The notes under the pieces are model-generated. The model made no database searches. It was not told the DNA's origin and was given only the letters and a program-made list of their open reading frames with translations. This document shows, piece by piece, positions 1 to 59,405 of a stretch of DNA of 59,405 nucleotides (positions are counted from its first letter, which is position 1; each line of letters begins with the position of its first letter). This DNA comes from [Clostridium] aminophilum. GTDB taxonomy: Bacteria; Bacillota; Clostridia; Lachnospirales; Lachnospiraceae. Where the stretch lies: the NCBI RefSeq assembly GCF_900101295.1, contig NZ_FOIL01000015.1, positions 1 to 59,405 on the forward strand. Reading direction: 5' to 3'. Position numbers and translations under genes: made by a program.

Positions 1-333
1 GCCTGATGGAGGAACTGGACGAGTGGCTTCGCCACAGAATCCGGGCAGTGTATTGGAAACAATGGAAAAAGGTGCGAACGAGGTACAAGATGCTGAGGGC
101 GCTACACTTGCCAGAATGGAAGGTACATGAACTGGCTAACTGTAGAAAAGGCACATGGAGAGCGGCGATGATGCTAAACACAGCGCTTACCAAAACGATA
201 ATAGTGGTCAGACTCGGATATCCATCCTTATCAGCCCACTATCTAAAAGTTCGTGTAAACTATTGAACCGCCGTATACCGAACGGTACGTACGGTGGTGT
301 GGAAGGGGAGTGTCAAATCTCCCCTATCCGATC
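1..333 (+). mobile_element. Group II intron, 3' portion (maturase ORF C-terminus plus domains V/VI); the window opens inside the element
   Basis: The maturase ORF ends at 266. A domain V-like hairpin (ccgccgtatacc-gaac-ggtacgtacggtgg, about 268-298) resembles the GAGCCGUAU...ACGUACGGUUC consensus. It is followed by a domain VI hairpin (aggggag...ctcccct) with a bulged A at 326, about 7 nt before the predicted 3' end. Confidence 0.55.
6..266 (+). CDS. Group II intron reverse transcriptase/maturase, C-terminal (maturase/X domain) fragment, 5'-truncated by the window edge
   Basis: The translation LRHRIRAVYWKQWKK...LPEWKVHELANCRKGTWR has the typical basic C-terminal maturase region of group II intron IEPs. 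Intron domain V/VI follows directly. Confidence 0.65.
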   Translation: MEELDEWLRHRIRAVYWKQWKKVRTRYKMLRALHLPEWKVHELANCRKGTWRAAMMLNTALTKTIIVVRLGYPSLSAHYLKVRVNY

Positions 334-377
334 GTCATCTTCTGTGTCATAAGAAAAAACTCCGCGGGGATGCTTTA

Positions 378-809
378 TCATCCTTTTTTCGTGTACTTTT
401 CGTCGCAGTATTTGCAGCGGTAGGTTCCCTTTTCTTCATCGGCGAGATAGAAGACCTGCGGAAGCTCCTGCTCGATGGTGGTGATGCAGCGAGGGTTGTG
501 ACAGGAGATGATGTTGGTGACCATCTTCGGAAGAGAGAGTTTCTTCTTCTCTGCGACAACCCCGTCACGGATGATATTGACCGTGATGGTGTGATCGATA
601 TATCCCAGTGCGTCCAGATCGACGAGATCCAGTCCGCCCTCAATCTTGATGATGTCCTTGCGGCCCATGGCCTTGCTCTTTGCATTTTTGATGATGGCAA
701 CCTGGCATTCCAGTTTGTCCAGTCCGAGCATGAAATAGATGTCAAGGCTCCTGCCCGGTTTGATGTGATCGAGGACGATGCCTTCGCCCAGTCCGCTTAT
801 GTTCAGCAT
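378..809 (-). CDS. pyrI: Aspartate carbamoyltransferase regulatory subunit
   Basis: 143 aa with a C-terminal Zn-binding CxxC...CxxC (CHNPRC...CKYC) and an N-terminal allosteric domain. It lies directly downstream of pyrB with a 7-nt overlap. Confidence 0.88.
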
Positions 810-1726
810 GGTTTTTCTACCCCCAGAAGTGTCATAATTAGTGCCATTCTCACGTAAACTCCGAACTGTACCTGCTTGAAGTAAGCGGCACGAGGATCAT
901 CGTCGACTTCCACGGTGATCTCGTTGACGCGCGGAAGCGGGTGGAGAACATACATGTCATCTTTGGCCAGTTTCATTTTCCGTGCATCCAGAATATAGAA
1001 ACCTTTCATGCGGAGATAGTCTTCCTCATTGAAGAAGCGCTCTCTCTGTACTCTGGTCATATAGAGAACATCCAGTTCCGGGATGACGTCATCCAGACTG
1101 ACGACTTCCTTGTACTCGATGCCCTTCGGATCCAGAACATCTTCTTTAATATAATCCGGCACACGCAGTTCCGGCGGCGAGATCAGGACAAAACGGATTC
1201 CCTCATAGCGGGAGAGCGCATTGATCAGGGAATGAACGGTACGGCCGAATTTCAAATCGCCGCACAGGCCGACGGTCATATGGTCCAGTCTTCCCTTTAA
1301 TGTACGGATGGTCATGAGATCGGTCAGTGTCTGGGTCGGATGCTGATGTCCGCCGTCTCCGGCATTGATTACCGGGATGCTGGATTTGGATGCTGCGACG
1401 ATGGCCGCACCTTCTTTCGGGTGACGGATCGCTGCGATATCAGCGAAACAGGAAATTACGCGGATGGTGTCCGATACGCTTTCGCCCTTTGAGGCGGAAC
1501 TGGACTGAGATGAAGAAAAGCCGATGACGCTTCCGCCGAGGTTCAGCATCGCTGTCTCAAAACTGAGGCGTGTCCGTGTGCTCGGCTCGTAGAAGAGCGT
1601 TGCAATCTTCTTTCTGTCACAAACGTGAGCGTATTTGTCCGGGTCCGACATGATATCTGTGGCGAGATCCAGAAGCTGATTGGTCTCCTCCACAGAAAAA
1701 TCCAGCGGATTAAGCATGTGTCTCAT
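803..1726 (-). CDS. pyrB: Aspartate carbamoyltransferase catalytic subunit
   Basis: 307 aa with the STRTR carbamoyl-phosphate motif, HPTQ and HPLP motifs; a classic ATCase fold signature. Confidence 0.92.
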
Positions 1727-1981
1727 GTGATTCTCCTTTGGTGCCAGTCTTCAGTTGTCGGAATGATTATATAGCAAATGATCGGGAAATTCCACATGGG
1801 ATTCCGATGAGATCTTCGGTCAAAAAACAGACATTATTGGGTGGTTTTTGTAAGGATTAAGTAATAAGGCGGAATATGGTTTTTGTGGTAAACTATCCTA
1901 AGGTTAACCAAAGACGACGGAGAGAAGACCGGATTTGCGGTCAAGGCTTCCAATGGTTCGGAAAGAGAGAGGAGCGGTCAT

Positions 1982-2668
1982 ATGGAAGAGAAACCGGTGA
2001 TCCGGGTGAAAAATCTTTATAAGATCTATCACGTCGGAGAGACGGCGGTTCATGCACTGGACGGACTCTCTTTCGACATCCGGCGGGGCGAATTCTGTGC
2101 CATCGTCGGGCCATCCGGATCGGGAAAGTCCACCCTTTTGAATATGCTGGCCGGGCTGGAACCGCCGTCCCGCGGAGAAATCGTGATTGCGGGAACGCAC
2201 ATCGAGCACATGACCGAAAACGAGCTGGTCGCATTCCGCAGGGAGCGGGTCGGGTTCATTTTTCAGTCCTACAATCTTCTTCCGACGATGAATGCGCAGG
2301 AAAATGTGGCATTTCCGCTCTCGTTCCGGCGCATGCGGCCGGAGGAGCGTATGCGGATTGCGCAAGAGTATCTGAAGCTCGTCGGTCTCGGAAAGGTCAT
2401 GGACCATATGCCGGGACAGATGTCCGGCGGTCAGCAGCAGCGTGTCGGCATCGCCCGGGCGCTGGCGGTAAAGCCGGAAATTATCTTTGCGGACGAGCCC
2501 ACCGGCAATCTGGACTCCCGCACGACCATGGACGTGCTGAAACTGATGCAGAGTATTGTCCGGGAACAGCGTCAGACGCTGGTCATGGTAACGCATGACA
2601 ATCAGATTGCGTCATACGCGGACCGGCGTTTTCATATCGTGGACGGAAAGATCCACAGGATTGACTGA
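1982..2668 (+). CDS. ABC transporter ATP-binding protein (MacB/LolD/FtsE-like)
   Basis: Walker [13 protein letters not shown] signature [15 protein letters not shown], Walker [14 protein letters not shown]-loop VTHD. Confidence 0.92.
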
Positions 2669-2778
2669 CGGGAACGGATTAGGAAGACCGTACGGGGGGC
2701 GCTGTTGGCAGCTCCTTCGGATAAGAACGGTTCCGGCCGGGTTCGAAACCAAAAGGTCGAATCGGCCGGTGAACGAAG

Positions 2779-4776
2779 ATGAATGAATCGGGGAATGGAA
2801 ACATGAAAAAGAAATGGTGGAAGTATGTCGTTCGGACCGCACAGGTTCTTTTGGCCGCGGCGGTGATCAGTTTTGCGCCGGCGGCGGATCAGAATGCGGG
2901 ACCGGCAGATTATACGGCACTGGGAACTCTCTTTGACGGGGGATTGCCGATGTGCGCCGAGGCGGCCATGCTGGATGTGACAGCCTTTAACGACGGTAGA
3001 ATCACGACCAGCAAGGTTCCGCGGGCAAGAGCGGGACAGAAGATCAAGATCTCGATGGTTGTTCACGGCGATGAGTCCTATGATATCAAGAATCTGAAGG
3101 TGACGCTCTGCACGCCGGATGAGTCCCAGAGCATTATGTCGGATCAGAATCTTATCCGTGAGAAAGATGATGAGGATGAGGAAGACACGTACTTCCGCTA
3201 TGTGGATTCCCAGTATCCGTTTGAGGCAGATTCCGATACATTTAAGGAGAAGACCATCGGAAACATCGGAAAGGGAAAGGCGAAGTCGGTCACATTGACC
3301 TACCGGCTGAGAAAAGATCTCTCGGAAGGATATTATCAGGCCTTTTTCCGTTTTGAGAGTGACGGGGACGCGCATGTGCCCAACTGGACGAGCGGCGTCA
3401 ATATCTGGGTTTCCCCGGCATCGGATAAGGACAAGGATGATGAGGACAAGTCGACGCTGGATTATGATTTCCGGATCGGCGATGATCAGTTTACGCCGTA
3501 TGCCCTGTATTCCGAGACCATGGAATTCGATGTCAACTTCACCAATATCGGTCAGCGAAAGGCCCATGACGTCATCGTTGACATGCAGGTGGACGGGGAC
3601 GTCACAAAATTCCCCTTCAATATCAATGAGGGAAATTACGAGCGAAAACTCGGCGATATGGAATCCGGTGCGAGAACCTCCGCCCATTACAGTATGGCGG
3701 TCAGGGACGACGTGATGGGAGGTTTTTATCCGATCCATTATCAGATCCGCTGGCGGGAAGAGGAAAACGGCGAATATTCCGAGCCGAAGGATCTGGTGTT
3801 CTACGTCCGTGTAAAGGGCAAAAAGGATGACAACGATCTGGATAAAGACGCGGGCGAGCAGGACCGCAGCAAGGCGCGAATTGTGGTGGATTCCTTCCGC
3901 ACCGAGCCGGAAGAGGTCTATGCCGGTCAGCCGTTTGAACTTCATGTGACGATGAAAAATGCGTCCGGCAGCATCGGTGCATCGAATATCATGCTGAATT
4001 TCGTGTCGGAAGAGGTGGAATCCACGCCGATCTTCACATCGTCCAGCGGCGGGTCCAGCAAGGTGATCAACAGCCTCGGCCCAAACGGGTCTTCGGAGCT
4101 GGTGCTGCAGTATACTCCGTCGCCCATTGCGGCGCAGAAGTCGTATAAGATGACGATCAAGGAAGTCTACGACAGCCCGGAGTTCAAGAATGCCTCCGCG
4201 GAAGTCAGCATTGCCATCCCGGTCAAACAGGAACCGCGTTTTACAACCGGAACCATTGAAGTGATGCCGGATACGGTGTCCGTGGGCAATGAATCCAATG
4301 TCATGTTCGGAATCAATAACACGGGAAAGGTGATTCTCTACAATGTGACGGCGCGCTTTGAGGGGGCGTCCATTGAAACCCGTGATGCTTATGTCGGCAA
4401 TATCAAGCCCGGCGAGACCGGAAATGTGGATGCTATGCTGAAGGGCATTGCTCCGACGGAGGATGACGGAAAGATCAGGATCATCGTTTCCTATGAGGAC
4501 GAAAACGGCGAGATCACCGAGTCGGAGAAGGAACTGACACTGATGGTCACTGATCTGGCACCGGAGATGGATTACACGGAGATGGAGCCGGAAGTCCAGG
4601 AGGATACCGGATCCGGCCGGAAGATGCTGGTTGTGGCGGCTCTCATCGGCGCGGCGGCTGCGGCGGGAATCTTCTTCTGGCACAGAAAACGGAAGAAGAA
4701 AGAAGCTGAGAGGAAGAGACGGGAAGAGGAAGCCATTGACGGCGAGGACGGTCAGGACAATACTTCCGGTCAGTAA
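2779..4776 (+). CDS. Large secreted/cell-surface protein (COG1361/CARDB-like beta-sandwich repeats) with a C-terminal TM anchor and a basic tail. The likely true start is MKKKWW at 2803.
   Basis: N-terminal signal/TM (VLLAAAVISFAPAA). There are 4-5 repeated roughly 100-aa modules with a CARDB-like signature (N-x-G-x-x-x-A...V-x-V), separated by acidic linkers (DDEDEED, KDKDDEDK). The C-terminal hydrophobic helix is followed by RKRKKKEAERKRREEE. The gene sits between the ABC ATPase and the FtsX permease. Confidence 0.7.
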   Translation: MNESGNGNMKKKWWKYVVRTAQVLLAAAVISFAPAADQNAGPADYTALGTLFDGGLPMCAEAAMLDVTAFNDGRITTSKVPRARAGQKIKISMVVHGDESYDIKNLKVTLCTPDESQSIMSDQNLIREKDDEDEEDTYFRYVDSQYPFEADSDTFKEKTIGNIGKGKAKSVTLTYRLRKDLSEGYYQAFFRFESDGDAHVPNWTSGVNIWVSPASDKDKDDEDKSTLDYDFRIGDDQFTPYALYSETMEFDVNFTNIGQRKAHDVIVDMQVDGDVTKFPFNINEGNYERKLGDMESGARTSAHYSMAVRDDVMGGFYPIHYQIRWREEENGEYSEPKDLVFYVRVKGKKDDNDLDKDAGEQDRSKARIVVDSFRTEPEEVYAGQPFELHVTMKNASGSIGASNIMLNFVSEEVESTPIFTSSSGGSSKVINSLGPNGSSELVLQYTPSPIAAQKSYKMTIKEVYDSPEFKNASAEVSIAIPVKQEPRFTTGTIEVMPDTVSVGNESNVMFGINNTGKVILYNVTARFEGASIETRDAYVGNIKPGETGNVDAMLKGIAPTEDDGKIRIIVSYEDENGEITESEKELTLMVTDLAPEMDYTEMEPEVQEDTGSGRKMLVVAALIGAAAAAGIFFWHRKRKKKEAERKRREEEAIDGEDGQDNTSGQ

Positions 4777-4834
4777 AAGCGTGAACTGAGGCACCGCGGA
4801 AAATGCGGCCGGATCACAGAATATAGAAACAGAG

Positions 4835-4948
4835 AAACACGCCGGATACGGGAAAATGCCGGAATCAGAGAGATTCGCCGGTGACGGGGAAAAACGTCAG
4901 ATACAGTGAAACACGCCGGAATCAGAGAGATTCGCCGGTGACAGGGAA
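4835..4948. repeat. Tandem direct repeat (about 40-bp unit, two copies) in the 5' region of the FtsX permease gene
   Basis: gaaacacgccgga[17-nt insert]atcagagagattcgccggtgacgggga (4835-4890) recurs as gaaacacgccggaatcagagagattcgccggtgacaggga (4909-4948). The SD AAGGAGG of the permease gene follows immediately. Confidence 0.7.
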
Positions 4949-4967
4949 GAAAGGAGGCCGCAGAGAT

Positions 4968-6341
4968 ATGAGTTTTCGGGATCTTTTGAAAATCAGTCTC
5001 GGGAGTCTCAGCAGACGTCGTCTGAGAACATTTCTCACTGTGCTCGGCGTATTCATCGGCGTGACGTCCATTGTGGTCATGCTGAGCCTTGGAATCGGGC
5101 TGAAGCAGTTCTTTATGTCCTCCGTCGAGCAGCTCGGAAGTCTGACGCAGGTCACGGTATATAATTACGGAGACACGGCGCAGGACAAGAATGCGGAGAC
5201 GAAGTTTTTGACGGACGAGAAGGTGGACAGTTTCCGATCCATTCCACATGTGCAGGATGCATATCCTGTTCTGGAGACCAGCGTTCTCATGAAGCAGGGC
5301 CCCTATGAGGCAAATATCACCCTGACCGGAATTCCGATCCGGGCCATGCGGTCCATCAATCTTCAGGAGGGAACGTACCCGAAGGAATCGGATAACGGTT
5401 TGAAACTTCTGGTCGGCAATATGGTCGGCACCAATTTCTATGATCCGAAGGCGTCCAACCGGTATGATTACGGAATGGACGGTCTGGAGCAGAAGGTTGA
5501 TTTCCGGCAGCCGATGTTCACCATTTTCGATACGGCCGCCTATTACGCGGCGAAAAATCCGGCATCGGGGGACGACGGAACCAAACCGACCGCTCCCAAA
5601 AAGTATATTCTGGACACAGTGGGGTATATTGAAGGAAAACCCGGATCCTGGAACCGCTACAGTTACAGTGTGATTGCGGATCTGGATCAGCTGAAAGCGC
5701 AACTTCGGAAAATATACGGAAAACGGGCGATTCCGGACCAGCCGACGAACAAAAAGGGAAAACCCTACCGCTATTTTGTCTACAATGAGGCGAGAGTCGA
5801 CGTCGATGACATGGAAGAAGTCGAGAACGTACAGAAGACGCTGCAGGATATGGGGTATCAGGCGACAAGTCAGATGGAATATCTGAAGCAGACGCAGCAG
5901 ACCTCGAACATGATTCAGGCTGTCCTCGGCGGAATCGGAGCCGTTTCGCTTCTGGTTGCCGCCATCGGCATTGCCAACACGATGATGATGTCGATCTATG
6001 AGCGGACCAAGGAAATCGGCATCATGAAGGTTCTCGGATGCGATATGCGGGACATCCGCAGCATGTTTCTGATCGAGGCGGGGCTCATTGGCCTTATGGG
6101 AGGCGTATTCGGGCTGGTGTTCAGTTACGGAATCTCCGTGATTATCAACCGCCTTCTCGGCGGGGCCATCGCCGGGAGTGAGATGGGAGGCGAGGTGGCT
6201 TCCGTTTCCATATCGGTCATTCCGATCTGGCTTGCGGCAGCGGCTCTCGTCTTCGCCGTTCTTGTGGGAATGGCAGCGGGATTCTTCCCGGCCCAGCGGG
6301 CGATGAAACTCAGTCCCCTCAGCGCAATCCGCAATGAATAA
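4968..6341 (+). CDS. ABC transporter permease, FtsX/MacB family, with a large extracytoplasmic domain
   Basis: The N-terminal TM (LRTFLTVLGVFIGVTSIVVMLSLG) is followed by a roughly 250-aa extracellular domain, then the conserved FtsX C-terminal 3-TM bundle (GGIGAVSLLVAAIGIANTMMMSIYERTKEIGIMKVLG). An SD AAGGAGG lies 7 nt upstream of the ATG at 4968. The track ORF starts earlier, at 4881. Confidence 0.88.
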   Translation: MSFRDLLKISLGSLSRRRLRTFLTVLGVFIGVTSIVVMLSLGIGLKQFFMSSVEQLGSLTQVTVYNYGDTAQDKNAETKFLTDEKVDSFRSIPHVQDAYPVLETSVLMKQGPYEANITLTGIPIRAMRSINLQEGTYPKESDNGLKLLVGNMVGTNFYDPKASNRYDYGMDGLEQKVDFRQPMFTIFDTAAYYAAKNPASGDDGTKPTAPKKYILDTVGYIEGKPGSWNRYSYSVIADLDQLKAQLRKIYGKRAIPDQPTNKKGKPYRYFVYNEARVDVDDMEEVENVQKTLQDMGYQATSQMEYLKQTQQTSNMIQAVLGGIGAVSLLVAAIGIANTMMMSIYERTKEIGIMKVLGCDMRDIRSMFLIEAGLIGLMGGVFGLVFSYGISVIINRLLGGAIAGSEMGGEVASVSISVIPIWLAAAALVFAVLVGMAAGFFPAQRAMKLSPLSAIRNE

Positions 6342-6390
6342 CGAAAAAACAGAGATAAGGAAACGCTGATTGAATCAGTGAATCAAAAGA

Positions 6391-6435
6391 GGGATCCCCG
6401 GAGCCGGCTGTCTAAGGCCGGCTCTGGGGATTTTT
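6391..6435 (+). terminator. Rho-independent terminator after the ABC/FtsX operon
   Basis: A 13-bp GC-rich stem (ccccggagccggc...gccggctctgggg) is followed by ATTTTT. Confidence 0.75.
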
Positions 6436-6569
6436 GGATCTGCCACGGCTCATGCCTGAAATCGCGGACCATGGGACAAAAAAATCCGGAATTCGCGGTT
6501 CGGATCATAAAAATGGGTGTAGAATCAGAATGTGAGACTCCATGAAAACAGGTTATGTCCAATATGAGG

Positions 6570-6750
6570 AATGTGCATAATAATGCACGTTCAACTGATT
6601 TATACAGCATTTAATGCATATTGCGTTCCGGGAACAATGTTGTAAAAATGTCCATATATGCAAAGAAAGTGGATGAAAACCCCAAATAATTGCATAAAAA
6701 TGTAATAATATGCAATAAATATACAAAATATGGTTGCATAATATTCAGCG
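6570..6750. promoter_or_regulatory. AT-rich promoter region with four ARG-box-like palindromes (putative ArgR/AhrC operators) upstream of argG
   Basis: GTGCATAATAATGCAC (6572-6589) is a perfect 6-4-6 palindrome. TTGCATA-12nt-TATGCAA (6689-6716) is a perfect inverted repeat. Two additional TGCATA/ATGCAT half-sites lie at 6613-6625 and 6734-6748. These resemble the ARG box TNTGAATWWWWATTCANW and sit 130-310 bp upstream of the first gene of the arg cluster. Confidence 0.5.
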
Positions 6751-6883
6751 AAGAGATATAATCGGTTCAACTTCAGGAGAGATCACCCGGAGGAATCGTA
6801 CAGCGGAATCCGATAACTTCGGATAAGGACGAAGCGGGGCCGCCGACCGTAACTCAAATATCATGACAGGGAGGATATAGACT

Positions 6884-8137
6884 ATGGCAGAGAAAAAGTA
6901 TAACAAAATCGTGCTTGCATATTCCGGAGGACTGGACACATCCGTTCTCATTCCGTGGCTGAAAGAACACTACGGCGCGGAGATCATCGCGGTGTCGGCG
7001 GATGTCGGTCAGGGAGCGGAGCTGGACGGACTGGAAGAGAAGGCTAAGAAGACAGGCGCTTCCAAGCTTTATATCCTCGATCTGAAGAAAGAGTTTGCGG
7101 AAGAGTACATTGTCCCCACCATCAAGGCCGGCGGAGAGTATGAGAAATACCTTCTCGGAACATCCTTTGCACGCCCGATCATCGCAAAGAGAATCGTCGA
7201 GATTGCAAAGAAAGAGGGCGCGGACGCCATCGCTCACGGATGCACCGGAAAGGGCAACGATCAGGTTCGCTTTGAACTTGCGATCAAGCATTTCGCTCCG
7301 GCTATGGATGTGATTGCTCCGTGGCGTTTCTGGGAACTGGATTCCCGTGAAAAGGAGATCGAGTATGCGGAAGCCCACAACATTCCGCTGAAGATCAGCA
7401 AGGAAACCAACTATTCCAAGGATAAGAACCTCTGGCATCTGAGCCATGAAGGTCTGGATCTGGAAGACCCGGCGAATGAGGCTCCGATCAATAAGGAGGG
7501 ATTCCTGGAACTCGGCGTATCTCCGGAAAATGCTCCGGACAAGGCAACTTACGTGGAGATCCATTTTGAAAAAGGTGTTCCGACCGCAGCGGACGGCAAG
7601 GAGATGGATGCACTCAGCCTGATCGAGTATCTGAACGGGATCGGCGGAGCGAACGGAATCGGTATTCTGGACATCGTCGAGAACCGTCTGGTCGGAATGA
7701 AGAGCCGCGGTGTATACGAGACTCCGGGCGGAACCATCCTCTATGCGGCGCACAGCAAACTGGAAGAGATCACACTGGACAAGGAGACATCCCACTTCAA
7801 GGCGATTGCGGCACAGAAGTTCGGTGAGCTTGTCTACAACGGTCAGTGGTACACCCCGCTTCGCAAGGCACTGAGCGCTTTCGTGGACTCCACACAGGAG
7901 ACTGTAACCGGCGACGTAAAGCTGAAACTGTACAAGGGCAACATTATCCCGGCTTCGGTGACAAGCCCGTACAGCCTGTATTCCTCCGGAATGGCGACCT
8001 TCGATGAGGATGACTGCTACAATCAGGCAGATTCCGCCGGCTTTATCAACCTTTACGGCCTTCCGCTGAAGGTTCGCGCCCTGAATGACGCGGAACTTGC
8101 GGCAAAGACCGGAAAGCATTTCCCGGACGTGGAATAA
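6884..8137 (+). CDS. argG: Argininosuccinate synthase
   Basis: N-terminal PP-loop AYSGGLDTS and a full-length match to ArgG architecture (417 aa). Confidence 0.93.
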
Positions 8138-8260
8138 GAAGAACTCCGAAAGGGAGGAAAGCCGCCGTCATGCTGCAGCCCGGCAACGTCAGAGAAGACC
8201 GCCGGGCTGCAGATGACATACGGACAAAACAGAACGGAATTCAGGAAGTGAGGACACCAG

Positions 8261-9655
8261 ATGGCAAAAATGTGGGCTGGACGATTCAGCAAGACAACCG
8301 ATAAGACCGTGGATGATTTCAATTCATCCCTTCCGTTTGACAACCGTCTTTATCGGGAGGATATCACCGGTTCGACGGCACATGCGAAGATGCTGGGAAA
8401 GCAGGGAATCATCCCGCAGGACGAGGCGGACCGCATCGTGAAGGAACTCGGCGTGATTCTGAAAGAGATCGAAGAGGGAAAGATTGCATTTTCCGATGAT
8501 GCGGAAGATATTCATATGTTTGTGGAGCAGATCCTGACCGAGCGGATCGGCGACGCGGGCAAACGGCTTCACACCTCGAGATCAAGAAACGATCAGGTTG
8601 CGCTGGACATGAGGCTGTATGTCAAAAAAGAGATCCGGAATATTCACGCGCTGATCCTCGACATGATGCAGGAGCTGAACAAATCAGCCGCAGAGCACAC
8701 GGAGACGGTGATGCCGGGATACACGCATCTTCAGAGAGCACAGCCGGTCACCTTCGGCCACTACATGATGGCTTATGCAAACATGCTGAAGCGGGATGTA
8801 AAGCGGCTGGAAAACACCTACGAGCTGATGGATGAAATGCCGCTGGGATCGGGCGCACTGGCCGGCACAACCTATCCCATCGACCGGGACTATGTTCGGG
8901 AGCAGCTGGGATTTGCGGCGGTGACCGAAAACTCGCTGGACGGGGTGTCGGACCGTGACTACTGCATTGAGCTATGCTCGGATCTGTCGATTCTGATGAT
9001 GCATCTTTCCCGTCTGTCGGAGGAGATCATCCTCTGGTGCTCCTGGGAATTCAAGTTTATCGAACTGGATGACGCATTTTCCACCGGAAGCTCCATCATG
9101 CCCCAGAAAAAGAACCCGGATGTGTGTGAGCTGATCCGCGGAAAGACCGGAAGAGTGTACGGCGCACTGATGACGTGCCTGACCTTCCTGAAGGGTCTCC
9201 CACTTGCCTACAACAAGGACATGCAGGAAGATAAGGAAGCGGTGTTCGACGCCATTGACACGGTAAAAATGTGCCTGAAGGTTCTGAAACCGATGTTTGA
9301 GACCATGACCGTTCTCCCGGAGAACATGAAGAGAGCAGCCAGCCGCGGATTTATCAATGCGACGGACTGTGCGGACTATCTCACCAAAAAGGGCGTTCCG
9401 TTCCGCGATGCGTACCATATCACCGGACAGCTTGTGGGCGAGTGCGTAAAGAAAGAGAAGGGACTGGGCGATCTGACACTGGAAGAATTTAAGGCTCACT
9501 CCGAAATATTCGGCGAGGATGTCTACCATGCCATTGACCTTTCCACCTGCGTAAAGGAGAGAAAGTCATTCGGCGGACCGGCACCGGAGGAAGTTGAGCG
9601 GCAGATCGGTGTGATCGGCAGATTTATCGAGGCACACCGGGCATTTGAATCATAA
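8261..9655 (+). CDS. argH: Argininosuccinate lyase
   Basis: 464 aa. The fumarate-lyase family signature GSSIMPQKKNPD is present, as is the N-terminal MWAGRFSKTTD typical of ArgH. Confidence 0.93.
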   Translation: MAKMWAGRFSKTTDKTVDDFNSSLPFDNRLYREDITGSTAHAKMLGKQGIIPQDEADRIVKELGVILKEIEEGKIAFSDDAEDIHMFVEQILTERIGDAGKRLHTSRSRNDQVALDMRLYVKKEIRNIHALILDMMQELNKSAAEHTETVMPGYTHLQRAQPVTFGHYMMAYANMLKRDVKRLENTYELMDEMPLGSGALAGTTYPIDRDYVREQLGFAAVTENSLDGVSDRDYCIELCSDLSILMMHLSRLSEEIILWCSWEFKFIELDDAFSTGSSIMPQKKNPDVCELIRGKTGRVYGALMTCLTFLKGLPLAYNKDMQEDKEAVFDAIDTVKMCLKVLKPMFETMTVLPENMKRAASRGFINATDCADYLTKKGVPFRDAYHITGQLVGECVKKEKGLGDLTLEEFKAHSEIFGEDVYHAIDLSTCVKERKSFGGPAPEEVERQIGVIGRFIEAHRAFES

Positions 9656-9687
9656 CCGAAGACCACGGAAGAGAAAGGCGGTATCCT

Positions 9688-10626
9688 ATGGCAAAACCTC
9701 TTGTATACATCGACGGACAGTCCGGAACAACGGGACTTCAGATTGCAGACAGACTTGGCAGCAGAACCGATATTGAGCTTTTGAAGATTTCGGACGAGAA
9801 GCACCGGGATGTGGAAGAGAGAAAGAGAATCATGAATGAGGCGGATATCGTGTTTTTCTGTCTGCCGGATGACGCGGCAAAGGAGGCCGCGGAGCTGGTG
9901 GTGAATCCCAAGACTCGCATCATTGACGCAGCGACCGTTCACCGTGTTGCCCCGGGCTGGGACTACGGGATTCCGGAACTCTCCGGGGAAAGAAGAGCAG
10001 CCATTGCGGCATCGAAGCGGGTGGCAAACCCGGGATGCCACGCCTCCGGCTTTGTGATTCCGGTCTACGCGCTGGTGGAAATGGGCGTGATCCCGAAGGA
10101 TCTTCCGCTGACCGCATTTTCCCTGACCGGTTACTCCGGCGGCGGAAAGAAGATGATCGCGGAGTATGAGGACGAAAACCGTCCGGCGGAGCTCTCAAGC
10201 CCGAGAATCTACGGACTGACCCTGAAGCACAAGCACATCCCGGAAATGCAGAAGATCTGCGGACTGACCCATGCGCCGGTATTTCTTCCGGTGGTGGATG
10301 ATTACTACAAGGGAATGGCAGTTACGCTGATGCTCCACAACAGCCAGCTCACCGGCGTAAAGAGTGCGCAGGATGTTCAGAAGAAACTGGAGGAGTGGTA
10401 TGCGGACGCAAAGATGGTGCAGGTCCACGGTTTTGGTTATGACGGCATGATTGCGGCCAATACCCTTGCCGGAAGCGACAAAATGCAGCTGATCGTGAAC
10501 GGTCACGAGGATCAGACCATTGTGACCGCACTGTTTGACAATCTTGGAAAGGGAGCCAGCGGTTCCGCTGTCCAGAACATGAATATCATGCTCGGCTTCG
10601 ACGAGACAGCCGGACTGAATGTGTGA
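9688..10626 (+). CDS. argC: N-acetyl-gamma-glutamyl-phosphate reductase (short, type 2 form)
   Basis: 312 aa. Rossmann N-terminus IDGQSGTTG. Active-site Cys in ANPGCHASG. Confidence 0.88.
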   Translation: MAKPLVYIDGQSGTTGLQIADRLGSRTDIELLKISDEKHRDVEERKRIMNEADIVFFCLPDDAAKEAAELVVNPKTRIIDAATVHRVAPGWDYGIPELSGERRAAIAASKRVANPGCHASGFVIPVYALVEMGVIPKDLPLTAFSLTGYSGGGKKMIAEYEDENRPAELSSPRIYGLTLKHKHIPEMQKICGLTHAPVFLPVVDDYYKGMAVTLMLHNSQLTGVKSAQDVQKKLEEWYADAKMVQVHGFGYDGMIAANTLAGSDKMQLIVNGHEDQTIVTALFDNLGKGASGSAVQNMNIMLGFDETAGLNV

Positions 10627-10706
10627 CGGCGCCGGATGATATCCGGGACCACGATCACAGAGAAACCGACAGGACAGGAACCGAAACAGAGTCAGGAGGA
10701 AAAGAT

Positions 10707-11573
10707 ATGACCATTATGCCGGAAGAGAGAGCAAAGATACTGGTTGAGGCGCTCCCGTATATTCAGGAATATACCGGACAGATCATTGTTGTGAAATACG
10801 GCGGAAACGCCATGACAAGCGAAGAACTGAAGCAGGATGTCATCAAGGACATCGTTCTTCTGAATATGCTGGGAATCCATGTGGTTCTGGTGCACGGAGG
10901 CGGCCCGGAGATCAGCGCGATGCTGAAGAAAATCGGACACGAATCGAAGTTCATCAACGGACTCCGTTACACCGATCAGGTGACCATGGACATCGTTCAG
11001 CAGATTCTCTGCGGAAAGGTCAATAAGAATCTGGTCAGCCTTCTGGACAAGGCAGGCGGCCACGGCGTGGGCCTCGGCGGTATGGACGGCGGTCTCTTCC
11101 GCGCAGTGAAGAAGGTGGATCCGGACGGAACCGATTACGGTCAGGTCGGAGATATTGTGGAGGTTCATCCGGAGATTGTGACGGATCTTCTGGCAAAGGG
11201 ATATATCCCGGTTGTGTCTTCGGTGGCAGCAGGCATGAATGATGACGAGAACTTTAACATCAATGCCGATACCGCAGCGGAGAAACTTGCCGTTGCACTC
11301 CACGCAAAGAAACTCATTCTTCTCACGGATGTCAAGGGGCTTCTCCGCGATCCGAAGGACGACAGCACCCTGATCCCGGAGCTGAAGGTTTCACAGGTTC
11401 CGGCACTGATCACGCAGGGCATCATTTCCGGAGGAATGATTCCGAAAGTGGACTGCTGTGTCGAGGCGGTACGTCAGGGCGTCGAGAGAGCAAACATTCA
11501 GGACGGCCGTGTGCCGCATTCCATCCTGATCGAGCTTCTGAGCTCCGAGGGTGTCGGAACCATGTTCTCATAA
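10707..11573 (+). CDS. argB: Acetylglutamate kinase
   Basis: Amino-acid kinase family motifs (IVVKYGGNAM, VLVHGGGPEI). An SD AGGAGGAAAAG precedes the ATG at 10707. The track ORF is extended upstream to 10623. Confidence 0.9.
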   Translation: MTIMPEERAKILVEALPYIQEYTGQIIVVKYGGNAMTSEELKQDVIKDIVLLNMLGIHVVLVHGGGPEISAMLKKIGHESKFINGLRYTDQVTMDIVQQILCGKVNKNLVSLLDKAGGHGVGLGGMDGGLFRAVKKVDPDGTDYGQVGDIVEVHPEIVTDLLAKGYIPVVSSVAAGMNDDENFNINADTAAEKLAVALHAKKLILLTDVKGLLRDPKDDSTLIPELKVSQVPALITQGIISGGMIPKVDCCVEAVRQGVERANIQDGRVPHSILIELLSSEGVGTMFS

Positions 11574-11600
11574 GTGCGGAAGAAAAGGGGGAGAAGAACG

Positions 11601-12788
11601 ATGAGTTTTCAGGAAATCAAAGATCGCGAGGCAACCTATGTCATGCAGACTTACGGCCGTTTTCCGGTGTGCTTCGATCACGGCGAGGGAGCGGTTCTTG
11701 TGGATGTTGACGGAAAAGAGTATGTGGATCTGACCAGCGGAATCGGTGTCAACTGTCTCGGTTATCACAACCCGAAGGTGACGGCGGCGGTGACGGAGCA
11801 GGCGAACAAGCTGATGCATGTCTCCAACCTTTACTATACCGAGCCGATGATCGACGCGGCGGAAAAACTGGTGAAAGCGACCGGCATGTCCCGCGTGTTC
11901 TTCGGAAACTCCGGCGCCGAGGCGAATGAGGGCATGATCAAGATCGCCCGCAAATATTCTCATGACAAATACGGCGAGGGCCGCAGCAAGATCGTAACGC
12001 TGGTGAATTCCTTCCACGGCCGTACCATCACCACACTGAAGGCCACCGGGCAGGAGCATTTCCACCATGATTTCTTCCCCTTTACCGAGGGATTCGATTA
12101 TGCGGAGGCCAATGATCTCGAGGATCTGAAGAAGAAAGCCGGAAAGGATACCTGCGGCGTGATGATGGAGCTGATTCAGGGGGAATCCGGCGTCCGCCCG
12201 CTGGATGCGGATTACGTGAAGGCGGCCTGCGAATTCTGCCGTGAAAACGACATTCTGTTCATGGTGGATGAGGTGCAGACCGGAATCGGGAGAAGCGGAG
12301 CGCTGTTCTCCTTCCAGAAATTCGGCGTGAAACCGGATGTGGTCAGCATGGCGAAGGGCCTCGGCGGCGGCCTTCCCATCGGCGCGGTCATGGTAGGCGA
12401 AAAGTGTGCGGATGTTCTCGGCAAGGGTGACCACGGAAGCACCTTCGGAGGAAGCCCCATGAGCTGTGCGGCGGCGTGTGCCGTTCTGGACGAGGTCACA
12501 AAGCCGGAATTTCTTGAGGAAGTGGAAAAGAAGGGCGAATACCTGAAAGAAAGTATCCTGGCCATCGGTTCTCCGGAGATTACGGATGTCCGCGGCATGG
12601 GTCTTATGCTCGGAATTGTGTTGAAGAATCCGGAAAACAGGCTTAAAATTGTAGGAGAACTTTTAAACCAGGGAGTAATGGTTCTGACAGCAGGTGAGGA
12701 TGTCATCCGTCTTCTTCCGCCGCTTGTCATTACCAGAGAGGAAATGGACCGCGCGGTAGCGGTTATGAAAAAGGTATTCGGATCATGA
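11601..12788 (+). CDS. argD: Acetylornithine aminotransferase (class III PLP aminotransferase)
   Basis: Class III aminotransferase fold. PLP-lysine region DEVQTGIGRSGALFSFQKFGVKPDVVSMAKGLGGG. An SD lies upstream of MSFQEIKD at 11601. Confidence 0.9.
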   Translation: MSFQEIKDREATYVMQTYGRFPVCFDHGEGAVLVDVDGKEYVDLTSGIGVNCLGYHNPKVTAAVTEQANKLMHVSNLYYTEPMIDAAEKLVKATGMSRVFFGNSGAEANEGMIKIARKYSHDKYGEGRSKIVTLVNSFHGRTITTLKATGQEHFHHDFFPFTEGFDYAEANDLEDLKKKAGKDTCGVMMELIQGESGVRPLDADYVKAACEFCRENDILFMVDEVQTGIGRSGALFSFQKFGVKPDVVSMAKGLGGGLPIGAVMVGEKCADVLGKGDHGSTFGGSPMSCAAACAVLDEVTKPEFLEEVEKKGEYLKESILAIGSPEITDVRGMGLMLGIVLKNPENRLKIVGELLNQGVMVLTAGEDVIRLLPPLVITREEMDRAVAVMKKVFGS

Positions 12789-13732
12789 ACAATCTGTTAA
12801 GACTTGTGGACTGCACTCCGGAAGAGATCACACAGATTCTCGATCTTGCGGATCAGCTGAAATATGAGAGCAGACACGGTATTGCTCACACGAGACTGTC
12901 CGGAAAATCGCTGGGCCTGATCTTCCACACGGCGTCCACCAGAACGAGAGTTTCGTTTGAGACCGGCATTTATCAGCTGGGCGGCCAGTCACAGTATCTG
13001 TCCGCCGATGACATGCAGATTTTCAACGGAGAACCGGTTCAGGATACGGCGAGGACACTTTCCCGTTATCTGAGCGGAGTGGTCATTCGTACCAGAAGGC
13101 AGCAGGAACTGGAAGCGTTCGCCAGATACAGCACGGTGCCGATCATCAACGGTATGACGGACCTCGCGCATCCCTGCCAGGTTCTGGCCGATCTCATGAC
13201 AATCCGGGAGAAATACGGCGTGCTGAACGGCCTGAACGCGGCGTACGTCGGCTCCGGCAACAACGTCTGCAATTCCTTTATCGTCGGTGCACTGAAGATG
13301 GGCATGAAGGTTCGCGTTGCGACTCCGCCGGGATACGGTCCGGACAACATTGCAAAGGATTTTGCAAAGGGCAATCCGGACTGTGAGTATTCCTACTCCC
13401 CGACCGAAGCGGTGAAGGATGCGGATGTGGTGGTGACCGGTTCGCTTCTTCCTCCGGGAGAAAAAGCGTCCACCGTTCAGATGCAGAAAGTCTTCCGCGG
13501 TTTTACGGTCAGCGAGCATATGCTCTCCGCCGCAAAACCGGATGTGCTGCTTCTGCACAGTCTGCCGGCCAACCGCGGATTTGAGATCACGGAAGAGACC
13601 TTTGAGAAACATGCGGAAGAGATCTTTGAGGAGGCGGAAAACCGTCTTCACGTGCAAAAGGCCGCCATGGTGCTTCTGATGGGCCGGGGCGCCGGCAGGA
13701 TTGAACCGATGAAAAAAGAAAAATTCGAGTAA
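12785..13732 (+). CDS. argF: Ornithine carbamoyltransferase-family protein with a non-canonical ornithine-binding loop (see findings)
   Basis: STRTR, HPCQ and an HSLP (HCLP-like) motif are present. The canonical DxxxSMG loop is replaced by DVVVTGSLLPPGEK. The gene is translationally coupled to argD (ATGA overlap). Confidence 0.8.
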   Translation: MNNLLRLVDCTPEEITQILDLADQLKYESRHGIAHTRLSGKSLGLIFHTASTRTRVSFETGIYQLGGQSQYLSADDMQIFNGEPVQDTARTLSRYLSGVVIRTRRQQELEAFARYSTVPIINGMTDLAHPCQVLADLMTIREKYGVLNGLNAAYVGSGNNVCNSFIVGALKMGMKVRVATPPGYGPDNIAKDFAKGNPDCEYSYSPTEAVKDADVVVTGSLLPPGEKASTVQMQKVFRGFTVSEHMLSAAKPDVLLLHSLPANRGFEITEETFEKHAEEIFEEAENRLHVQKAAMVLLMGRGAGRIEPMKKEKFE

Positions 13733-13741
13733 AGCGAGAGG

Positions 13742-13775
13742 CAGGTGTCCGAAACGGGACATCTGCTTTTCGGCC
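13742..13775 (+). terminator. Probable intrinsic terminator of the arg operon
   Basis: A hairpin aggtgtcc-gaaac-gggacatct is followed by GCTTTTCGG. A second T-run lies at 13790. Confidence 0.45.
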
Positions 13776-13824
13776 TGCAAAAGAGGAGTTTTTTTCTGCT
13801 TATCCGCAGAAGAAGGAGGACATT

Positions 13825-15186
13825 ATGGGACTGATTCAGGTTGCGGCAGCTTCGGCCGGAACAGTGCTGGCTGACCAGTGGAAAGAGTATTTCTACTGCC
13901 CGTCGCTGGACAATGATACACTGGCGGTAAAGGGACAGGTCAGACAGCAGAAGAGGGCATTCAACACCAAACGAACCGACAATATCATTTCACAGGGATC
14001 CATTGTCACGGTCAATGACGGCCAGTGCATGATCATCGTCGATCAGGGTGAGATCGTGGAGATCTGCGCGGAGCCGGGCGCATTTCAGTATGATCAGTCC
14101 ACCGAGCCGAGTATCTTTTACGGGGACCTGAAAGAGAGCGTCAAGGAGAGCTTTCGGCGCTTTGCACACCGCGTCGGCTTCGGCGGCGATACGGGCAATG
14201 ATCAGAGAGTGTATTATTTCAACACAAAAGATATTATCGGAAACAAATACGGCACGGCGACACCGATCCCGTTCCGCGTGGTGGACCGCAACATCGGACT
14301 GGATATGGATATCGCGATCCGCTGTCACGGCGAATACGCGTTCCGCATTACGGACCCGATCCTCTTTTATAAGAACATCTGCGGCAATGTGGAGAATGAT
14401 TATACGAAAGACCGGATTGAATCCCAGATGCGCAGCGAACTCCTGACTGCGCTTCAGCCGGCATTTGCAAAGATTTCGGAGATGGGCGTCCGCTACAGTG
14501 CCGTTCCGGCACATTCCATGGAACTTGGAAGGGCGCTGGATCAGGAACTGACGGAGAATTGGGGCGGACATTACGGAATCTCCATCACGGCAATCGGCGT
14601 CAATTCCATCACGGCTTCCGAGGAGGACGAGAAGACCATCAAGGAACTGCAGAAGAACGCGGTTCTCTCCAATCCGGCGATGGCGGCGGCACATCTGACG
14701 GCAGCACAGGCAGACGCCATGAAGGCAGCCGCCGCCAACACGTCCGCGGGACCGATGATGGCCTTTGCCGGGATGAACATGGCCAATATGGCCGGCGGAA
14801 TGAACGCGGGAAATCTGTTTGGAATGGCGGCACAGCAGGCAGCGGCACAGCAGGCAGCGCAGAGCGCGCCGGCGGGGATGGCCGGTGCACCGGCAGCATC
14901 CGCTTCGGCCGCCTGGGACTGTGCCTGCGGACATAAGGGCAACACCGGTAAATTCTGCTCGGAATGCGGAAAAGAGAGACCGCAGACGGGAGACCTGTTC
15001 TGGACCTGTTCCTGCGGCGCAAAAAACAAGGGCAAATTCTGCTCCGAGTGCGGAAAGGCGAAACCGGCCGGAATACCGCAGTACCGCTGTGATAAATGCG
15101 GCTGGGAGCCGGAAGATCCGGCCAGACCGCCGAAGTTCTGCCCGAACTGCGGCGACCCGTTTGATGACGGAGACATTGTCAGATGA
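13825..15186 (+). CDS. SPFH/Band-7 family protein (Band_7_1/YdjI-like) with an Ala/Gln-rich linker and four C-terminal zinc-ribbon motifs
   Basis: The N-terminal roughly 290 aa have the Band_7_1 pattern (WKEYFYCP...SQGSIVTVNDGQCMIIVDQGEIVEI). A low-complexity AAQQAAQ linker follows. The C-terminus carries CxCG...CSECG x2 and CDKCG...CPNCG zinc ribbons. Confidence 0.75.
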   Translation: MGLIQVAAASAGTVLADQWKEYFYCPSLDNDTLAVKGQVRQQKRAFNTKRTDNIISQGSIVTVNDGQCMIIVDQGEIVEICAEPGAFQYDQSTEPSIFYGDLKESVKESFRRFAHRVGFGGDTGNDQRVYYFNTKDIIGNKYGTATPIPFRVVDRNIGLDMDIAIRCHGEYAFRITDPILFYKNICGNVENDYTKDRIESQMRSELLTALQPAFAKISEMGVRYSAVPAHSMELGRALDQELTENWGGHYGISITAIGVNSITASEEDEKTIKELQKNAVLSNPAMAAAHLTAAQADAMKAAAANTSAGPMMAFAGMNMANMAGGMNAGNLFGMAAQQAAAQQAAQSAPAGMAGAPAASASAAWDCACGHKGNTGKFCSECGKERPQTGDLFWTCSCGAKNKGKFCSECGKAKPAGIPQYRCDKCGWEPEDPARPPKFCPNCGDPFDDGDIVR

Positions 15187-15288
15187 TCGGATGAGGCAAA
15201 CCTGGGAAGAATTATGTTCAAACTCTCTTTGATACTTCGGATACGTGCCTTGAATCATACATTCCGTGTCTGAGACAGGAGGAAACCA

Positions 15289-16443
15289 ATGGACGAGACC
15301 ACAAAGACGACGGAGACCTCCGGCGGATACCCGGATGCGGGATTGGAAGAGCCGAAGGAGGCCAGACAGGTCGAAGAGTCGAATAAAAAGTGTCCGCAGT
15401 GCGGAGCTCCTCTGATCTTTGATCCGAAGAGCTCCCGGCTGAAATGTGAGTTCTGCGGGTATGAAGAAGAGATCGAGGAAGACCGGGAACCGGACCGGCC
15501 GGAGGTGCTGGATTACGAGCATTCAGAGGAGACGGCATCCACGGACTGGGGACTGGAGACAAGAACGGTTGTCTGCCGTTCCTGCGGTGCCAGAAGCGTC
15601 TACGATGTCAATGCCATCGCGCAGGTCTGCCCGTACTGCGGAAGCACGCAGATTGTGGAAGCCGGCGATGCGGAGCAGAACGTCATGGCGCCGGGGGGCG
15701 TGATTCCTTTCGCCGTCGCCCGGAAGGAAGCGGCAGGACGGTTTACGCGGTGGATTAACGGAAAACTGTTCTGCCCGTCGCAGGCGAAGCAGAGCGCGCG
15801 GCCGGACGCATTTCAGGGCGTCTATCTTCCGTACTGGTCTTTTGACGCCGATTCTCACTCAGTTTATACCGGCCGATACGGGAGAGAGCGGACCGTGCAT
15901 AGCTCGGACGGAAAAAAGACACAGGTTGTGGTGGACTGGCATTCGACACGCGGCGAATTCTCCCTCCCGGTCCGGGATCAGATCGTCTGCGCATCGACCA
16001 AAAACAGTCAGGCGATGATCCGCGGGGTAGAACCGTTCCGGATGGAAGAGGCGGTGGTTTACAAGCCGGATTATCTTGCGGGATTTACGGCGGAGCGTTA
16101 TACCGTCCGCATGAAGGATGCATGGACTGAGGCAAAGGATATCCTTGAATCAAGAATGCGGAGTGAAGCGGCTGGGCGGATCCGGAGCCAGCATGTCTGT
16201 GACCGTGCGGAGGTCACCTCGATCCGGACGGATTATTCCGGGATCGGCTACCGTTATATTCTGCTTCCGGTCTGGATGTCATCCTTCCGCTACGGCGATA
16301 AAGTATACCGCTTTGTGGTCAACGGACAGACGGGCCGCGTCAGCGGCGATACGCCGGTTTCGGCTCTTCGCGTCGCAGCCGCGATTCTGATCGGTCTGGC
16401 CGTGGCATTCATTCTCTACTATCTGATCAACGGCGGTTTCTGA
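15289..16443 (+). CDS. Membrane protein with two N-terminal zinc-ribbon pairs and a single C-terminal TM helix (YdjG-like partner of the SPFH protein)
   Basis: CPQCG...CEFCG and CRSCG...CPYCG are followed by a roughly 250-aa soluble domain and a C-terminal hydrophobic helix LRVAAAILIGLAVAFILYYLI. It is co-directional with the SPFH gene and 100 bp downstream of it. Confidence 0.65.
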   Translation: MDETTKTTETSGGYPDAGLEEPKEARQVEESNKKCPQCGAPLIFDPKSSRLKCEFCGYEEEIEEDREPDRPEVLDYEHSEETASTDWGLETRTVVCRSCGARSVYDVNAIAQVCPYCGSTQIVEAGDAEQNVMAPGGVIPFAVARKEAAGRFTRWINGKLFCPSQAKQSARPDAFQGVYLPYWSFDADSHSVYTGRYGRERTVHSSDGKKTQVVVDWHSTRGEFSLPVRDQIVCASTKNSQAMIRGVEPFRMEEAVVYKPDYLAGFTAERYTVRMKDAWTEAKDILESRMRSEAAGRIRSQHVCDRAEVTSIRTDYSGIGYRYILLPVWMSSFRYGDKVYRFVVNGQTGRVSGDTPVSALRVAAAILIGLAVAFILYYLINGGF

Positions 16444-16532
16444 CCGAAACAGGTTATATTTCCGCTGCAAACTGTACAAAAATACGGTGCGGAGTGAATA
16501 TTGCGGTGTAAATTTGTTGAAATCATATCTGA

Positions 16533-16560
16533 TTGACAAGAATTTGACGTATGTTATAAT
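16533..16560 (+). promoter_or_regulatory. Sigma-A-type promoter of the rex-acpS-nnr operon
   Basis: TTGACA (16533-16538), a 16-nt spacer, then an extended -10 TGtTATAAT (16552-16560). A GC-rich structured leader (16563-16690) follows. Confidence 0.6.
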
Positions 16561-16693
16561 CAAAACTGACTAATCAGAGACGGGTCCCGCTTTGCGGGGT
16601 GCCGGGCGTTTGGCGTCAGCCGTCAGGGCCTTGTATCGTAAAGGACGAGGGCCGGCAGGCCGGTACGCGTAAATCAAAGTCTGTATGTCATAG

Positions 16694-17404
16694 ATGGATT
16701 TTGACAGAGAGAAGGTTTTAAAAGTGGAGCAGCAGAAGACAATTTCAAAGGCGGTAATCACTAGACTTCCGCGGTATTACCGGTATCTTGGAGAACTGAT
16801 TGAAGAAGGCGTTGAGCGGATTTCTTCCAATGATCTCAGTGTGCGGATGAAAGTTACGGCTTCCCAGATCCGTCAGGATCTTAACAATTTCGGCGGATTC
16901 GGGCAGCAGGGATACGGGTACAATGTAAAATATCTGTACTCGGAGATTGCCAAGATTCTGGGAATTGACCGTCAGCACAATCTGATCATTATCGGTGCCG
17001 GGAATCTCGGTCAGGCAATTGCCAATTACGCGAACTTTGAAAAACGGGGTTTTGTGCTGAAGGGAATGTTTGACGTAAACCCCCGTCTGGTGGGTCTTGT
17101 GGTCCGCGGCGTGGAAATTCGCGGAATCGATGATCTGGAAAACTTTATTCATGAGAATAACGTGCAGATTGCAGCGCTCACGATTCCGAAATCAAAAGCG
17201 GCGGAGATTGCACAGAGACTGGTGAATTCGGGCATTAAGGCAATCTGGAATTTTGCCCATGTGGATCTTCAGGTTCCGGATGATGTTGTTGTGGAGAATG
17301 TTCACTTGTCAGAGAGCCTGATGCGTCTGTCCTATCGTGTCTGTTCGCTTCAGGACAGGATGAAGCAGGAAGCCGAAAAGCTTCGAGAGATGGAAAATCA
17401 ATGA
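16694..17404 (+). CDS. rex: Redox-sensing transcriptional repressor Rex
   Basis: N-terminal winged-helix with RLPRYYRYL. The Rossmann NADH-binding domain has IIGAGNLGQA. Confidence 0.9.
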   Translation: MDFDREKVLKVEQQKTISKAVITRLPRYYRYLGELIEEGVERISSNDLSVRMKVTASQIRQDLNNFGGFGQQGYGYNVKYLYSEIAKILGIDRQHNLIIIGAGNLGQAIANYANFEKRGFVLKGMFDVNPRLVGLVVRGVEIRGIDDLENFIHENNVQIAALTIPKSKAAEIAQRLVNSGIKAIWNFAHVDLQVPDDVVVENVHLSESLMRLSYRVCSLQDRMKQEAEKLREMENQ

Positions 17405-17772
17405 TTGCTGGAATCGGAATCGATACAACAGAGATAGAACGTATGGAACATGCCTGCCGGAGGGAGACCTTTGTTTTGCGTGTCTTTACGGAGAATGAGC
17501 GCCGACAGGCCGGGGGCAGCAGCTCGCGGCTTGCCGGCGATTTTGCGGTTAAAGAAGCGGTTTCCAAGGCGCTGGGAACCGGATTTCGGGATTTCGGTCC
17601 GACGGACATCGAAGCGCTTCGCGACGAACTCGGCGCACCGTACTGCGTTCTCTACGGCAAAGCGAAAGAGCGGGCGGACAGTCTCGGTATTGTCCGGATT
17701 CATGTTTCTATTACCAATACAAAGACGGAGGCGACTGCATTTGCGGTTGCAGAAAGGCAGGATCAGCCATGA
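17401..17772 (+). CDS. acpS: Holo-[acyl-carrier-protein] synthase
   Basis: 123 aa. IAGIGIDTTEIER at the N-terminus is typical of AcpS. There is a 4-nt overlap with rex. Confidence 0.85.
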   Translation: MIAGIGIDTTEIERMEHACRRETFVLRVFTENERRQAGGSSSRLAGDFAVKEAVSKALGTGFRDFGPTDIEALRDELGAPYCVLYGKAKERADSLGIVRIHVSITNTKTEATAFAVAERQDQP

Positions 17773-19286
17773 GACATCTTGTTACCGGTGCTCAGATGAA
17801 AGAAATTGACGCGCATGCGATCCGCACCATCGGAATCCCTTCGCTGGTTCTGATGGAGCGGGCCGCCCTTTCCTGCTGTGACTGCGCGGAGAGGATCTTT
17901 CCGGAATGCTTCCGGAGAGAGCAAAAACAGCCGATTGTGATCCTTGCGGGAACCGGCAATAACGGCGCGGACGGCGCGGCGATGGCACGGATCTGGTCGC
18001 TTCGGGGGTACGAGACCATCATCGTCACAGTGGGCGATCCGGCCCGGTATACCGGGGAGATGCAGGAACAGCTGGACATTGCGGACCGGCTCGGCATTCC
18101 GGTTACTGCATGGAATGATTTTGAGGGCGGAGAATTTGTTCTTGCCGTGGACGCGCTTTTCGGTGTCGGTCTTTCACGGGATGTGGAGGGAGACTTTGCG
18201 GATGCGGTTTCATATCTGAACGCGCGAAGCGGCGGGACGGTTGTCGCCGTGGACCTGCCGAGCGGCGTGGACAGCAGAACCGGAGCCGTACTCGGCAGCG
18301 CGGTCCGCGCCGATCTTACCGTCACGTTCGGACTTGAGAAGACCGGAATGGTATTCTATCCGGGACACGAACTCTGCGGCCGGATCGAGATTGCGGACAT
18401 CGGATTTCCGGAATATAACGGTTATTCCGGAGAATGCTTCTTTGCGTACGATGCGGAGGATCTGAAACGGATTCCGCCGAGAAAAGCGGATTCCCACAAG
18501 GGAACATACGGAAAGGTTTTGATTGCGGCCGGATCGGAGGGAATGTGCGGGGCAGCATATTTTGCGGCCCTTGCGGCCTATCGGACCGGCGCGGGGCTCG
18601 TCCGCCTCTTTACGGTGCGGGCCAATGTCCCGGTTCTGCAGACCCTTCTTCCGGAGGCGATCATTACCGCTTATGATCCGGAAGAGGCGATGGAGGAGCC
18701 GGAGAATTTCAAGGAGATGGCGGAAGAAGCCTGCGAGTGGGCAACCGTGATCGTTCTTGGCCCGGGACTCGGAACCGGAAGACATGTGGAGAAACTTCTT
18801 CAGCATATTCTTCTGAGCGCATATGTTCCGATTATTCTTGACGCCGACGGTCTGAATGCGGTGGCGGAATATCCGCATCTGGCCGGCTATTTTACGGAAA
18901 ATGTCATCATCACGCCCCATATCGGCGAGATGACGCGCCTCACCGATCTGGACGCCGCGGAGATCAAGCGGGATCCGGTTAAATGCGCGAAAGAGTACAG
19001 CGAGGAGCACGGGGTGATCTGTGTGCTGAAGGATTCCGTGACGGTGGTTGCCCGGCATGACGGAACCGTTTTCCTCGGGGACAGCGGCAGCGGGGCCATG
19101 GCAAAGGGCGGCAGCGGCGACGTGCTTGCGGGAACCATTGCGGGGCTTACGGCTCTTGATCTGGAACTTGACGATGCCGCCTGCCTTGGAGTATATATAC
19201 ACGGAAAAGCCGGAACTCTCGCCGGAATCGAAAAAGGAGAGCACTCGGTGCTTGCGTCGGAGATTGCGGACCGGCTGATGAAATGA
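17769..19286 (+). CDS. nnr: Bifunctional NAD(P)H-hydrate repair enzyme (epimerase NnrE + ADP-dependent dehydratase NnrD; YjeF family)
   Basis: The N-terminal YjeF-N domain has GTGNNGADG. The C-terminal carbohydrate-kinase-like domain has GPGLG and GSGDVLAG. 505 aa. Confidence 0.88.
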   Translation: MRHLVTGAQMKEIDAHAIRTIGIPSLVLMERAALSCCDCAERIFPECFRREQKQPIVILAGTGNNGADGAAMARIWSLRGYETIIVTVGDPARYTGEMQEQLDIADRLGIPVTAWNDFEGGEFVLAVDALFGVGLSRDVEGDFADAVSYLNARSGGTVVAVDLPSGVDSRTGAVLGSAVRADLTVTFGLEKTGMVFYPGHELCGRIEIADIGFPEYNGYSGECFFAYDAEDLKRIPPRKADSHKGTYGKVLIAAGSEGMCGAAYFAALAAYRTGAGLVRLFTVRANVPVLQTLLPEAIITAYDPEEAMEEPENFKEMAEEACEWATVIVLGPGLGTGRHVEKLLQHILLSAYVPIILDADGLNAVAEYPHLAGYFTENVIITPHIGEMTRLTDLDAAEIKRDPVKCAKEYSEEHGVICVLKDSVTVVARHDGTVFLGDSGSGAMAKGGSGDVLAGTIAGLTALDLELDDAACLGVYIHGKAGTLAGIEKGEHSVLASEIADRLMK

Positions 19287-19353
19287 TGAAGATCATCTGA
19301 AAGAACTGATTTCAAAGAAACGCCGCGTTTTCAGGCAGTGAAGACGGCGGGGG

Positions 19354-20745
19354 ATGACAGACAAAGGACGGGATATGGAAATGGACATACACCAATATTG
19401 GCCGGCGGGGATTCTGACGATTCTTGCGGTGAGCGTTATTCTTGCCGTATTCTACGGCTTCGGATCGGCAATCCAGAATCTGAATCAGACGGAACTGGAA
19501 GACCAGAGCGAGGACGGGGATCCGGACGCGAAAGCACTCATGGAACTCATCGATGAGCCGAAAGGTTTCATTTCCTCCCTGCATCTGATTGAACAGGTAC
19601 TTTGCATGACGGAGGGCGTGACCGGCTATCTGCTGCTTCGGGACCTTCCCTGGGCGGCGATTCCGGCGGCGATCCTCGGTACAGCGCTGTTCACGGTGGT
19701 GTTCGGCATTGTCATTCCGCGGAAAAGGGGAGCGGATTATCCGGAGATCTGGGCGAAACGCCTTCTGCATCCCGTTTCCGCGGTGATTGCGATTCTCTCG
19801 CCGTTCCGCGCGGTGATTCGTTGGCTGTCCTATCCGCTGCTTCGTCTGATCGGCACGGATCCGGCGGTGGACCATGAGCAGGTAACCCGTGACGATCTGA
19901 AATATCTGGTGACAGAGGGACATGAAAACGGTGTTCTCAAGGCGCAGGAAGCCGAGATGGTGAACAATGTGTTCGAACTCGGCAAGAAATCCGCCGGAGA
20001 TATCATGACGCACCGGTCCGGCATCGTCGCGCTGGACGGGGAAATGATTCTTCACGACGCCGTGGATTTTATCCTGAATGAGGCGGCAAACTCCCGCTTC
20101 CCGGTGTATCTGGATACCATCGACCGCATCATCGGCGTGATCCATATCCGCGATGTGCTGCAGTTTTCGGAGGAGAATAAAAACCGGCAGAGGAAGCTGA
20201 AGGAACTCAAGGGACTGATCCGGGAACCCTATTTTATTCCCGAGATTGCCAGCATTGACCAGCTGTTCCATCAGATGCAGACCAAGAAGGTGCACATGGC
20301 GGTTGTGATCGATGAGTACGGACAGACGGCCGGCCTGATCACGATGGAAGATATCCTCGAAGAGATCGTCGGCAACATCGAAGATGAGTACGATGAGGAT
20401 GAGGAGAGAATTACCCGGAGAGGAGACGGAAGCTTTCTTCTCGCCGGCGATACGCCGTTGGAGGATGTGGCCCGTGCGCTGGACATTGAGTTTGACGAGA
20501 AAACACTGGAGTCTTTCGAGACGATCAGCGGTTACCTGATCGGTCAGCTTGGACGCATCCCGGAGGAACATGAAAAGCCCATCATCCGCTCCTGCGGATG
20601 GACCTTCCGTGTCCGCGATGTGCGCCGCAGAACGCTTCATCTGATTTACGCCCTGAAGCCGGGGGCAAATGCGGCCGCAGGCGGTGCGCAGGCGGCGGAG
20701 GCGGCCGCGGATCGGATCCCGGAAAACGCGCAGGCCGGGGAGTGA
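19354..20745 (+). CDS. CNNM/CorC/TlyC-family transporter (DUF21 membrane domain + CBS pair + CorC_HlyC domain)
   Basis: N-terminal 4-TM DUF21, a CBS pair (HIRDVL, MAVVIDEYGQTAGLITMEDILEEIVG) and a C-terminal transporter-associated domain. Confidence 0.85.
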   Translation: MTDKGRDMEMDIHQYWPAGILTILAVSVILAVFYGFGSAIQNLNQTELEDQSEDGDPDAKALMELIDEPKGFISSLHLIEQVLCMTEGVTGYLLLRDLPWAAIPAAILGTALFTVVFGIVIPRKRGADYPEIWAKRLLHPVSAVIAILSPFRAVIRWLSYPLLRLIGTDPAVDHEQVTRDDLKYLVTEGHENGVLKAQEAEMVNNVFELGKKSAGDIMTHRSGIVALDGEMILHDAVDFILNEAANSRFPVYLDTIDRIIGVIHIRDVLQFSEENKNRQRKLKELKGLIREPYFIPEIASIDQLFHQMQTKKVHMAVVIDEYGQTAGLITMEDILEEIVGNIEDEYDEDEERITRRGDGSFLLAGDTPLEDVARALDIEFDEKTLESFETISGYLIGQLGRIPEEHEKPIIRSCGWTFRVRDVRRRTLHLIYALKPGANAAAGGAQAAEAAADRIPENAQAGE

Positions 20746-20943
20746 CGGAAAATCCTTCGGGGAGAGCAGCGGCGATGCGGCCGGACCATCGGATCACGAT
20801 TCGGATGATTGGGCAGACTGCTGAAAAACAGTCGGCAAAGACCGTTAAAATAACCGCTTGTCAGGACCGGAACCGAGTGTTAGAATAATTGATTGTTAAG
20901 TTTCCTAACATGGAACAAAGAAAAAATACAGAGGAGTGCTGTT

Positions 20944-21684
20944 ATGTCAGGACATTCAAAATTTGCGAATATCAAACACAAAAAAGAGAAAAACGATGCG
21001 GCTAAGGGAAAAATCTTCACTGTCATCGGACGTGAGATCGCCGTTGCAGTAAAAGAAGGCGGAGCAGACCCGGCAAACAACAGCAAGCTCCGTGATGTCA
21101 TCGCGAAGGCAAAGGCGGCAAACATGCCGAACGACACCATTGACCGCGGTATCAAGAAAGCGGCCGGTGATGCGGCATCCGTAAACTACGAGAACCTGGT
21201 ATATGAGGGTTACGGTCCGGCAGGCGTTGCGATCATCGTTGAGACTCTGACCGACAACAAGAACCGTACCGCGGCAAACGTTCGCGCGGCATTCTCCAAG
21301 GGCGACGGCAATGTCGGCGCACAGGGAAGCGTTTCTTTCATGTTTGACCGCAAGGGTCAGATCATCATCGACAAGGAAGAGTGCGAGATGGATGCGGACG
21401 AGCTCATGATGCTCGCGCTCGACGCAGGTGCAGAGGACTTCACCGAGAATGAGGATGATTTCGAAGTGATCACCGATCCGGAGAATTTCTCCGAGGTTCG
21501 CGAGGCACTTGAGAAGGAAGGCATCGCGATGGTGGAAGCAGACATCACCATGATTCCGCAGACCTGGGTCAATGTCTCCGACGAGGATGCAAAGAAGAAA
21601 CTCAATCGTATTCTGGATCTTCTGGATGAGGACGACGACGTTCAGGCCGTTCACAACAACTGGGAGAACGCAGACGAGGATTGA
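20944..21684 (+). CDS. yebC: YebC/PmpR-family transcriptional regulator
   Basis: MSGHSKFANIKHKK at the N-terminus and full-length YebC/TACO1 architecture. The track ORF is extended upstream to 20893. Confidence 0.88.
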   Translation: MSGHSKFANIKHKKEKNDAAKGKIFTVIGREIAVAVKEGGADPANNSKLRDVIAKAKAANMPNDTIDRGIKKAAGDAASVNYENLVYEGYGPAGVAIIVETLTDNKNRTAANVRAAFSKGDGNVGAQGSVSFMFDRKGQIIIDKEECEMDADELMMLALDAGAEDFTENEDDFEVITDPENFSEVREALEKEGIAMVEADITMIPQTWVNVSDEDAKKKLNRILDLLDEDDDVQAVHNNWENADED

Positions 21685-21714
21685 TTTTTTTCCGGAGGCG
21701 GTATATAATACCGA

Positions 21715-21989
21715 ATGCCTGAAGGAAATGCGGAAAACGCATTTCAATATATCACTGAAATTGCAGATGAGGATTAGTGTTCATACGAACGGCAAAGAGA
21801 GGAGCGCCCGGATTCCGGTGCTGAAAGCGCTCTGCCGGGACAGGTTCACGGCCACCTCGGAGAGACTCCAATAAAGTCCGGTGATTCCGTTATCATCACA
21901 ATGAGAGACCGCATTTTTGCGGTAATCAGGGTGGAACCGCGTATCTTACGTCCCTGGTCCGATCGGGAGATCGGATCGGGGATTTTTTT
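21715..21989 (+). promoter_or_regulatory. T-box riboswitch leader of thrS (Thr specifier candidate ACC) with its terminator
   Basis: The conserved T-box sequence AATCAGGGTGGAACCGCG lies at 21924-21941. A 13-bp terminator stem ccctggtccgatc-ggga-gatcggatcgggg (21952-21981) is followed by ATTTTTTT. An upstream stem-I-like region contains ggccACCtcgg. Confidence 0.75.
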
Positions 21990-22200
21990 GTTTCATAGGA
22001 AATTTCTCCGAAATTCCCTATGAAACAAAACGCTCCGCGAGGATGCGCACGCCGCTGCAAGGAAGCTGTCACCTAACGGTGACCAGCGGCGGCGCGCAAA
22101 GTCCGCGGGGCTCCCCTCAGGACTGAGGGGATGGGGGAGCCGAAGTCCGCGGGGCTCCCCCGGGAATACAAAGATGGATGAATCGAAGTCCGCCTGCGGA
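21990..22200. repeat. Structured palindromic repeat element (MITE/REP-like) inserted between the thrS T-box terminator and the thrS start codon
   Basis: A 37-bp palindrome gtttcataggaaatttctccgaaattccctatgaaac + cgctccgcg, then gtcacctaacggtgac, and two copies of aagtccgcggggctcccc flanking cctcaggactgagggg. The core recurs at 45898-45955. Confidence 0.7.
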
Positions 22201-22235
22201 CATCGATTTTATAATTTTTAAAAAGGAGAAAAGCC

Positions 22236-24122
22236 ATGATTAAAGAAGAGTTTATGGACCGCTATCGTCACTCCCTGAGCCACATTCTGGCAAAGGCGAT
22301 GATCGAGATTTTCGGCAAGGAAGTTCAGTATGCCATCGGACCGCAGATTGACGATGGTTTCTACTATGATTTTGTTCTTCCGAGAACCGTTTCCACGGAT
22401 GATTTCGCGCAGATCGAGCAGAAGATGCACGAGATCATCAAGAGAAAAGAGGACTGGGTAAGAAAAGAGGTTTCCAGAGCCGAGGCACTGGAGATCTTCA
22501 AGGATCAGAAGTTCAAGACTGAGCTGATCCAGGACCTTCCGGAAGACGAGATGATCACCGTCTACAATACCGGTGACGACTACATTGACCTGTGCAGAGG
22601 CCCGCACGTTGACAATTCCGCGGATCTCTCCAGCGCTGCATTCAAGGTAAAATCCGTATCCTCCGCATACTGGAGAGGCGATGAGAAGAGAGGCATCGTT
22701 CTTCAGCGTGTCTATGTATACGCATTCCCGACCAAAGAGGAACTCAAGGCTCACCTCGATATGATCAAGGAAGCGCTTGAGCGCGATCACAAGAAGATCG
22801 GCGCGGCTCTCGATCTCTTCATGTTCGACGAGACTGCTCCGGGTATGCCGTACTGGCTGCCGCGCGGCTGGAAAATGTATCAGGCGCTGCTGAAATACTC
22901 CCGTGAGATTCAGGAGAGACACGGTTACACCGAGATCTCCGCTCCGCTCATCAACAACAAGAAACTCTGGCTCATTTCCGGCCACTGGGCTCACTACATC
23001 AACAACATGTTCATGGTACCGGGCGTTTCCGGTTATCTGAGAGCCGACGCGGATATGGCGGAGATCGCTGAGAGCGCAACCGATGAGAATGCACCGACCA
23101 AGACCGTTAAGATGAGAGCAGGTTCCGCCATCTACAACCGTGACGAGATCGACACCATGGCGGCGAAGCCGATGAACTGTCCGAATGCGATGATGACCTT
23201 CAAGAGAACCACCCATTCCTACAAGGAGCTTCCGATCCGCTACAGCGAGTATGATGTGCTTCACCGCAAGGAGAAGTCCGGTCAGATGAACGGTCTCTTC
23301 CGCGTACAGGAGTTCCGTCAGGATGATGATCACACCTTTGTCATGGATTCCCAGATCAAGGATGAGATCGCAGACATCATTTCCATCGCAGATGAGATCT
23401 ACTCCACCTTCGGTGTAACCTACCGCGCCGAGCTTTCCACCCGTCCGGATGATTTCATGGGTGACATCGAAGTTTGGAACAAGGCAGAGGCTGACCTGAA
23501 GTCCATTCTCGACGAGAAGTATGGCGAGGGCGGCTATGAGATCAATGAGGGCGACGGTGCGTTCTACGGCCCGAAGATCGACCTTCAGATCAAGGATGCA
23601 CTTGGAAGAGAGTGGCAGTGCGGTACCGTTCAGCTCGACTTCCAGCTTCCGCACAACTTCGGTCTGACTTACATCAACGAGAAGGGTGAGCAGGAGATGC
23701 CGGTTGTTCTTCACCGCGCAATCTACGGTTCGCTGGAGCGTTTCCTCGGAATCGTCATCGAGAACTTCAAGGGCATGTTCCCGTTCTGGCTGAACCCGTA
23801 TCAGGTTGCCGTTGTTCCGATCCGTGAGGAGCACAACGAGTACGCCAAGAAGGTTGTGAAGGCTCTGGAAGATGCCGGTATCCGCGTGGAGGCGGACTAT
23901 TCCGACAACAACATGAAGACCAAGATCAAGGGCTTCAAGAACTACAAGGATCCGTACATCCTCGTTCTCGGTGACAAGGAGGCGGAAGAGAATACCGTTT
24001 CCATCAACATCCGCGGAAACAACAAGCAGGTTCATGATGTTCCGCTGACGACCTTTGTGGAAGTCTGCAAGAGACTGAACAGAGAGCATACTCTGGAACT
24101 TGCTCAGGAATTTGAGGCGTAA
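22236..24122 (+). CDS. thrS: Threonine--tRNA ligase
   Basis: 628 aa. N2 editing-domain HxxxH (RHSLSHIL), class II aaRS catalytic core and a C-terminal anticodon-binding domain. Confidence 0.93.
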   Translation: MIKEEFMDRYRHSLSHILAKAMIEIFGKEVQYAIGPQIDDGFYYDFVLPRTVSTDDFAQIEQKMHEIIKRKEDWVRKEVSRAEALEIFKDQKFKTELIQDLPEDEMITVYNTGDDYIDLCRGPHVDNSADLSSAAFKVKSVSSAYWRGDEKRGIVLQRVYVYAFPTKEELKAHLDMIKEALERDHKKIGAALDLFMFDETAPGMPYWLPRGWKMYQALLKYSREIQERHGYTEISAPLINNKKLWLISGHWAHYINNMFMVPGVSGYLRADADMAEIAESATDENAPTKTVKMRAGSAIYNRDEIDTMAAKPMNCPNAMMTFKRTTHSYKELPIRYSEYDVLHRKEKSGQMNGLFRVQEFRQDDDHTFVMDSQIKDEIADIISIADEIYSTFGVTYRAELSTRPDDFMGDIEVWNKAEADLKSILDEKYGEGGYEINEGDGAFYGPKIDLQIKDALGREWQCGTVQLDFQLPHNFGLTYINEKGEQEMPVVLHRAIYGSLERFLGIVIENFKGMFPFWLNPYQVAVVPIREEHNEYAKKVVKALEDAGIRVEADYSDNNMKTKIKGFKNYKDPYILVLGDKEAEENTVSINIRGNNKQVHDVPLTTFVEVCKRLNREHTLELAQEFEA

Positions 24123-24312
24123 ACATTGCGACGTTTCGCTCCGATGTGATGCGAGGAGCGGGAAAAGAAATATGCGCGTCGAAGCTGGTCACCGCAAGGT
24201 GATTCGCGTCGACACGCATCCCTGGGGAGTGTCTTTTGTTTCATTCGGAAACGCGGATTACTTCCTGGAAAAAAGAGCGCATAAGAAAAAGAGCGCAAAG
24301 AAAAGGAAAGCT

Positions 24313-24356
24313 AAAAAAAGAGAACTTCCGGCCGTGGCCGGAAGTTCTCTTTTTTG
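24313..24356. terminator. Bidirectional intrinsic terminator between thrS and pncB
   Basis: AAAAAAAG-agaacttccggcc-gtg-gccggaagttct-CTTTTTTGG: a perfect 13-bp stem flanked by an A-run and a T-run. Confidence 0.85.
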
Positions 24357-24369
24357 GATTCTTCTCGTT

Positions 24370-25827
24370 TTATTCTTTGTGGAACTCGGCGAGCAGATCG
24401 CGCTTGCACTCCCACAGTTTTTTGGAGAGGTCAACGTGAACTTCCTGCGGATTGACCAGTCGGCGGGACTCATCCCAGAGAGTTTCCTGTTCACGCTTGC
24501 AGTATTCACGGATGTCCATGACTTTCGGACTCTCATAGATGCACTCGCCGTTTTTAAATACCGGAACCAGCATTTCACGTGTGGTGTAGGTGCCCGGTGC
24601 AAGTCTGGTCTTTTTCCAGGTCTCCTGCGGATCGAAGAGCGTCAGCGGTTCGGTATCCGGGAAGGTCTCATCGGCAAAGCAGATGAGGTCCGCCACGATC
24701 TTTCCGGTGAATTTGTCATAGATTCGCTGAACGGTCTTGTTGCCCGGGTTGGTCACCTTCTCGGTGTTCTCGGACAGCTTGATCTTCGGCATCCACTCGC
24801 CGGTCTCGTCATCGCGGACGCCGGCCAGTTTGTATACGCCGCCGAAGGACGGGCAGTCCTTGGAGGTGATCAGGTTGGTTCCGACACCCCAGGAGGTGAT
24901 CGCCGCACCCTGCATCTTCAGCGAGTTGATCAGATACTCATCGAGGTCGTTGGAAGCGGAGATGATTGCATCCGGAAAACCTGCCGCATCCAGCATTTTT
25001 CTTGCCTTTTTGGAGAGGTAGGCAAGGTCGCCGGAGTCGAGACGGATGCCGTAGCCCTTTAACGGAATGCCCTGCTCGCGCATCTCGCGGAATACCTGAA
25101 TCGCGTTCGGAACGCCGGATTCGAGGGTGTCGTAAGTGTCGACCAGCAGAATACAGGCATTGGGATACATTTTCGCATAGTTGCGGAACGCGGTCAGTTC
25201 ATCCGGGAAACTCATGATCCAACTGTGCGCATGGGTTCCCTTGACCGGAACGTCAAAGAGCTGTCCGGTCAGAACATTCGATGTTCCGACACAGCCGCCG
25301 ATCATGGCCGCTCTTGCGCCGTATGTGCCGGCGTCCGGTCCCTGGGCTCTGCGGAGTCCGAATTCCATGATGCCGTCCCCCTGGGCAGCATGGACGATGC
25401 GGGCGGTTTTGGTCGCGATCAGAGACTGGTGGTTGATAATATTTAAGATGGCAGTCTCCATCAGCTGCGCCTGCATGATCGGGGCAATGACTTTTACCAG
25501 CGGTTCACGCGGAAATACAACGGATCCTTCCGGGATCGCGTAGATGTCGCCGGTAAAGCGGAAATCGCGAAGACTGTCGACAAATGCATCGTTGAAAATG
25601 TGTGTGCTCCGGAGGTACTCGATGTCCTCCTCATTGAATGTCAGGCCTTTGACATACTCAATGACCTGATCCAGTCCCGCAGCAATGGCAAATCCGTTGC
25701 CGTGCGGATTGACGCGATAAAAGGCGTCAAACACAACGGTGCGGTTTGCGTCTTTGATCTCGTGGTAACCCTGCATCATCGTCAGCTCATAGAGATCGGT
25801 GAGCAGAGTAAAGTGCCGTTTATCCAT
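24370..25827 (-). CDS. pncB: Nicotinate phosphoribosyltransferase
   Basis: Full-length NAPRTase architecture (MDKRHFTLLTDLYELTMMQGY...). An SD GAAGGAGAA lies 8 nt upstream of the ATG at 25827. The track ORF is extended to 25854. Confidence 0.9.
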   Translation of the reverse strand: MDKRHFTLLTDLYELTMMQGYHEIKDANRTVVFDAFYRVNPHGNGFAIAAGLDQVIEYVKGLTFNEEDIEYLRSTHIFNDAFVDSLRDFRFTGDIYAIPEGSVVFPREPLVKVIAPIMQAQLMETAILNIINHQSLIATKTARIVHAAQGDGIMEFGLRRAQGPDAGTYGARAAMIGGCVGTSNVLTGQLFDVPVKGTHAHSWIMSFPDELTAFRNYAKMYPNACILLVDTYDTLESGVPNAIQVFREMREQGIPLKGYGIRLDSGDLAYLSKKARKMLDAAGFPDAIISASNDLDEYLINSLKMQGAAITSWGVGTNLITSKDCPSFGGVYKLAGVRDDETGEWMPKIKLSENTEKVTNPGNKTVQRIYDKFTGKIVADLICFADETFPDTEPLTLFDPQETWKKTRLAPGTYTTREMLVPVFKNGECIYESPKVMDIREYCKREQETLWDESRRLVNPQEVHVDLSKKLWECKRDLLAEFHKE

Positions 25828-26009
25828 AACAGCTGTTCTCCTTCTACTTATCACTTCCTTGAAGTTTTAGCATTTTCTCACAGAAAGTGCTTGTGTCAGT
25901 ATAACAAAATGCGGCAAAAAACACAATTGCCTGTTAAATAAATATCAAACAAGAAGTTCCAATTGTCTTGACAATTCAGAGAGCGGTTTATAAAATAAGA
26001 GAGAAAGAC

Positions 26010-26285
26010 TGTGAAGGAGACAGTAGCACCGGCGGAACGCAAGAGAGAGACGGGGATGGTGGAAACCTGCCGCAAGTAAGCCGGATCGCGAAGATCACTC
26101 CGGAGTTGCCTGCTGAAATCACGCATGTTTCATTTTTCAGATGATTCGGAAAGATTCCGAAACTGTGTGACGCGTAAGCCTGGACGGTTACCCCCGTTAA
26201 ACGGTGCGCATATGTTTGTATGCAGTAATAGGTGGTATAGCAAGAACTCTTGTCCTGTTACGGATGAGAGTTTTTTTTATATTAT
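26010..26285 (+). promoter_or_regulatory. Probable T-box leader of ileS (Ile specifier candidate AUC) with its terminator
   Basis: The roughly 400-nt 5' UTR has a degenerate T-box-like AATAGGTGGTATAGCAAG (26228-26245). A hairpin ctcttgtcc...ggatgagag + T8 (26247-26280) follows. gaagATCactccgg lies in the upstream stem region. A candidate promoter TTGACA...TATAAA sits at 25968-25996. Confidence 0.4.
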
Positions 26286-26383
26286 GGATGTGAGAGTGAG
26301 AAAAACCATTCCATTCGGTTCCATAACATAAAAGATCCTTTCCATCGATGACTGGGTACATGATCAATTTTTAGGAGGACACT

Positions 26384-29300
26384 ATGTACAGCAAAGTCTC
26401 TGCGAACAGAAATTTCGTCGAGGAAGAGAAAAAGGTTCTCGAGTACTGGCAGGAGAATCATGTTTTCGAGAAGAGCATTGAAGAGCGGGAAGGAAATCCG
26501 ACCTACATGTTCTACGACGGACCGCCGACCGCAAACGGCAAACCGCATATCGGTCACGTTCTGACCCGCGTAATCAAGGATATGATTCCGAGATACCGCA
26601 CCATGAAGGGATATATGGTTCCGAGAAAGGCCGGCTGGGACACACACGGACTTCCGGTTGAGCTGGAAGTCGAGAAAGAGATCGGCATCGAGGGAAAAGA
26701 CGAGATCGAGAAGTACGGAATTGAGCCGTTCATCAAAAAGTGCAAGGATTCCGTATGGAAGTACAAGGGGATGTGGGAGCAGTTCTCCGGAACCGTTGGT
26801 TTCTGGGCGGACATGGACAACCCGTATGTAACCTATTATGATGATTTCATCGAGTCCGAGTGGTGGGCACTCAAGACGATCTGGGACAAGGGCCTTCTCT
26901 ACAAGGGATTCAAGGTTGTTCCGTACTGCCCGAGCTGCGGAACCCCGCTTTCCTCCCATGAGGTGGCACAGGGATATAAGACATTAAAAGAAAAATCCGC
27001 CATCGTCCGCTTTAAGGTGTCCGGCGAAGACGCTTACTTCCTTGCGTGGACGACCACACCGTGGACTCTTCCGTCCAACATCGCGCTCTGCGTAAACCCG
27101 GAGGAGACCTACGCGAAGGTTAAGGCAGCCGACGGATTTACCTATTATATGGCAAAGGCGCTTCTGGACAAGGTTCTCGGTTCTCTGGCAAAGGAAGAGG
27201 GCGAGAAGGCGTATGAGATCCTGGAAGAGATGAAGGGTATCGAGCTGGAACACAAGGAATACGAGCCGCTCTATCAGTGCGCTGCGGATTCCGTGGAGAA
27301 GCAGCACAAGAAGGCGTTCTTTGTATACTGCGACGATTATGTAACCATGACCGACGGTACCGGTATCGTTCATATCGCACCGGCATTCGGTGAAGACGAT
27401 GCCCGTGTCGGAAGAAAATATGATGCTCCGTTTGTACAGATGGTGGATGACCACGGCTGCATGAGACCGGAGACGGGAAAATTTGCCGGCATGCGCTGCA
27501 AGCCGACCAAGGCAGAGATGGAGAAGGGCGCAGTCAGCGCCGACCCGGCGGTTCTCAAGGATCTCGCGGAGAGAGGAATTCTCTTCGATGCTCCGAAGTT
27601 CGAGCATGATTATCCGCACTGCTGGAGATGTGATACTCCGCTGATCTATTATGCACGCGAATCCTGGTTCATCAAGATGACGGCGGTCAAGGATGACCTG
27701 GTAGCCAACAACAAGAAGATCAACTGGATCCCGAAAACCATGGGAGAGGGAAGATTCGGAAACTGGCTGGAGAACATTCAGGACTGGGGTATCTCGAGAA
27801 ACCGTTACTGGGGTACTCCGCTCAACATCTGGGAATGCCCGGACTGCGGACATCAGCTGTCGGTCGGCTCCAGAAAGGAACTTGCCGAGCTGACCGGAAT
27901 CGCCGATGCGGAGAAGACCGAACTTCACCGTCCGTATGTCGATCAGTATGAGATCAAGTGCCCGGAGTGCGGCAAAATGATGCACCGCGTACCGGAAGTA
28001 ATCGACTGCTGGTTTGACTCCGGCGCGATGCCGTACGCACAGCTTCACTACCCGTTTGAGAACAAGGAACTCTTTGAGAAGCAGTTCCCGGCTGAGTTCA
28101 TTTCCGAGGCGGTGGACCAGACCAGAGGATGGTTCTACTCCCTGCATGCGGAGTCGACCCTTCTCTTCAATAAGCCGGCTTACAAGAACGTTCTGGTACT
28201 CGGACACGTTCTCGACAAGGACGGCAACAAGATGTCCAAGTCCAAGGGAAATGCAGTCGATCCGATGGAGGCGCTGGGCAAATTCGGCGCTGACGCGATC
28301 CGCTGGTACTTCTATACCAACTCCTCTCCGTGGCTGCCGAACCGTTTCCACGACAAGGCGGTTACCGAGGGTCAGAGAAAGTTCCTCGGAACGCTGTGGA
28401 ATACCTATGCATTCTTCGTTCTGTATGCAAATATTGACGGCTTCAGCGCGCAGGATTACAAGCTGGAATACGACAAACTTCCGGTCATGGACCGCTGGCT
28501 CCTCTCCAAGCTGAACTCCATGGTCGGCGCTGTGGACAAGAATCTGGAGCAGTACAGGATTCCGGAGGCAGGAAAGGCACTGGAGGACTTTGTCGATGAC
28601 ATGTCCAACTGGTATGTCAGAAGATGCCGCTCAAGATTCTGGGGCAAGGGCATGGAGCAGGACAAGATCAATGCTTACATGACGCTGTATACCGCGCTTG
28701 TGACCACCGCAAAAGCGGCGGCTCCGATGGTTCCGTTCATGGCAGATGACATTTACCTGAACCTCGTGAAGAATCAGGATCCGACCGCGCCGATCAGCGT
28801 ACATCTGTGCGATTTCCCGGCTGTGGACGAGAAGATGATCGACACGGAGCTCGAAGCACAGATGGATGAGGCTCTGAAGATCGTTGTGCTCGGCCGTGCG
28901 GGCAGAAATGAGTCCAACATGAAGAACCGTCAGCCGCTTGCCGAGATGTATGTCAAGGCGGAGCGTGAGCTTCCGGAGTATTTCTGCGAGATCATCCGTG
29001 AGGAGCTGAATGTCAAGAAGATCGAGTTCCGCGATGATGTGCGCGAGTACACGAATTATACCTTCAAGCCGCAGCTGAAGACGGTTGGCCCGAAGTACGG
29101 AAAACTCCTCGGAAAGATCAAAAAGAGCCTTGAGGAGCTCGACGGAAGTGCGGCGATGGATCAGCTGAACAGCGAAGGAAAGCTGACCTTTGACTATGAC
29201 GGCGAGACGGTGGAGCTGACCAAGGAGGATCTCCTGATCGCAACCGCGCAGGTAGAAGGTTTTGTGACCGAGGCCGACAGCAAGGTTGTCGTCATCCTCT

Positions 29301-29584
29301 CCACGAAACTGACACCGGAGCTGATCGAGGAAGGCTTCATGCGTGAGCTTGTCAGCAAGATTCAGACGATGCGTAAGGAAGCCGGATTTGAGGTGACCGA
29401 TCACATCTGTGTATATCAGGATGCCAATGAGAGGATTGCGCAGATCTTCCAGAAGTATTCTGATGAGATCAAACATGACGTTATGGCGGACCTTATCGTT
29501 CTCGGTGAGATGAAGGGCGTCGCGAAAGAGTGGGATATCAACGGCGAGAAGACCATGCTCGGCGTTGCGAAAGTTAACGGATAA
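26384..29584 (+). CDS. ileS: Isoleucine--tRNA ligase, type 2 (long form without a C-terminal zinc finger)
   Basis: 1066 aa. HIGH-type PHIGH motif, KMSKS, CP1 editing domain. No Cys-rich C-terminus. Confidence 0.93.
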   Translation: MYSKVSANRNFVEEEKKVLEYWQENHVFEKSIEEREGNPTYMFYDGPPTANGKPHIGHVLTRVIKDMIPRYRTMKGYMVPRKAGWDTHGLPVELEVEKEIGIEGKDEIEKYGIEPFIKKCKDSVWKYKGMWEQFSGTVGFWADMDNPYVTYYDDFIESEWWALKTIWDKGLLYKGFKVVPYCPSCGTPLSSHEVAQGYKTLKEKSAIVRFKVSGEDAYFLAWTTTPWTLPSNIALCVNPEETYAKVKAADGFTYYMAKALLDKVLGSLAKEEGEKAYEILEEMKGIELEHKEYEPLYQCAADSVEKQHKKAFFVYCDDYVTMTDGTGIVHIAPAFGEDDARVGRKYDAPFVQMVDDHGCMRPETGKFAGMRCKPTKAEMEKGAVSADPAVLKDLAERGILFDAPKFEHDYPHCWRCDTPLIYYARESWFIKMTAVKDDLVANNKKINWIPKTMGEGRFGNWLENIQDWGISRNRYWGTPLNIWECPDCGHQLSVGSRKELAELTGIADAEKTELHRPYVDQYEIKCPECGKMMHRVPEVIDCWFDSGAMPYAQLHYPFENKELFEKQFPAEFISEAVDQTRGWFYSLHAESTLLFNKPAYKNVLVLGHVLDKDGNKMSKSKGNAVDPMEALGKFGADAIRWYFYTNSSPWLPNRFHDKAVTEGQRKFLGTLWNTYAFFVLYANIDGFSAQDYKLEYDKLPVMDRWLLSKLNSMVGAVDKNLEQYRIPEAGKALEDFVDDMSNWYVRRCRSRFWGKGMEQDKINAYMTLYTALVTTAKAAAPMVPFMADDIYLNLVKNQDPTAPISVHLCDFPAVDEKMIDTELEAQMDEALKIVVLGRAGRNESNMKNRQPLAEMYVKAERELPEYFCEIIREELNVKKIEFRDDVREYTNYTFKPQLKTVGPKYGKLLGKIKKSLEELDGSAAMDQLNSEGKLTFDYDGETVELTKEDLLIATAQVEGFVTEADSKVVVILSTKLTPELIEEGFMRELVSKIQTMRKEAGFEVTDHICVYQDANERIAQIFQKYSDEIKHDVMADLIVLGEMKGVAKEWDINGEKTMLGVAKVNG

Positions 29585-29720
29585 TTCGTATCAGGGGGGC
29601 GTTTTCATGCGCCTCCTTTGGTGCATCGGATCATGAGAACCGGATTTGCCCGGGGAGTAGTTTCGAGTTGCCGGGTAGGGAAGGGGATCAGCCTTATCAG
29701 GAAGGAGACGACGTAGGGTT

Positions 29721-32174
29721 ATGCGTAAAATCAGCAAAGAAGCATTTCGTGCCAACATTGAGGAAGCTCTGAAAGTGAAATTCCGCCGCAGGATCGATGA
29801 GGCGACACCGCAAATGATCTATCACGCGGTGGCGTATGCCGTAAACGCTCTGATCGCAGACGACTGGATGGAGACACAGGAGGAACTTCGAAAAGAAAAC
29901 GCCAAGCGCGTCTACTATCTGTCCATGGAATTCCTGATGGGCCGCGCACTCGGAAACAACATTCTGAATCTCGGTGCGCAGAAAGAGATTCGTGAGGTGC
30001 TGGATGAGATCGGCTTCGATCTGAATTCTATCGAGGACAAGGAGCCGGATCCGGCTCTCGGTAACGGCGGCCTCGGCCGTCTTGCCGCTTGCTTCCTGGA
30101 TTCTCTGGCGACCCTCGGATATCCGGCGTACGGCTGCGGCATCCGCTACCGTTACGGTATGTTCCGTCAGAAAATCGTCGACGGATATCAGGTTGAGGCG
30201 CCGGATGACTGGCTGAAAGACGGATATCCGTTTGAACTTCGCCGGCCGGAATATGCGGTGGAGGTTCGTTTCGGCGGTTATGTCAACACTGAGTGGGTCG
30301 GCGGCAAGAGCATCTTTGTGCACGAGGGTTATCAGGCAGTGCGCGCGGTTCCGTATGACATGCCGATCGTCGGTTACGGAAACCATGTGGTGGATACGCT
30401 CCGGATCTGGGACGCAGAGCCGCTTGCCAAGTTCAATCTGGAGGCGTTTGACCGGGGGGATTACGTCGGCGCGGTGGAACAGCAGGATCTGGCCAAGAAT
30501 CTGGTGGAGGTCCTCTATCCGAACGACAACCACTATGCCGGCAAGGAACTTCGGCTGAAACAGCAGTATTTCTTCGTGTCGGCTTCTCTCCAGACGGCTG
30601 TGAAGAAGTTTAAGGAGCACAACGACGACATTCACAGACTTCCGGACAAGGCGGTCTTTCAGATGAACGACACCCATCCGACGGTTGCGGTGGCGGAGCT
30701 GATGCGAATCCTTCTTGATGATGAGGGACTTGGTTGGGACGAGGCGTGGGAGATTACCTCGCACTGCTGCGCATATACAAATCACACGATCATGAACGAA
30801 GCATTGGAAAAATGGCCGCTGGAGCTGTTTGCGCGCCTTCTTCCGCGTGTATACCAGATCGTGGAGGAGATCAACCGCCGTTTCCTTCTGCAGGTGATGC
30901 AGAAATTCCCGGGGGATATGGATAAAGTCCGGAAGATGGCAATCATCAATGACGGACAGGTCAAGATGGCGCATCTGGCCATCGTGGCAGGCTTTTCGGT
31001 GAACGGTGTGGCGAGACTTCATACCGAGATTCTGAAGAATCAGGAACTGCATGATTTCTATGAGATGTTCCCGGAGAAGTTCAACAACAAGACCAATGGC
31101 ATTACCCAGAGGAGATTCCTTCTTCACGCAAACCCGCTTCTTGCTGACTGGTGCACAAAGAAAGTGGGAGACGGGTGGATCACCGATCTCTCCAAACTGA
31201 AAGGACTGATTCCGTACGCCGACGATCCGGCGGCGCGGGAGGAGTTCCTGAAGATCAAGTATGAGAACAAGGTTCGCCTTGCGGAGTATATCCGGAAACA
31301 CAACGGCATCGAGGTGGATCCGAATTCGATCTTTGATGTTCAGGTGAAACGCCTCCATGAATACAAGAGACAGCTTCTGAACATCCTGAATGTCATTTAT
31401 CTGTACAATCAGCTGAAGGACAACCCGGAGATGGAATTTGTTCCGAGAACCTTTATCTTCGGAGCGAAGGCGGCTGCGGGATATGCCATTGCCAAGGAGA
31501 CGATCAAACTGATCAACTCGGTGGCGGATATTGTGAACAATGACCCGGCCATCGCGGGACGGATCAGGGTTGTCTTCATCGAGGATTACCGTGTGAGTAA
31601 TGCGGAACTTCTCTTTGCGGCGGCGGATATCTCCGAGCAGATTTCCACCGCAAGCAAGGAGGCGTCGGGCACCGGCAATATGAAATTCATGCTGAACGGT
31701 GCGCTGACACTCGGAACCATGGACGGAGCAAATGTTGAGATTGTCGAAGAAGTGGGCAGTGAGAATGCATTTATCTTCGGACTTTCCGCACAGGAAGTCA
31801 TCGAACTTGAACACAACGGTTCCTATGATCCGAAGCTGATCTTTAACGACAATGCCGATATCCGCCGCGTTCTGATGCAGCTGATCAACGGAACATTCTC
31901 GCCGAGAAATCCGGAACAGTTCCGCAGAATCTACAACTCGCTGTTGAGTTCCAACGGCGGCAATCCGGCAGACCGGTTCTTCATTCTGAAGGATTTCCGG
32001 TCCTATGATCAGGCGAGACGGTTTGCGGCGGAAAAGTATAAGGACAGGGACTGGTGGGCGAGAGCCGCGATTCTCAACATCGCTCATTCCGGAAAGTTCT
32101 CTTCGGACCGGACCATTGAAGAATATGTACAGGATATCTGGCATCTGAAGAAGCTGGAGATTCCGTGCGAGTAA
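29721..32174 (+). CDS. glgP: Glycogen/alpha-glucan phosphorylase
   Basis: 817 aa. PLP-lysine region EASGTGNMKFMLNGALT and EFLMGRALGNN; a GT35 family hallmark. Confidence 0.93.
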   Translation: MRKISKEAFRANIEEALKVKFRRRIDEATPQMIYHAVAYAVNALIADDWMETQEELRKENAKRVYYLSMEFLMGRALGNNILNLGAQKEIREVLDEIGFDLNSIEDKEPDPALGNGGLGRLAACFLDSLATLGYPAYGCGIRYRYGMFRQKIVDGYQVEAPDDWLKDGYPFELRRPEYAVEVRFGGYVNTEWVGGKSIFVHEGYQAVRAVPYDMPIVGYGNHVVDTLRIWDAEPLAKFNLEAFDRGDYVGAVEQQDLAKNLVEVLYPNDNHYAGKELRLKQQYFFVSASLQTAVKKFKEHNDDIHRLPDKAVFQMNDTHPTVAVAELMRILLDDEGLGWDEAWEITSHCCAYTNHTIMNEALEKWPLELFARLLPRVYQIVEEINRRFLLQVMQKFPGDMDKVRKMAIINDGQVKMAHLAIVAGFSVNGVARLHTEILKNQELHDFYEMFPEKFNNKTNGITQRRFLLHANPLLADWCTKKVGDGWITDLSKLKGLIPYADDPAAREEFLKIKYENKVRLAEYIRKHNGIEVDPNSIFDVQVKRLHEYKRQLLNILNVIYLYNQLKDNPEMEFVPRTFIFGAKAAAGYAIAKETIKLINSVADIVNNDPAIAGRIRVVFIEDYRVSNAELLFAAADISEQISTASKEASGTGNMKFMLNGALTLGTMDGANVEIVEEVGSENAFIFGLSAQEVIELEHNGSYDPKLIFNDNADIRRVLMQLINGTFSPRNPEQFRRIYNSLLSSNGGNPADRFFILKDFRSYDQARRFAAEKYKDRDWWARAAILNIAHSGKFSSDRTIEEYVQDIWHLKKLEIPCE

Positions 32175-32187
32175 GGAGGAAAGTACA

Positions 32188-32478
32188 TTGGCCGGCTGCA
32201 GTATTATTCTGGTGCTGTGTGTTGTTATGCCGATCTTGTTTGCGGTGTTTGCCATCGCATTCGGCACGATGGCTGCGTCCCTCGTGATGACGATCGGCTG
32301 TGCAGCCGCTCTTTACTTTTTGAAAAAGAAAGGGTATTTTGAGAAGTATCGAAATGATGAGGACGAGCTGAAGCGATTCTTTGCCATGGCGGTGAAGATC
32401 GTCCTCATCCTGCTTCTCGTTATCAATGCGGTGGTGTTTGCCGCGATGAGCATTGCCATGATCGCGCTGTTTGCGTGA
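32188..32478 (+). CDS. Small hydrophobic membrane protein (96 aa, 3 TM), co-transcribed with glgP
   Basis: Starts 14 nt after the glgP stop. Three hydrophobic helices with KKKGYFEKYRNDEDE in the loop. Confidence 0.45.
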   Translation: MAGCSIILVLCVVMPILFAVFAIAFGTMAASLVMTIGCAAALYFLKKKGYFEKYRNDEDELKRFFAMAVKIVLILLLVINAVVFAAMSIAMIALFA

Positions 32479-32509
32479 GATGGTCTGCAATGAAAAAAAC
32501 AGAGAGAGA

Positions 32510-32549
32510 GCCCCGTGTGCCGGTAACGGTACGCGGGGCTTTTGCTGTG
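32510..32549 (+). terminator. Intrinsic terminator after the glgP operon
   Basis: gccccgtgtgccgg-taac-ggtacgcggggc followed by TTTTGCTG. Confidence 0.65.
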
Positions 32550-32696
32550 AAAGAACAAATTCTGAGATAAGCTTTGCCATGGAGGAAACTCCCAATTTTG
32601 ACTTGAAAATATTGTAAATATTCGTTATTGTTAAAATATTGCGAATAATTATGCACAGTGTGCCGGATCAGACGGCGATCAATCAGGTAGAGAACG

Positions 32697-34859
32697 ATGC
32701 GTGGATTCATTAAAAAAATCAGGACCAGTCCGGTATTCCGCCGGATCCTTCTTTTGCTGTCCGCGATGACAGTCATCATGTTTGGAATCAACTTTTTCTT
32801 TTTAAAGTCTCTTCTTGCAAAAGAATACAATGAGAGGACCGAAGATGCACTGAACGACATTCTGGTCACTGCGGACGAATTCATCGCCCAGAATCTTCTG
32901 TCGGAGGGGCAGGCCATGCAGCAGACCATGTGGAACGATACCATGACCGAGGCCATTCTGCTTGCGGATGAAATGAGTCCGTATCAAAAACAGGAGATCG
33001 CGAAAATTCTCTCGAATTATGAAAGAGAACACACGATCGCAGCAAGAACCTGGCTCTTTACCTATCCCAATGATATGTGCTACGGATCCGACGGAACCGT
33101 CTGCGCCATCGGAGAGTCACCGGCGGCGCAGTTTTTTCCGGAATACAATGATTCTGCTATGGGAAAAACCTTGAGGGGAAAAGGAATCGCCACCACAGTC
33201 TGCACAAACAACGGGCGCGCAGCGTTATGGCAGGATTTTCCAACGCCCGAGAGAAACGGGGCACTGGTGGTGGAGCTGAACGAGGAGGCCTTGCTGGAAC
33301 CGGTTCGCGCGGCGATCGAAGAGAGTGAGGATTTTCTGGAGGTGTGGGACGGCAGCGGGCACATACTGAGTGTTCTGGGAGCAATTGACGGAACACTTCC
33401 CGAGAGACAGACCCTGACCGGACAGACCGGGTGGATCTACAGTATACGGCAGAGCAGCGACACATCCGGGATTTCCGCAGAATATGTGATCCGGATGATC
33501 GGTTTTTGGATCATCCTTTTTGCGGTGATCGGCATGACGGTGGTGCCGGTCATATCCGGCTGGATCTACCGGCCGATCGGAACACTCAGCAGGGCGGTGC
33601 TGAAAGAACCGGATAAGGGAAATGAGCTGGATCTTGTCCGGACCGTCTATGAGGATACGGTGAAAGAAAAACGGAATCTGGCCGACAAGGTTTCGGAGAT
33701 GGCGCCGTTTGTCCGGGAAAGACTTTACGGAGGACTGCTTCGGGGCCGTGAGTATGATGCGGAATATCTGAGAGAGCGGCTGGCATTTCTGGAGAGTCCG
33801 TTCCGTATGGAATATGTTTTCCGGGTCATCATGGCGGCACCGGAAAACCGGGATGAACCAACCGCAGAGGAGAAGATGAGCTCTCTTTACCGATACTTTG
33901 GAAGCGGAAGAAGCGACGACGGCACAATCTGCAGGGAGGGATTTTTAACCGATGATTATATTCTGGTGATCATCATGGGCTGTCCGAAGACCGTATCGGT
34001 TTCGGCTGTCAAAAAGGAGGAAAACCGTCTCACGGAATCGCTTTTGGAGGCTTACGCGGGAGAGAAGACAAAGGCAAAACTTATTGTGAGCCACGGGGGA
34101 AGTTACGTCGGCATCGAGAATTTGAATTATTCTTACGCGGATGCCCGGGAAGAATTAAACTACAGAATCTATAACAAGACCGATTCCGACTGTGCGGACC
34201 GCTGCGATGATTCAATCCGGCTGCGCAGCGTGAGAGTGGCGAAGGCAGCGGCGGAAGGCGATGTGGAAAGTGCAAAAACCATGCTGGGGGGATATATTTC
34301 CGACGTGTCGGACCCGGATGAGGGAATGATGTTTGTCGATACGCTGATGGGTGAACTTCTGGCCAATGGAGTAAAGTCCGACGATATGGAGAAACTGAAT
34401 GTCTGCTACCACCGGATGGAACGTCAGGACACGGAGACGGGGGCGGAGCAGATCCGGAGAATTCTCGAAGAAGCGGGGATGTTTGCTATTCAGATTCTCT
34501 CGGACGGAAGGCAGAAAAATCAGAACAAGTATGTGATCCGGGCAAAGGAATATCTGCAGGAACACTACAGCGACCGGACACTTTCCCAGGACGCGGTTGC
34601 CCAGAATCTTGGCATTAACAGTGCATATCTGAGCCGGCTTTTCAAGGAATACAACGACACAAGCTTTGTGAATTATCTGAACGGCTGCCGTGTCAGTGAG
34701 AGTATGAAAATGCTGTCGGAATCCAGCGTGTCGGTCGAGGAGATCGGATTCCGGTGCGGTTTTAATTCGGTTCAGAACTATACAAGGGTCTTCAAAAAGA
34801 TAAACGGAATGACTCCGGGGGCTTACCGGAAACAAATGACGGAGGCGGACCCGGCGTGA
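32697..34859 (+). CDS. Membrane-anchored AraC-family transcriptional regulator with an extracytoplasmic sensor domain (one-component)
   Basis: TM1 ILLLLSAMTVIMFGINFFFL, then a roughly 230-aa extracytoplasmic region, then TM2 MIGFWIILFAVIGMTVVPVISGWIY, then a roughly 400-aa cytoplasmic region. It ends with the AraC dual-HTH (IGFRCGFNSVQNYTRVFKKINGMTPGAYR). Confidence 0.8.
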   Translation: MRGFIKKIRTSPVFRRILLLLSAMTVIMFGINFFFLKSLLAKEYNERTEDALNDILVTADEFIAQNLLSEGQAMQQTMWNDTMTEAILLADEMSPYQKQEIAKILSNYEREHTIAARTWLFTYPNDMCYGSDGTVCAIGESPAAQFFPEYNDSAMGKTLRGKGIATTVCTNNGRAALWQDFPTPERNGALVVELNEEALLEPVRAAIEESEDFLEVWDGSGHILSVLGAIDGTLPERQTLTGQTGWIYSIRQSSDTSGISAEYVIRMIGFWIILFAVIGMTVVPVISGWIYRPIGTLSRAVLKEPDKGNELDLVRTVYEDTVKEKRNLADKVSEMAPFVRERLYGGLLRGREYDAEYLRERLAFLESPFRMEYVFRVIMAAPENRDEPTAEEKMSSLYRYFGSGRSDDGTICREGFLTDDYILVIIMGCPKTVSVSAVKKEENRLTESLLEAYAGEKTKAKLIVSHGGSYVGIENLNYSYADAREELNYRIYNKTDSDCADRCDDSIRLRSVRVAKAAAEGDVESAKTMLGGYISDVSDPDEGMMFVDTLMGELLANGVKSDDMEKLNVCYHRMERQDTETGAEQIRRILEEAGMFAIQILSDGRQKNQNKYVIRAKEYLQEHYSDRTLSQDAVAQNLGINSAYLSRLFKEYNDTSFVNYLNGCRVSESMKMLSESSVSVEEIGFRCGFNSVQNYTRVFKKINGMTPGAYRKQMTEADPA

Positions 34860-34950
34860 GGGTTTAAGCCGGAGAGGAAATCTGTTTTTTACCGGCAGCT
34901 GCGATATCGGCGAGGAATCATCCGGCGTCTGCCGGAGCCAGGAGGAGAAT

Positions 34951-35973
34951 ATGAGAAACAGATTATTTGCATGGCTTATTTGCCTTGTTTTAACCGCGAC
35001 AGGCGGCTGTGGCAAAAGTGACCGTTTCGACACGGCTCAGACATCGGCTCCGGAAAAGCAGGAAACCGGAGCAAAAGAACCGGTTTTCCGCTTTGGCATC
35101 GGTTTCTCCGGTGATGGATACGCCGTCTTTTTGAAAGACTGGAAAGAGAAAGTGTTTCAGGAAACCGGAGGGGATGTCGAACTGGAACTTTTTGGCGGTA
35201 ATATTCTGGGGGCCGGTTCTGCGATGTGCCGTGCAGTGCAAAAGGGAACGCTCACGGTTGTCGCATCCAGCACATCGGCCACGACGGATATTGTTCCGGA
35301 GGCGGCGATTATGGATATTCCCGGCTGCTTTCCGGCGTACAGTGTTCCGCACAGGGTCTATTCGGGAGAGTTCTTTGAAAAACTGAATGAATTCTATGAG
35401 GCACAGGGACTTGAACTGCTGGGACTGCGGACGGGAGAACCGTGGATCATCTCTTCCGGCAGGAAGACGGAGCGTCTGTCGGAACTTCGCGGGATGACGG
35501 TCCGTACTTCGGGAAGCCGGTGGCACAACCGTCTCTATGATGCGCTGGGGATGAAACGGGTTGAGGATATCAGCCTTGGCGGACTGACGTATCTGCTGGA
35601 TGACGGGAAAGTGGATGGGATTGAGACGACCTATGAGATTCTGCGCACACAGGGACTGGTTGAGAAGCAGCCCTACGGACTTAATGTCCCGTTTTTTCAT
35701 ATGAGCAGTTCGATTACGATGAACCTTGAGGCGTATGAATCGCTCCCCGATGAATACCGGAAGGTGTTAAAAAACACACTTCTGGAACTGATGACGAAAG
35801 AGGAGGAAAGAATGGCCGAAACCGTTCCGGATGGCATGGAATTTGTCTCGTTTGGCCGGGAAGACATGGAAACGCTGAAAGAGGCGGCGGAGCCGATCCG
35901 AAAGGAGATTCTGGATCTTGTGGATGAGGAACTGAAAGAAGCATTTCTGAAGGAAAATGCGGGCAGAGAATAA
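34951..35973 (+). CDS. Orphan TRAP-type (DctP-family) solute-binding lipoprotein
   Basis: Lipobox LTATGGC. The pattern VELELFGGNILG...GTLTVVASSTSATTDIVPEAAIMDIPGCF follows the DctP VxVxxFPnsqLG...GTIDMAxxSxxxxxxFVPExxVFDLPFLF pattern. No DctQ/DctM genes are adjacent. Confidence 0.6.
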   Translation: MRNRLFAWLICLVLTATGGCGKSDRFDTAQTSAPEKQETGAKEPVFRFGIGFSGDGYAVFLKDWKEKVFQETGGDVELELFGGNILGAGSAMCRAVQKGTLTVVASSTSATTDIVPEAAIMDIPGCFPAYSVPHRVYSGEFFEKLNEFYEAQGLELLGLRTGEPWIISSGRKTERLSELRGMTVRTSGSRWHNRLYDALGMKRVEDISLGGLTYLLDDGKVDGIETTYEILRTQGLVEKQPYGLNVPFFHMSSSITMNLEAYESLPDEYRKVLKNTLLELMTKEEERMAETVPDGMEFVSFGREDMETLKEAAEPIRKEILDLVDEELKEAFLKENAGRE

Positions 35974-36108
35974 TTTTTGGAATCCTGAACATTTTTTTAC
36001 ATATTGCGAAAAAACGCTAATTTCGGGCAAAATCTTTGTCTGTGAAAAGAATAAAATTGCCGTTAAGATGTCCTCGTTGAGATTAACCATCAAAGGAGGA
36101 CATTTTTT

Positions 36109-37851
36109 ATGTTTAACGAAAAAGGGAAAGACGGGAAGCGAAAAGTTTTTCTGACAGCAACGACGGCAGCGATGGTACTCGGACTTGCAGCCTGCGGCTC
36201 CGGCAGCGGAGTCCGGAACACAGAGGAGGCAAAGTCAACGGAGAGTGTTCAGGAAACCGCAGCAGCGAATGCGGCACCGGACATGGATCATGTCAGGAGC
36301 ATTCAGGCATACACCGACGGTACGTTGTACGGAACCGGTCTTGTGGAAGTGGAAATCACATATGACGATGGCGTTGATCTCTCAAAGATTACGCCGGACA
36401 GTTATGTGCTGGAGGACAGAGGATCGCTCAATCCGGAATATGGACAGATTTTGATTGACAATGTGGCGGTAAACGGTCAGGTTGTCACATTGAAGGTATC
36501 CGGTGCAAGTCAGGCGACGGCAGCGAATAAACTCGTTTATTCAGGTGACGCAAAAGAAGGAAACCGCGAACGCAATGCGTTCGGAATCTACTGCACGGGA
36601 GACTGGTACCGCGATGAAAACGGTGCGATTCACTACGGTAAGGAAAACTCCGGAGAGTATCTTGCGAATGAAACAAAGATGGGGTATCAGGCAAGACATT
36701 CGCTGGAACTGAAACTTCGCCATGCGGGAGAGCCGGCGGAAGAGGCGGAGTGCCTGGCAGATGAAAAGGGTGAGTACAATTCCGGATCAAAGTGGCTCAG
36801 GACCGTTGACCGCCAGTTTGGAGAAAAAGGATTTAAAGATCTCTATGATCTGAAGATTCCTTCTACGGGTGCGGATGCGTCCGACGGAACCGGAGATCCG
36901 TATGTTCAGGGATACTATTATGTTCCGGAGAACTATAAACCGGAAAACGGCATCATTTTTACCCTTCAGGGTCAGGGGATTTCGTATTGGAAGCTGGCCG
37001 ACGGATGTGACGACAAAGGAACCGGCATCAAGTATGATACCGCAACGACATCCTGGGCGGATACGGGCGCGATTGTGGTGAATATTCATGACCGGTCCAC
37101 AGCCAGTCACGGCGGTTATGAGGAGAAATACGATTTTGTGACGGATGACGTCAACGTAATGAAGTACTTTATAGATACCTATAAGATTACCGGAAATATT
37201 GCCATTCAGGGGAATTCGCGCGGTACCATGGCGAGCGATGCGGTGATCAAGGCACTGGCCGGCGCAAAGTATAATCCGGCACAGCAGGGCGCAGGATGGG
37301 AAGGTGAGCTGACTTACGAACTGGATAAGTCGGTATATGACTTTGACATTGACTGCTATATCTGTCAGAACGGCACATTCGGCGGCAATATCGGCAACAC
37401 GGGACTTCCCCAGTTTAACGATGACGCATGGGAGAAGGTTGCGGCTACCGGACTGAAAGTATGGGCATTTGACGGCGAGCAGGACACCAACAACATAGAG
37501 ACTGTTGCCCGATATAAGGAAGAACTGAAAAAAGCGGGCCGATCCGACGCCTGGATTGAAGAAAATGTCCGTCTCACCGGCTATACCTCCGACATTTTCT
37601 ATGCATGGGGCGAGACCGATCACTCCGTAACCAGAATGAACGGCTGGTATTTTGATGATCAGGCATACTACGGGCCGGATCTTACCATCGATGAGAACGG
37701 AGAAATTCAGTACAACACGAAGCTGAAAGACGGCGACACGTATGTACTCCCGGCTAGAGGCAAGGCCGCCGACAGCAGTAAGAAGGGATATGAGTATAAA
37801 ATTTATGATGATCTGTTCCATGACTGGGCACTGATTCCGGCTGAGCAGTAA
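36109..37851 (+). CDS. Secreted lipoprotein, putative alpha/beta-hydrolase (esterase) with a GNSRG nucleophile motif
   Basis: Lipobox LAACGSG. GxSxG at IAIQGNSRGTMAS. Downstream are candidate Asp (FDGEQD) and His (GETDHS) triad residues. The start codon is embedded in an 8-bp IR (atgtcctc...gaggacat) that sequesters the SD. Confidence 0.55.
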   Translation: MFNEKGKDGKRKVFLTATTAAMVLGLAACGSGSGVRNTEEAKSTESVQETAAANAAPDMDHVRSIQAYTDGTLYGTGLVEVEITYDDGVDLSKITPDSYVLEDRGSLNPEYGQILIDNVAVNGQVVTLKVSGASQATAANKLVYSGDAKEGNRERNAFGIYCTGDWYRDENGAIHYGKENSGEYLANETKMGYQARHSLELKLRHAGEPAEEAECLADEKGEYNSGSKWLRTVDRQFGEKGFKDLYDLKIPSTGADASDGTGDPYVQGYYYVPENYKPENGIIFTLQGQGISYWKLADGCDDKGTGIKYDTATTSWADTGAIVVNIHDRSTASHGGYEEKYDFVTDDVNVMKYFIDTYKITGNIAIQGNSRGTMASDAVIKALAGAKYNPAQQGAGWEGELTYELDKSVYDFDIDCYICQNGTFGGNIGNTGLPQFNDDAWEKVAATGLKVWAFDGEQDTNNIETVARYKEELKKAGRSDAWIEENVRLTGYTSDIFYAWGETDHSVTRMNGWYFDDQAYYGPDLTIDENGEIQYNTKLKDGDTYVLPARGKAADSSKKGYEYKIYDDLFHDWALIPAEQ

Positions 37852-37878
37852 AAGAAACGGAACGGAGGATGAGAAATC

Positions 37879-39615
37879 ATGTCTAAGTTGAGCAGAAGGG
37901 GACTTGCGGCGATCATCGCCGCAGTCCTGATTACGGTCGGATTCTGTATGGCAAAGTACGCGGAATCCGGAGCGGGTATGGTGGACGTCAGACGAACGGA
38001 ATTCATGACGTCCGATGGGCACAGAATGAGCGCAAAACTGTATATACCAGAGAATGCCACGGCGGATGATCCGGCTCCTGCCATTCTGGCTGCGCCGGGC
38101 GGAAACGCCAATCTGGAAAACCTGAGTGATCCATGCATTGAGCTGTCGAGAAGAGGCTTTGTGGTTATGGCTTTTGATCCATATACCATCGGCCGTTCCG
38201 ATTCGGTGAGCGCTCCCGACAACGGAGCCAGAGAAGCGATGAAGTATATGAGGTCGCTTGCGTTTGTCGACAATGAAAATATCGGTGCATTCGGTCATTC
38301 CGCCGGCACCGGGAGAGCCAGATGGGCGGTTACCGACGACGGGGAGCAGAAACACGTCGCAGAAGGAATAAAGGCAGTGTTCTATCTGGCAGCGGGACAA
38401 TTTGACCTGGAGGGCGTCAATCACGGAATATATATCGGCAGTTGGGATAATACGTATCCGGCGGGAGGCGCGCATCTTTCAGCAAGAGAGCTGGATACGG
38501 CGGAGAGTTTTACGACGGCACTCGGTGTAGATCGAATCGAATTTGGAAAATGGTACGGAGACCTGACCGAGGGCAATGCGAGAGTGTTCTACACCGGTAA
38601 TTCCGGACATCCCAGCGCTCTGGTTTTGCCTCAGCCGATCCTGATCATGACGGACTTCTTCTCCCAGGCCCTTCATGCGCCGCTTCTGGAGGCAAAAGGA
38701 CTGATCTATCCGTGGAAGGAGTTCGGAACCGCGCTGGGAATCATCGGTATTCTGATGATGATGTTTCCGGTGCTGTCCATTCTCTTTGATATGCCGTTTT
38801 TCGAGAGCGTGAAAAGACCGATGCCGGAACCGGTGTCCGGAGTGAATGCACCGTTCCTGTTTTACTGTATCATGCCGGCGGTCATTAACACCCTTCTGTG
38901 CAAGTGGGCAATATACAACGGGCAGAATTTTCTTGGAGGATTCAACAGAGTTCTTCGTATCAACAACACCAACGGATTTGTATTCTGGTTTGCCTGCAGC
39001 GCAATGCTGACGGTAGTAATTCTCGCGATCCGATTTCGATGGGACGGAACCATTGACAGAGAAAGGATCCTGACGCACGCAAAAACCACATGGCCCAATT
39101 TCTTCAAGTCGCTGCTTCTGGGAGTGATGGCGGTCGGAGTGGTGTTTGGACTTACTTATCTTGCAGAGGTTTTGTTCGGACTTGATCCAAGAATCTGGAA
39201 GGTTCAGCTGAACACGCTGGATGCGAGACGGATCGGTGTATTCCTGACGTATTTTCCGCTGTATCTGCTGTTTTTCGGCGTGTTTAATTTCAGCCAGACC
39301 ATCGGCCTTAAGATAAAGGGACAGTCGGAAGGCCGGTTTACCTTCCTCGTATGGCTGACCAGCACCATTCCATCGGCGGCATTTCTGATCTATGCATACG
39401 GGAAACTGTGGATTACAGGTTACACCGCCATCACCAATGTTCAGATGTCCCGGGCCAACGGAACTCTGCTGAACACGATTTTAACCTATTTTATCACCTG
39501 TAAAGTCACGACCTTTTGCTATAAAAAGACCGGCGGTTATCACACCGGAGCGGTGATCAATGCCATACTCATGACCTGGACGGCAGTGGCGGCCGACATC
39601 ATTCTTGCGGTATAA
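37879..39615 (+). CDS. Alpha/beta-hydrolase (dienelactone-hydrolase-like) fused to a C-terminal polytopic membrane domain
   Basis: An N-terminal TM is followed by the hydrolase domain with GHSAG (GxSxG), then about 8 predicted TM helices in residues 290-578. Confidence 0.55.
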   Translation: MSKLSRRGLAAIIAAVLITVGFCMAKYAESGAGMVDVRRTEFMTSDGHRMSAKLYIPENATADDPAPAILAAPGGNANLENLSDPCIELSRRGFVVMAFDPYTIGRSDSVSAPDNGAREAMKYMRSLAFVDNENIGAFGHSAGTGRARWAVTDDGEQKHVAEGIKAVFYLAAGQFDLEGVNHGIYIGSWDNTYPAGGAHLSARELDTAESFTTALGVDRIEFGKWYGDLTEGNARVFYTGNSGHPSALVLPQPILIMTDFFSQALHAPLLEAKGLIYPWKEFGTALGIIGILMMMFPVLSILFDMPFFESVKRPMPEPVSGVNAPFLFYCIMPAVINTLLCKWAIYNGQNFLGGFNRVLRINNTNGFVFWFACSAMLTVVILAIRFRWDGTIDRERILTHAKTTWPNFFKSLLLGVMAVGVVFGLTYLAEVLFGLDPRIWKVQLNTLDARRIGVFLTYFPLYLLFFGVFNFSQTIGLKIKGQSEGRFTFLVWLTSTIPSAAFLIYAYGKLWITGYTAITNVQMSRANGTLLNTILTYFITCKVTTFCYKKTGGYHTGAVINAILMTWTAVAADIILAV

Positions 39616-39743
39616 CCGCGGTGTTGACGGCCGGGTTTTGTACCGCTTTGCATACTTGCAATTAACGCCCCTTTAATTTACAATGAAAAAAGAATTTTCA
39701 CTTAAGTTATCAGATTCTTTTCTGATGAACCGGAGGGCATGAG

Positions 39744-40178
39744 ATGTACAGACAGGCGCCAATGCGAAAACCGAACAGGAGATATATCCCGGTGGCAGCG
39801 GCGGCCTGTCTTTTTGCGCTTTCTGCGGCTCTTTACGGTTCATGGATCTTTTCTCCGAAGCAGCAGGCGGAGAGGGCGGTCCGGGAGTATTACACCTATT
39901 CTGCGGAAAAGCCCGTTCCGGATTTTCTCCGCGGGGAGGAAGGCGCTCAGCGAGTGTTCGTCCGCGGGGTGGAACTGGAGGAGGATCCGTCTTCTGACGG
40001 CACGGAGACGGGCCAAGAGTCATCCTACCGGTATCGGGCCGAATATACGGTGGCGCTGGAAAAGGGAAATCACACGGTGACGCCGCTGATTGAGAAAACC
40101 GCATCCGGACGTGTTGTGACGGGAGAGAATCGGAAACAGTGGACGGTGGCGGAAATGCTGCCGGCTGAAATATCGTGA
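39744..40178 (+). CDS. Small membrane-anchored hypothetical protein
   Basis: An SD GGAGGG lies 7 nt upstream. N-terminal TM (VAAAACLFALSAALYGSWIF). 144 aa. No recognisable family. Confidence 0.5.
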   Translation: MYRQAPMRKPNRRYIPVAAAACLFALSAALYGSWIFSPKQQAERAVREYYTYSAEKPVPDFLRGEEGAQRVFVRGVELEEDPSSDGTETGQESSYRYRAEYTVALEKGNHTVTPLIEKTASGRVVTGENRKQWTVAEMLPAEIS

Positions 40179-40244
40179 AATATGGAATGATCTGTTTCGT
40201 GAAATGCGGAACGGCATGTTTCCGGAATGAAAAGGGGGAAAACC

Positions 40245-42206
40245 ATGAAATCTCTGGAAGAGAGATATCTGTACCGTCTTGCGGAATTGTATCCGACGAT
40301 TGCGTCCGTCTCGACGGAAATCATCAATCTGAATTCGATACTGAACCTTCCGAAGGGAACCGAGAACTTCCTGACGGATGTTCACGGAGAATATGAGGCG
40401 TTCAATCATGTGCTGAAGAACGGCTCCGGATCGGTTCGGCGCAAGATCGACGACGTGTTCGGCAACACACTCAGCAAGAACGATAAACAGTCGCTGGCGA
40501 CGCTGATCTATTATCCTGCGGAGAAAATGCGCCTGATTCTTCAGAATGAGCCGAATCCGGATGACTGGTTCAAGATCACGCTCTACCGGCTGATCGCCAT
40601 CGCCAGACGATCCACCAGCAAATACACCAGAAGCAAGGTGAGAAAGGCTCTCCCGAAGGAATTTGCCTATATCATGGAAGAGCTTCTTTCCGAGCAGAGC
40701 GGCGTTATGGATAAAGAAGATTACTATGACGCGATCATTTCCACGATCATCAAGGTCAAGAGAGCGAGAGAGTTCATCATCGCGCTGAGCGAGCTGATCC
40801 AGCGTCTGGTCATCGATCATCTTCATCTTGTGGGAGATATCTATGACCGAGGCCCGGGCCCGCATATCATCATGGACAAACTGATGAACTATCACTCCGT
40901 CGACATTCAGTGGGGAAACCACGATGTGCTCTGGATGGGGGCGGCGGCCGGTCAGGTCGGATGCATCTGCAACGTCATTCGAATCTGCGCGCGTTACGGC
41001 AACATGGACATCCTTGAGGACGGCTACGGCATCAATATGCTGCCGCTGGCGACGTACGCGAATACTTATTATTCGGATGATCCGTGCAAGTGTTTTGCCC
41101 TGAAGGCGGACAATACGAATAATCCGCAGGAACATGATCTCAATCAGCGGATTCACAAGGCGGTATCCATTCTGCAGTGGAAGGCGGAGGGACAGATCAT
41201 CAAACGCCATCCGGAATTCCATATGGATGACCGGAACCTTCTTCACCGCGTGAATTTTGAGGACGGAACCATCGAGTATGAGGGCAGGAAGCTGAAAATG
41301 CTGGACTGCCGTTTTCCGACCGTGGATCCGAAGGATCCGTACGCATTTACCGATGAGGAGAAGGACATCATCGATCGTCTGGTGCATGCGTTCCGCGGCT
41401 GCGATAAACTTCAGCAGCACATGAAGTTCCTTCTGGCAAAGGGTTCCCTCTACAAGGTTTACAACGGCAATCTCCTGTATCACGGATGCGTTCCGCTGAA
41501 TCCGGACGGTTCCTTTATGGTGGTGGAGATTGCCGGACAGCGGTATAAGGGAAAAGCACTCTATGATGTGCTGGAAAATTATATCCGCAAGGGTTTTGTC
41601 GCCGGCACGAAGGAAGAGCGGGAGCTTGGCCGGGATCTGATGTGGTGGATCTGGCTGAATCCGGGATCTCCGCTGTTCGGAAAGACAAAGATGGCTACCT
41701 TTGAGCGGTATTATCTCGCGGAGAAGGACACGCACGAGGAGAAGAAGAACCCGTATTATAAGCTCTACGAGAAGGAAGAAGTGGTGGATATGATCCTGCG
41801 CGAATTCGGACTGGATCCGGCGGGAGCGCATATCATCAACGGCCATGTTCCGGTCAAGACGATGAAGGGGGAGAGTCCGATCAAGTGCGGCGGAAAGCTT
41901 CTCGTCATCGACGGCGGATTCTCCAAGGCATATCAGAAGGAGACCGGAATTGCCGGATATACACTGATCTACAATTCCTACGGACTGATCCTTGCGGCGC
42001 ACGATCCGTTTGAATCGACGGAGGCGGCGATCGCCAATGAGAGCGACATCCATTCGGACCGCCGGATCGTGGCGAGGGTGGATCACCGTCAGCGCGTGAG
42101 CGATACCGATATAGGACGGGATCTGAAGGACAAGATAAAAGATCTGGAAGAACTGCTTGCGGCATACCGGAGCGGCGCAATTCCGGAGCGGTATACAATG
42201 AAATAA
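40245..42206 (+). CDS. fbp: Fructose-1,6-bisphosphatase class 3 (Bacillus-type, Mn-dependent)
   Basis: About 650 aa with the metallophosphoesterase core (GDIYDRGP, GNHD) typical of FBPase III. An SD AAAGGGGGAAAACC precedes the ATG at 40245. The track ORF starts at 40227. Confidence 0.88.
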   Translation: MKSLEERYLYRLAELYPTIASVSTEIINLNSILNLPKGTENFLTDVHGEYEAFNHVLKNGSGSVRRKIDDVFGNTLSKNDKQSLATLIYYPAEKMRLILQNEPNPDDWFKITLYRLIAIARRSTSKYTRSKVRKALPKEFAYIMEELLSEQSGVMDKEDYYDAIISTIIKVKRAREFIIALSELIQRLVIDHLHLVGDIYDRGPGPHIIMDKLMNYHSVDIQWGNHDVLWMGAAAGQVGCICNVIRICARYGNMDILEDGYGINMLPLATYANTYYSDDPCKCFALKADNTNNPQEHDLNQRIHKAVSILQWKAEGQIIKRHPEFHMDDRNLLHRVNFEDGTIEYEGRKLKMLDCRFPTVDPKDPYAFTDEEKDIIDRLVHAFRGCDKLQQHMKFLLAKGSLYKVYNGNLLYHGCVPLNPDGSFMVVEIAGQRYKGKALYDVLENYIRKGFVAGTKEERELGRDLMWWIWLNPGSPLFGKTKMATFERYYLAEKDTHEEKKNPYYKLYEKEEVVDMILREFGLDPAGAHIINGHVPVKTMKGESPIKCGGKLLVIDGGFSKAYQKETGIAGYTLIYNSYGLILAAHDPFESTEAAIANESDIHSDRRIVARVDHRQRVSDTDIGRDLKDKIKDLEELLAAYRSGAIPERYTMK

Positions 42207-42212
42207 CAGTAA

Positions 42213-42270
42213 TAAAAAAACAGGCACATCACAGAAATCTGCGTTGTGCCTGTTTTTCGTTCTTTTTTTG
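42213..42270. terminator. Bidirectional intrinsic terminator between fbp and the convergent flavoprotein gene
   Basis: AAAAAAA-caggcaca...tgtgcctg-TTTTTCGTTCTTTTTTT. Confidence 0.8.
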
Positions 42271-42323
42271 AGACGGATGAACGAATCATCCGCCTCGAAA
42301 TCTCACAACAAACCGTTGCTCAA

Positions 42324-44285
42324 TTACTTGATGTAATCTACAGCAGCCTGGCCTGCGATACGTCCCATAACGGTGAAGTCGGATACTGCGGTTCCGCCGA
42401 GACGGTTGCCGCCGTGGATTCCGCCGGTTACCTCACCAGCAGCGAAGAGACCGGAGATGGTCTTGCTGTTGGTATCCAGAACCTCCGTGTTGGTGTTGAT
42501 TTTTACACCGCCCATGGTGTGGTGGATTCCCGGAGCAACAAGGATTGCGTAGAACGGAGCCTTGGACAGATCATTCTCGTTGGAGAAGGAAGTACGTCCG
42601 AACTCTTCGTCCTTGCGGTCTGCATAGATCTTTGCCCAGCTCTCCATGGTCTTTGTGAAGTTCTCAGCCGGAACGTTCATTGCCTTTGCGAGCTCCTCAA
42701 AGGTCTGGCCGGTGACCGCATAGCCTGCATCCACATAACCCTGATATACAGCGGAGCCGTCCATCATTGCCTGGTCAAGGATCAGCCATACAGAACCGTC
42801 TTTCTGCTCCATCTCGGCAGCAGATACCTTGTCTCTGGTGGAAACTTCATCGTAGAAACGGTTTCCGTCCTTATTTACAAGGATCGCACCGTCGCCGCGA
42901 ACGCCCTCGGTGATCAGGTGAGCATTGCCCTTTTCGTCCACGTGAACGGTCGGGTGAATCTGGATCTGATCCATATCGACAAGAGCAGCACCGGCATCCT
43001 CAGCCATCTTGATACCCTGTCCGAGAGCACCATCCGCATTGGTGGTAACAAAGCCCTTCAGGTCCGGACGATATTTCTCAACCATCTCTGCATTTGCACC
43101 GAAGCCGCCGGAAGCGAGAATAACTGCCTTTGCGTTTACGGTGATGGTGTTGCCGCTGGTTCCCTTACCCTCAACGCCGACAGCAGCGCCGTCTTTCATG
43201 AGGATCTTCTCAGCAGTGGTGTTGTAGAATACTTTTACGCCGCGGTCTTCTACGTTCTTGGTAAGGATCGGAACGATGTAAGCTCCGACTGCAGTGGTCT
43301 TGCCCTCTGCATTGACCGGACGGTGGATTCTCTTGACGGAAGCGCCGCCTGCTGCACCTACGGAGCTGAGATCAGCGCCGTGATCGTGGAGCCACTGGAT
43401 GGAATCCGCAGAGTTTTTGGTCAGAGTCATGACAAGTTCCGGATCGTTGGTGCCGTGTCCGCCGATCATGGTATCGAGAGCCATCAGCTCAGCGGTATCG
43501 AAGTAACCTTCCGGTTTTGCCTGATAAGCATCCCACTGTTCCTGAACTGTAGCAGCGAGTTTTGTGATTGCCTCGTTATCGGCAAAATCCTTCTTTGCCT
43601 TCTCGAGAGTTGCGTTTACGCCTGCCTCCTCGGTGAACTTGTTCTTAGTCTGCTCCGGAGTCGCAGCGGCATTCATACCGCCGGTAGCGCGAACAGAGTT
43701 TCCGCCGCCCATGGCCTGGGACTCAAGGATGACAACGCTCTTTCCTGCATCGGCAGCAGTGATGGCAGCAGTCATACCGGCACCGCCCATACCGATGATG
43801 GCAACGTCTGCATCAACCGTCTCATCCTGAGCCGGAGCTGCTTCGCCTGCTGCCTTGGACTGGAGATCTTCCGGCTTCATGCCTGCTGATGCGAGAGCGG
43901 CAACCGCAGCAGCCTTGATCGCATCGGAAGTGATCGTAGCGCCGGAAATGCCGTCGACCTCAACAGAGTTTGCGGAAACCATGGCACCCGGCAGTTCGTC
44001 GATCGCCTTTGTTCCGATTCCCTGTGTCTCGCCCGGGCCTTCTACTTTGACATCGGTGATAACACCGTCTTTCAGCGTTAAGCTTACCTTTACCGGGTTG
44101 CTCTCGCCGGCCATACCTGCCGCGGAGCCCTCAAATGTGCCGGAAACACCTGCTGCGGATGCTTCTGCAGCGGCAGCGGTAGTAGCTGCTGCTCCGGACT
44201 TACTGCAGCCGGTCAGAGAGGCAAACAGTAAGGTGCCGGCAGCTGCAAGTGCAAGACCGGACTTTGTCATGAAGTTCTTTCTCAT
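42324..44285 (-). CDS. Extracytoplasmic flavin reductase: a lipoprotein with an FMN-binding domain (ApbE flavinylation motif) fused to a fumarate-reductase/urocanate-reductase-family FAD domain
   Basis: Lipobox LTGC. FMN_bind domain with DGISGATITS (the [S/T]GAT covalent-FMN site). FAD Rossmann DVAIIGMGGAGMTAA. Catalytic-domain motifs HHTMGGV and GLFAAGEVTGGIHGGNRLGG. Confidence 0.85.
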   Translation of the reverse strand: MRKNFMTKSGLALAAAGTLLFASLTGCSKSGAAATTAAAAEASAAGVSGTFEGSAAGMAGESNPVKVSLTLKDGVITDVKVEGPGETQGIGTKAIDELPGAMVSANSVEVDGISGATITSDAIKAAAVAALASAGMKPEDLQSKAAGEAAPAQDETVDADVAIIGMGGAGMTAAITAADAGKSVVILESQAMGGGNSVRATGGMNAAATPEQTKNKFTEEAGVNATLEKAKKDFADNEAITKLAATVQEQWDAYQAKPEGYFDTAELMALDTMIGGHGTNDPELVMTLTKNSADSIQWLHDHGADLSSVGAAGGASVKRIHRPVNAEGKTTAVGAYIVPILTKNVEDRGVKVFYNTTAEKILMKDGAAVGVEGKGTSGNTITVNAKAVILASGGFGANAEMVEKYRPDLKGFVTTNADGALGQGIKMAEDAGAALVDMDQIQIHPTVHVDEKGNAHLITEGVRGDGAILVNKDGNRFYDEVSTRDKVSAAEMEQKDGSVWLILDQAMMDGSAVYQGYVDAGYAVTGQTFEELAKAMNVPAENFTKTMESWAKIYADRKDEEFGRTSFSNENDLSKAPFYAILVAPGIHHTMGGVKINTNTEVLDTNSKTISGLFAAGEVTGGIHGGNRLGGTAVSDFTVMGRIAGQAAVDYIK

Positions 44286-44506
44286 ACTTCCTCCTAAAAG
44301 ATTGTTGAAAATTTATCGAACTTATTATAGCAAAGGAAACTCTCATGATGGTATGAAATTTTTTCATGATTATGTGCCGGAAAAGGTGCTATTATATATA
44401 GTTGGGCATTTATTTATTCAAATGATGCAAAAAATGCGGAAGTCAGCATCGGGTTTGGCTGTTTTGTATAAAAATGCATTATACTGAATGGGTGGAGGAA
44501 ATAATT

Positions 44507-45856
44507 ATGAGATCGACAGCCAGGGACCTGACTGAAGGAAATATTCTGAAACAGATACTGATGTTTGCGCTTCCGCTGATGTTCGGCAATATTTTTCAGA
44601 TGCTGTACAATACAGTGGATTCGATTGTAGTCGGACAGTTTGTCGGCACGGAGGCGCTTGCCGCCGTCGGTTCAACGACGATGATTACCAACATGGCCGT
44701 CTTTTTCTTCAACGGATTTTCGGTGGGAGCGGGGGTTGTCATCGGACGGTATTTCGGCGCAAAAGATATGAAAAAACTTCATCTCGCCATTGAAACGACG
44801 ATGGCGTCGACCTTTCTTTTATGCGTCCTGTTTACCGTCGGCTTTATCTCAGCGGTGGATTTTATGCTGAAGTTCATGGACACGCCGGCGGACGTCTTTC
44901 ATGAGGCGGCTGTTTACCTGAGAATCTACTTCGGAGGAATCTCGGGACTTCTGATTTATAATATCGGAAGCGGCATTCTCCGTGCGGTGGGAGATACGAC
45001 CCGGCCGCTGATGTTTCTGATCCTGACGAGCGTGATGAATATCATTCTGGACCTTTTGTTTGTCATTCCGCTTCACATGGGTATCGCAGGGGTGGCGTAC
45101 GCGACCATTCTCTCCCAGTTTATCTCCGCGGCTCTGACCCTTCTTCTGCTGATCCGCACACATGACATTTACCGGCTCGTGATCCGCGATCTGACGCTTG
45201 ACCGCGCCCGTCTGAGAGAGATCTTTTCCATCGGCCTTCCCAACGGGATTCAGTCGGTGATTACGGCATTTTCCAACGTGTTTGTGCAGTCGTATATCAA
45301 TTTCTTCGGATCCATCGCCATGGCCGGATGGGGCTGCTACAATAAAATCGATCAGTTTATCATGCTGCCGATGGCCAGCGTCGCGATGGCGGCGACCACC
45401 TTTGTCAGCCAGAATGTGGGCGCAAAAAAATTCCGGAGAGCCGATGAAGGCACACGGACTTCGATTATGCTCACCCTGTCCATCACCGGCATGATCGCGC
45501 TTATGATCTGGATCTTTGCGGAGAGAACCATCAGCATGTTTACGCAGGACGAGGGCGTCATCGCCTTCGGCACGTTTGCGCTTCGGCAGAATGTGTTCTT
45601 TCTGATGTTCAACTCCGTCAATCAGGTGCTTGCGGCGGCCATGAGAGGGCGCGGTGATTCGACGGGACCGATGATGATCATGCTGATCACCTTTGTCCTG
45701 TTCCGTCAGATCTATCTGTTTGTGGTGACGAGATATATTGCCAATATCCCGTCTCTGGTGGCATTCGGTTATCCCTTCGGCTGGATTACCTGCTGCATTC
45801 TGGAGGTGCTGTATTTCTGGATCCGGCATGGAAGAAGGGGAGAGAGTGCCGAATGA
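44507..45856 (+). CDS. MATE-family efflux transporter
   Basis: 12-TM MatE architecture (FALPLMFGNIFQMLYNTVDSIVVGQFVG). An SD GGAGGAAATAATT precedes the ATG at 44507. Confidence 0.88.
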   Translation: MRSTARDLTEGNILKQILMFALPLMFGNIFQMLYNTVDSIVVGQFVGTEALAAVGSTTMITNMAVFFFNGFSVGAGVVIGRYFGAKDMKKLHLAIETTMASTFLLCVLFTVGFISAVDFMLKFMDTPADVFHEAAVYLRIYFGGISGLLIYNIGSGILRAVGDTTRPLMFLILTSVMNIILDLLFVIPLHMGIAGVAYATILSQFISAALTLLLLIRTHDIYRLVIRDLTLDRARLREIFSIGLPNGIQSVITAFSNVFVQSYINFFGSIAMAGWGCYNKIDQFIMLPMASVAMAATTFVSQNVGAKKFRRADEGTRTSIMLTLSITGMIALMIWIFAERTISMFTQDEGVIAFGTFALRQNVFFLMFNSVNQVLAAAMRGRGDSTGPMMIMLITFVLFRQIYLFVVTRYIANIPSLVAFGYPFGWITCCILEVLYFWIRHGRRGESAE

Positions 45857-45897
45857 ATTCCGGAGAATCCCGGCAGGACTGCCGGTATACTGTTTTC

Positions 45898-45955
45898 GTT
45901 TCATAGGACATTTCTCCGAAATTCCCTATGAAACAAAAACGCTCCGCGGACTTTG
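45898..45955. repeat. Second copy of the palindromic repeat element seen at 21990
   Basis: gtttcataggacatttctccgaaattccctatgaaac-aaaaa-cgctccgcggactttg. It has one mismatch to the copy at 21990-22039. ccgcggactttg is the reverse complement of caaagtccgcgg found in copy 1. Confidence 0.75.
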
Positions 45956-46089
45956 TTCTAAAAAAACGGGAGGAAAGACGTTTGCTTTCCTCCCGTTTTT
46001 CTATCCGTATTCACATATCATTTCGGCTCTCCGGCGGAAATCCGAGGGACAGCCGCCGGTTGCCGGTGAATTGCCAGGTTGCCGGTAAA

Positions 46090-46719
46090 TTACTTTGTGC
46101 CAAAGATACGGTCGCCGGCATCGCCCAGACCCGGGCAGATGTAAGCGTTCTCGTTCAGGCATCTGTCTACATGACCAACGTAGATCTGAACATCCGGATG
46201 AGCCTCGTGAAGTCTCTTCAGACCTTCCGGAGCAGCAATGATAGCCATGAACTTGATCTTCTTTCCGCCGTGGTTCTTGATCATGGTGATCGCATCGGCA
46301 GCGGAACCGCCGGTTGCAAGCATCGGATCGGTGACTACGATGGTACGCTGCTCAATCGGATTCGGCAGCTTGCAGTAATACTCGTGCGGCTCATGAGTCT
46401 CCGGATCGCGGTAAAGACCGATGTGGCCAACCTTTGCGGACGGAACGAGAGCGAGGATACCGCCGGTCATTCCGAGACCAGCGCGCAGGATCGGTACAAC
46501 CGCCAGCTTCTTGCCGGCAAGCATCGGAGTCATGCATGTCTCGATCGGAGTCTCGATCTCCTTATCTTCAACCGGAAGATCGCGGAGAGCCTCGTAGCCC
46601 ATCAGCATTGCAATTTCCTCAATCAGAGAACGGAACTCCTGTGTTCCGGTAGCCTTATCGCGAAGAAGGGAGATTTTGTGCTGCAGCAGCGGGTGATCCA
46701 GAATTGTTACGTTAGTCAT
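46090..46719 (-). CDS. upp: Uracil phosphoribosyltransferase
   Basis: 209 aa. PRPP-binding loop [13 protein letters not shown]-terminal [20 protein letters not shown] typical of Upp. Confidence 0.92.
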
Positions 46720-47048
46720 TGATTTACTCCTTTTTCTATATTGATCATTGGCAGTGTAAAACCGGCATCGGCCGGATAATATCCCATAACCTTACACATT
46801 ATACAATAATTCTTCGTGAAATAACAGTGGTAGGGAATCGGAACGAAAAATTTGCAATCCTTGTATTCTTTGTATAAGAATTTTGTATATAATGAGTTAT
46901 AGGCGGTTCTGTTGTCACAACAGTGAATCAAAAATTGATTTCGATCAAGAGATTTCGGGCGAAATCGTGGTATGAATAGGCAGTGTGAGATTACATGCAA
47001 GTCTTTGATGACAAAAGAACATCACAGAACACAGAAAAGGAGAAAATC

Positions 47049-47423
47049 ATGGAAATGATTTCGATTGAGCAGGAACTGCGGAATAACTCTTACCCGGGCA
47101 GAGGAATCATCCTCGGAATGACGCCGGATGGCAGACATGCGGCAGCGGCATATTTCATCATGGGCAGAAGCTCCAACAGCCGCAACCGTGTATTTGTTGA
47201 GGACGGCGAGGGACATTTTATCAGCACCTATCAGCATGACGGGAATCCGCTTCCGAGTTTTGAGGGCGAGCCGAAGCGCATCGCCGTTCCGGATGATATC
47301 GATGCCTTTGCGGAGCTTCTGTGGAAGAGTCTCAACGAGGAGAACAAAGTCTCCCTGTTTGTCCGCTATATTAACATCGAAAACGGAACTTATGAGACAC
47401 GCATTATAAATAAGAATAAATGA
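47049..47423 (+). CDS. Small PurO-like (archaeal-type IMP cyclohydrolase family) protein, short form
   Basis: The 124-aa protein carries [33 protein letters not shown], reminiscent of the N-terminal Y-x-GR-I-x-A-x-G...YRV-S-RSF-x-NR of PurO/PF07826. An SD AAAGGAG lies upstream. It sits immediately upstream of the AICARFT-only purH. Confidence 0.4.
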
Positions 47424-47434
47424 GGGCACAAACG

Positions 47435-48613
47435 ATGAATGAAATTGCTTTAAAATACGGATGCAACCCGAATCAGAAACCGTCCCGCATCTTTATGGAA
47501 AATGGCGGCGATCTTCCGGTTACCGTTCTCAGCGGCAGACCGGGATATATCAATTTTCTGGATGCGCTGAACGGCTGGCAGCTGGTCAAAGAGCTGAAAG
47601 AGGCGACCGGTCTTCCGGCAGCGACATCCTTTAAACATGTTTCTCCGGCCGGCGCGGCAGTCGGACTTCCGCTCTCGGATACGCTGAAAAAGATTTACTG
47701 GGTGGATGATCAGGGCGACCTTTCTCCGCTTGCCTGTGCCTATGCACGTGCGAGAGGAGCGGACCGCATGTCTTCTTTTGGCGATTTTATCGCGCTTTCG
47801 GACCCGTGTGATGCCGCCACGGCAAAACTGATCAAGCGTGAGGTTTCGGACGGTGTCATTGCCCCGGGATATGAGCCGGAGGCGCTGGAGATCCTGAATG
47901 CGAAGAAGAACGGCAATTATAACGTGATTCAGATTGATTCTTCCTATGTCCCGGAGGCAATCGAGCGGAAGCAGGTGTTCGGCGTGACCTTTGAACAGGG
48001 ACGCCAGAATTTCCATATCGGCGAGGAACTGCTGGAAAATATCGTCACGAAGAACCATGAGATTCCGGACAGCGCAAAGACCGATATGATCATTTCCCTG
48101 ATTGTTCTGAAATACACCCAGTCCAACTCGGTGTGCTATGTGAAGGACGGACAGGCCATCGGCATCGGCGCGGGTCAGCAGTCGAGAATTCACTGCACGA
48201 GACTGGCTGGACAGAAGGCGGACAACTGGTGGAAGCGTCAGTCTCCGCAGGTGCTGGGCCTTCAGTTTGTGGACGGCATCAAGCGTGCCGACCGCGACAA
48301 TGCGATCGACCTCTACATCGGGGATGAGTACGAGGATGTGCTTGCAGACGGCGCATGGGAGAAGATCTTCAAGGTAAAGCCGGAGGTGTTCACAAAGGAA
48401 GAGCAGAGAGCATGGCTGGATCAGCTGAAGGATGTCACCCTCGGATCCGACGCGTTCTTCCCGTTCGGAGACAATATCGAGAGAGCACACAAGTCCGGCG
48501 TTCAGTATGTGGCGGAACCGGGCGGCTCGATCCGTGACGATCATGTCATCGAGACGGCGGACAAGTATGGAATGGTGATCGCGTTCACCGGAATGAGACT
48601 GTTCCATCACTGA
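47435..48613 (+). CDS. purH: Phosphoribosylaminoimidazolecarboxamide formyltransferase, AICARFT domain only (no MGS-like IMP cyclohydrolase domain)
   Basis: The protein begins directly with the AICARFT N-terminal motif YGCNPNQ and carries [11 protein letters not shown]. At 393 aa it is shorter than the roughly 510-530-aa bifunctional PurH. Confidence 0.8.
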
Positions 48614-48930
48614 GCCGAGGTTATGACCGTCCGTTCTGACGGCTGACGGATCGTGACCGACGGAGAAAAAAATGAAATCAGAAGGTGCGGTTGACGGATC
48701 TCTCTAAGAGCCTGGGAGCCGGGAAGCAGACGGCGCCTTCTGTTTTTTTTCGGCAGACGGAGAAAAAGTAAGCCGCGCCGGTCGGAGGTCGGGCCCGCTC
48801 GGGGAAGCGACGATTATTCGAAGAACCGGGCACCGCCCAATACGGTACATACGTTCCTTGTCTGTGCTGTAAGAATTATTGGTTGCAATTTATACACAAT
48901 TTTAGTAAAATGTTTCTCGTGACACGAAGC

Positions 48931-49013
48931 GCCGGCGTGTCGGAATGGCAGACGAGGGAGACTCAAAATCTCTTGTTGGAAACAACGTGCGGGTTCGAGT
49001 CCCGCCGCCGGCA
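48931..49013 (+). tRNA. tRNA-Leu (anticodon CAA), type II with a long variable arm
   Basis: Acceptor stem gccggcg/cgccggc. D-arm tcggaatggcagacga. Anticodon loop cuCAAaa. Long variable stem-loop cttgttggaaacaacgtg. T-arm gcggg-ttcgagt-cccgc. Discriminator A. No encoded CCA. Confidence 0.85.
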
Positions 49014-49379
49014 TCCTTGGCAGGGGCAATACGGACCGCTCAGCTGTGAGATATTCTCATGGCTGGGCGGTTTTTCCTTATATGAGCTGTCATTACAACA
49101 GCAACTGACGTTAGCATATCAAGAAGTGCGTGATTGCAATGTCTATAGCAGTAATTTCGGCCTTTCATTAAGTGAAACGGAATTTGTTCGATTGTTCTTG
49201 AAATAGTACAAAATTTAAAATATAATACTAAAAGAAGACAGAAAACTTCACGCAGTTCACGAAGGAAATATCACCAATGAAGTTGCGTGTTCATTTTTCG
49301 GAATCACCGGGAAATGTTCCGCAGGAAAAACGCTGAATGGAGAGAATCTGCTGACTGAAATCAGGAAAGGAGCAATACC

Positions 49380-49766
49380 ATGAACATCACATCGTTTAAC
49401 CCGCTGATTATTACCGATAAGGCTGATGAAGTGATCGCGTTGTTTGAAGCACTGGGCTTTGAGAAACGTCACACAAAAACCGGTATTGACGACAAGGCCT
49501 TTACCAGCGTTCGAATGAGATACACCAATGAAGAAGGAAAGGTATTTCACGTCGATGTGACGTCGGCAGACGTTCCGCAGACGATAACATCGATCCGCAT
49601 GAATGTCAGTGACTTCGATGAAACATATGAAATGCTGAAAGCAAAGGGATTTACGAACGTGCAGGGTGACAAGATCACCGATACCGGATCTTCGGTGGCA
49701 ACCATGATGGTTTCCCCAACCGGATATACCATCTCCGTTGCCAAGCACATCAAAAAGGACGAATAA
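49380..49766 (+). CDS. VOC (glyoxalase/bleomycin-resistance fold) family protein
   Basis: 128 aa, typical VOC size, with two beta-alpha-beta-beta-beta-like halves. An SD AGGAAAGGAG lies upstream. Confidence 0.5.
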   Translation: MNITSFNPLIITDKADEVIALFEALGFEKRHTKTGIDDKAFTSVRMRYTNEEGKVFHVDVTSADVPQTITSIRMNVSDFDETYEMLKAKGFTNVQGDKITDTGSSVATMMVSPTGYTISVAKHIKKDE

Positions 49767-50165
49767 GACCACAGGATTATTGTCCGGAGGATGAACGGAA
49801 GAAGGCAGAAAAAGGAGTCTGCCGGATCCGTGTCGGAATGAAACACGCGAGGAATTGTCTCGGGCCTTCTATGATTTCAAATCATAGAAGGCCTGATTTG
49901 TGTCCGGCGCGGCAGTCAAAGCTGTGATTGGAGCTGCCGTCAGAAGCGGGGAGCTGCCGTCAGAGCCGTGGAGTTGCCGTCAGACCGGGGAGAAGTGAAA
50001 GACAAAACCGAGGTCGGAGTATCAGTCAGGGTTGTCCCGCCGCGATGGACAAATGCTCCGGAAGAAGGTAAAATAAAATCTTGCATCAGGGAAAAGCGGA
50101 TCAATGCGCTTCCTCAGAATGATGTTTGATTGATACATTCCAGACATTCGGAAAACGGAGAAACG

Positions 50166-50966
50166 ATGACAGACGAACTTTTGAACCGGAAAACCTATCG
50201 GACCGACATCGGACCGATGTGCATGTCGCTGAACGAGCACGCGCGGTATCTGGCCCTTCGCGCGGAAGAAACTCCCCGGGCCAAGGCCGCACGACTGAAG
50301 CCATATCGGCTTGTCAAAGCCGTGGTGTTCGATATGGACGGCGTGATCTTTGATTCGGAGCGTCTTGTTCTGAATAGCTGGAAAATGGTGGCGGATCGCG
50401 AAAACATCCCGGAGATTGAGGAAACTGTCCGGAAGTGTCTCGGCACGAACCGGGAAGTGTCCCGAAGAATTTTTCTCGAAGCCTATGGAGAAGACTTTCC
50501 ATATGATACACTGAAACAGGAGGCGGCCGGGATCTACCACCGGATGGCCGACGGCGGAAAGCTTCCGCTCATGCGCGGTGTGAGAGAACTCCTTGGGTTT
50601 CTGAGGGAGGAAAAGCGGAAGATTGCGCTGGCATCCTCCACCAGAGAAGAGGTGGTTGTCGCGGAACTTCGCGATGCGGGACTGCTGGAGTTCTTCGATG
50701 AGGTGGTATGCGGCGACATGCTGCAGCGCAGCAAACCGGAGCCGGATATTTATCTCATGGCCTGCGAGCGGATCGGCGTTGATCCGAAGGAGGCATATGC
50801 GGTGGAGGATTCCTATAACGGAATCCGTTCAGCGTATGCGGCCGGGATGCATCCGGTCATGGTTCCGGACATGATGCCGCCGACGGAAGAGATGGAAGAA
50901 AAAAGTGAGATTATCCTGACTTCTCTGGAAGAATTGCAGGATTATTTCCGGGTGCTGTTTGCATAA
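50166..50966 (+). CDS. HAD-superfamily hydrolase (beta-phosphoglucomutase-like subfamily IA) with an N-terminal extension
   Basis: Motif I VVFDMDGVIFDSE. Motif III/IV ...AYAVEDSYNGIRSAYAAGM. An SD GGAGAAACG precedes the ATG at 50166. Confidence 0.8.
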   Translation: MTDELLNRKTYRTDIGPMCMSLNEHARYLALRAEETPRAKAARLKPYRLVKAVVFDMDGVIFDSERLVLNSWKMVADRENIPEIEETVRKCLGTNREVSRRIFLEAYGEDFPYDTLKQEAAGIYHRMADGGKLPLMRGVRELLGFLREEKRKIALASSTREEVVVAELRDAGLLEFFDEVVCGDMLQRSKPEPDIYLMACERIGVDPKEAYAVEDSYNGIRSAYAAGMHPVMVPDMMPPTEEMEEKSEIILTSLEELQDYFRVLFA

Positions 50967-51075
50967 ATTCAGGCAGTCAGTGCCGGGACAAAACCAAAAG
51001 GGGAGAGCGGATGGAACCGTTCCCGGCAAAAAACTGTACAACGGATGAACTGGCCTTTTTCGGCGGAGGTATCGG

Positions 51076-51456
51076 ATGACTCATATTATGACAAGAGATT
51101 CTGTGGAAAAACTCAGCTGCGCGGAGGAGGAACGCCTTGTGGAACCTTACATCCGCGATCAGCTCCGGGGCGCAAAGCTTTCCGCATTTCTCAAACATCT
51201 CGACTCCTGTGAGTCCTGTCGGGAGGAACTGGAAATATATTATATGATCGATACCGGTCTGAAACAGCTGGACCGCTCCGGCGATCTCGGACCGATGAAT
51301 ATCGCCGGGAGCCTGAAACAGAAAGTGGCTGCGTCCCATGCGAAAATGCATTTTCTCAGGAATCTGTATATCGGAAGCGTCGCCGTCTACACACTGACGG
51401 TGATGGCGATCGTGATGACGATGCTTCTGCAGATTCGGGTTTGGATCTTTAAGTGA
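51076..51456 (+). CDS. Putative zf-HC2 anti-sigma-factor-like membrane protein
   Basis: H-x3-C-x2-C motif (HLDSCESCREELEIYY) with a C-terminal TM helix (LYIGSVAVYTLTVMAIVMTMLL). It overlaps polA by 4 nt (translational coupling). No sigma factor is adjacent. Confidence 0.5.
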   Translation: MTHIMTRDSVEKLSCAEEERLVEPYIRDQLRGAKLSAFLKHLDSCESCREELEIYYMIDTGLKQLDRSGDLGPMNIAGSLKQKVAASHAKMHFLRNLYIGSVAVYTLTVMAIVMTMLLQIRVWIFK

Positions 51457-54299
51457 GGTGTACTTTGGATAAAATACTTCTGATCGACGGACATAGTATT
51501 ATGAACCGCGCGTTCTACGGCGTTCCGGAACTGACCAATTCCAAGGGGCTGCATACCAATGCGGTGTACGGTTTCCTGAATATCATGCTGAAGGTGATCG
51601 AGGAGGAACAGGCGGATCACCTGGCGGTGGCGTTTGATCTGTCCGCGCCGACATTTCGCCATAAAATGTTCTCCGAATATAAGGGGACCAGAAAGCCGAT
51701 GCCGGAGGAACTTCGGGAGCAGATCCCGGTGATCAAGGATGTCCTGAAGGCGATGAATATTCCGATTCTTTCGATGGAAGGGTTTGAGGCGGATGATATT
51801 CTCGGAACGGTCGCGAAGCGAATGCAGGCGGAAGGAAAAGAAGTTTCCATCCTCTCGGGAGACCGGGATCTTCTGCAGCTCTCCGACGAGCACATCAAGA
51901 TCTGCCTGCCGAAGACCGTAAAGCGTGTGACGGAAGTGCATTACTACTATCCGGAGGATGTAAAGAGAGAGTACGGAATCGCCCCGATCGAGGTCATTGA
52001 CCTGAAGGCTCTTATGGGTGATTCGTCCGATAATATCCCGGGTGTGCCGTCGGTGGGCGAGAAGACGGCGACGGCAATTATCAGCGCCTATCATACCATC
52101 GAAGAAGCGTATGAGCATGTGGATGAGCTGAAGCCGCCGCGTGCACAGAAGGCGCTGCGGGAACACTGGGATATGGCCGTGATGAGCAAACAGCTTGCCA
52201 CGATCAACATTCATGTGGAGATTCCGTTCTCGTTTGAAGACGCGCATGTGGGCAATATGTTCAGCCCGGAAGGATATCAGTGGATGAAAGACCTCGAGTT
52301 CCGCGCGCTTGCACAGCGTTTTGCGGGCGCGGATGCGGGGGAGACGGAACCTTCTGTGACATTTACGGCAGTGACGGAACGGAAGAAGGCGGATGATCTT
52401 TTTGCAAAGGCAAAAAAGGCTTCATCGGCCGGCATTCAGCTTGAGATTGCGGACGGACAGATTCTTGCCTGCGGACTTGCCTTTGGTCTGGAAGAGGCGT
52501 TCGTTCTGGTCGCGGAGCAGGAAAAACAGGAAGAGGAGACCTGCACCCAGCTCGAGATGTTCCCGGAGCTTTCGGGACGCAATGCCGATCCGGATAAACC
52601 GGCATCGGATGGCCGGGACAATGCGCTGAATGCACGGTATCTTGCGGAAAAAGCGGAGGAGCTCTTCCGCGTTCATCCGAAACTGACCGTGATGGATCTG
52701 AAGGGACAGCTTCCTTTTCTGAAGAATACGGACCGGACGGTCGTGGACGGCGGACGCAATGACGGCGGAAACCGCGCGGTGATGGATGCCGGAATCGCGG
52801 GATATCTTCTGAACCCGCTGAAGGACACATACGGCTATGACGATATCGCCAGAGATTACCTTGGAATGACCATTCCGGCAAAAGAGGAACTTCTCGGAAA
52901 ATGCACCCTTGCGCAGGCGCTTTCCGGAATCGCGGAAACCGGCAGAAAATCAAAGAAAGAAAGCGATGGGGATACAGCCCCGGAGGAGCTTCGGAAGAAG
53001 GCTTTCGAGGTAATCGGCTATGATGCTTATATCGCCTGGAAGTCGAGAGAGGTGCTCGAAGACAAGATGCGGGAGACCGGCATGCTCGATCTTTTCTATG
53101 ATATCGAGATGCCGACGGTATATACGCTTTATCATATGGAAGAAGAGGGAATTATCGTTCTTCCGGAGGAACTGAAAGCGTATGCCGCAAAACTTCAGGT
53201 GCGGATCGATGAACTGGAAAAGGAGATTTATGCCGAGACCGGCCGCGAGTTTAATATCAATTCACCGAAACAGCTTGGCGAGATTCTGTTCGGCGAGATG
53301 AATCTCCCGGGCGGAAAGAAGACGAAGACCGGTTATTCCACCGCGGCGGCGGTTCTCGACAAACTCGCGCCGGATTATCCCTTTGTCCAGAAGGTTCTGG
53401 ACTACCGCCAGTATACCAAGCTGAAATCGACCTATGCGGAAGGACTCCAGCAGTACATCCGCGAGGACGGCAGGATTCACGGCACGTTTAACCAGACGAT
53501 CACGGCGACCGGACGAATCAGCAGCACGGAGCCGAATCTCCAGAATATTCCGGTTCGCATGGAACTCGGACGGGAACTGCGAAAACTCTTTGTACCGCAG
53601 GAAGGCTGCATTTTTACCGATGCGGATTATTCCCAGATCGAGCTCCGCGTTCTGGCGGGCATGTCGGGGGATGAGAATCTGATCGCAGCGTACCGTGATG
53701 CGGAAGACATTCATGCCATCACGGCATCCCAGGTCTTCCATGTTCCGCTTTCCGAGGTGACGCCGGAGCTCCGGCGCAACGCGAAAGCCGTAAATTTCGG
53801 TATCGTCTACGGCATCAGCAATTTCGGCCTCAGCAACAACCTCAGCATCTCCAGACAGGAGGCTGCCGGGTACATTGAGCGGTATTTTGAGGCATACCCG
53901 GGCGTAAAGCAGTTTATCGACCGTCTGGTCAGCGATGCGAAGGAAAAACACTATTCGGAGACGCTGTTCGGCAGAAGACGCCCGATTCCGGAGCTGGAGA
54001 GCGGCAATTTCATGCAGCGCCAGTTCGGTGAGCGTGTGGCGATGAACGCCCCCATTCAGGGGACGGCGGCCGATATCATCAAGATTGCAATGATCCGCGT
54101 CGACCGGAGACTTCGCAGGGAGGGACTGAAGTCGCGTCTGGTTCTCCAGATCCACGATGAACTTCTGATTGAGACCAGGAAAGACGAGGCGGAAGCGGTG
54201 CGGAACATTCTTTCCGAGGAAATGAAGCATGCGGCTGATCTTCCGGTATCGCTGGAGATCAGCATGTCCGAGGGACAGTCCTGGTTTGAGACGAAGTAA
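51453..54299 (+). CDS. polA: DNA polymerase I
   Basis: 948 aa. 5'-3' exonuclease N-terminus (LLIDGHSIMNRAFY). Polymerase motif A DYSQIELR, motif B RRNAKAVNFGIVYG, motif C QIHDELL. Confidence 0.93.
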   Translation: MRCTLDKILLIDGHSIMNRAFYGVPELTNSKGLHTNAVYGFLNIMLKVIEEEQADHLAVAFDLSAPTFRHKMFSEYKGTRKPMPEELREQIPVIKDVLKAMNIPILSMEGFEADDILGTVAKRMQAEGKEVSILSGDRDLLQLSDEHIKICLPKTVKRVTEVHYYYPEDVKREYGIAPIEVIDLKALMGDSSDNIPGVPSVGEKTATAIISAYHTIEEAYEHVDELKPPRAQKALREHWDMAVMSKQLATINIHVEIPFSFEDAHVGNMFSPEGYQWMKDLEFRALAQRFAGADAGETEPSVTFTAVTERKKADDLFAKAKKASSAGIQLEIADGQILACGLAFGLEEAFVLVAEQEKQEEETCTQLEMFPELSGRNADPDKPASDGRDNALNARYLAEKAEELFRVHPKLTVMDLKGQLPFLKNTDRTVVDGGRNDGGNRAVMDAGIAGYLLNPLKDTYGYDDIARDYLGMTIPAKEELLGKCTLAQALSGIAETGRKSKKESDGDTAPEELRKKAFEVIGYDAYIAWKSREVLEDKMRETGMLDLFYDIEMPTVYTLYHMEEEGIIVLPEELKAYAAKLQVRIDELEKEIYAETGREFNINSPKQLGEILFGEMNLPGGKKTKTGYSTAAAVLDKLAPDYPFVQKVLDYRQYTKLKSTYAEGLQQYIREDGRIHGTFNQTITATGRISSTEPNLQNIPVRMELGRELRKLFVPQEGCIFTDADYSQIELRVLAGMSGDENLIAAYRDAEDIHAITASQVFHVPLSEVTPELRRNAKAVNFGIVYGISNFGLSNNLSISRQEAAGYIERYFEAYPGVKQFIDRLVSDAKEKHYSETLFGRRRPIPELESGNFMQRQFGERVAMNAPIQGTAADIIKIAMIRVDRRLRREGLKSRLVLQIHDELLIETRKDEAEAVRNILSEEMKHAADLPVSLEISMSEGQSWFETK

Positions 54300-54316
54300 C
54301 GCTTCTGTAAAAAAGA

Positions 54317-54343
54317 GATAAGCATAACCATGAACAGCGGCAT
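54317..54343 (+). repeat. Left copy of the island-flanking 27-bp direct repeat (overlaps the polA terminator region)
   Basis: gataagCataaccatgaacagcGgcaT matches gataagTataaccatgaacagcAgcaG at 58983-59009 at 24 of 27 positions, in the same orientation. Confidence 0.8.
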
Positions 54344-54513
54344 GAGGCGATAACGCTTCGTGCTGCTGTTTTTTTGTGTGATGACGGCGATTTCAGCAAA
54401 AATAATTGCTTGAAAGGAACTGCATGTATTGCCTTGCAAGGGAAGCAATCTTCTTTTGTAAAGTAGCTGATTTGACAGGAAAGAATTGAATATTTGATAG
54501 GAGTTTAGAAAGT

Positions 54514-54595
54514 AAGGACCACTACCAATGAACGTTTCCATAATTGTTAGAACAAAAATCTAACGCATGGAGGTCATTACATGGTAGTGGTCCTT
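54514..54595. repeat. Perfect 14-bp inverted repeat (aaggaccactacca ... tggtagtggtcctt) with a 54-nt spacer containing a nested hairpin
   Basis: 54514-54527 against 54582-54595. The inner gttaga-acaaaaa-tctaac hairpin lies at 54546-54564. It sits in non-coding DNA at the left edge of the island. Confidence 0.7.
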
Positions 54596-54746
54596 GATTA
54601 TCTCGGATTCTTAGGAATTAGCTTGTTCGTCCTGAGGCGTGACTCAATATCGAGAGCGATCTACGAACGCTTTCCCAGAGATTAAGCGCATACCCATTTT
54701 TAAGGTCTTCGTGTTACGAAAAAAATGCCGAGAGATCCATTTATGG

Positions 54747-56657
54747 TTATTTCTCCACTTTTATAATAATATGATCAAAGCTGTCGTAGTTTATGGTTAA
54801 GAATACATCTCCGCCATGGAAAAAGTTCCGTTCCCACGTAGCTTTAAACTGTTTATCATTACTAACAACATCTGTAGTAAATCCCTTTTCCTTGCATTTC
54901 ATGATATAGTCCTCAATTTCGCTCTTCGTCAAGCCATAAACCGTTGCTTCAAAAGATTTATTTTCATCTTTTGTTAAGAAGCCGTAAACTGTTCCTCCTA
55001 TTCCATCCATTTCAGGAAGCACTGAAGTCATGCTTGGGGTTGTCCACTCAAATGTGCTACATATTACCGAGGCTTCTAGACAGTTTGAATTCCGAGCCAC
55101 AATTAAGTTGCTTTCATTTGTGGCTCTAAAAAAAGCGGTATTGCTAAATATATTGCAACGATATCCTGATTCTTGGCATTGTTTTGTGTAAGCCTCGAAA
55201 CGTGTTGAAGATACTTTGTCGAATGAAACAGTATTTCGATTTTCTTCGTTTATTAATACTTTGCCACCGCTCTCATATATTTGTGGAAAAACCTCTGAAA
55301 GTAATAATTCAGACCAATCAAAGCTTTTCTGGAAATCTATGGTCACCTCATCTGCATCACAGAAAACAGATAACCTCATTCCGTCTTTGTTGTATCCAAT
55401 AAAACTGTTTTTGCTTTGAATAACATTTTTGTTGTAACCGAATTCTACGCAACTATCAATGTATTCGTTTATGTAACTGTCTTCGGAATACTTAAGAGTT
55501 ACATTAAAAGCTTCATCTGTATTGATATGAGTTATTCCGGAATAAAAATATCCGGTGGGAATACAATTTGATAAGAACAGGCTATTCCATGCAAATGGGG
55601 GAACTATAGTGGTTTCAATATACTTGTCTCCTTGGACTATTTTGGCAAAATATCCACCTTGGTTAAATGCTTTATAACTTCGTCCATGATCTTCGCTTTC
55701 TATAGTGAAGCCTTTTTTCTTTATTTTGTCTATCCAAGAACCATAGTCTTTATCGGACTCATACTCGAATCCAAATTGCAAGAGGTCGCTAGTATCGCTG
55801 TACAGGACACCATTGATTGGGTCAAATTTCGGAACATACTTCGATAATACTCCAAGGTTATCCCATTCAATATATTTTCCATATTTTAACTCCGTGATTT
55901 TTTCCTTATAGTTGATTCTGCACATGAAGTATACAGAACCAGCAGTCATAAAAAGGCTCAGAATAAGAAAAAGAATACTCCCTGACGAACGAAAAAATCT
56001 TACTATTCTGAATCCAGCCAACACTGACGAAAGACATAATAAAATGGCAAGGATGCTCAAGACCATCGCAATGGGGCTTCCAAATATTTTCGCTAACGCA
56101 AAGATTATTATAAGAATAACTATTAAGGCAATGTCTATTTCCAATACTTGGGATTTTTGAAATGATTTACGTATCTCTTTTATTGAGGTGTTCATTTTTT
56201 CAGCCGCCACAGTTTTGGTTAGAAAGTTATCTACCGCTGTAATTCTTCCATATACTTCTTCTATACGTTGATCAGAGATACCGAGCGCTTTAGCCCTTTC
56301 ATAACAGTCGTCAGCTAAAACTTTATAGGCTTTTGCAAGTTTCAGTTCATCTTCCTGCAATTCACCATCACCGTTTTTGTCATAGTTTACTATCTGCTTA
56401 TTAGCAAGAATAAGAAATTCCAAAATATCTTCTTTGGTATTTTGGATGTGATAGTTCTCTATGAATGAGGTTTTTTCGTCTATTTCGGATTTCTTGTTTA
56501 ACTCTTTGATAAAGTCATTTATTGAATTGGTGGTGTTATTTTCTCTTATTTCAAAACCGCAGGCAGGACAGAAAGCACAAAACGATTCCAGATGAGCCCC
56601 ACAGTTTGGACATTTATAGATTTTCCCAAGGAATTGTATTTCTCGTTCTTCAGCCAT
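54747..56657 (-). CDS. Island membrane protein: an N-terminal zinc ribbon, a TM segment, and four tandem roughly 75-aa extracytoplasmic repeats
   Basis: CPNCG...CPACG at the N-terminus. Hydrophobic helices around residues 200-260. The C-terminal half has four repeats with the shared signature [ED]-x-Y-[IT]-x2-C-x-E-x-G-[FY] (WIDKIKKKGF, YIDSCVEFGY, YTKQCQESGY, YIMKCKEKGF). An SD AAGAGG lies upstream. Confidence 0.7.
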   Translation of the reverse strand: MAEEREIQFLGKIYKCPNCGAHLESFCAFCPACGFEIRENNTTNSINDFIKELNKKSEIDEKTSFIENYHIQNTKEDILEFLILANKQIVNYDKNGDGELQEDELKLAKAYKVLADDCYERAKALGISDQRIEEVYGRITAVDNFLTKTVAAEKMNTSIKEIRKSFQKSQVLEIDIALIVILIIIFALAKIFGSPIAMVLSILAILLCLSSVLAGFRIVRFFRSSGSILFLILSLFMTAGSVYFMCRINYKEKITELKYGKYIEWDNLGVLSKYVPKFDPINGVLYSDTSDLLQFGFEYESDKDYGSWIDKIKKKGFTIESEDHGRSYKAFNQGGYFAKIVQGDKYIETTIVPPFAWNSLFLSNCIPTGYFYSGITHINTDEAFNVTLKYSEDSYINEYIDSCVEFGYNKNVIQSKNSFIGYNKDGMRLSVFCDADEVTIDFQKSFDWSELLLSEVFPQIYESGGKVLINEENRNTVSFDKVSSTRFEAYTKQCQESGYRCNIFSNTAFFRATNESNLIVARNSNCLEASVICSTFEWTTPSMTSVLPEMDGIGGTVYGFLTKDENKSFEATVYGLTKSEIEDYIMKCKEKGFTTDVVSNDKQFKATWERNFFHGGDVFLTINYDSFDHIIIKVEK

Positions 56658-56719
56658 TTTGACCTCTTAATATAATAAAAAAATATTTGATGTAGGTGCC
56701 TTGATATGAAACAAATGCT

Positions 56720-58126
56720 TTATTTGTTCTCAGTTGGAATCGGGGGCATTTCGGTACCGTTACCTGTATTAGTTCCATTATTAAAAAGACCGAACAGGGC
56801 AGGAACGTCCCCGGCTTTAATCCAATTTACCATTCCTGATTTCCATACCAGTGTTTCTTTATTTATTTCGCCTGCTCCAATCATTTTAGCAAGTGTGATT
56901 AAATCATAAGGGCCAGTTGCCTGTCCATTAACTGCTACATTGTAACAAACTGAAGAAATATTGGACGGATTTGTATTTCCAGGCATTTTGGAACTGTTCA
57001 TTTGAGACATGGCACTATTCATTGTATTGGCAAGATTTTGACCAACAACGCTGCCTAATGTCATACTTGCCATTATTGAGGCCATATTTACACCATTGTC
57101 TGAGCATGAGCTTCCACCAAGATTTATATCGCCGGCGCCGTTCGAACCCATCTGACCTAAAGCATTTGCGCCTGCAATACCAACATCTGCCTGTTTCTCA
57201 GTCTGGAAAGCATCCATATTTGCGCTTTGAGTTTGTTTATGCCGAGCATATTGATCTTCTTCACGCTGTATTCTTAATGTTTCCTCAAGGTTTTCAATTT
57301 CTATTTGCTGCATATCACGAATGTTTTTAACTTTTGCCTCTTTTTCAGCATTAAGGGTAGCAATAGTGACATCCTTTGTGACTTCCATCAACTGTTTGTA
57401 GCCGAGACTTGTTTTATCAATCTCAATATTACTAATATCTAAATCGGATACTTCGATTCCAAATGATTCCCTGAATCTTTCGGTAATGACATATTCAATC
57501 TCATCGTTTATCTGTGCAATTTTACTTTCAATTTGAATCAGGGGAATATCATTCTTTGCAGGTGCGTTGATAACGATATCTTTAATATATCTATTGACAG
57601 CATTTCTGATTTCACTTTGCAGATTCTCAAGTTTAAAATCAATCAAACGATGCAATTTGATAAACTCTTTATAGTTACTTATCCTAAAAGTGATAGTTCC
57701 GTGAACAGCAACGGGGGTGCAGAAATCGGTAAATCTAGGATCATAAACATCGAAATAAGGAACGGCAAATTTCGTCTGAATGATTTTGGCGAGGTTAATA
57801 AAATAAATCTCAGCCTGAAAAGGCGAAACACCATCAAATGCTAGTCCGTAAATACTTGCTAAAACAGGAAAATTAGATGTCTTTATAGTCTGATCAAACG
57901 GTCCTTCGATATAATCTTGCATTAATCCATTCTTCTGCTTATATACAAAGACAGCTACTTCTCCGTCCTTGACTCGTAAGTGTGAATTCCAACGGATTTC
58001 ATTTTCTCTGTTGTTAGAGCCAGCAGGTGCGTCTGCCGGATGCCACTTCCAAATCAAGTAAGATCCTTCATCGCATCTTATTACATCCATGAAGCCGCCA
58101 GTTTTTGCGTGGTTGAATAATCTCAT
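56720..58126 (-). CDS. Island SPFH/Band-7 (Band_7_1, YdjI-like) protein with a C-terminal DUF4339 (GYF-like) domain
   Basis: The N-terminus resembles the Band_7_1 region of the protein at 13825. A coiled-coil middle follows, then a Gly/Asn/Ser-rich linker. The C-terminus CYNVAVNGQATGPYDLITLAKMIGAGEINKETLVWKSGMVNWIKAGDVPALFGLF matches the DUF4339 consensus. An SD GGAGG lies 9 nt upstream. Confidence 0.75.
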   Translation of the reverse strand: MRLFNHAKTGGFMDVIRCDEGSYLIWKWHPADAPAGSNNRENEIRWNSHLRVKDGEVAVFVYKQKNGLMQDYIEGPFDQTIKTSNFPVLASIYGLAFDGVSPFQAEIYFINLAKIIQTKFAVPYFDVYDPRFTDFCTPVAVHGTITFRISNYKEFIKLHRLIDFKLENLQSEIRNAVNRYIKDIVINAPAKNDIPLIQIESKIAQINDEIEYVITERFRESFGIEVSDLDISNIEIDKTSLGYKQLMEVTKDVTIATLNAEKEAKVKNIRDMQQIEIENLEETLRIQREEDQYARHKQTQSANMDAFQTEKQADVGIAGANALGQMGSNGAGDINLGGSSCSDNGVNMASIMASMTLGSVVGQNLANTMNSAMSQMNSSKMPGNTNPSNISSVCYNVAVNGQATGPYDLITLAKMIGAGEINKETLVWKSGMVNWIKAGDVPALFGLFNNGTNTGNGTEMPPIPTENK

Positions 58127-58200
58127 ATTTATCTGCCTCCTGTGCTGAATATGAGTATCTATTAGACTGCAAAAAAGATAAATAAAGAATATCTGATTAT

Positions 58201-58410
58201 TTACTCGTTAGTTTTAACTGCATCGCATATGTCTCCGATATTGCAATCAAAATAGTCGCATATACGCAAAAGTACTGATAACGCAACTTCTTCATTTCGA
58301 CGGAGCTTCGTCATCGTACCGGTTGCGATGCTTAAATCTTTTCTGAAATCAGCCTGTTGGATTCCCTTCTCGACAAGCATTAGCCATAGCTTTTTATAGC
58401 TAATCTCCAT
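58201..58410 (-). CDS. XRE-family (Cro/CI-type) helix-turn-helix transcriptional regulator, first gene of the island operon
   Basis: 69-71 aa with the HTH_XRE pattern (KLWLMLVEKGIQQADFRKDLSIATGTMTKLRRNE). An SD GGAGG lies 7 nt before the second ATG. Confidence 0.75.
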   Translation of the reverse strand: MEISYKKLWLMLVEKGIQQADFRKDLSIATGTMTKLRRNEEVALSVLLRICDYFDCNIGDICDAVKTNE

Positions 58411-58539
58411 TTGCATACCTCCAAATAGTGAACCAACCTTAAATTTATGTAGTCAAATAATTAAGTGAGTTATAAATTATAGATAAATTATAGAACACCA
58501 CCCATATTTTAGCGACAATCGTGATGAATATCAATACAA

Positions 58540-58581
58540 AGTTGCTAAAAATTCGCATGATGTTGCGAGCTTTTAGCAACT
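58540..58581. promoter_or_regulatory. Candidate operator: an 11-bp perfect inverted repeat upstream of the island XRE regulator
   Basis: aGTTGCTAAAA-20nt-TTTTAGCAACt lies 125-165 bp upstream of the XRE start in an AT-rich promoter region. Confidence 0.45.
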
Positions 58582-58890
58582 AAGCAAGCATATAATGGGG
58601 GTAATAAATCTATAGGGTAACGTTATTTATAAGATTCTGGATGCCAAGTCTGGGATCTGTTTTATGTGAAAATTGCACAAAATAACGGGGATTATAGCAC
58701 TGATTAGATGTGAGATAATATTGAAATTTTGTAAAATAATTTCTGATAATAACTAATATTATTAAAGGCCTAAATTTTAATATCTCCTTAGTGTTCGATA
58801 TTTCTCTATGGAACCCGCATAAAGTACAGGGGTTTCTGGATTATCCTACACTATGTAATTTGTTATGGATTGATATAGATTTTTTGTTTT

Positions 58891-58914
58891 GTGGCACTCG
58901 ATGTGGCACTCGAT
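58891..58914. repeat. Perfect 12-bp tandem duplication
   Basis: gtggcactcgat occurs twice in tandem. Confidence 0.8.
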
Positions 58915-58982
58915 GCATCCGAGATTTGGATATCCTAAAGGTTATTTTTTCAAACATTTGTTTCTCTGTAGATTAAGCCCAG

Positions 58983-59009
58983 ATAAGTATAACCATGAAC
59001 AGCAGCAGA
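58983..59009 (+). repeat. Right copy of the island-flanking 27-bp direct repeat; possibly the terminal inverted repeat (IRR) of the adjacent IS256-family element
   Basis: See the left copy. It lies about 50 bp from the transposase stop codon. It begins GATAAG-TATAA, reminiscent of IS256-type ends (GATAAAG...TATAA). Confidence 0.7.
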
Positions 59010-59060
59010 TAGTGTCAATAATTTTTCGCAAATTCATTTTCACCCGTCGGCTCACCATCG

Positions 59061-59405
59061 TTAACTGACTGCAGACTGATCGTCAACCTTGCGCTGAAGT
59101 TCCAGGTCGAAGAGGTGATTCATGTTCAGATATCGTTTGGATCCCCAGTTTGATGCGGCCACATGGCGCAGGCGAGCGCAGACCAACATCAGGGCACTTT
59201 GACCGTCCGGGAAAGCCCCAATCGCTTTTGTACGGCGCTTGATTTCCCGGTTAACCCGTTCTGTTGTATTGTTGGTTCGGATCCTGTTCCAGTGTTCGGT
59301 TGGATAGTCCATGTATGTGAGCGTCTCTTCGATGCCTTCTTCAACTTTATGCGCAGCTTGGGAAAGCTTCATTTCACGAAGCTTTTCAGCAACAGCGGCT
59401 GCTTT
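59061..59405 (-). CDS. IS256-family (mutator-type) transposase, C-terminal part; the N-terminus lies beyond the window
   Basis: The C-terminal region ...WNRIRTNNTTERVNREIKRRTKAIGAFPDGQSALMLVCARL... is characteristic of IS256/mutator transposases. The reading frame stays open to the window edge. Confidence 0.8.
   Translation of the reverse strand, partial: KAAAVAEKLREMKLSQAAHKVEEGIEETLTYMDYPTEHWNRIRTNNTTERVNREIKRRTKAIGAFPDGQSALMLVCARLRHVAASNWGSKRYLNMNHLFDLELQRKVDDQSAVS

Follow-up and report, generated by a model that had tools for sequence, protein, structure and literature searches.

The low-GC DNA that follows polA in this [Clostridium] aminophilum genome is best read as a strain-specific, horizontally acquired cassette of three genes, a case of ordinary accessory-genome mosaicism with no new mobile element. 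Both of the repeats that bound it are copies of the terminator region of polA itself, the right one being shortened by the insertion of an IS256-family element, and the cargo is a widespread module of an HTH regulator, an SPFH-GYF protein and a zinc-ribbon membrane protein. Here, the window denotes the whole stretch of DNA that was analysed, 59,405 nucleotides in length.

Composition of the island and its distribution among strains

The left homologous anchor of the variable region is the core gene polA (DNA polymerase I; 51465..54299, plus strand), whose product shares 99% amino-acid identity with that of C. aminophilum DSM 10710. In an identical contig (L178) the gene was called at 944 aa, with the 5_3_exonuc and DNA_pol_A domains; the open reading frame in the window is 948 aa long, and the called start differs between the two. 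At the 3' end of polA the SNPs are mosaic among four strains, indicating that homologous exchange is frequent here.

The GC content is 0.527 over positions 1-54299 and 0.543 in polA, falls to 0.362 over 54385-58980 and is 0.495 in the IS fragment at the right edge; GC3 is 0.65 in polA versus 0.33-0.43 across the three island genes. The drop after polA described in an earlier note on this DNA is real, but its size is nearer 54% to 36% than the roughly 58% to 33% given there. The same note had taken the low-GC DNA to be acquired or strain-variable, and the strains compared agree with this: three assemblies of the DSM type (L175, L176 and L177) and L181, a metagenomic strain, lack the island and have different DNA past the polA terminator. 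The cassette stands in a second context in another sample (L185). It had also remarked on the lack of an integrase, and we likewise find three genes only, all on the minus strand and all devoid of a recombinase domain. Indeed, neither a tyrosine or serine recombinase nor a transposase was found within the island among its open reading frames or in Pfam, PADLOC, PHROGs and NCBIfam profile searches.

The island DNA had no match in a plasmid collection, and Rfam returned nothing at E <= 1 over 54200-59405. The phage collection gave one 66% match, but the record concerned ('Bacteriophage sp.', marked UNVERIFIED) proved to be bacterial chromosome carrying genes for an ABC transporter and a two-component system.

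The bounding repeats belong to the polA terminator

The 27-nt direct repeat, hereafter R, lies at 54316-54342 (R_L, AGATAAGCATAACCATGAACAGCGGCA) and at 58981-59007 (R_R, AGATAAGTATAACCATGAACAGCAGCA), both on the plus strand and identical at 25/27 positions; two matches occur in the window versus none in 100 shuffles, and none is expected by chance. The pair reported earlier is therefore present, with its position and identity corrected from 54317-54343 and 58983-59009 at 24/27. The 3' half of R_L starts the 5' arm of the polA intrinsic terminator T (54332..54384, plus strand), so that R is terminator sequence, its 3' half forming together with T an 18-bp stem (54332-54371) that is followed by a T7 run; T also includes GTGTGATGA. 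The terminator was also found by a terminator scan, folds as RNA at -35.2 kcal/mol (z = -5.4) and is common to the window and DSM 10710 as far as 54384 in a BLAST comparison with L002. In DSM 10710 and in L181, R is single-copy, has no adjoining IS and forms the 5' arm of the terminator. An integron-like attC reading of the terminator was considered and rejected, since its core sites depart from GTTRRRY and an integron integrase is lacking.

R_R is a second, displaced copy of this 5' region, severed from its T by the IS. The earlier note had held that the repeats are not a target-site duplication of the IS, and on this it was right. The repeat measures only 27 bp because it is limited by an indel of a segment X to its left and by the IS insertion to its right, and it is best explained as the visible remnant of a duplication that took in more of the terminator region. 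Judged from the break points of Logan contigs alone, the repeat before the IS insertion would have spanned at least 111 bp.

The IS256-family element at the right edge

The right end of the element occupies 59008..59405 on the minus strand, with a terminal inverted repeat at 59008-59042 (GATAGTGTCAATAATTTTTCGCAAATTCATTTTCA) and the last 114 transposase codons at 59061-59405, where it runs off the window. The C-terminal fragment matches PF00872 (Transposase_mut, 3e-18) and the NCBIfam profile transpos_IS256 (NF033543, 1.3e-19), the latter at a score under the full-length cut-off because the window end truncates the transposase. These 114 residues are those of a Mutator-type DDE transposase, as in the IS256 family, and the family assignment made earlier for the transposase closing the window is borne out. 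No copy identical to the fragment was found in the protein collection (best match 91%), and no second copy of the IS was found within the 59-kb window. Two further transposases, P0001 and P0004, led only to decayed relatives, each at a single locus.

A three-way alignment with a related decayed copy (L083), which has a matching 37-nt IRL/IRR pair, and with a second related copy (L082) places the IS terminus at 59008, directly after R_R. The homology of the right copy to DSM 10710 stops exactly at this terminus, and the IS therefore inserted into a pre-existing R-T. Nor does R_L supply the cargo with a functional IS end at its far boundary: aligned to the IS inverted repeat, R scores 4, versus a mean of 4.9 for random 27-mers. 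A repeat that adjoins an IS need not be an IS end.

Gene content of the cassette

The left part of the strain-specific DNA (54454..54746) is non-coding and contains a near-perfect long hairpin at 54514-54595 (fold -40.2 kcal/mol, z = -7.3). It is followed by a gene for a 636-aa membrane protein (54747..56657, minus strand) with an N-terminal zinc ribbon (a weak match to Zn_Ribbon_1), a hydrophobic block at residues 166-248 in the hydropathy profile and C-terminal DUF6591 repeats (Pfam, 1.5e-24). The adjoining gene (56720..58126, minus strand) encodes a soluble SPFH protein of 468 aa that lacks any hydrophobic segment and combines Band_7_1 with a C-terminal GYF_2 domain (Pfam, 2.3e-23 and 2.7e-16). 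Homologues of this protein occur in 80 metagenome loci at no more than 65% amino-acid identity; the N-terminus of the 636-aa protein was matched beside the SPFH gene in about 64 of these 80, the remainder being mostly short contigs. The first gene of the cassette encodes a 71-aa Cro/C1-type HTH_26 regulator (58201..58416, minus strand; Pfam, 4.4e-17); most related loci likewise have it upstream of the module, with 72-87% amino-acid identity. Its predicted promoter/operator region (58417..58603, minus strand) comprises an 18-nt palindrome (58540-58581) as well as -35/-10 hexamers (58534-58506).

The copy of the cassette in L185, which comes from another sample, is 99.06% identical over 3.28 kb; the alignment ends at about 58603, beyond which the right flank differs, and the cassette thus stands in a second context there. 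The AT-rich non-coding spacer that follows in the window (58604..58920, GC 0.32), with GTGGCACTCGAT twice in tandem at 58891-58914, is absent from L185, DSM 10710 and L181.

Among the three cargo proteins, the sole PADLOC match was a partial SduA at 0.0034, to the 636-aa protein; PHROGs profiles gave no meaningful match, and a PDB sequence search gave a weak GYF-domain match only. This uncharacterised module has a wide distribution among gut Firmicutes and shifts between contexts at 99% identity.

Alleles and junctions

The region after polA exists in distinct alleles. In DSM 10710 the order is polA-GAGAT-X-R-T followed by other genes, and in L181 it is polA-GAGAT-R-T-F, where F is a native downstream flank of 69 nt (54385..54453 in the window, plus strand; 97% shared with the island-less L181). 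The left copy of the 5-bp microhomology GAGAT in the window (54315..54319, plus strand) marks the end of the sequence shared with DSM 10710 before the latter's X; X is missing from this left copy and from L181, as a 58-nt indel flanked by AGAT, and window positions 54316-54384 are 96% identical to R-T of DSM 10710. L181 has the same arrangement as the window up to 54454 and then diverges (54454/54455); the left copy therefore belongs to an X-less allele in which F is native, and the island starts at 54454.

The right copy is of the other type. The 55-nt segment X, which in DSM 10710 lies between polA-GAGAT and R, occupies 58926..58980 (plus strand), preceded by the right copy of GAGAT (58921..58925, plus strand), and 58921-59007 is 94% identical to GAGAT-X-R of DSM 10710. 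The foreign DNA is accordingly joined head to tail with a DSM-type polA-downstream segment at the 5-bp GAGAT microhomology, so that an L181-type allele (polA-R-T-F) stands on its left and a DSM-type one (GAGAT-X-R) on its right. X and F combined on one allele, which our model requires for the right copy, was not seen in the other strains compared.

DSM 10710 independently carries a cassette with a 309-aa gene between T and a diverged copy T'-F', its F being about 81% identical to that of the window and placed after this second terminator T'. A cassette between two terminator copies past polA is seen, then, in two strains. A search with the 309-aa gene found a single metagenome contig of 1.36 kb, with a different context and no terminator copy. 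The low-GC DNA past polA in DSM 10710 also holds prophage-like genes (ImmA/Peptidase_M78, HTH, SRAP and NERD). An IS256-like remnant after T', suggested by N-terminal motifs, received no support from Pfam or from BLAST to L083 and was discarded.

The left junction (polA-R_L-T) and the island interior were independently assembled, at 100% identity, in Logan contigs L178 and L001, the latter having its right end at 58864; the right junction (island-X-R_R-IS) is present in the window's own assembly only, no independent contig covering 58865-59405. The Logan contigs of this genome have breaks at 54369 and 54397, which would be the positions expected with k = 31 if 54340-54426 occurs twice; the sites that bound this putative repeat are a SNP between R_L and R_R (54339) and a position polymorphic with respect to L181 (54427). 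The breaks fit an order of IS, target-site duplication (CAGCAGCA) and T-F beyond the IS, where the second T-F copy is suggested by the break points alone. In that case, the DNA past the IS would read CAGCAGCA followed by TGAGGCGATAACGC and the rest of T-F.

Origin of the arrangement

We regard it as somewhat more probable than its negation that the cassette sits in a strain-variable hotspot, where it was joined by homologous and illegitimate recombination between two allelic copies, with the IS arriving later. The polA-downstream region of [Clostridium] aminophilum would act as the recombination hotspot, and the low-GC foreign cassette would have come to lie between the X-less polA-GAGAT-R-T-F on the left and GAGAT-X-R on the right. 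An illegitimate join at the 5-bp GAGAT would most likely have been combined with homologous recombination, for which either polA or the R-T-F segment served as anchor. The incoming DNA could stem from another strain and have been taken in by homology-facilitated illegitimate recombination, or a fragment could have circularised and undergone a Campbell-type crossover. Later, an IS256-family element would have entered the right copy at the exact boundary of R and the remaining terminator. The island, on this account, would have been moved neither by an IS nor by a site-specific recombinase. Both the recombination mechanism and the lineage that gained or lost DNA are inferred, and this lineage may have undergone an insertion or, alternatively, the DSM lineage a GAGAT-mediated deletion.

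An att site used by an integrase acting in trans, supplied for example by a prophage or an ICE further downstream, is an unlikely explanation. The island would then be an integrase-less, CIME-like element, the polA terminator region (R or R-T-F) its att site, and R_L and R_R its attL and attR; the earlier note had suggested that the repeats could be att-like sites. In Streptococcus thermophilus, CIMEs and ICEs accrete at an att site in the 3' end of a gene, and there are likenesses: here, where a conserved gene has its 3' end, foreign DNA without an integrase is flanked by direct repeats (25/27), possibly in a site-separated tandem array. The probable length of the repeat before the IS insertion, at least 111 bp, would suit such a site, L181 with its polA-R-T-F could represent the empty one, and DSM 10710 has prophage-like genes past polA and a second terminator copy T'. 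The island differs from the CIMEs, however, in that no integrase was found and none of the three genes encodes a recombinase. In DSM 10710, moreover, the sole R has X to its left and T to its right; these are the island-side flanks, incompatible with a simple attB. The repeats here derive from X-bearing and X-less alleles, the X junction is a 5-bp microhomology typical of illegitimate joining, and the 99%-identical cassette in L185 switches its right flank at 58603 and not at a copy of R. The R pattern had no match in the metagenome and viral contig collections, and the att-like reading as originally put is not supported.

Similarly improbable, in our view, is that the arrangement in the window is ancestral or an in-situ tandem duplication, from which DSM 10710 derived by deletion between the GAGAT copies, losing the island. 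Removing 54320-58925 and the IS from the window does give the arrangement of DSM 10710, with a GAGAT at either end of the deletion, and a microhomology-mediated deletion is as parsimonious as an insertion. Yet the composition of the island is foreign (GC 0.36 versus 0.53; GC3 0.33 versus 0.65), a 99% identical copy of the cassette stands in another context, and L181 is also island-free while diverging elsewhere (54454), so that there are at least two different alleles without the island; how the flanking duplication arose would also still need explaining.

It is tempting to speculate that R-T-F is a recurrently used insertion site, at which a recombinase in trans, or a mechanism that targets hairpins or terminators, accretes integrase-less cassettes in tandem after polA, each with its own terminator copy; we hold this to be quite improbable. 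In this strain and in DSM 10710 the cassettes are bracketed by two copies of the segment, and an IS256-family element lies inside one of them.

The proposal in the earlier note that the right repeat is the terminal repeat of the IS and the left one a solo IS end, so that the transposase could mobilise IRR-cargo-IRR-tnp-IRL as a one-ended or composite unit, is very improbable and contradicted by the sequence evidence. In its favour, R starts GATAAG.ATAA, the initial 11 nt of R fit the IRL of the decayed L083 copy (GATAACGTATAA) with one gap, a fit that only 0.85% of random 27-mers equal, and the IS directly adjoins R_R. Compared with the inverted repeat that the IS in the window carries, however, R scores under the mean of random 27-mers; it occurs IS-free as part of a terminator stem in DSM-type strains and L181, and is repeated in direct and not inverted orientation. 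The DSM homology, moreover, ends exactly at the IS terminus, and no second IS was found in the 59-kb window. Finally, a chimeric join of the right junction at a short repeat is scarcely credible, even with 58865-59405 lacking an independent contig and Logan contigs breaking on both sides of the island, given that independent k-mer assembly reproduces the left junction and the interior at 100%, that ordinary reads easily span an 87-bp repeat, and that GAGAT-X-R matches DSM 10710 at 94% and not at 100%, which speaks against a contaminating DSM read set.

Comparison with known systems

The GC drop and the repeat pair are explained, under the recombination account that we favour, as scars at a variable locus of a rumen Lachnospiraceae species, and they carry interest little beyond annotation. 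The locus resembles core-gene-anchored hotspots, as the foreign DNA lies beside a conserved anchor gene with mosaic SNPs and the cargo varies by strain. Homology-facilitated illegitimate recombination was reportedly described in Acinetobacter by de Vries and Wackernagel, and in S. pneumoniae by Prudhomme and colleagues, both in 2002. Here too, homology on one side goes with a join at a microhomology of 3-10 bp (GAGAT) on the other. In contrast, the recipient's whole downstream segment was kept, so that the terminator region is duplicated and not replaced, and the process is known here from sequence alone.

With IS256 and the Tn4001-type composite transposons, the element at the right edge shares a Mutator-type DDE transposase, a terminal inverted repeat, roughly 35 bp long, that starts GATA and perhaps an 8-bp duplication (CAGCAGCA), with which the contig breaks are compatible. 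However, the window contains a single end of the IS, such ends do not bracket the cargo, and the 27-mer is no IS end.

As for the cargo, the pspA-ydjGHI (samGHI) envelope-stress operon of Bacillus subtilis offers a parallel: the gene for a soluble SPFH protein, YdjI, adjoins genes for integral membrane proteins, YdjG and YdjH, which bring YdjI to the membrane (PMC8581546). The island similarly pairs a soluble Band_7_1 SPFH gene (468 aa) with that of a membrane partner (636 aa). Unlike the Bacillus operon, it is without a pspA gene, its SPFH protein has an extra GYF_2 domain, its membrane protein has DUF6591 repeats, and its regulator is an HTH_26 protein versus sigma-W; the likeness is one of domains and gene pairing.

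The repeat and the polA terminator

The feature downstream of polA occupies a recombination hotspot; it is an ordinary accessory islet that later received an IS256-family insertion. An earlier note had picked out a GC drop, a direct repeat and an IS256-family element here, and all three were confirmed. GC is ~0.50-0.57 in the window as far as the polA stop (54299), 0.30-0.42 across 54400-59000 and ~0.50 in the final 400 bases, with means of 0.527 for window 1-54299, 0.543 for polA, 0.362 for 54385-58980 and 0.495 for the IS fragment; GC3 is 0.65 in polA vs 0.33-0.43 in the island genes. The 27-nt repeat, R, stands at 54316-54342 (left copy, R_L, AGATAAGCATAACCATGAACAGCGGCA) and 58981-59007 (right copy, R_R, AGATAAGTATAACCATGAACAGCAGCA). 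These copies are identical at 25 of 27 positions, one of the differences being at 54339 (G in R_L, A in R_R), and are the sole two matches in the window (0 in 100 shuffles). The final 345 bases code for the C-terminal part of a Mutator/IS256-type transposase. The region after polA contains no tRNA, Rfam match or recombinase.

The window polA shares 99% amino-acid identity with that of [Clostridium] aminophilum DSM 10710; no other relative exceeds 67%. The DSM 10710 locus (L002/L175), assembly GCA_900112885 (L176) and a Logan assembly (L177) have the same layout: polA stop, CGCTTCTGTAAAAAAGAGAT, a segment X, R, the terminator T (TGAGGCGATAACGCTTCGTGCTGCTGTTTTTTGTGTGATGA) and then different genes, likewise low-GC. 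In DSM 10710, X spans 54 nt (TTGGATATCC...AAGCCC; L002 12688-12741), and its window counterpart, between GAGAT and R_R, is 58926-58980. Window 58921-59007 (GAGAT-X-R) matches DSM at 94%, and window 54316-54384 (R-T) at 96%. The island-free metagenomic strain L181 carries polA-GAGAT-R-T-F without X and is 97% identical to the window as far as 54454, with unrelated DNA after. Together, these layouts show that R is a native single-copy sequence in island-free strains, that F (the 69 nt after the terminator, 54385-54453) is native too, and that 54454-58920 is the strain-specific DNA. The earlier proposal that the low-GC region was acquired is thus borne out, as island-free strains (DSM-type and L181) carry other DNA after the native segment, and its view that the repeats are not a target-site duplication also held.

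Joined to T, the 3' half of R makes an 18-bp stem with a T-run behind it (-35.2 kcal/mol, z = -5.4), which is the textbook form of an intrinsic terminator and here serves polA. The repeat match stops on the left because the R_L copy lacks X, a 58-nt indel with AGAT at its flanks, while the R_R copy has it, and on the right because the IS inserted there; therefore, the length of 27 bp is accidental. X contains a promoter-like hexamer pair, TTGTTT-17 nt-TAGATT, directed into R-T, which could in principle drive a ~65-nt terminator-ended transcript; the X segment had no Rfam match.

Between a 128-aa gene and a HAD hydrolase gene (window 49973-50014) lies a second strain-variable spot. There, the metagenomic strains L179 and L180 carry a ~1.8-kb insertion (953-2731) encoding a 205-aa protein and an AbiEii-family protein, and the window differs from DSM at 26 positions in 49928-50177. 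GC falls to 0.42 at 49000-49600, directly past a tRNA-Leu (48931-49013).

Origin of the arrangement

Two things set the window apart from DSM: extra DNA at 54320-58925, lying between GAGAT and X, and the IS. The extra segment has GAGAT, a 5-bp microhomology, at both ends, and its first part is an R-T-F copy of the L181 type. What results is two alleles of one polA-downstream segment, placed head to tail on either side of foreign DNA. The most economical route would combine homologous recombination, anchored in polA or R-T-F, with a single illegitimate join at GAGAT, possibly as homology-facilitated illegitimate recombination or as a Campbell-type crossover of a circularised fragment; the direction may be gain here or GAGAT-mediated loss in DSM. 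The IS256-family element inserted later, into the right copy. Homologous exchange is supported by the patchwork of SNPs at the polA 3' end among the window, DSM, L181 and L179, and the L179 contig breaks directly before GAGAT, as would be expected of a metagenome whose alleles diverge there. Independent support comes from DSM 10710, whose own cassette (L002 12769-14045), encoding a 309-aa protein of unassigned function, lies between T and a ~81% second copy of terminator and flank (T'-F'), the same layout of a cassette flanked by two terminator copies. Just past T'-F', at L002 14050-14340, are the motif GATAACGTAT... and a short reading frame (…LQEYDIETAEDIRDALKDLLG…) that we take to resemble an IS256-family left end and N-terminus, an identity unconfirmed by Pfam and by BLAST to a related IS. 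We think it quite improbable that the polA terminator serves as a repeatedly used insertion site with a targeting mechanism behind it.

CIME-like site-specific integration, with R as the attachment sequence, is weakened by several observations. An integrase is absent from the region, the flanks of R in DSM are "wrong" for an attB, searches of the metagenome and viral collections found no R, and the cassette has a different flank in a second sample. An assembly error, in turn, is unlikely: the right junction is known from the window assembly alone, but the left junction and the interior were independently assembled. Logan contigs (k = 31) from sample SRR4140257, 100% identical to the window, end at 54369 (L178) and start at 54397 (L001), exactly the positions expected if that genome contained 54340-54426 twice. 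Differences in the second copy would fall at 54339 and at 54427, where the window has T and L181 has A. These break points also fit an IS far side made of CAGCAGCA, the 8-bp duplication, followed by T and F. The predicted order would be IS left end-CAGCAGCA-TGAGGCGATAACGCTTCGTGCTGCTGTTTTTT-GTGTGATGACGGCG..., with a non-T base at the 54427-equivalent position, and the pre-IS duplication would have been at least 111 bp. The k-mer assembly also breaks at the right end of L001 (58864/58865), yet the window holds no second copy of 58834-58865, which suggests that the genome contains a further repeat copy, or a variant of it, at some other place.

A three-way alignment of the window IS end with two related IS copies (L083 and L082) agrees up to ...TTGACACTATC and diverges completely past that, which puts the IS terminus at 59008, the base next to R_R. 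Exactly at this terminus the right copy stops matching DSM, which goes on with T; R-T was therefore already in place when the IS inserted, within the 5' arm of the terminator stem. The 37-nt IRL and IRR of a related, decayed IS copy are a pair of this sequence type as well. The GATAAG..ATAA likeness of R that the earlier note remarked on extends only to the IRL of another, decayed relative, over 11 nt with a single gap, a fit equalled by 0.85% of random 27-mers, and we treat it as chance. The earlier idea that R is an IS256 end, and with it IS256-mediated mobilisation of the island, is contradicted by the native terminator sequence of R, by the position of the IS terminus, and by a score of only 4 for R against the inverted repeat of the IS present in the window (null mean 4.9 for random 27-mers).

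Gene content of the island

The island comprises three genes, all on the minus strand, encoding a 71-aa HTH_26 regulator, a 468-aa Band_7_1 SPFH protein with a GYF_2 domain, and a 636-aa protein that combines a zinc ribbon with a hydrophobic block and DUF6591 repeats. In the second sample (L185), this cassette is 99.06% identical across window 55322-58603 and the flank past 58603 is unrelated, so the cassette, with its putative promoter and palindromic operator (58506-58581), is a unit known from two contexts or more. The AT-rich stretch 58604-58920 is not part of the cassette. This spacer contains a perfect tandem duplication (GTGGCACTCGAT x2, 58891-58914) just ahead of the GAGAT junction. 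At the other end, past the polA terminator flank and ahead of the 3' end of the 636-aa gene, lies a long, nearly perfect hairpin (54514-54595; -40.2 kcal/mol, z = -7.3) with a 14-bp perfect outer stem and further internal pairing; it lacks a T-run, matches nothing in Rfam and is not repeated in any of the loci compared.

Among 80 related metagenome loci (L094-L173), with amino-acid identity of at most 65%, the N-terminus of the zinc-ribbon membrane protein was matched beside the SPFH-GYF gene in ~64, and the HTH_26 regulator was additionally present in ~42, the rest being mostly short contigs. Gene order varies, HTH-ZnR-SPFH being usual and the HTH-SPFH-ZnR of the window rarer, and the membrane partner has a variable C-terminus, with DUF6591 in some only. 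Across these loci from gut and rumen metagenomes, HTH_26, the zinc-ribbon membrane protein and SPFH-GYF form a conserved module, which appears to be an uncharacterised system. The cassette had no matches in PADLOC, PHROG or plasmids, and none informative in PDB. The single "phage" database match (L093; GenBank MT835670.1, "UNVERIFIED: Bacteriophage sp.") looks like bacterial chromosome, with ABC transporter, FtsX permease, histidine kinase and LytTR regulator genes surrounding the module.

The SPFH protein has no hydrophobic segment, and the hydrophobic block of its 636-aa partner spans residues 166-248. The role of the cassette is most likely that of a membrane-associated scaffold or a stress function under an HTH repressor. 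In B. subtilis, YdjI is a soluble SPFH protein that YdjG/YdjH recruit to the membrane (PMC8581546), a parallel to the soluble SPFH protein and the membrane partner found here.

Follow-up and report, generated by a model that had tools for sequence, protein, structure and literature searches.

Gene content of the locus

The window (i.e., the whole analysed stretch of 59,405 nt from [Clostridium] aminophilum) carries a minus-strand cassette of three genes at 54747–58416, located within an island of low GC content:

54332-54371: polA terminator, upstream neighbour of the island (terminator scan)
54400..59000, unstranded: low-GC island (0.28–0.45) with the cassette (composition and terminator scan)
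54747..56657, minus strand: 636-aa membrane partner (Pfam, AlphaFold2 (AF2) model, homology to the -1 gene)
56720..58126, minus strand: 468-aa soluble SPFH (Band_7_1) protein (Pfam)
58201..58416, minus strand: XRE-family HTH_26 regulator of 71 aa, first gene of the cassette (Pfam)
58417..58581, minus strand: putative promoter/operator region (consensus scan and repeat finder; pattern matches only)
58472-58493: tandem 11-nt repeat ATAAATTATAG x2 (repeat finder)
58534..58506, minus strand: promoter-like site TTGATA-17-TAAAAT (consensus scan)
58540-58581: inverted repeat, 18 nt (repeat finder)
59061..59405, minus strand: IS256/Mutator-family transposase fragment at the contig end (Pfam Transposase_mut and NCBIfam IS256)

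All three open reading frames (58416..58201, 58126..56720, and 56657..54747) are present in the window, in the order HTH_26, 468-aa protein (SPFH-GYF), and membrane partner; each is preceded by a Shine–Dalgarno site (GGAGG, AGGAGG, AAGAGG), and the genes lie 74 and 62 nt apart, confirming the operon proposed in the original prediction. Its domain assignments (HTH, SPFH/Band_7_1, DUF4339/GYF-like, zinc ribbon, TM helices, and repeats) are likewise borne out by Pfam and AF2. The GC content drops from ~0.53 to ~0.36 near position 54400, and the island has 36% GC vs. 53% in the host. The IS256 fragment at the contig end, comprising only the C-terminal part, is the sole mobility gene seen in the window; tblastn with proteins of the mobilisable element that carries related cassettes (loci L007–L012, see below) gave no match here. 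Because of the GC contrast, the adjoining IS256 remnant, and the occurrence of relatives as cargo of mobilisable elements, the cassette is regarded as foreign to the host and horizontally acquired, as originally suggested.

The 71-aa protein matches HTH_26 with 62.5 bits (cutoff 22); the closest NCBIfam model is VanU, whose score of 64.6 bits lies far under the cutoff of 150. The regulator may repress or tune the operon from the AT-rich leader. Promoter-like sites in the leader are no commoner than in shuffled sequence.

The product of the second gene is built of an SPFH domain, a long helix, a Ser/Gly/Asn/Ala/Met-rich linker, a GYF_2 domain, and a C-terminal MPPIP:

57416..58009, minus strand: SPFH/Band_7_1 domain, aa 40-237 (Pfam PF13421)
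56795..56938, minus strand: GYF_2 domain, aa 397-444 (Pfam PF14237)
56735..56746, minus strand: PPIP motif at the C-terminus, aa 461-464 (conservation)

Both domain matches are strong, with 83.4 bits for Band_7_1 (cutoff 24, E 2.3e-23) and 59.5 bits for GYF_2 (cutoff 25.8, E 2.7e-16), a family which we take to be the one earlier named DUF4339. The AF2 topology is of low confidence (pLDDT 52); besides an SPFH sheet, it has residues 241-326 as a helix and residues 395-449 as a GYF domain. Foldseek matches this model best with flotillin, prohibitin, stomatin, HflK/C, and the GYF domain of GltJ, and the GYF domains of GIGYF and Smy2 are also matched. Hence the SPFH assignment holds by both Band_7_1 and Foldseek. 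The sequence profiles of SPFH-GYF reach none of the solved SPFH structures, and the family profile matches the GltJ GYF structure (7z3c, E 2.5e-6). SPFH-GYF has no TM segment (top 19-residue Kyte–Doolittle score 1.09). PP[IVL]P motifs are found on the flanks of the GYF domain in 65–71 of 80 relatives and within the last 16 residues in 71 of 80, with P461 and P464 invariant among homologues; the window protein has no PPxP before the GYF domain. The C-terminal PPIP may be a ligand of the GYF domain or serve in docking.

The membrane partner (WP_074649260.1, annotated as "zinc ribbon domain-containing protein") combines a cytosolic part (zinc ribbon and helical bundle) with three TM helices and, towards the C-terminus, four DUF6591 repeats:

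56550..56615, minus strand: C4 zinc ribbon, aa 15-36 (Pfam and alignment)
56157..56528, minus strand: conserved cytosolic helical domain, aa 44-167
55884..56141, minus strand: three TM helices, aa 173-258 (AF2 and Kyte–Doolittle)
54750..55874, minus strand: four tandem DUF6591 repeats (units 55593-55874, 55320-55592, 55050-55319, and 54750-55049)

The ribbon matches Zn_Ribbon_1 at aa 15-36 slightly below the cutoff (21.6 bits), and its residues C16, C19, C30, and C33 are invariant among homologues. Most homologues carry two ribbons, of which this is the second; the additional N-terminal one and the P-I-P-N motif of the family are absent from the window copy. Kyte–Doolittle analysis gives three hydrophobic segments at aa 166-236. 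The TM2–TM3 loop is Arg-rich, which fits an N-in/C-out topology, and therefore the repeats are probably extracytoplasmic. DUF6591 (PF20234) is matched in four stretches (87.5 bits, cutoff 27.1), confirming the repeats, which are 21–28% identical in pairs (best E 5.8e-10). Two details of the original prediction need correction: the repeat period is ~90 aa, not ~75 aa, and the signature Y-x3-C-x-E-x-G-[FY], thought to be common to all four repeats, is present in three.

Distribution and divergence of the cassette family

At least 567 species have SPFH-GYF in their genomes; they belong to the Clostridia, the oral streptococci, and some Actinobacteria. More than 8000 homologues are ~64% identical to the window protein. 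A homologous zinc-ribbon membrane gene lies directly upstream (-1) in 77 of the ~80 loci examined, with a median gap of 13.5 nt (≤30 nt in 66 of 74); partners retrieved separately as homologues of the 636-aa protein likewise adjoin SPFH-GYF. A homologous HTH gene on the same strand precedes the pair in 46 of 57 relatives with enough upstream sequence. The canonical order in relatives is HTH, partner, SPFH-GYF, and compared with this coupled arrangement the order and the 62-nt gap in the window are atypical. Thus, the three-gene system was recognised correctly, but the window is a rearranged copy of it rather than its type.

The atypical order, together with the missing upstream partner gene, first zinc ribbon, and pre-GYF proline motif, could mean that the window copy is a decaying remnant without function, its mobility genes lost through IS256 activity; an IS256 fragment indeed adjoins the cassette, and the recombinase is absent. 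We consider this explanation very improbable. The three open reading frames are intact and retain their Shine–Dalgarno sites; the same arrangement is found again at 98–100% identity in independent samples; and the comparison of two samples yields pN/pS of 0.22–0.33 for the three genes, a range based on few substitutions. All three genes are thus intact and under purifying selection between the two samples. A second sample shares polA and the cassette (98.5% identity) as far as position 58618, beyond which the sequences diverge.

The two proteins of the pair differ strongly in their conservation. SPFH-GYF relatives are ~55–65% identical across phyla. The N-terminal module of the partner forms 888 clusters at 50% identity, and in loci where SPFH-GYF is 95% identical the partner N-termini are just 46–67% identical, while the ectodomains are unrelated or absent. 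Of 106 partner proteins from relatives, 26 have DUF6591, and 31 of 71 partners have no ectodomain. By these comparisons, SPFH-GYF is highly conserved, the partner evolves fast and swaps or loses its ectodomain, and the four-repeat ectodomain of the window is one of many interchangeable heads and not a defining feature of the cassette.

Comparison with known SPFH, GYF, and zinc-ribbon proteins

A membrane-protein operon partner is a recurrent theme for bacterial SPFH genes. Similar to the HflK/C–FtsH, flotillin, prohibitin, and stomatin–NfeD cages, SPFH-GYF has a long helix after its SPFH domain; unlike these, it lacks an anchor of its own (TM helix or hairpin), and the cassette has no protease or NfeD partner.

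The closest parallel is the PspA–YdjGHI system of Bacillus subtilis, whose ydj operon belongs to the sigma-W regulon. As in that system, the window cassette encodes a soluble Band_7_1 protein with a low-complexity linker, and the SPFH gene lies beside that of a membrane protein with a cytosolic N-terminal zinc ribbon. [quoted passage not shown] In Bacillus, it is the membrane proteins that recruit their SPFH partner to the membrane (PMC8581546; also the abstract of a preprint). The same preprint abstract reports that loss of SamI leads to a SamG–SamH imbalance (bioRxiv 10.64898/2026.02.06.704340). The differences are several: the cassette has three genes, with neither pspA (its absence had been noted in the original prediction) nor a recognisable YdjH-type second membrane protein (there is no fourth gene); its SPFH protein ends in GYF_2 and PPIP and not in zinc ribbons as YdjI does; its regulator is an XRE-type HTH; and it is mobile, spread over hundreds of species, and has a hypervariable partner.

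The window also contains a chromosomal pair that is closer to YdjI/YdjG than the island pair:

13825..16443, plus strand: chromosomal analogue pair, YdjI/YdjG-like (Pfam, translations, pairwise BLASTP)

Here, a 453-aa protein has Band_7_1, an Ala/Gly/Met-rich linker, and three C-terminal zinc ribbons, and a 384-aa protein has a TFIIB-type zinc ribbon and a C-terminal TM helix. The resemblance of the two pairs, previously described as a duplicated architecture, holds for the architecture but not for the sequence: the SPFH proteins are only 19% identical, and the similarity of the membrane partners is limited to CxxC motifs. The island partner matches Zn_Ribbon_1/DZR and not Zn_Ribbon_TF, and is rejected as a YdjG homologue, given this mismatch and the CxxC-only likeness to the YdjG-like protein of the window.

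GltJ of Myxococcus, a ZnR-linker-GYF switch, has a domain of the same GYF_2 family, and there, too, a zinc ribbon occurs together with a GYF domain on the cytosolic side of a membrane protein. A proline-rich sequence is bound by the GYF domain of GltJ, and a zinc ribbon lies next to the GYF domain in 44% of bacterial GYF proteins (PMC11135422); proline stretches alongside and TM proteins as neighbours are also described for bacterial GYF domains (PMC2034487). Unlike GltJ, the cassette splits the zinc ribbon and the GYF domain between two proteins of one operon, and the MglA, MglB, and AglZ partners are absent; the NCBIfam GltJ model gives 19 bits vs. cutoff 450.

TcaA of Staphylococcus aureus has the same overall layout as the partner, with the zinc ribbon at a cytosolic N-terminus, followed by membrane span(s) and a domain outside the cytoplasm. 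We know of no pairing of TcaA with an SPFH gene, and the partner is not assigned to TcaA (NF053815), as it scores 14.9 bits vs. cutoff 550 and matches in the ribbon only. TcaA is linked to envelope-active antibiotics (eLife RP87026).

Genomic contexts and proposed function

Taken together, the best reading of the cassette, to which we give an even chance, is a mobile analogue of YdjG/H–YdjI (SamGHI), in which a membrane protein docks a soluble SPFH scaffold. The partner would insert N-in, placing the ribbon and the helical bundle in the cytoplasm and the four DUF6591 repeats outside. SPFH-GYF, having no anchor of its own, would be docked by the conserved cytosolic module of the partner, with aa 44-167 as the proposed surface; this is suggested by the near-obligate adjacency and coupled spacing of the two genes and by the analogy with YdjG/YdjH–YdjI. 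Through its SPFH domain and long helix, the protein may oligomerise to give a flotillin/HflK-like assembly; assembly or client binding may involve the GYF domain and the flanking PPxP motifs, and the ectodomain could be an exchangeable head for sensing or wall contact. As its output, the cassette might exert local control over the membrane or over the partner, to the benefit of host or mobile element when the envelope is attacked. The anchor-plus-scaffold mechanism as such is rather probable; that its physiological role is to protect the envelope, as opposed to a dedicated immune function, is plausible, yet falls short of an even chance. Several observations speak against the YdjGHI-like reading: the window copy has no first ribbon, pre-GYF PPxP, or P-I-P-N; its gene order and 62-nt gap depart from the coupled arrangement; its partner is not homologous to YdjG beyond CxxC motifs; and YdjH-like and PspA components are lacking.

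Relatives sit in varied surroundings, in which genes of mobile elements or of defence are frequent. The 139 flanking proteins of relatives are spread over 172 Pfam families, i.e., homologues do not sit in one conserved housekeeping operon, and PspA is not among the 25 commonest of these families. In L007–L012, the cassette occupies the cargo slot of a mobilisable element (TnpV, cassette, MobC, relaxase, and large serine recombinase) at six different insertion sites; the element presumably resembles Tn4451. A serine recombinase, TnpV, or relaxase is found within 10 kb in at least 23 of 80 species loci, and tyrosine integrases and Mob_Pre also occur among flanking genes. Hence, the cassette might serve the mobile element itself, e.g., against envelope stress in conjugative mobilisation, in surface or entry exclusion, or in sensing the recipient or host. 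This is improbable, since many loci have no mobility gene in reach (the window just the IS256 remnant), streptococcal copies have a chromosomal mutS–mutL context, and no conjugation-machinery gene is conserved beside the cassette in the flanking genes of relatives.

The flanking defence genes include AbiLi (three), AbiH (two), AbiD, AriA-like genes (four), ThsB, an OLD-type ATPase, and methyltransferases; Hachiman genes adjoin one insertion of the element (L009), and one cassette is interrupted by a DUF4011 helicase–nuclease gene. The neighbour sets thus contain Abi, PARIS-like, Thoeris, and RM genes. A phage genome carries the partner/SPFH-GYF pair beside an anti-Thoeris gene, and in oral streptococci, the one group with a fixed context, the pair lies between mutS and mutL, with the repressor absent. 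PADLOC-DB v2.0 gives no match for the HTH protein or SPFH-GYF and a chance-level match to SduA for the partner (E 0.0034), and no paper describing the cassette was found in the literature, in line with the view that the system had not been described.

Such neighbours, the DUF4011 insertion, carriage by mobilisable elements, and the XRE repressor at the head would suit an immune or exclusion system against phages and other mobile elements, in which the hypervariable ectodomain or TM part of the partner senses the invader at the envelope and an SPFH-GYF cage keeps the partner inactive until triggered; its release would permeabilise the membrane (abortive infection) or block DNA entry. The rate contrast within pairs (SPFH-GYF 95% identical, partner N-termini 46–67%) is typical of conflict genes, the 888 partner clusters vs. 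~55–65% identity of SPFH-GYF pointing the same way, and in Bacillus, according to the preprint abstract, SamI loss unleashes SamG/H activity. Nevertheless, we regard this explanation as a minority possibility: no PADLOC model fits any of the three proteins; the cassette has no recognisable enzymatic effector; the partners without ectodomain and the stable, repressor-free streptococcal copy are at odds with it; the phage copy suits a phage-beneficial function equally; and defence genes are expected near any cargo of mobile elements, the neighbour counts being raw. The defence or abortive-infection reading is compatible with the data, with support no better than that for envelope protection, while fast partner evolution, ectodomain swaps, and defence neighbours match a conflict function more closely than they do plain housekeeping protection.

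In summary, the window holds one copy of a very widespread cassette family without earlier study. It is unlikely, though conceivable, that the family represents an immune or exclusion system of a new class, which acts at the level of the envelope and is carried by mobile elements in Gram-positive bacteria of the gut and mouth. In such a system, the hypervariable partner would detect a phage, a conjugative element, or a membrane-active toxin, the conserved SPFH-GYF cage would gate it, and its release would lead to a permeabilised membrane or blocked entry; if true, this would be the first SPFH scaffold regulating a bacterial immune effector.

Island and gene layout

The three genes of the cassette, coding for an HTH regulator, an SPFH protein with a C-terminal GYF domain (SPFH-GYF) and its membrane partner, are co-directional, each is preceded by a Shine–Dalgarno sequence, and the intergenic gaps are 74 and 62 nt. 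The block is bounded by the polA terminator and a fragment of an IS256-family transposase gene:

54332–54371: polA terminator, one border of the three-ORF block (terminator scan)
56657..54747, minus strand: membrane partner, 636 aa (ORF, Pfam)
58126..56720, minus strand: SPFH-GYF, 468 aa (ORF, Pfam)
58416..58201, minus strand: HTH_26 regulator, 71 aa (ORF, Pfam)
within 58440–58600: tandem ATAAATTATAG repeat and an 18-nt inverted repeat, candidate target region of the HTH regulator
59061–59405, minus strand: C-terminal fragment of an IS256/Mutator-family transposase, running off the contig end

The window is one entire contig (59,405 bp), which an exact protein match assigns to [Clostridium] aminophilum. 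Its composition changes at ~54400, where GC falls from ~0.53 to ~0.36, and stays low as far as ~59000; no tRNA gene or Rfam family was found in or beside this island. As the contig stops within the IS256 fragment, the island cannot be followed to its right edge. The first ~200 bp of the island, with the polA terminator on one side and the cassette end on the other, carry a perfect 14-nt inverted repeat, AAGGACCACTACCA (54514–54527) and TGGTAGTGGTCCTT (54582–54595), with a 54-nt spacer, which could be an insertion scar or an attachment site. The non-coding stretch from the cassette leader to the IS256 fragment contains an exact tandem duplication, TGTGGCACTCGA twice, at 58890–58913.

A 4468-bp contig of a Logan assembly (L093, run SRR4140257) is 100% identical to window positions 54397–58864 and stops there at both ends, hence, the assembly graph breaks near the island edges. 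In a second sample (L001), polA and the cassette are shared with the window at 98.5% identity up to 58618, and the sequences diverge beyond, so the right flank is polymorphic between strains; here, L001:1–1440, set against window 58619–59405, holds 1.4 kb of further DNA of low GC, in which a 276-aa ORF is without a Pfam match. The cassette copy in the window is intact, recurs in other samples at 98–100% identity, and has pN/pS of 0.22–0.33; that it is a dead remnant is very improbable.

Conserved SPFH-GYF and diversifying partner

The 468-aa protein comprises Band_7_1 (aa 40–237) and GYF_2 (aa 397–444) domains by Pfam. Hydropathy shows three hydrophobic segments in the partner but none in this protein. 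Its alignment, though deep, lacks diversity, which left the AlphaFold2 (AF2) model poor (pLDDT 52); this low-confidence model comes structurally closest to flotillin, prohibitin, stomatin, HflK/C, and the GYF domain of GltJ. The family profile, compared with the PDB, matches only the solved GltJ GYF domain (E 2.5e-6). Given the Pfam, structural and profile matches, the original prediction of an SPFH-domain protein holds, and the alternative, that the 468-aa protein is not SPFH-like or that a known enzyme family is involved, fails. A PP[IVL]P motif is found at the extreme C-terminus of 71 of the 80 SPFH-GYF proteins and directly before the GYF domain in 65; these motifs around the GYF domain are candidate intra- or inter-subunit ligands.

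In the 636-aa partner, Pfam identifies a zinc ribbon (aa 15–36) and four DUF6591 stretches. Its AF2 model (mean pLDDT 64) features a confident cytosolic helical bundle at aa 44–167 (pLDDT ~90), three TM helices at aa 173–258, and two repeats of moderate confidence, built as strand–strand–helix and then four strands; the remaining two repeats are modelled poorly. The partner sequence profile finds only zinc ribbons in the PDB. Similarities of the cassette proteins to TcaA and VanU are sub-threshold and were excluded from the assignment.

The cassette is no isolated case but a widespread family. Databases contain more than 8000 relatives of SPFH-GYF at ~62–67% identity, and at least 567 species have one when a single genome of each species is scanned; among the carriers are Lachnospiraceae, Oscillospiraceae, Ruminococcus, Sedimentibacter, Peptoniphilus, Streptococcus sanguinis and S. 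gordonii, Gardnerella, Actinomyces, and Olsenella. A homologue of the N-terminus of the 636-aa protein lies directly upstream of SPFH-GYF in 77 of the 80 fetched loci, and also downstream in 19; the partner-to-SPFH gap has a median of 13.5 nt and does not exceed 30 nt in 66 of 74 cases. Partners reached independently, via the 636-aa protein, likewise adjoin SPFH-GYF. Where the upstream sequence is long enough (57 loci), the cassette opens with the HTH_26 gene in 46. A consensus partner consists of a pair of zinc ribbons, a helical domain conserved in the motifs [FY]x[IV]PN[TS]KEDILEF and AW..K.EQ.Y.KA, one to five TM helices, and a C-terminal part that varies. The copy in the window departs from this pattern: its order is HTH, SPFH-GYF, partner, the partner lacks the first zinc ribbon and the P-I-P-N motif, and SPFH-GYF lacks the pre-GYF proline motif.

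The two proteins diversify unequally. In pairs of loci with 95% identical SPFH-GYF, the cytosolic domains of the partners are 46–67% identical, and the ectodomains are unrelated or absent. The N-terminal module of the partner alone matches 888 clusters at 50% identity (E<=1e-10), with proteins of 149–1317 aa. TM helices are predicted in 71 partners, of which 31 end within 30 residues of the last helix and 36 extend more than 100 residues beyond it. Pfam domains in 106 partner proteins are DUF6591 (26), DUF4839 (5), TM2 (3), and PASTA (1); LRR_5 heads also occur. As the ectodomains are variable or absent across relatives, the four-repeat ectodomain, highlighted in the original prediction, is an exchangeable head rather than the core of the system.

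Gene content also varies locally. An extra small zinc-ribbon protein (~150 aa) is encoded between the HTH and main partner genes in locus L097 (4527–4982, with a TM2 domain), and similarly in L023, L026, and L027. In another locus (L096:1225–4983), a gene for a 1252-aa DUF4011/AAA_11/AAA_12/MTES_1575 helicase-nuclease splits SPFH-GYF from an LRR_5-headed partner.

Known relatives and proposed mechanism

As membrane organisers, SPFH proteins are universal; little is understood of what they do in bacteria, and within the Band_7_1 branch, to our knowledge, only YdjI/SamI has been studied. The experimentally studied analogue of the cassette is PspA-YdjGHI (SamGHI) of B. subtilis, where membrane foci of YdjI require the membrane proteins YdjG and YdjH, and YdjI then recruits PspA (PMC8581546). 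According to a preprint, the loss of SamI unbalances SamG–SamH signalling (bioRxiv 10.64898/2026.02.06.704340).

The host chromosome carries its own YdjI/YdjG-like pair (13825–16443, plus strand), consisting of a Band_7_1 protein and a membrane protein with a TFIIB-type ribbon. The chromosomal Band_7_1 protein ends in three zinc ribbons, and its linker is Ala/Gly/Met-rich, as in the island SPFH-GYF; the two are only 19% identical. No pspA gene is adjacent to the chromosomal pair; its neighbours are an ornithine/aspartate carbamoyltransferase-family gene, by our reading part of the arginine-biosynthesis genes, on one side and a Rex-like repressor gene on the other.

Bacterial GYF domains are also documented: the ligand of the GltJ domain is a proline-rich sequence, and a switch function has been proposed for zinc ribbon/GYF pairs (PMC11135422), while Balaji and Aravind noted flanking proline-rich stretches and neighbouring TM proteins and already listed the SPFH+GYF architecture (PMC2034487). 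The domains and this architecture are known.

The cassette probably belongs with modules of an SPFH scaffold plus a membrane anchor. Because of the YdjGHI precedent and the YdjI/YdjG-like pair on the host chromosome, we propose that the island partner would dock SPFH-GYF at the membrane via the conserved cytosolic module; docked SPFH-GYF would then oligomerise as other SPFH proteins do. Such an anchor-plus-scaffold mechanism is likely.

Genomic contexts and possible roles

A 64%-identical relative occupies the cargo position of a ~11-kb mobilisable element (L007, a gut metagenome locus, ~6000–16800), in the order TnpV, HTH, partner, SPFH-GYF, another zinc-ribbon protein (with DUF4839), MobC, relaxase, and a DUF4368-containing large serine recombinase. 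The element, which we take to resemble Tn4451, is seen at six different chromosomal insertion sites in gut metagenomes (L007–L012); its mobility genes were not found in the window. In L009, it adjoins Hachiman genes (HamA and helicase). A serine recombinase, TnpV or relaxase lies within 10 kb in at least 23 of 80 species loci. That the cassette is an accessory of mobile-element transfer is very unlikely. No close copies were found in the plasmid collection, and the phage collections yielded only one unannotated 'Bacteriophage sp.' record and two IMG/VR contigs; hence, plasmids and phages are not the usual carriers of the cassette. A genuine phage contig (L095, with TerL, DUF2800, and MazG) carries at 6303–11275 a 260-aa double-zinc-ribbon partner and SPFH-GYF at 51% identity, ~2 kb downstream of a Tad3-family anti-Thoeris gene.

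The two nearest genes on each side of the cassette encode 139 proteins spanning 172 Pfam families, most commonly phage integrases, tRNA U5-methyltransferase, AAA_21, relaxases, and recombinases; PspA is absent from the 25 commonest. PADLOC models among these proteins are AbiLi (three), AbiH (two), AbiD, AriA-like (four), ThsB, an OLD-type ATPase, and several methyltransferases; the three cassette proteins match no PADLOC model. A conflict function, i.e., defence (abortive infection) or exclusion, would fit such mobile and defence-rich neighbourhoods, the extreme diversification of the partner, the repressor in the cassette, and the SamI precedent, in which an SPFH protein restrains its own membrane partners; we consider it rather unlikely.

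The S. sanguinis and S. gordonii loci (L062, L069, L078, and L085, ~6000–13500) have the partner and SPFH-GYF genes, without HTH, in the mutS–mutL interval downstream of argR. The stability of these streptococcal copies, the YdjGHI precedent, the absence of an enzymatic effector from the cassette, and the many partners without an ectodomain are consistent with envelope surveillance or protection as mobile cargo, a role that we put forward tentatively.

We found no description of the cassette, the conserved partner, its mobility or the evolutionary asymmetry in the literature; a paper on stlA salt tolerance was rejected as such, since DUF4339 is named there only for an unrelated neighbouring gene. 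Existing annotation of the cassette genes reads only 'SPFH domain-containing' and 'zinc ribbon domain-containing'. Here, a GYF-ended Band_7_1 protein moves among hundreds of Clostridia, streptococci, and Actinobacteria, nearly always accompanied by a zinc-ribbon membrane partner of far faster diversification. With two or three genes, this compact system is suited to studies of soluble SPFH scaffold recruitment and of ligands of bacterial GYF domains, and lets one ask whether SPFH assemblies of mobile elements serve envelope protection or immunity; the natural copy in the genetically tractable S. sanguinis and S. gordonii makes tests feasible.
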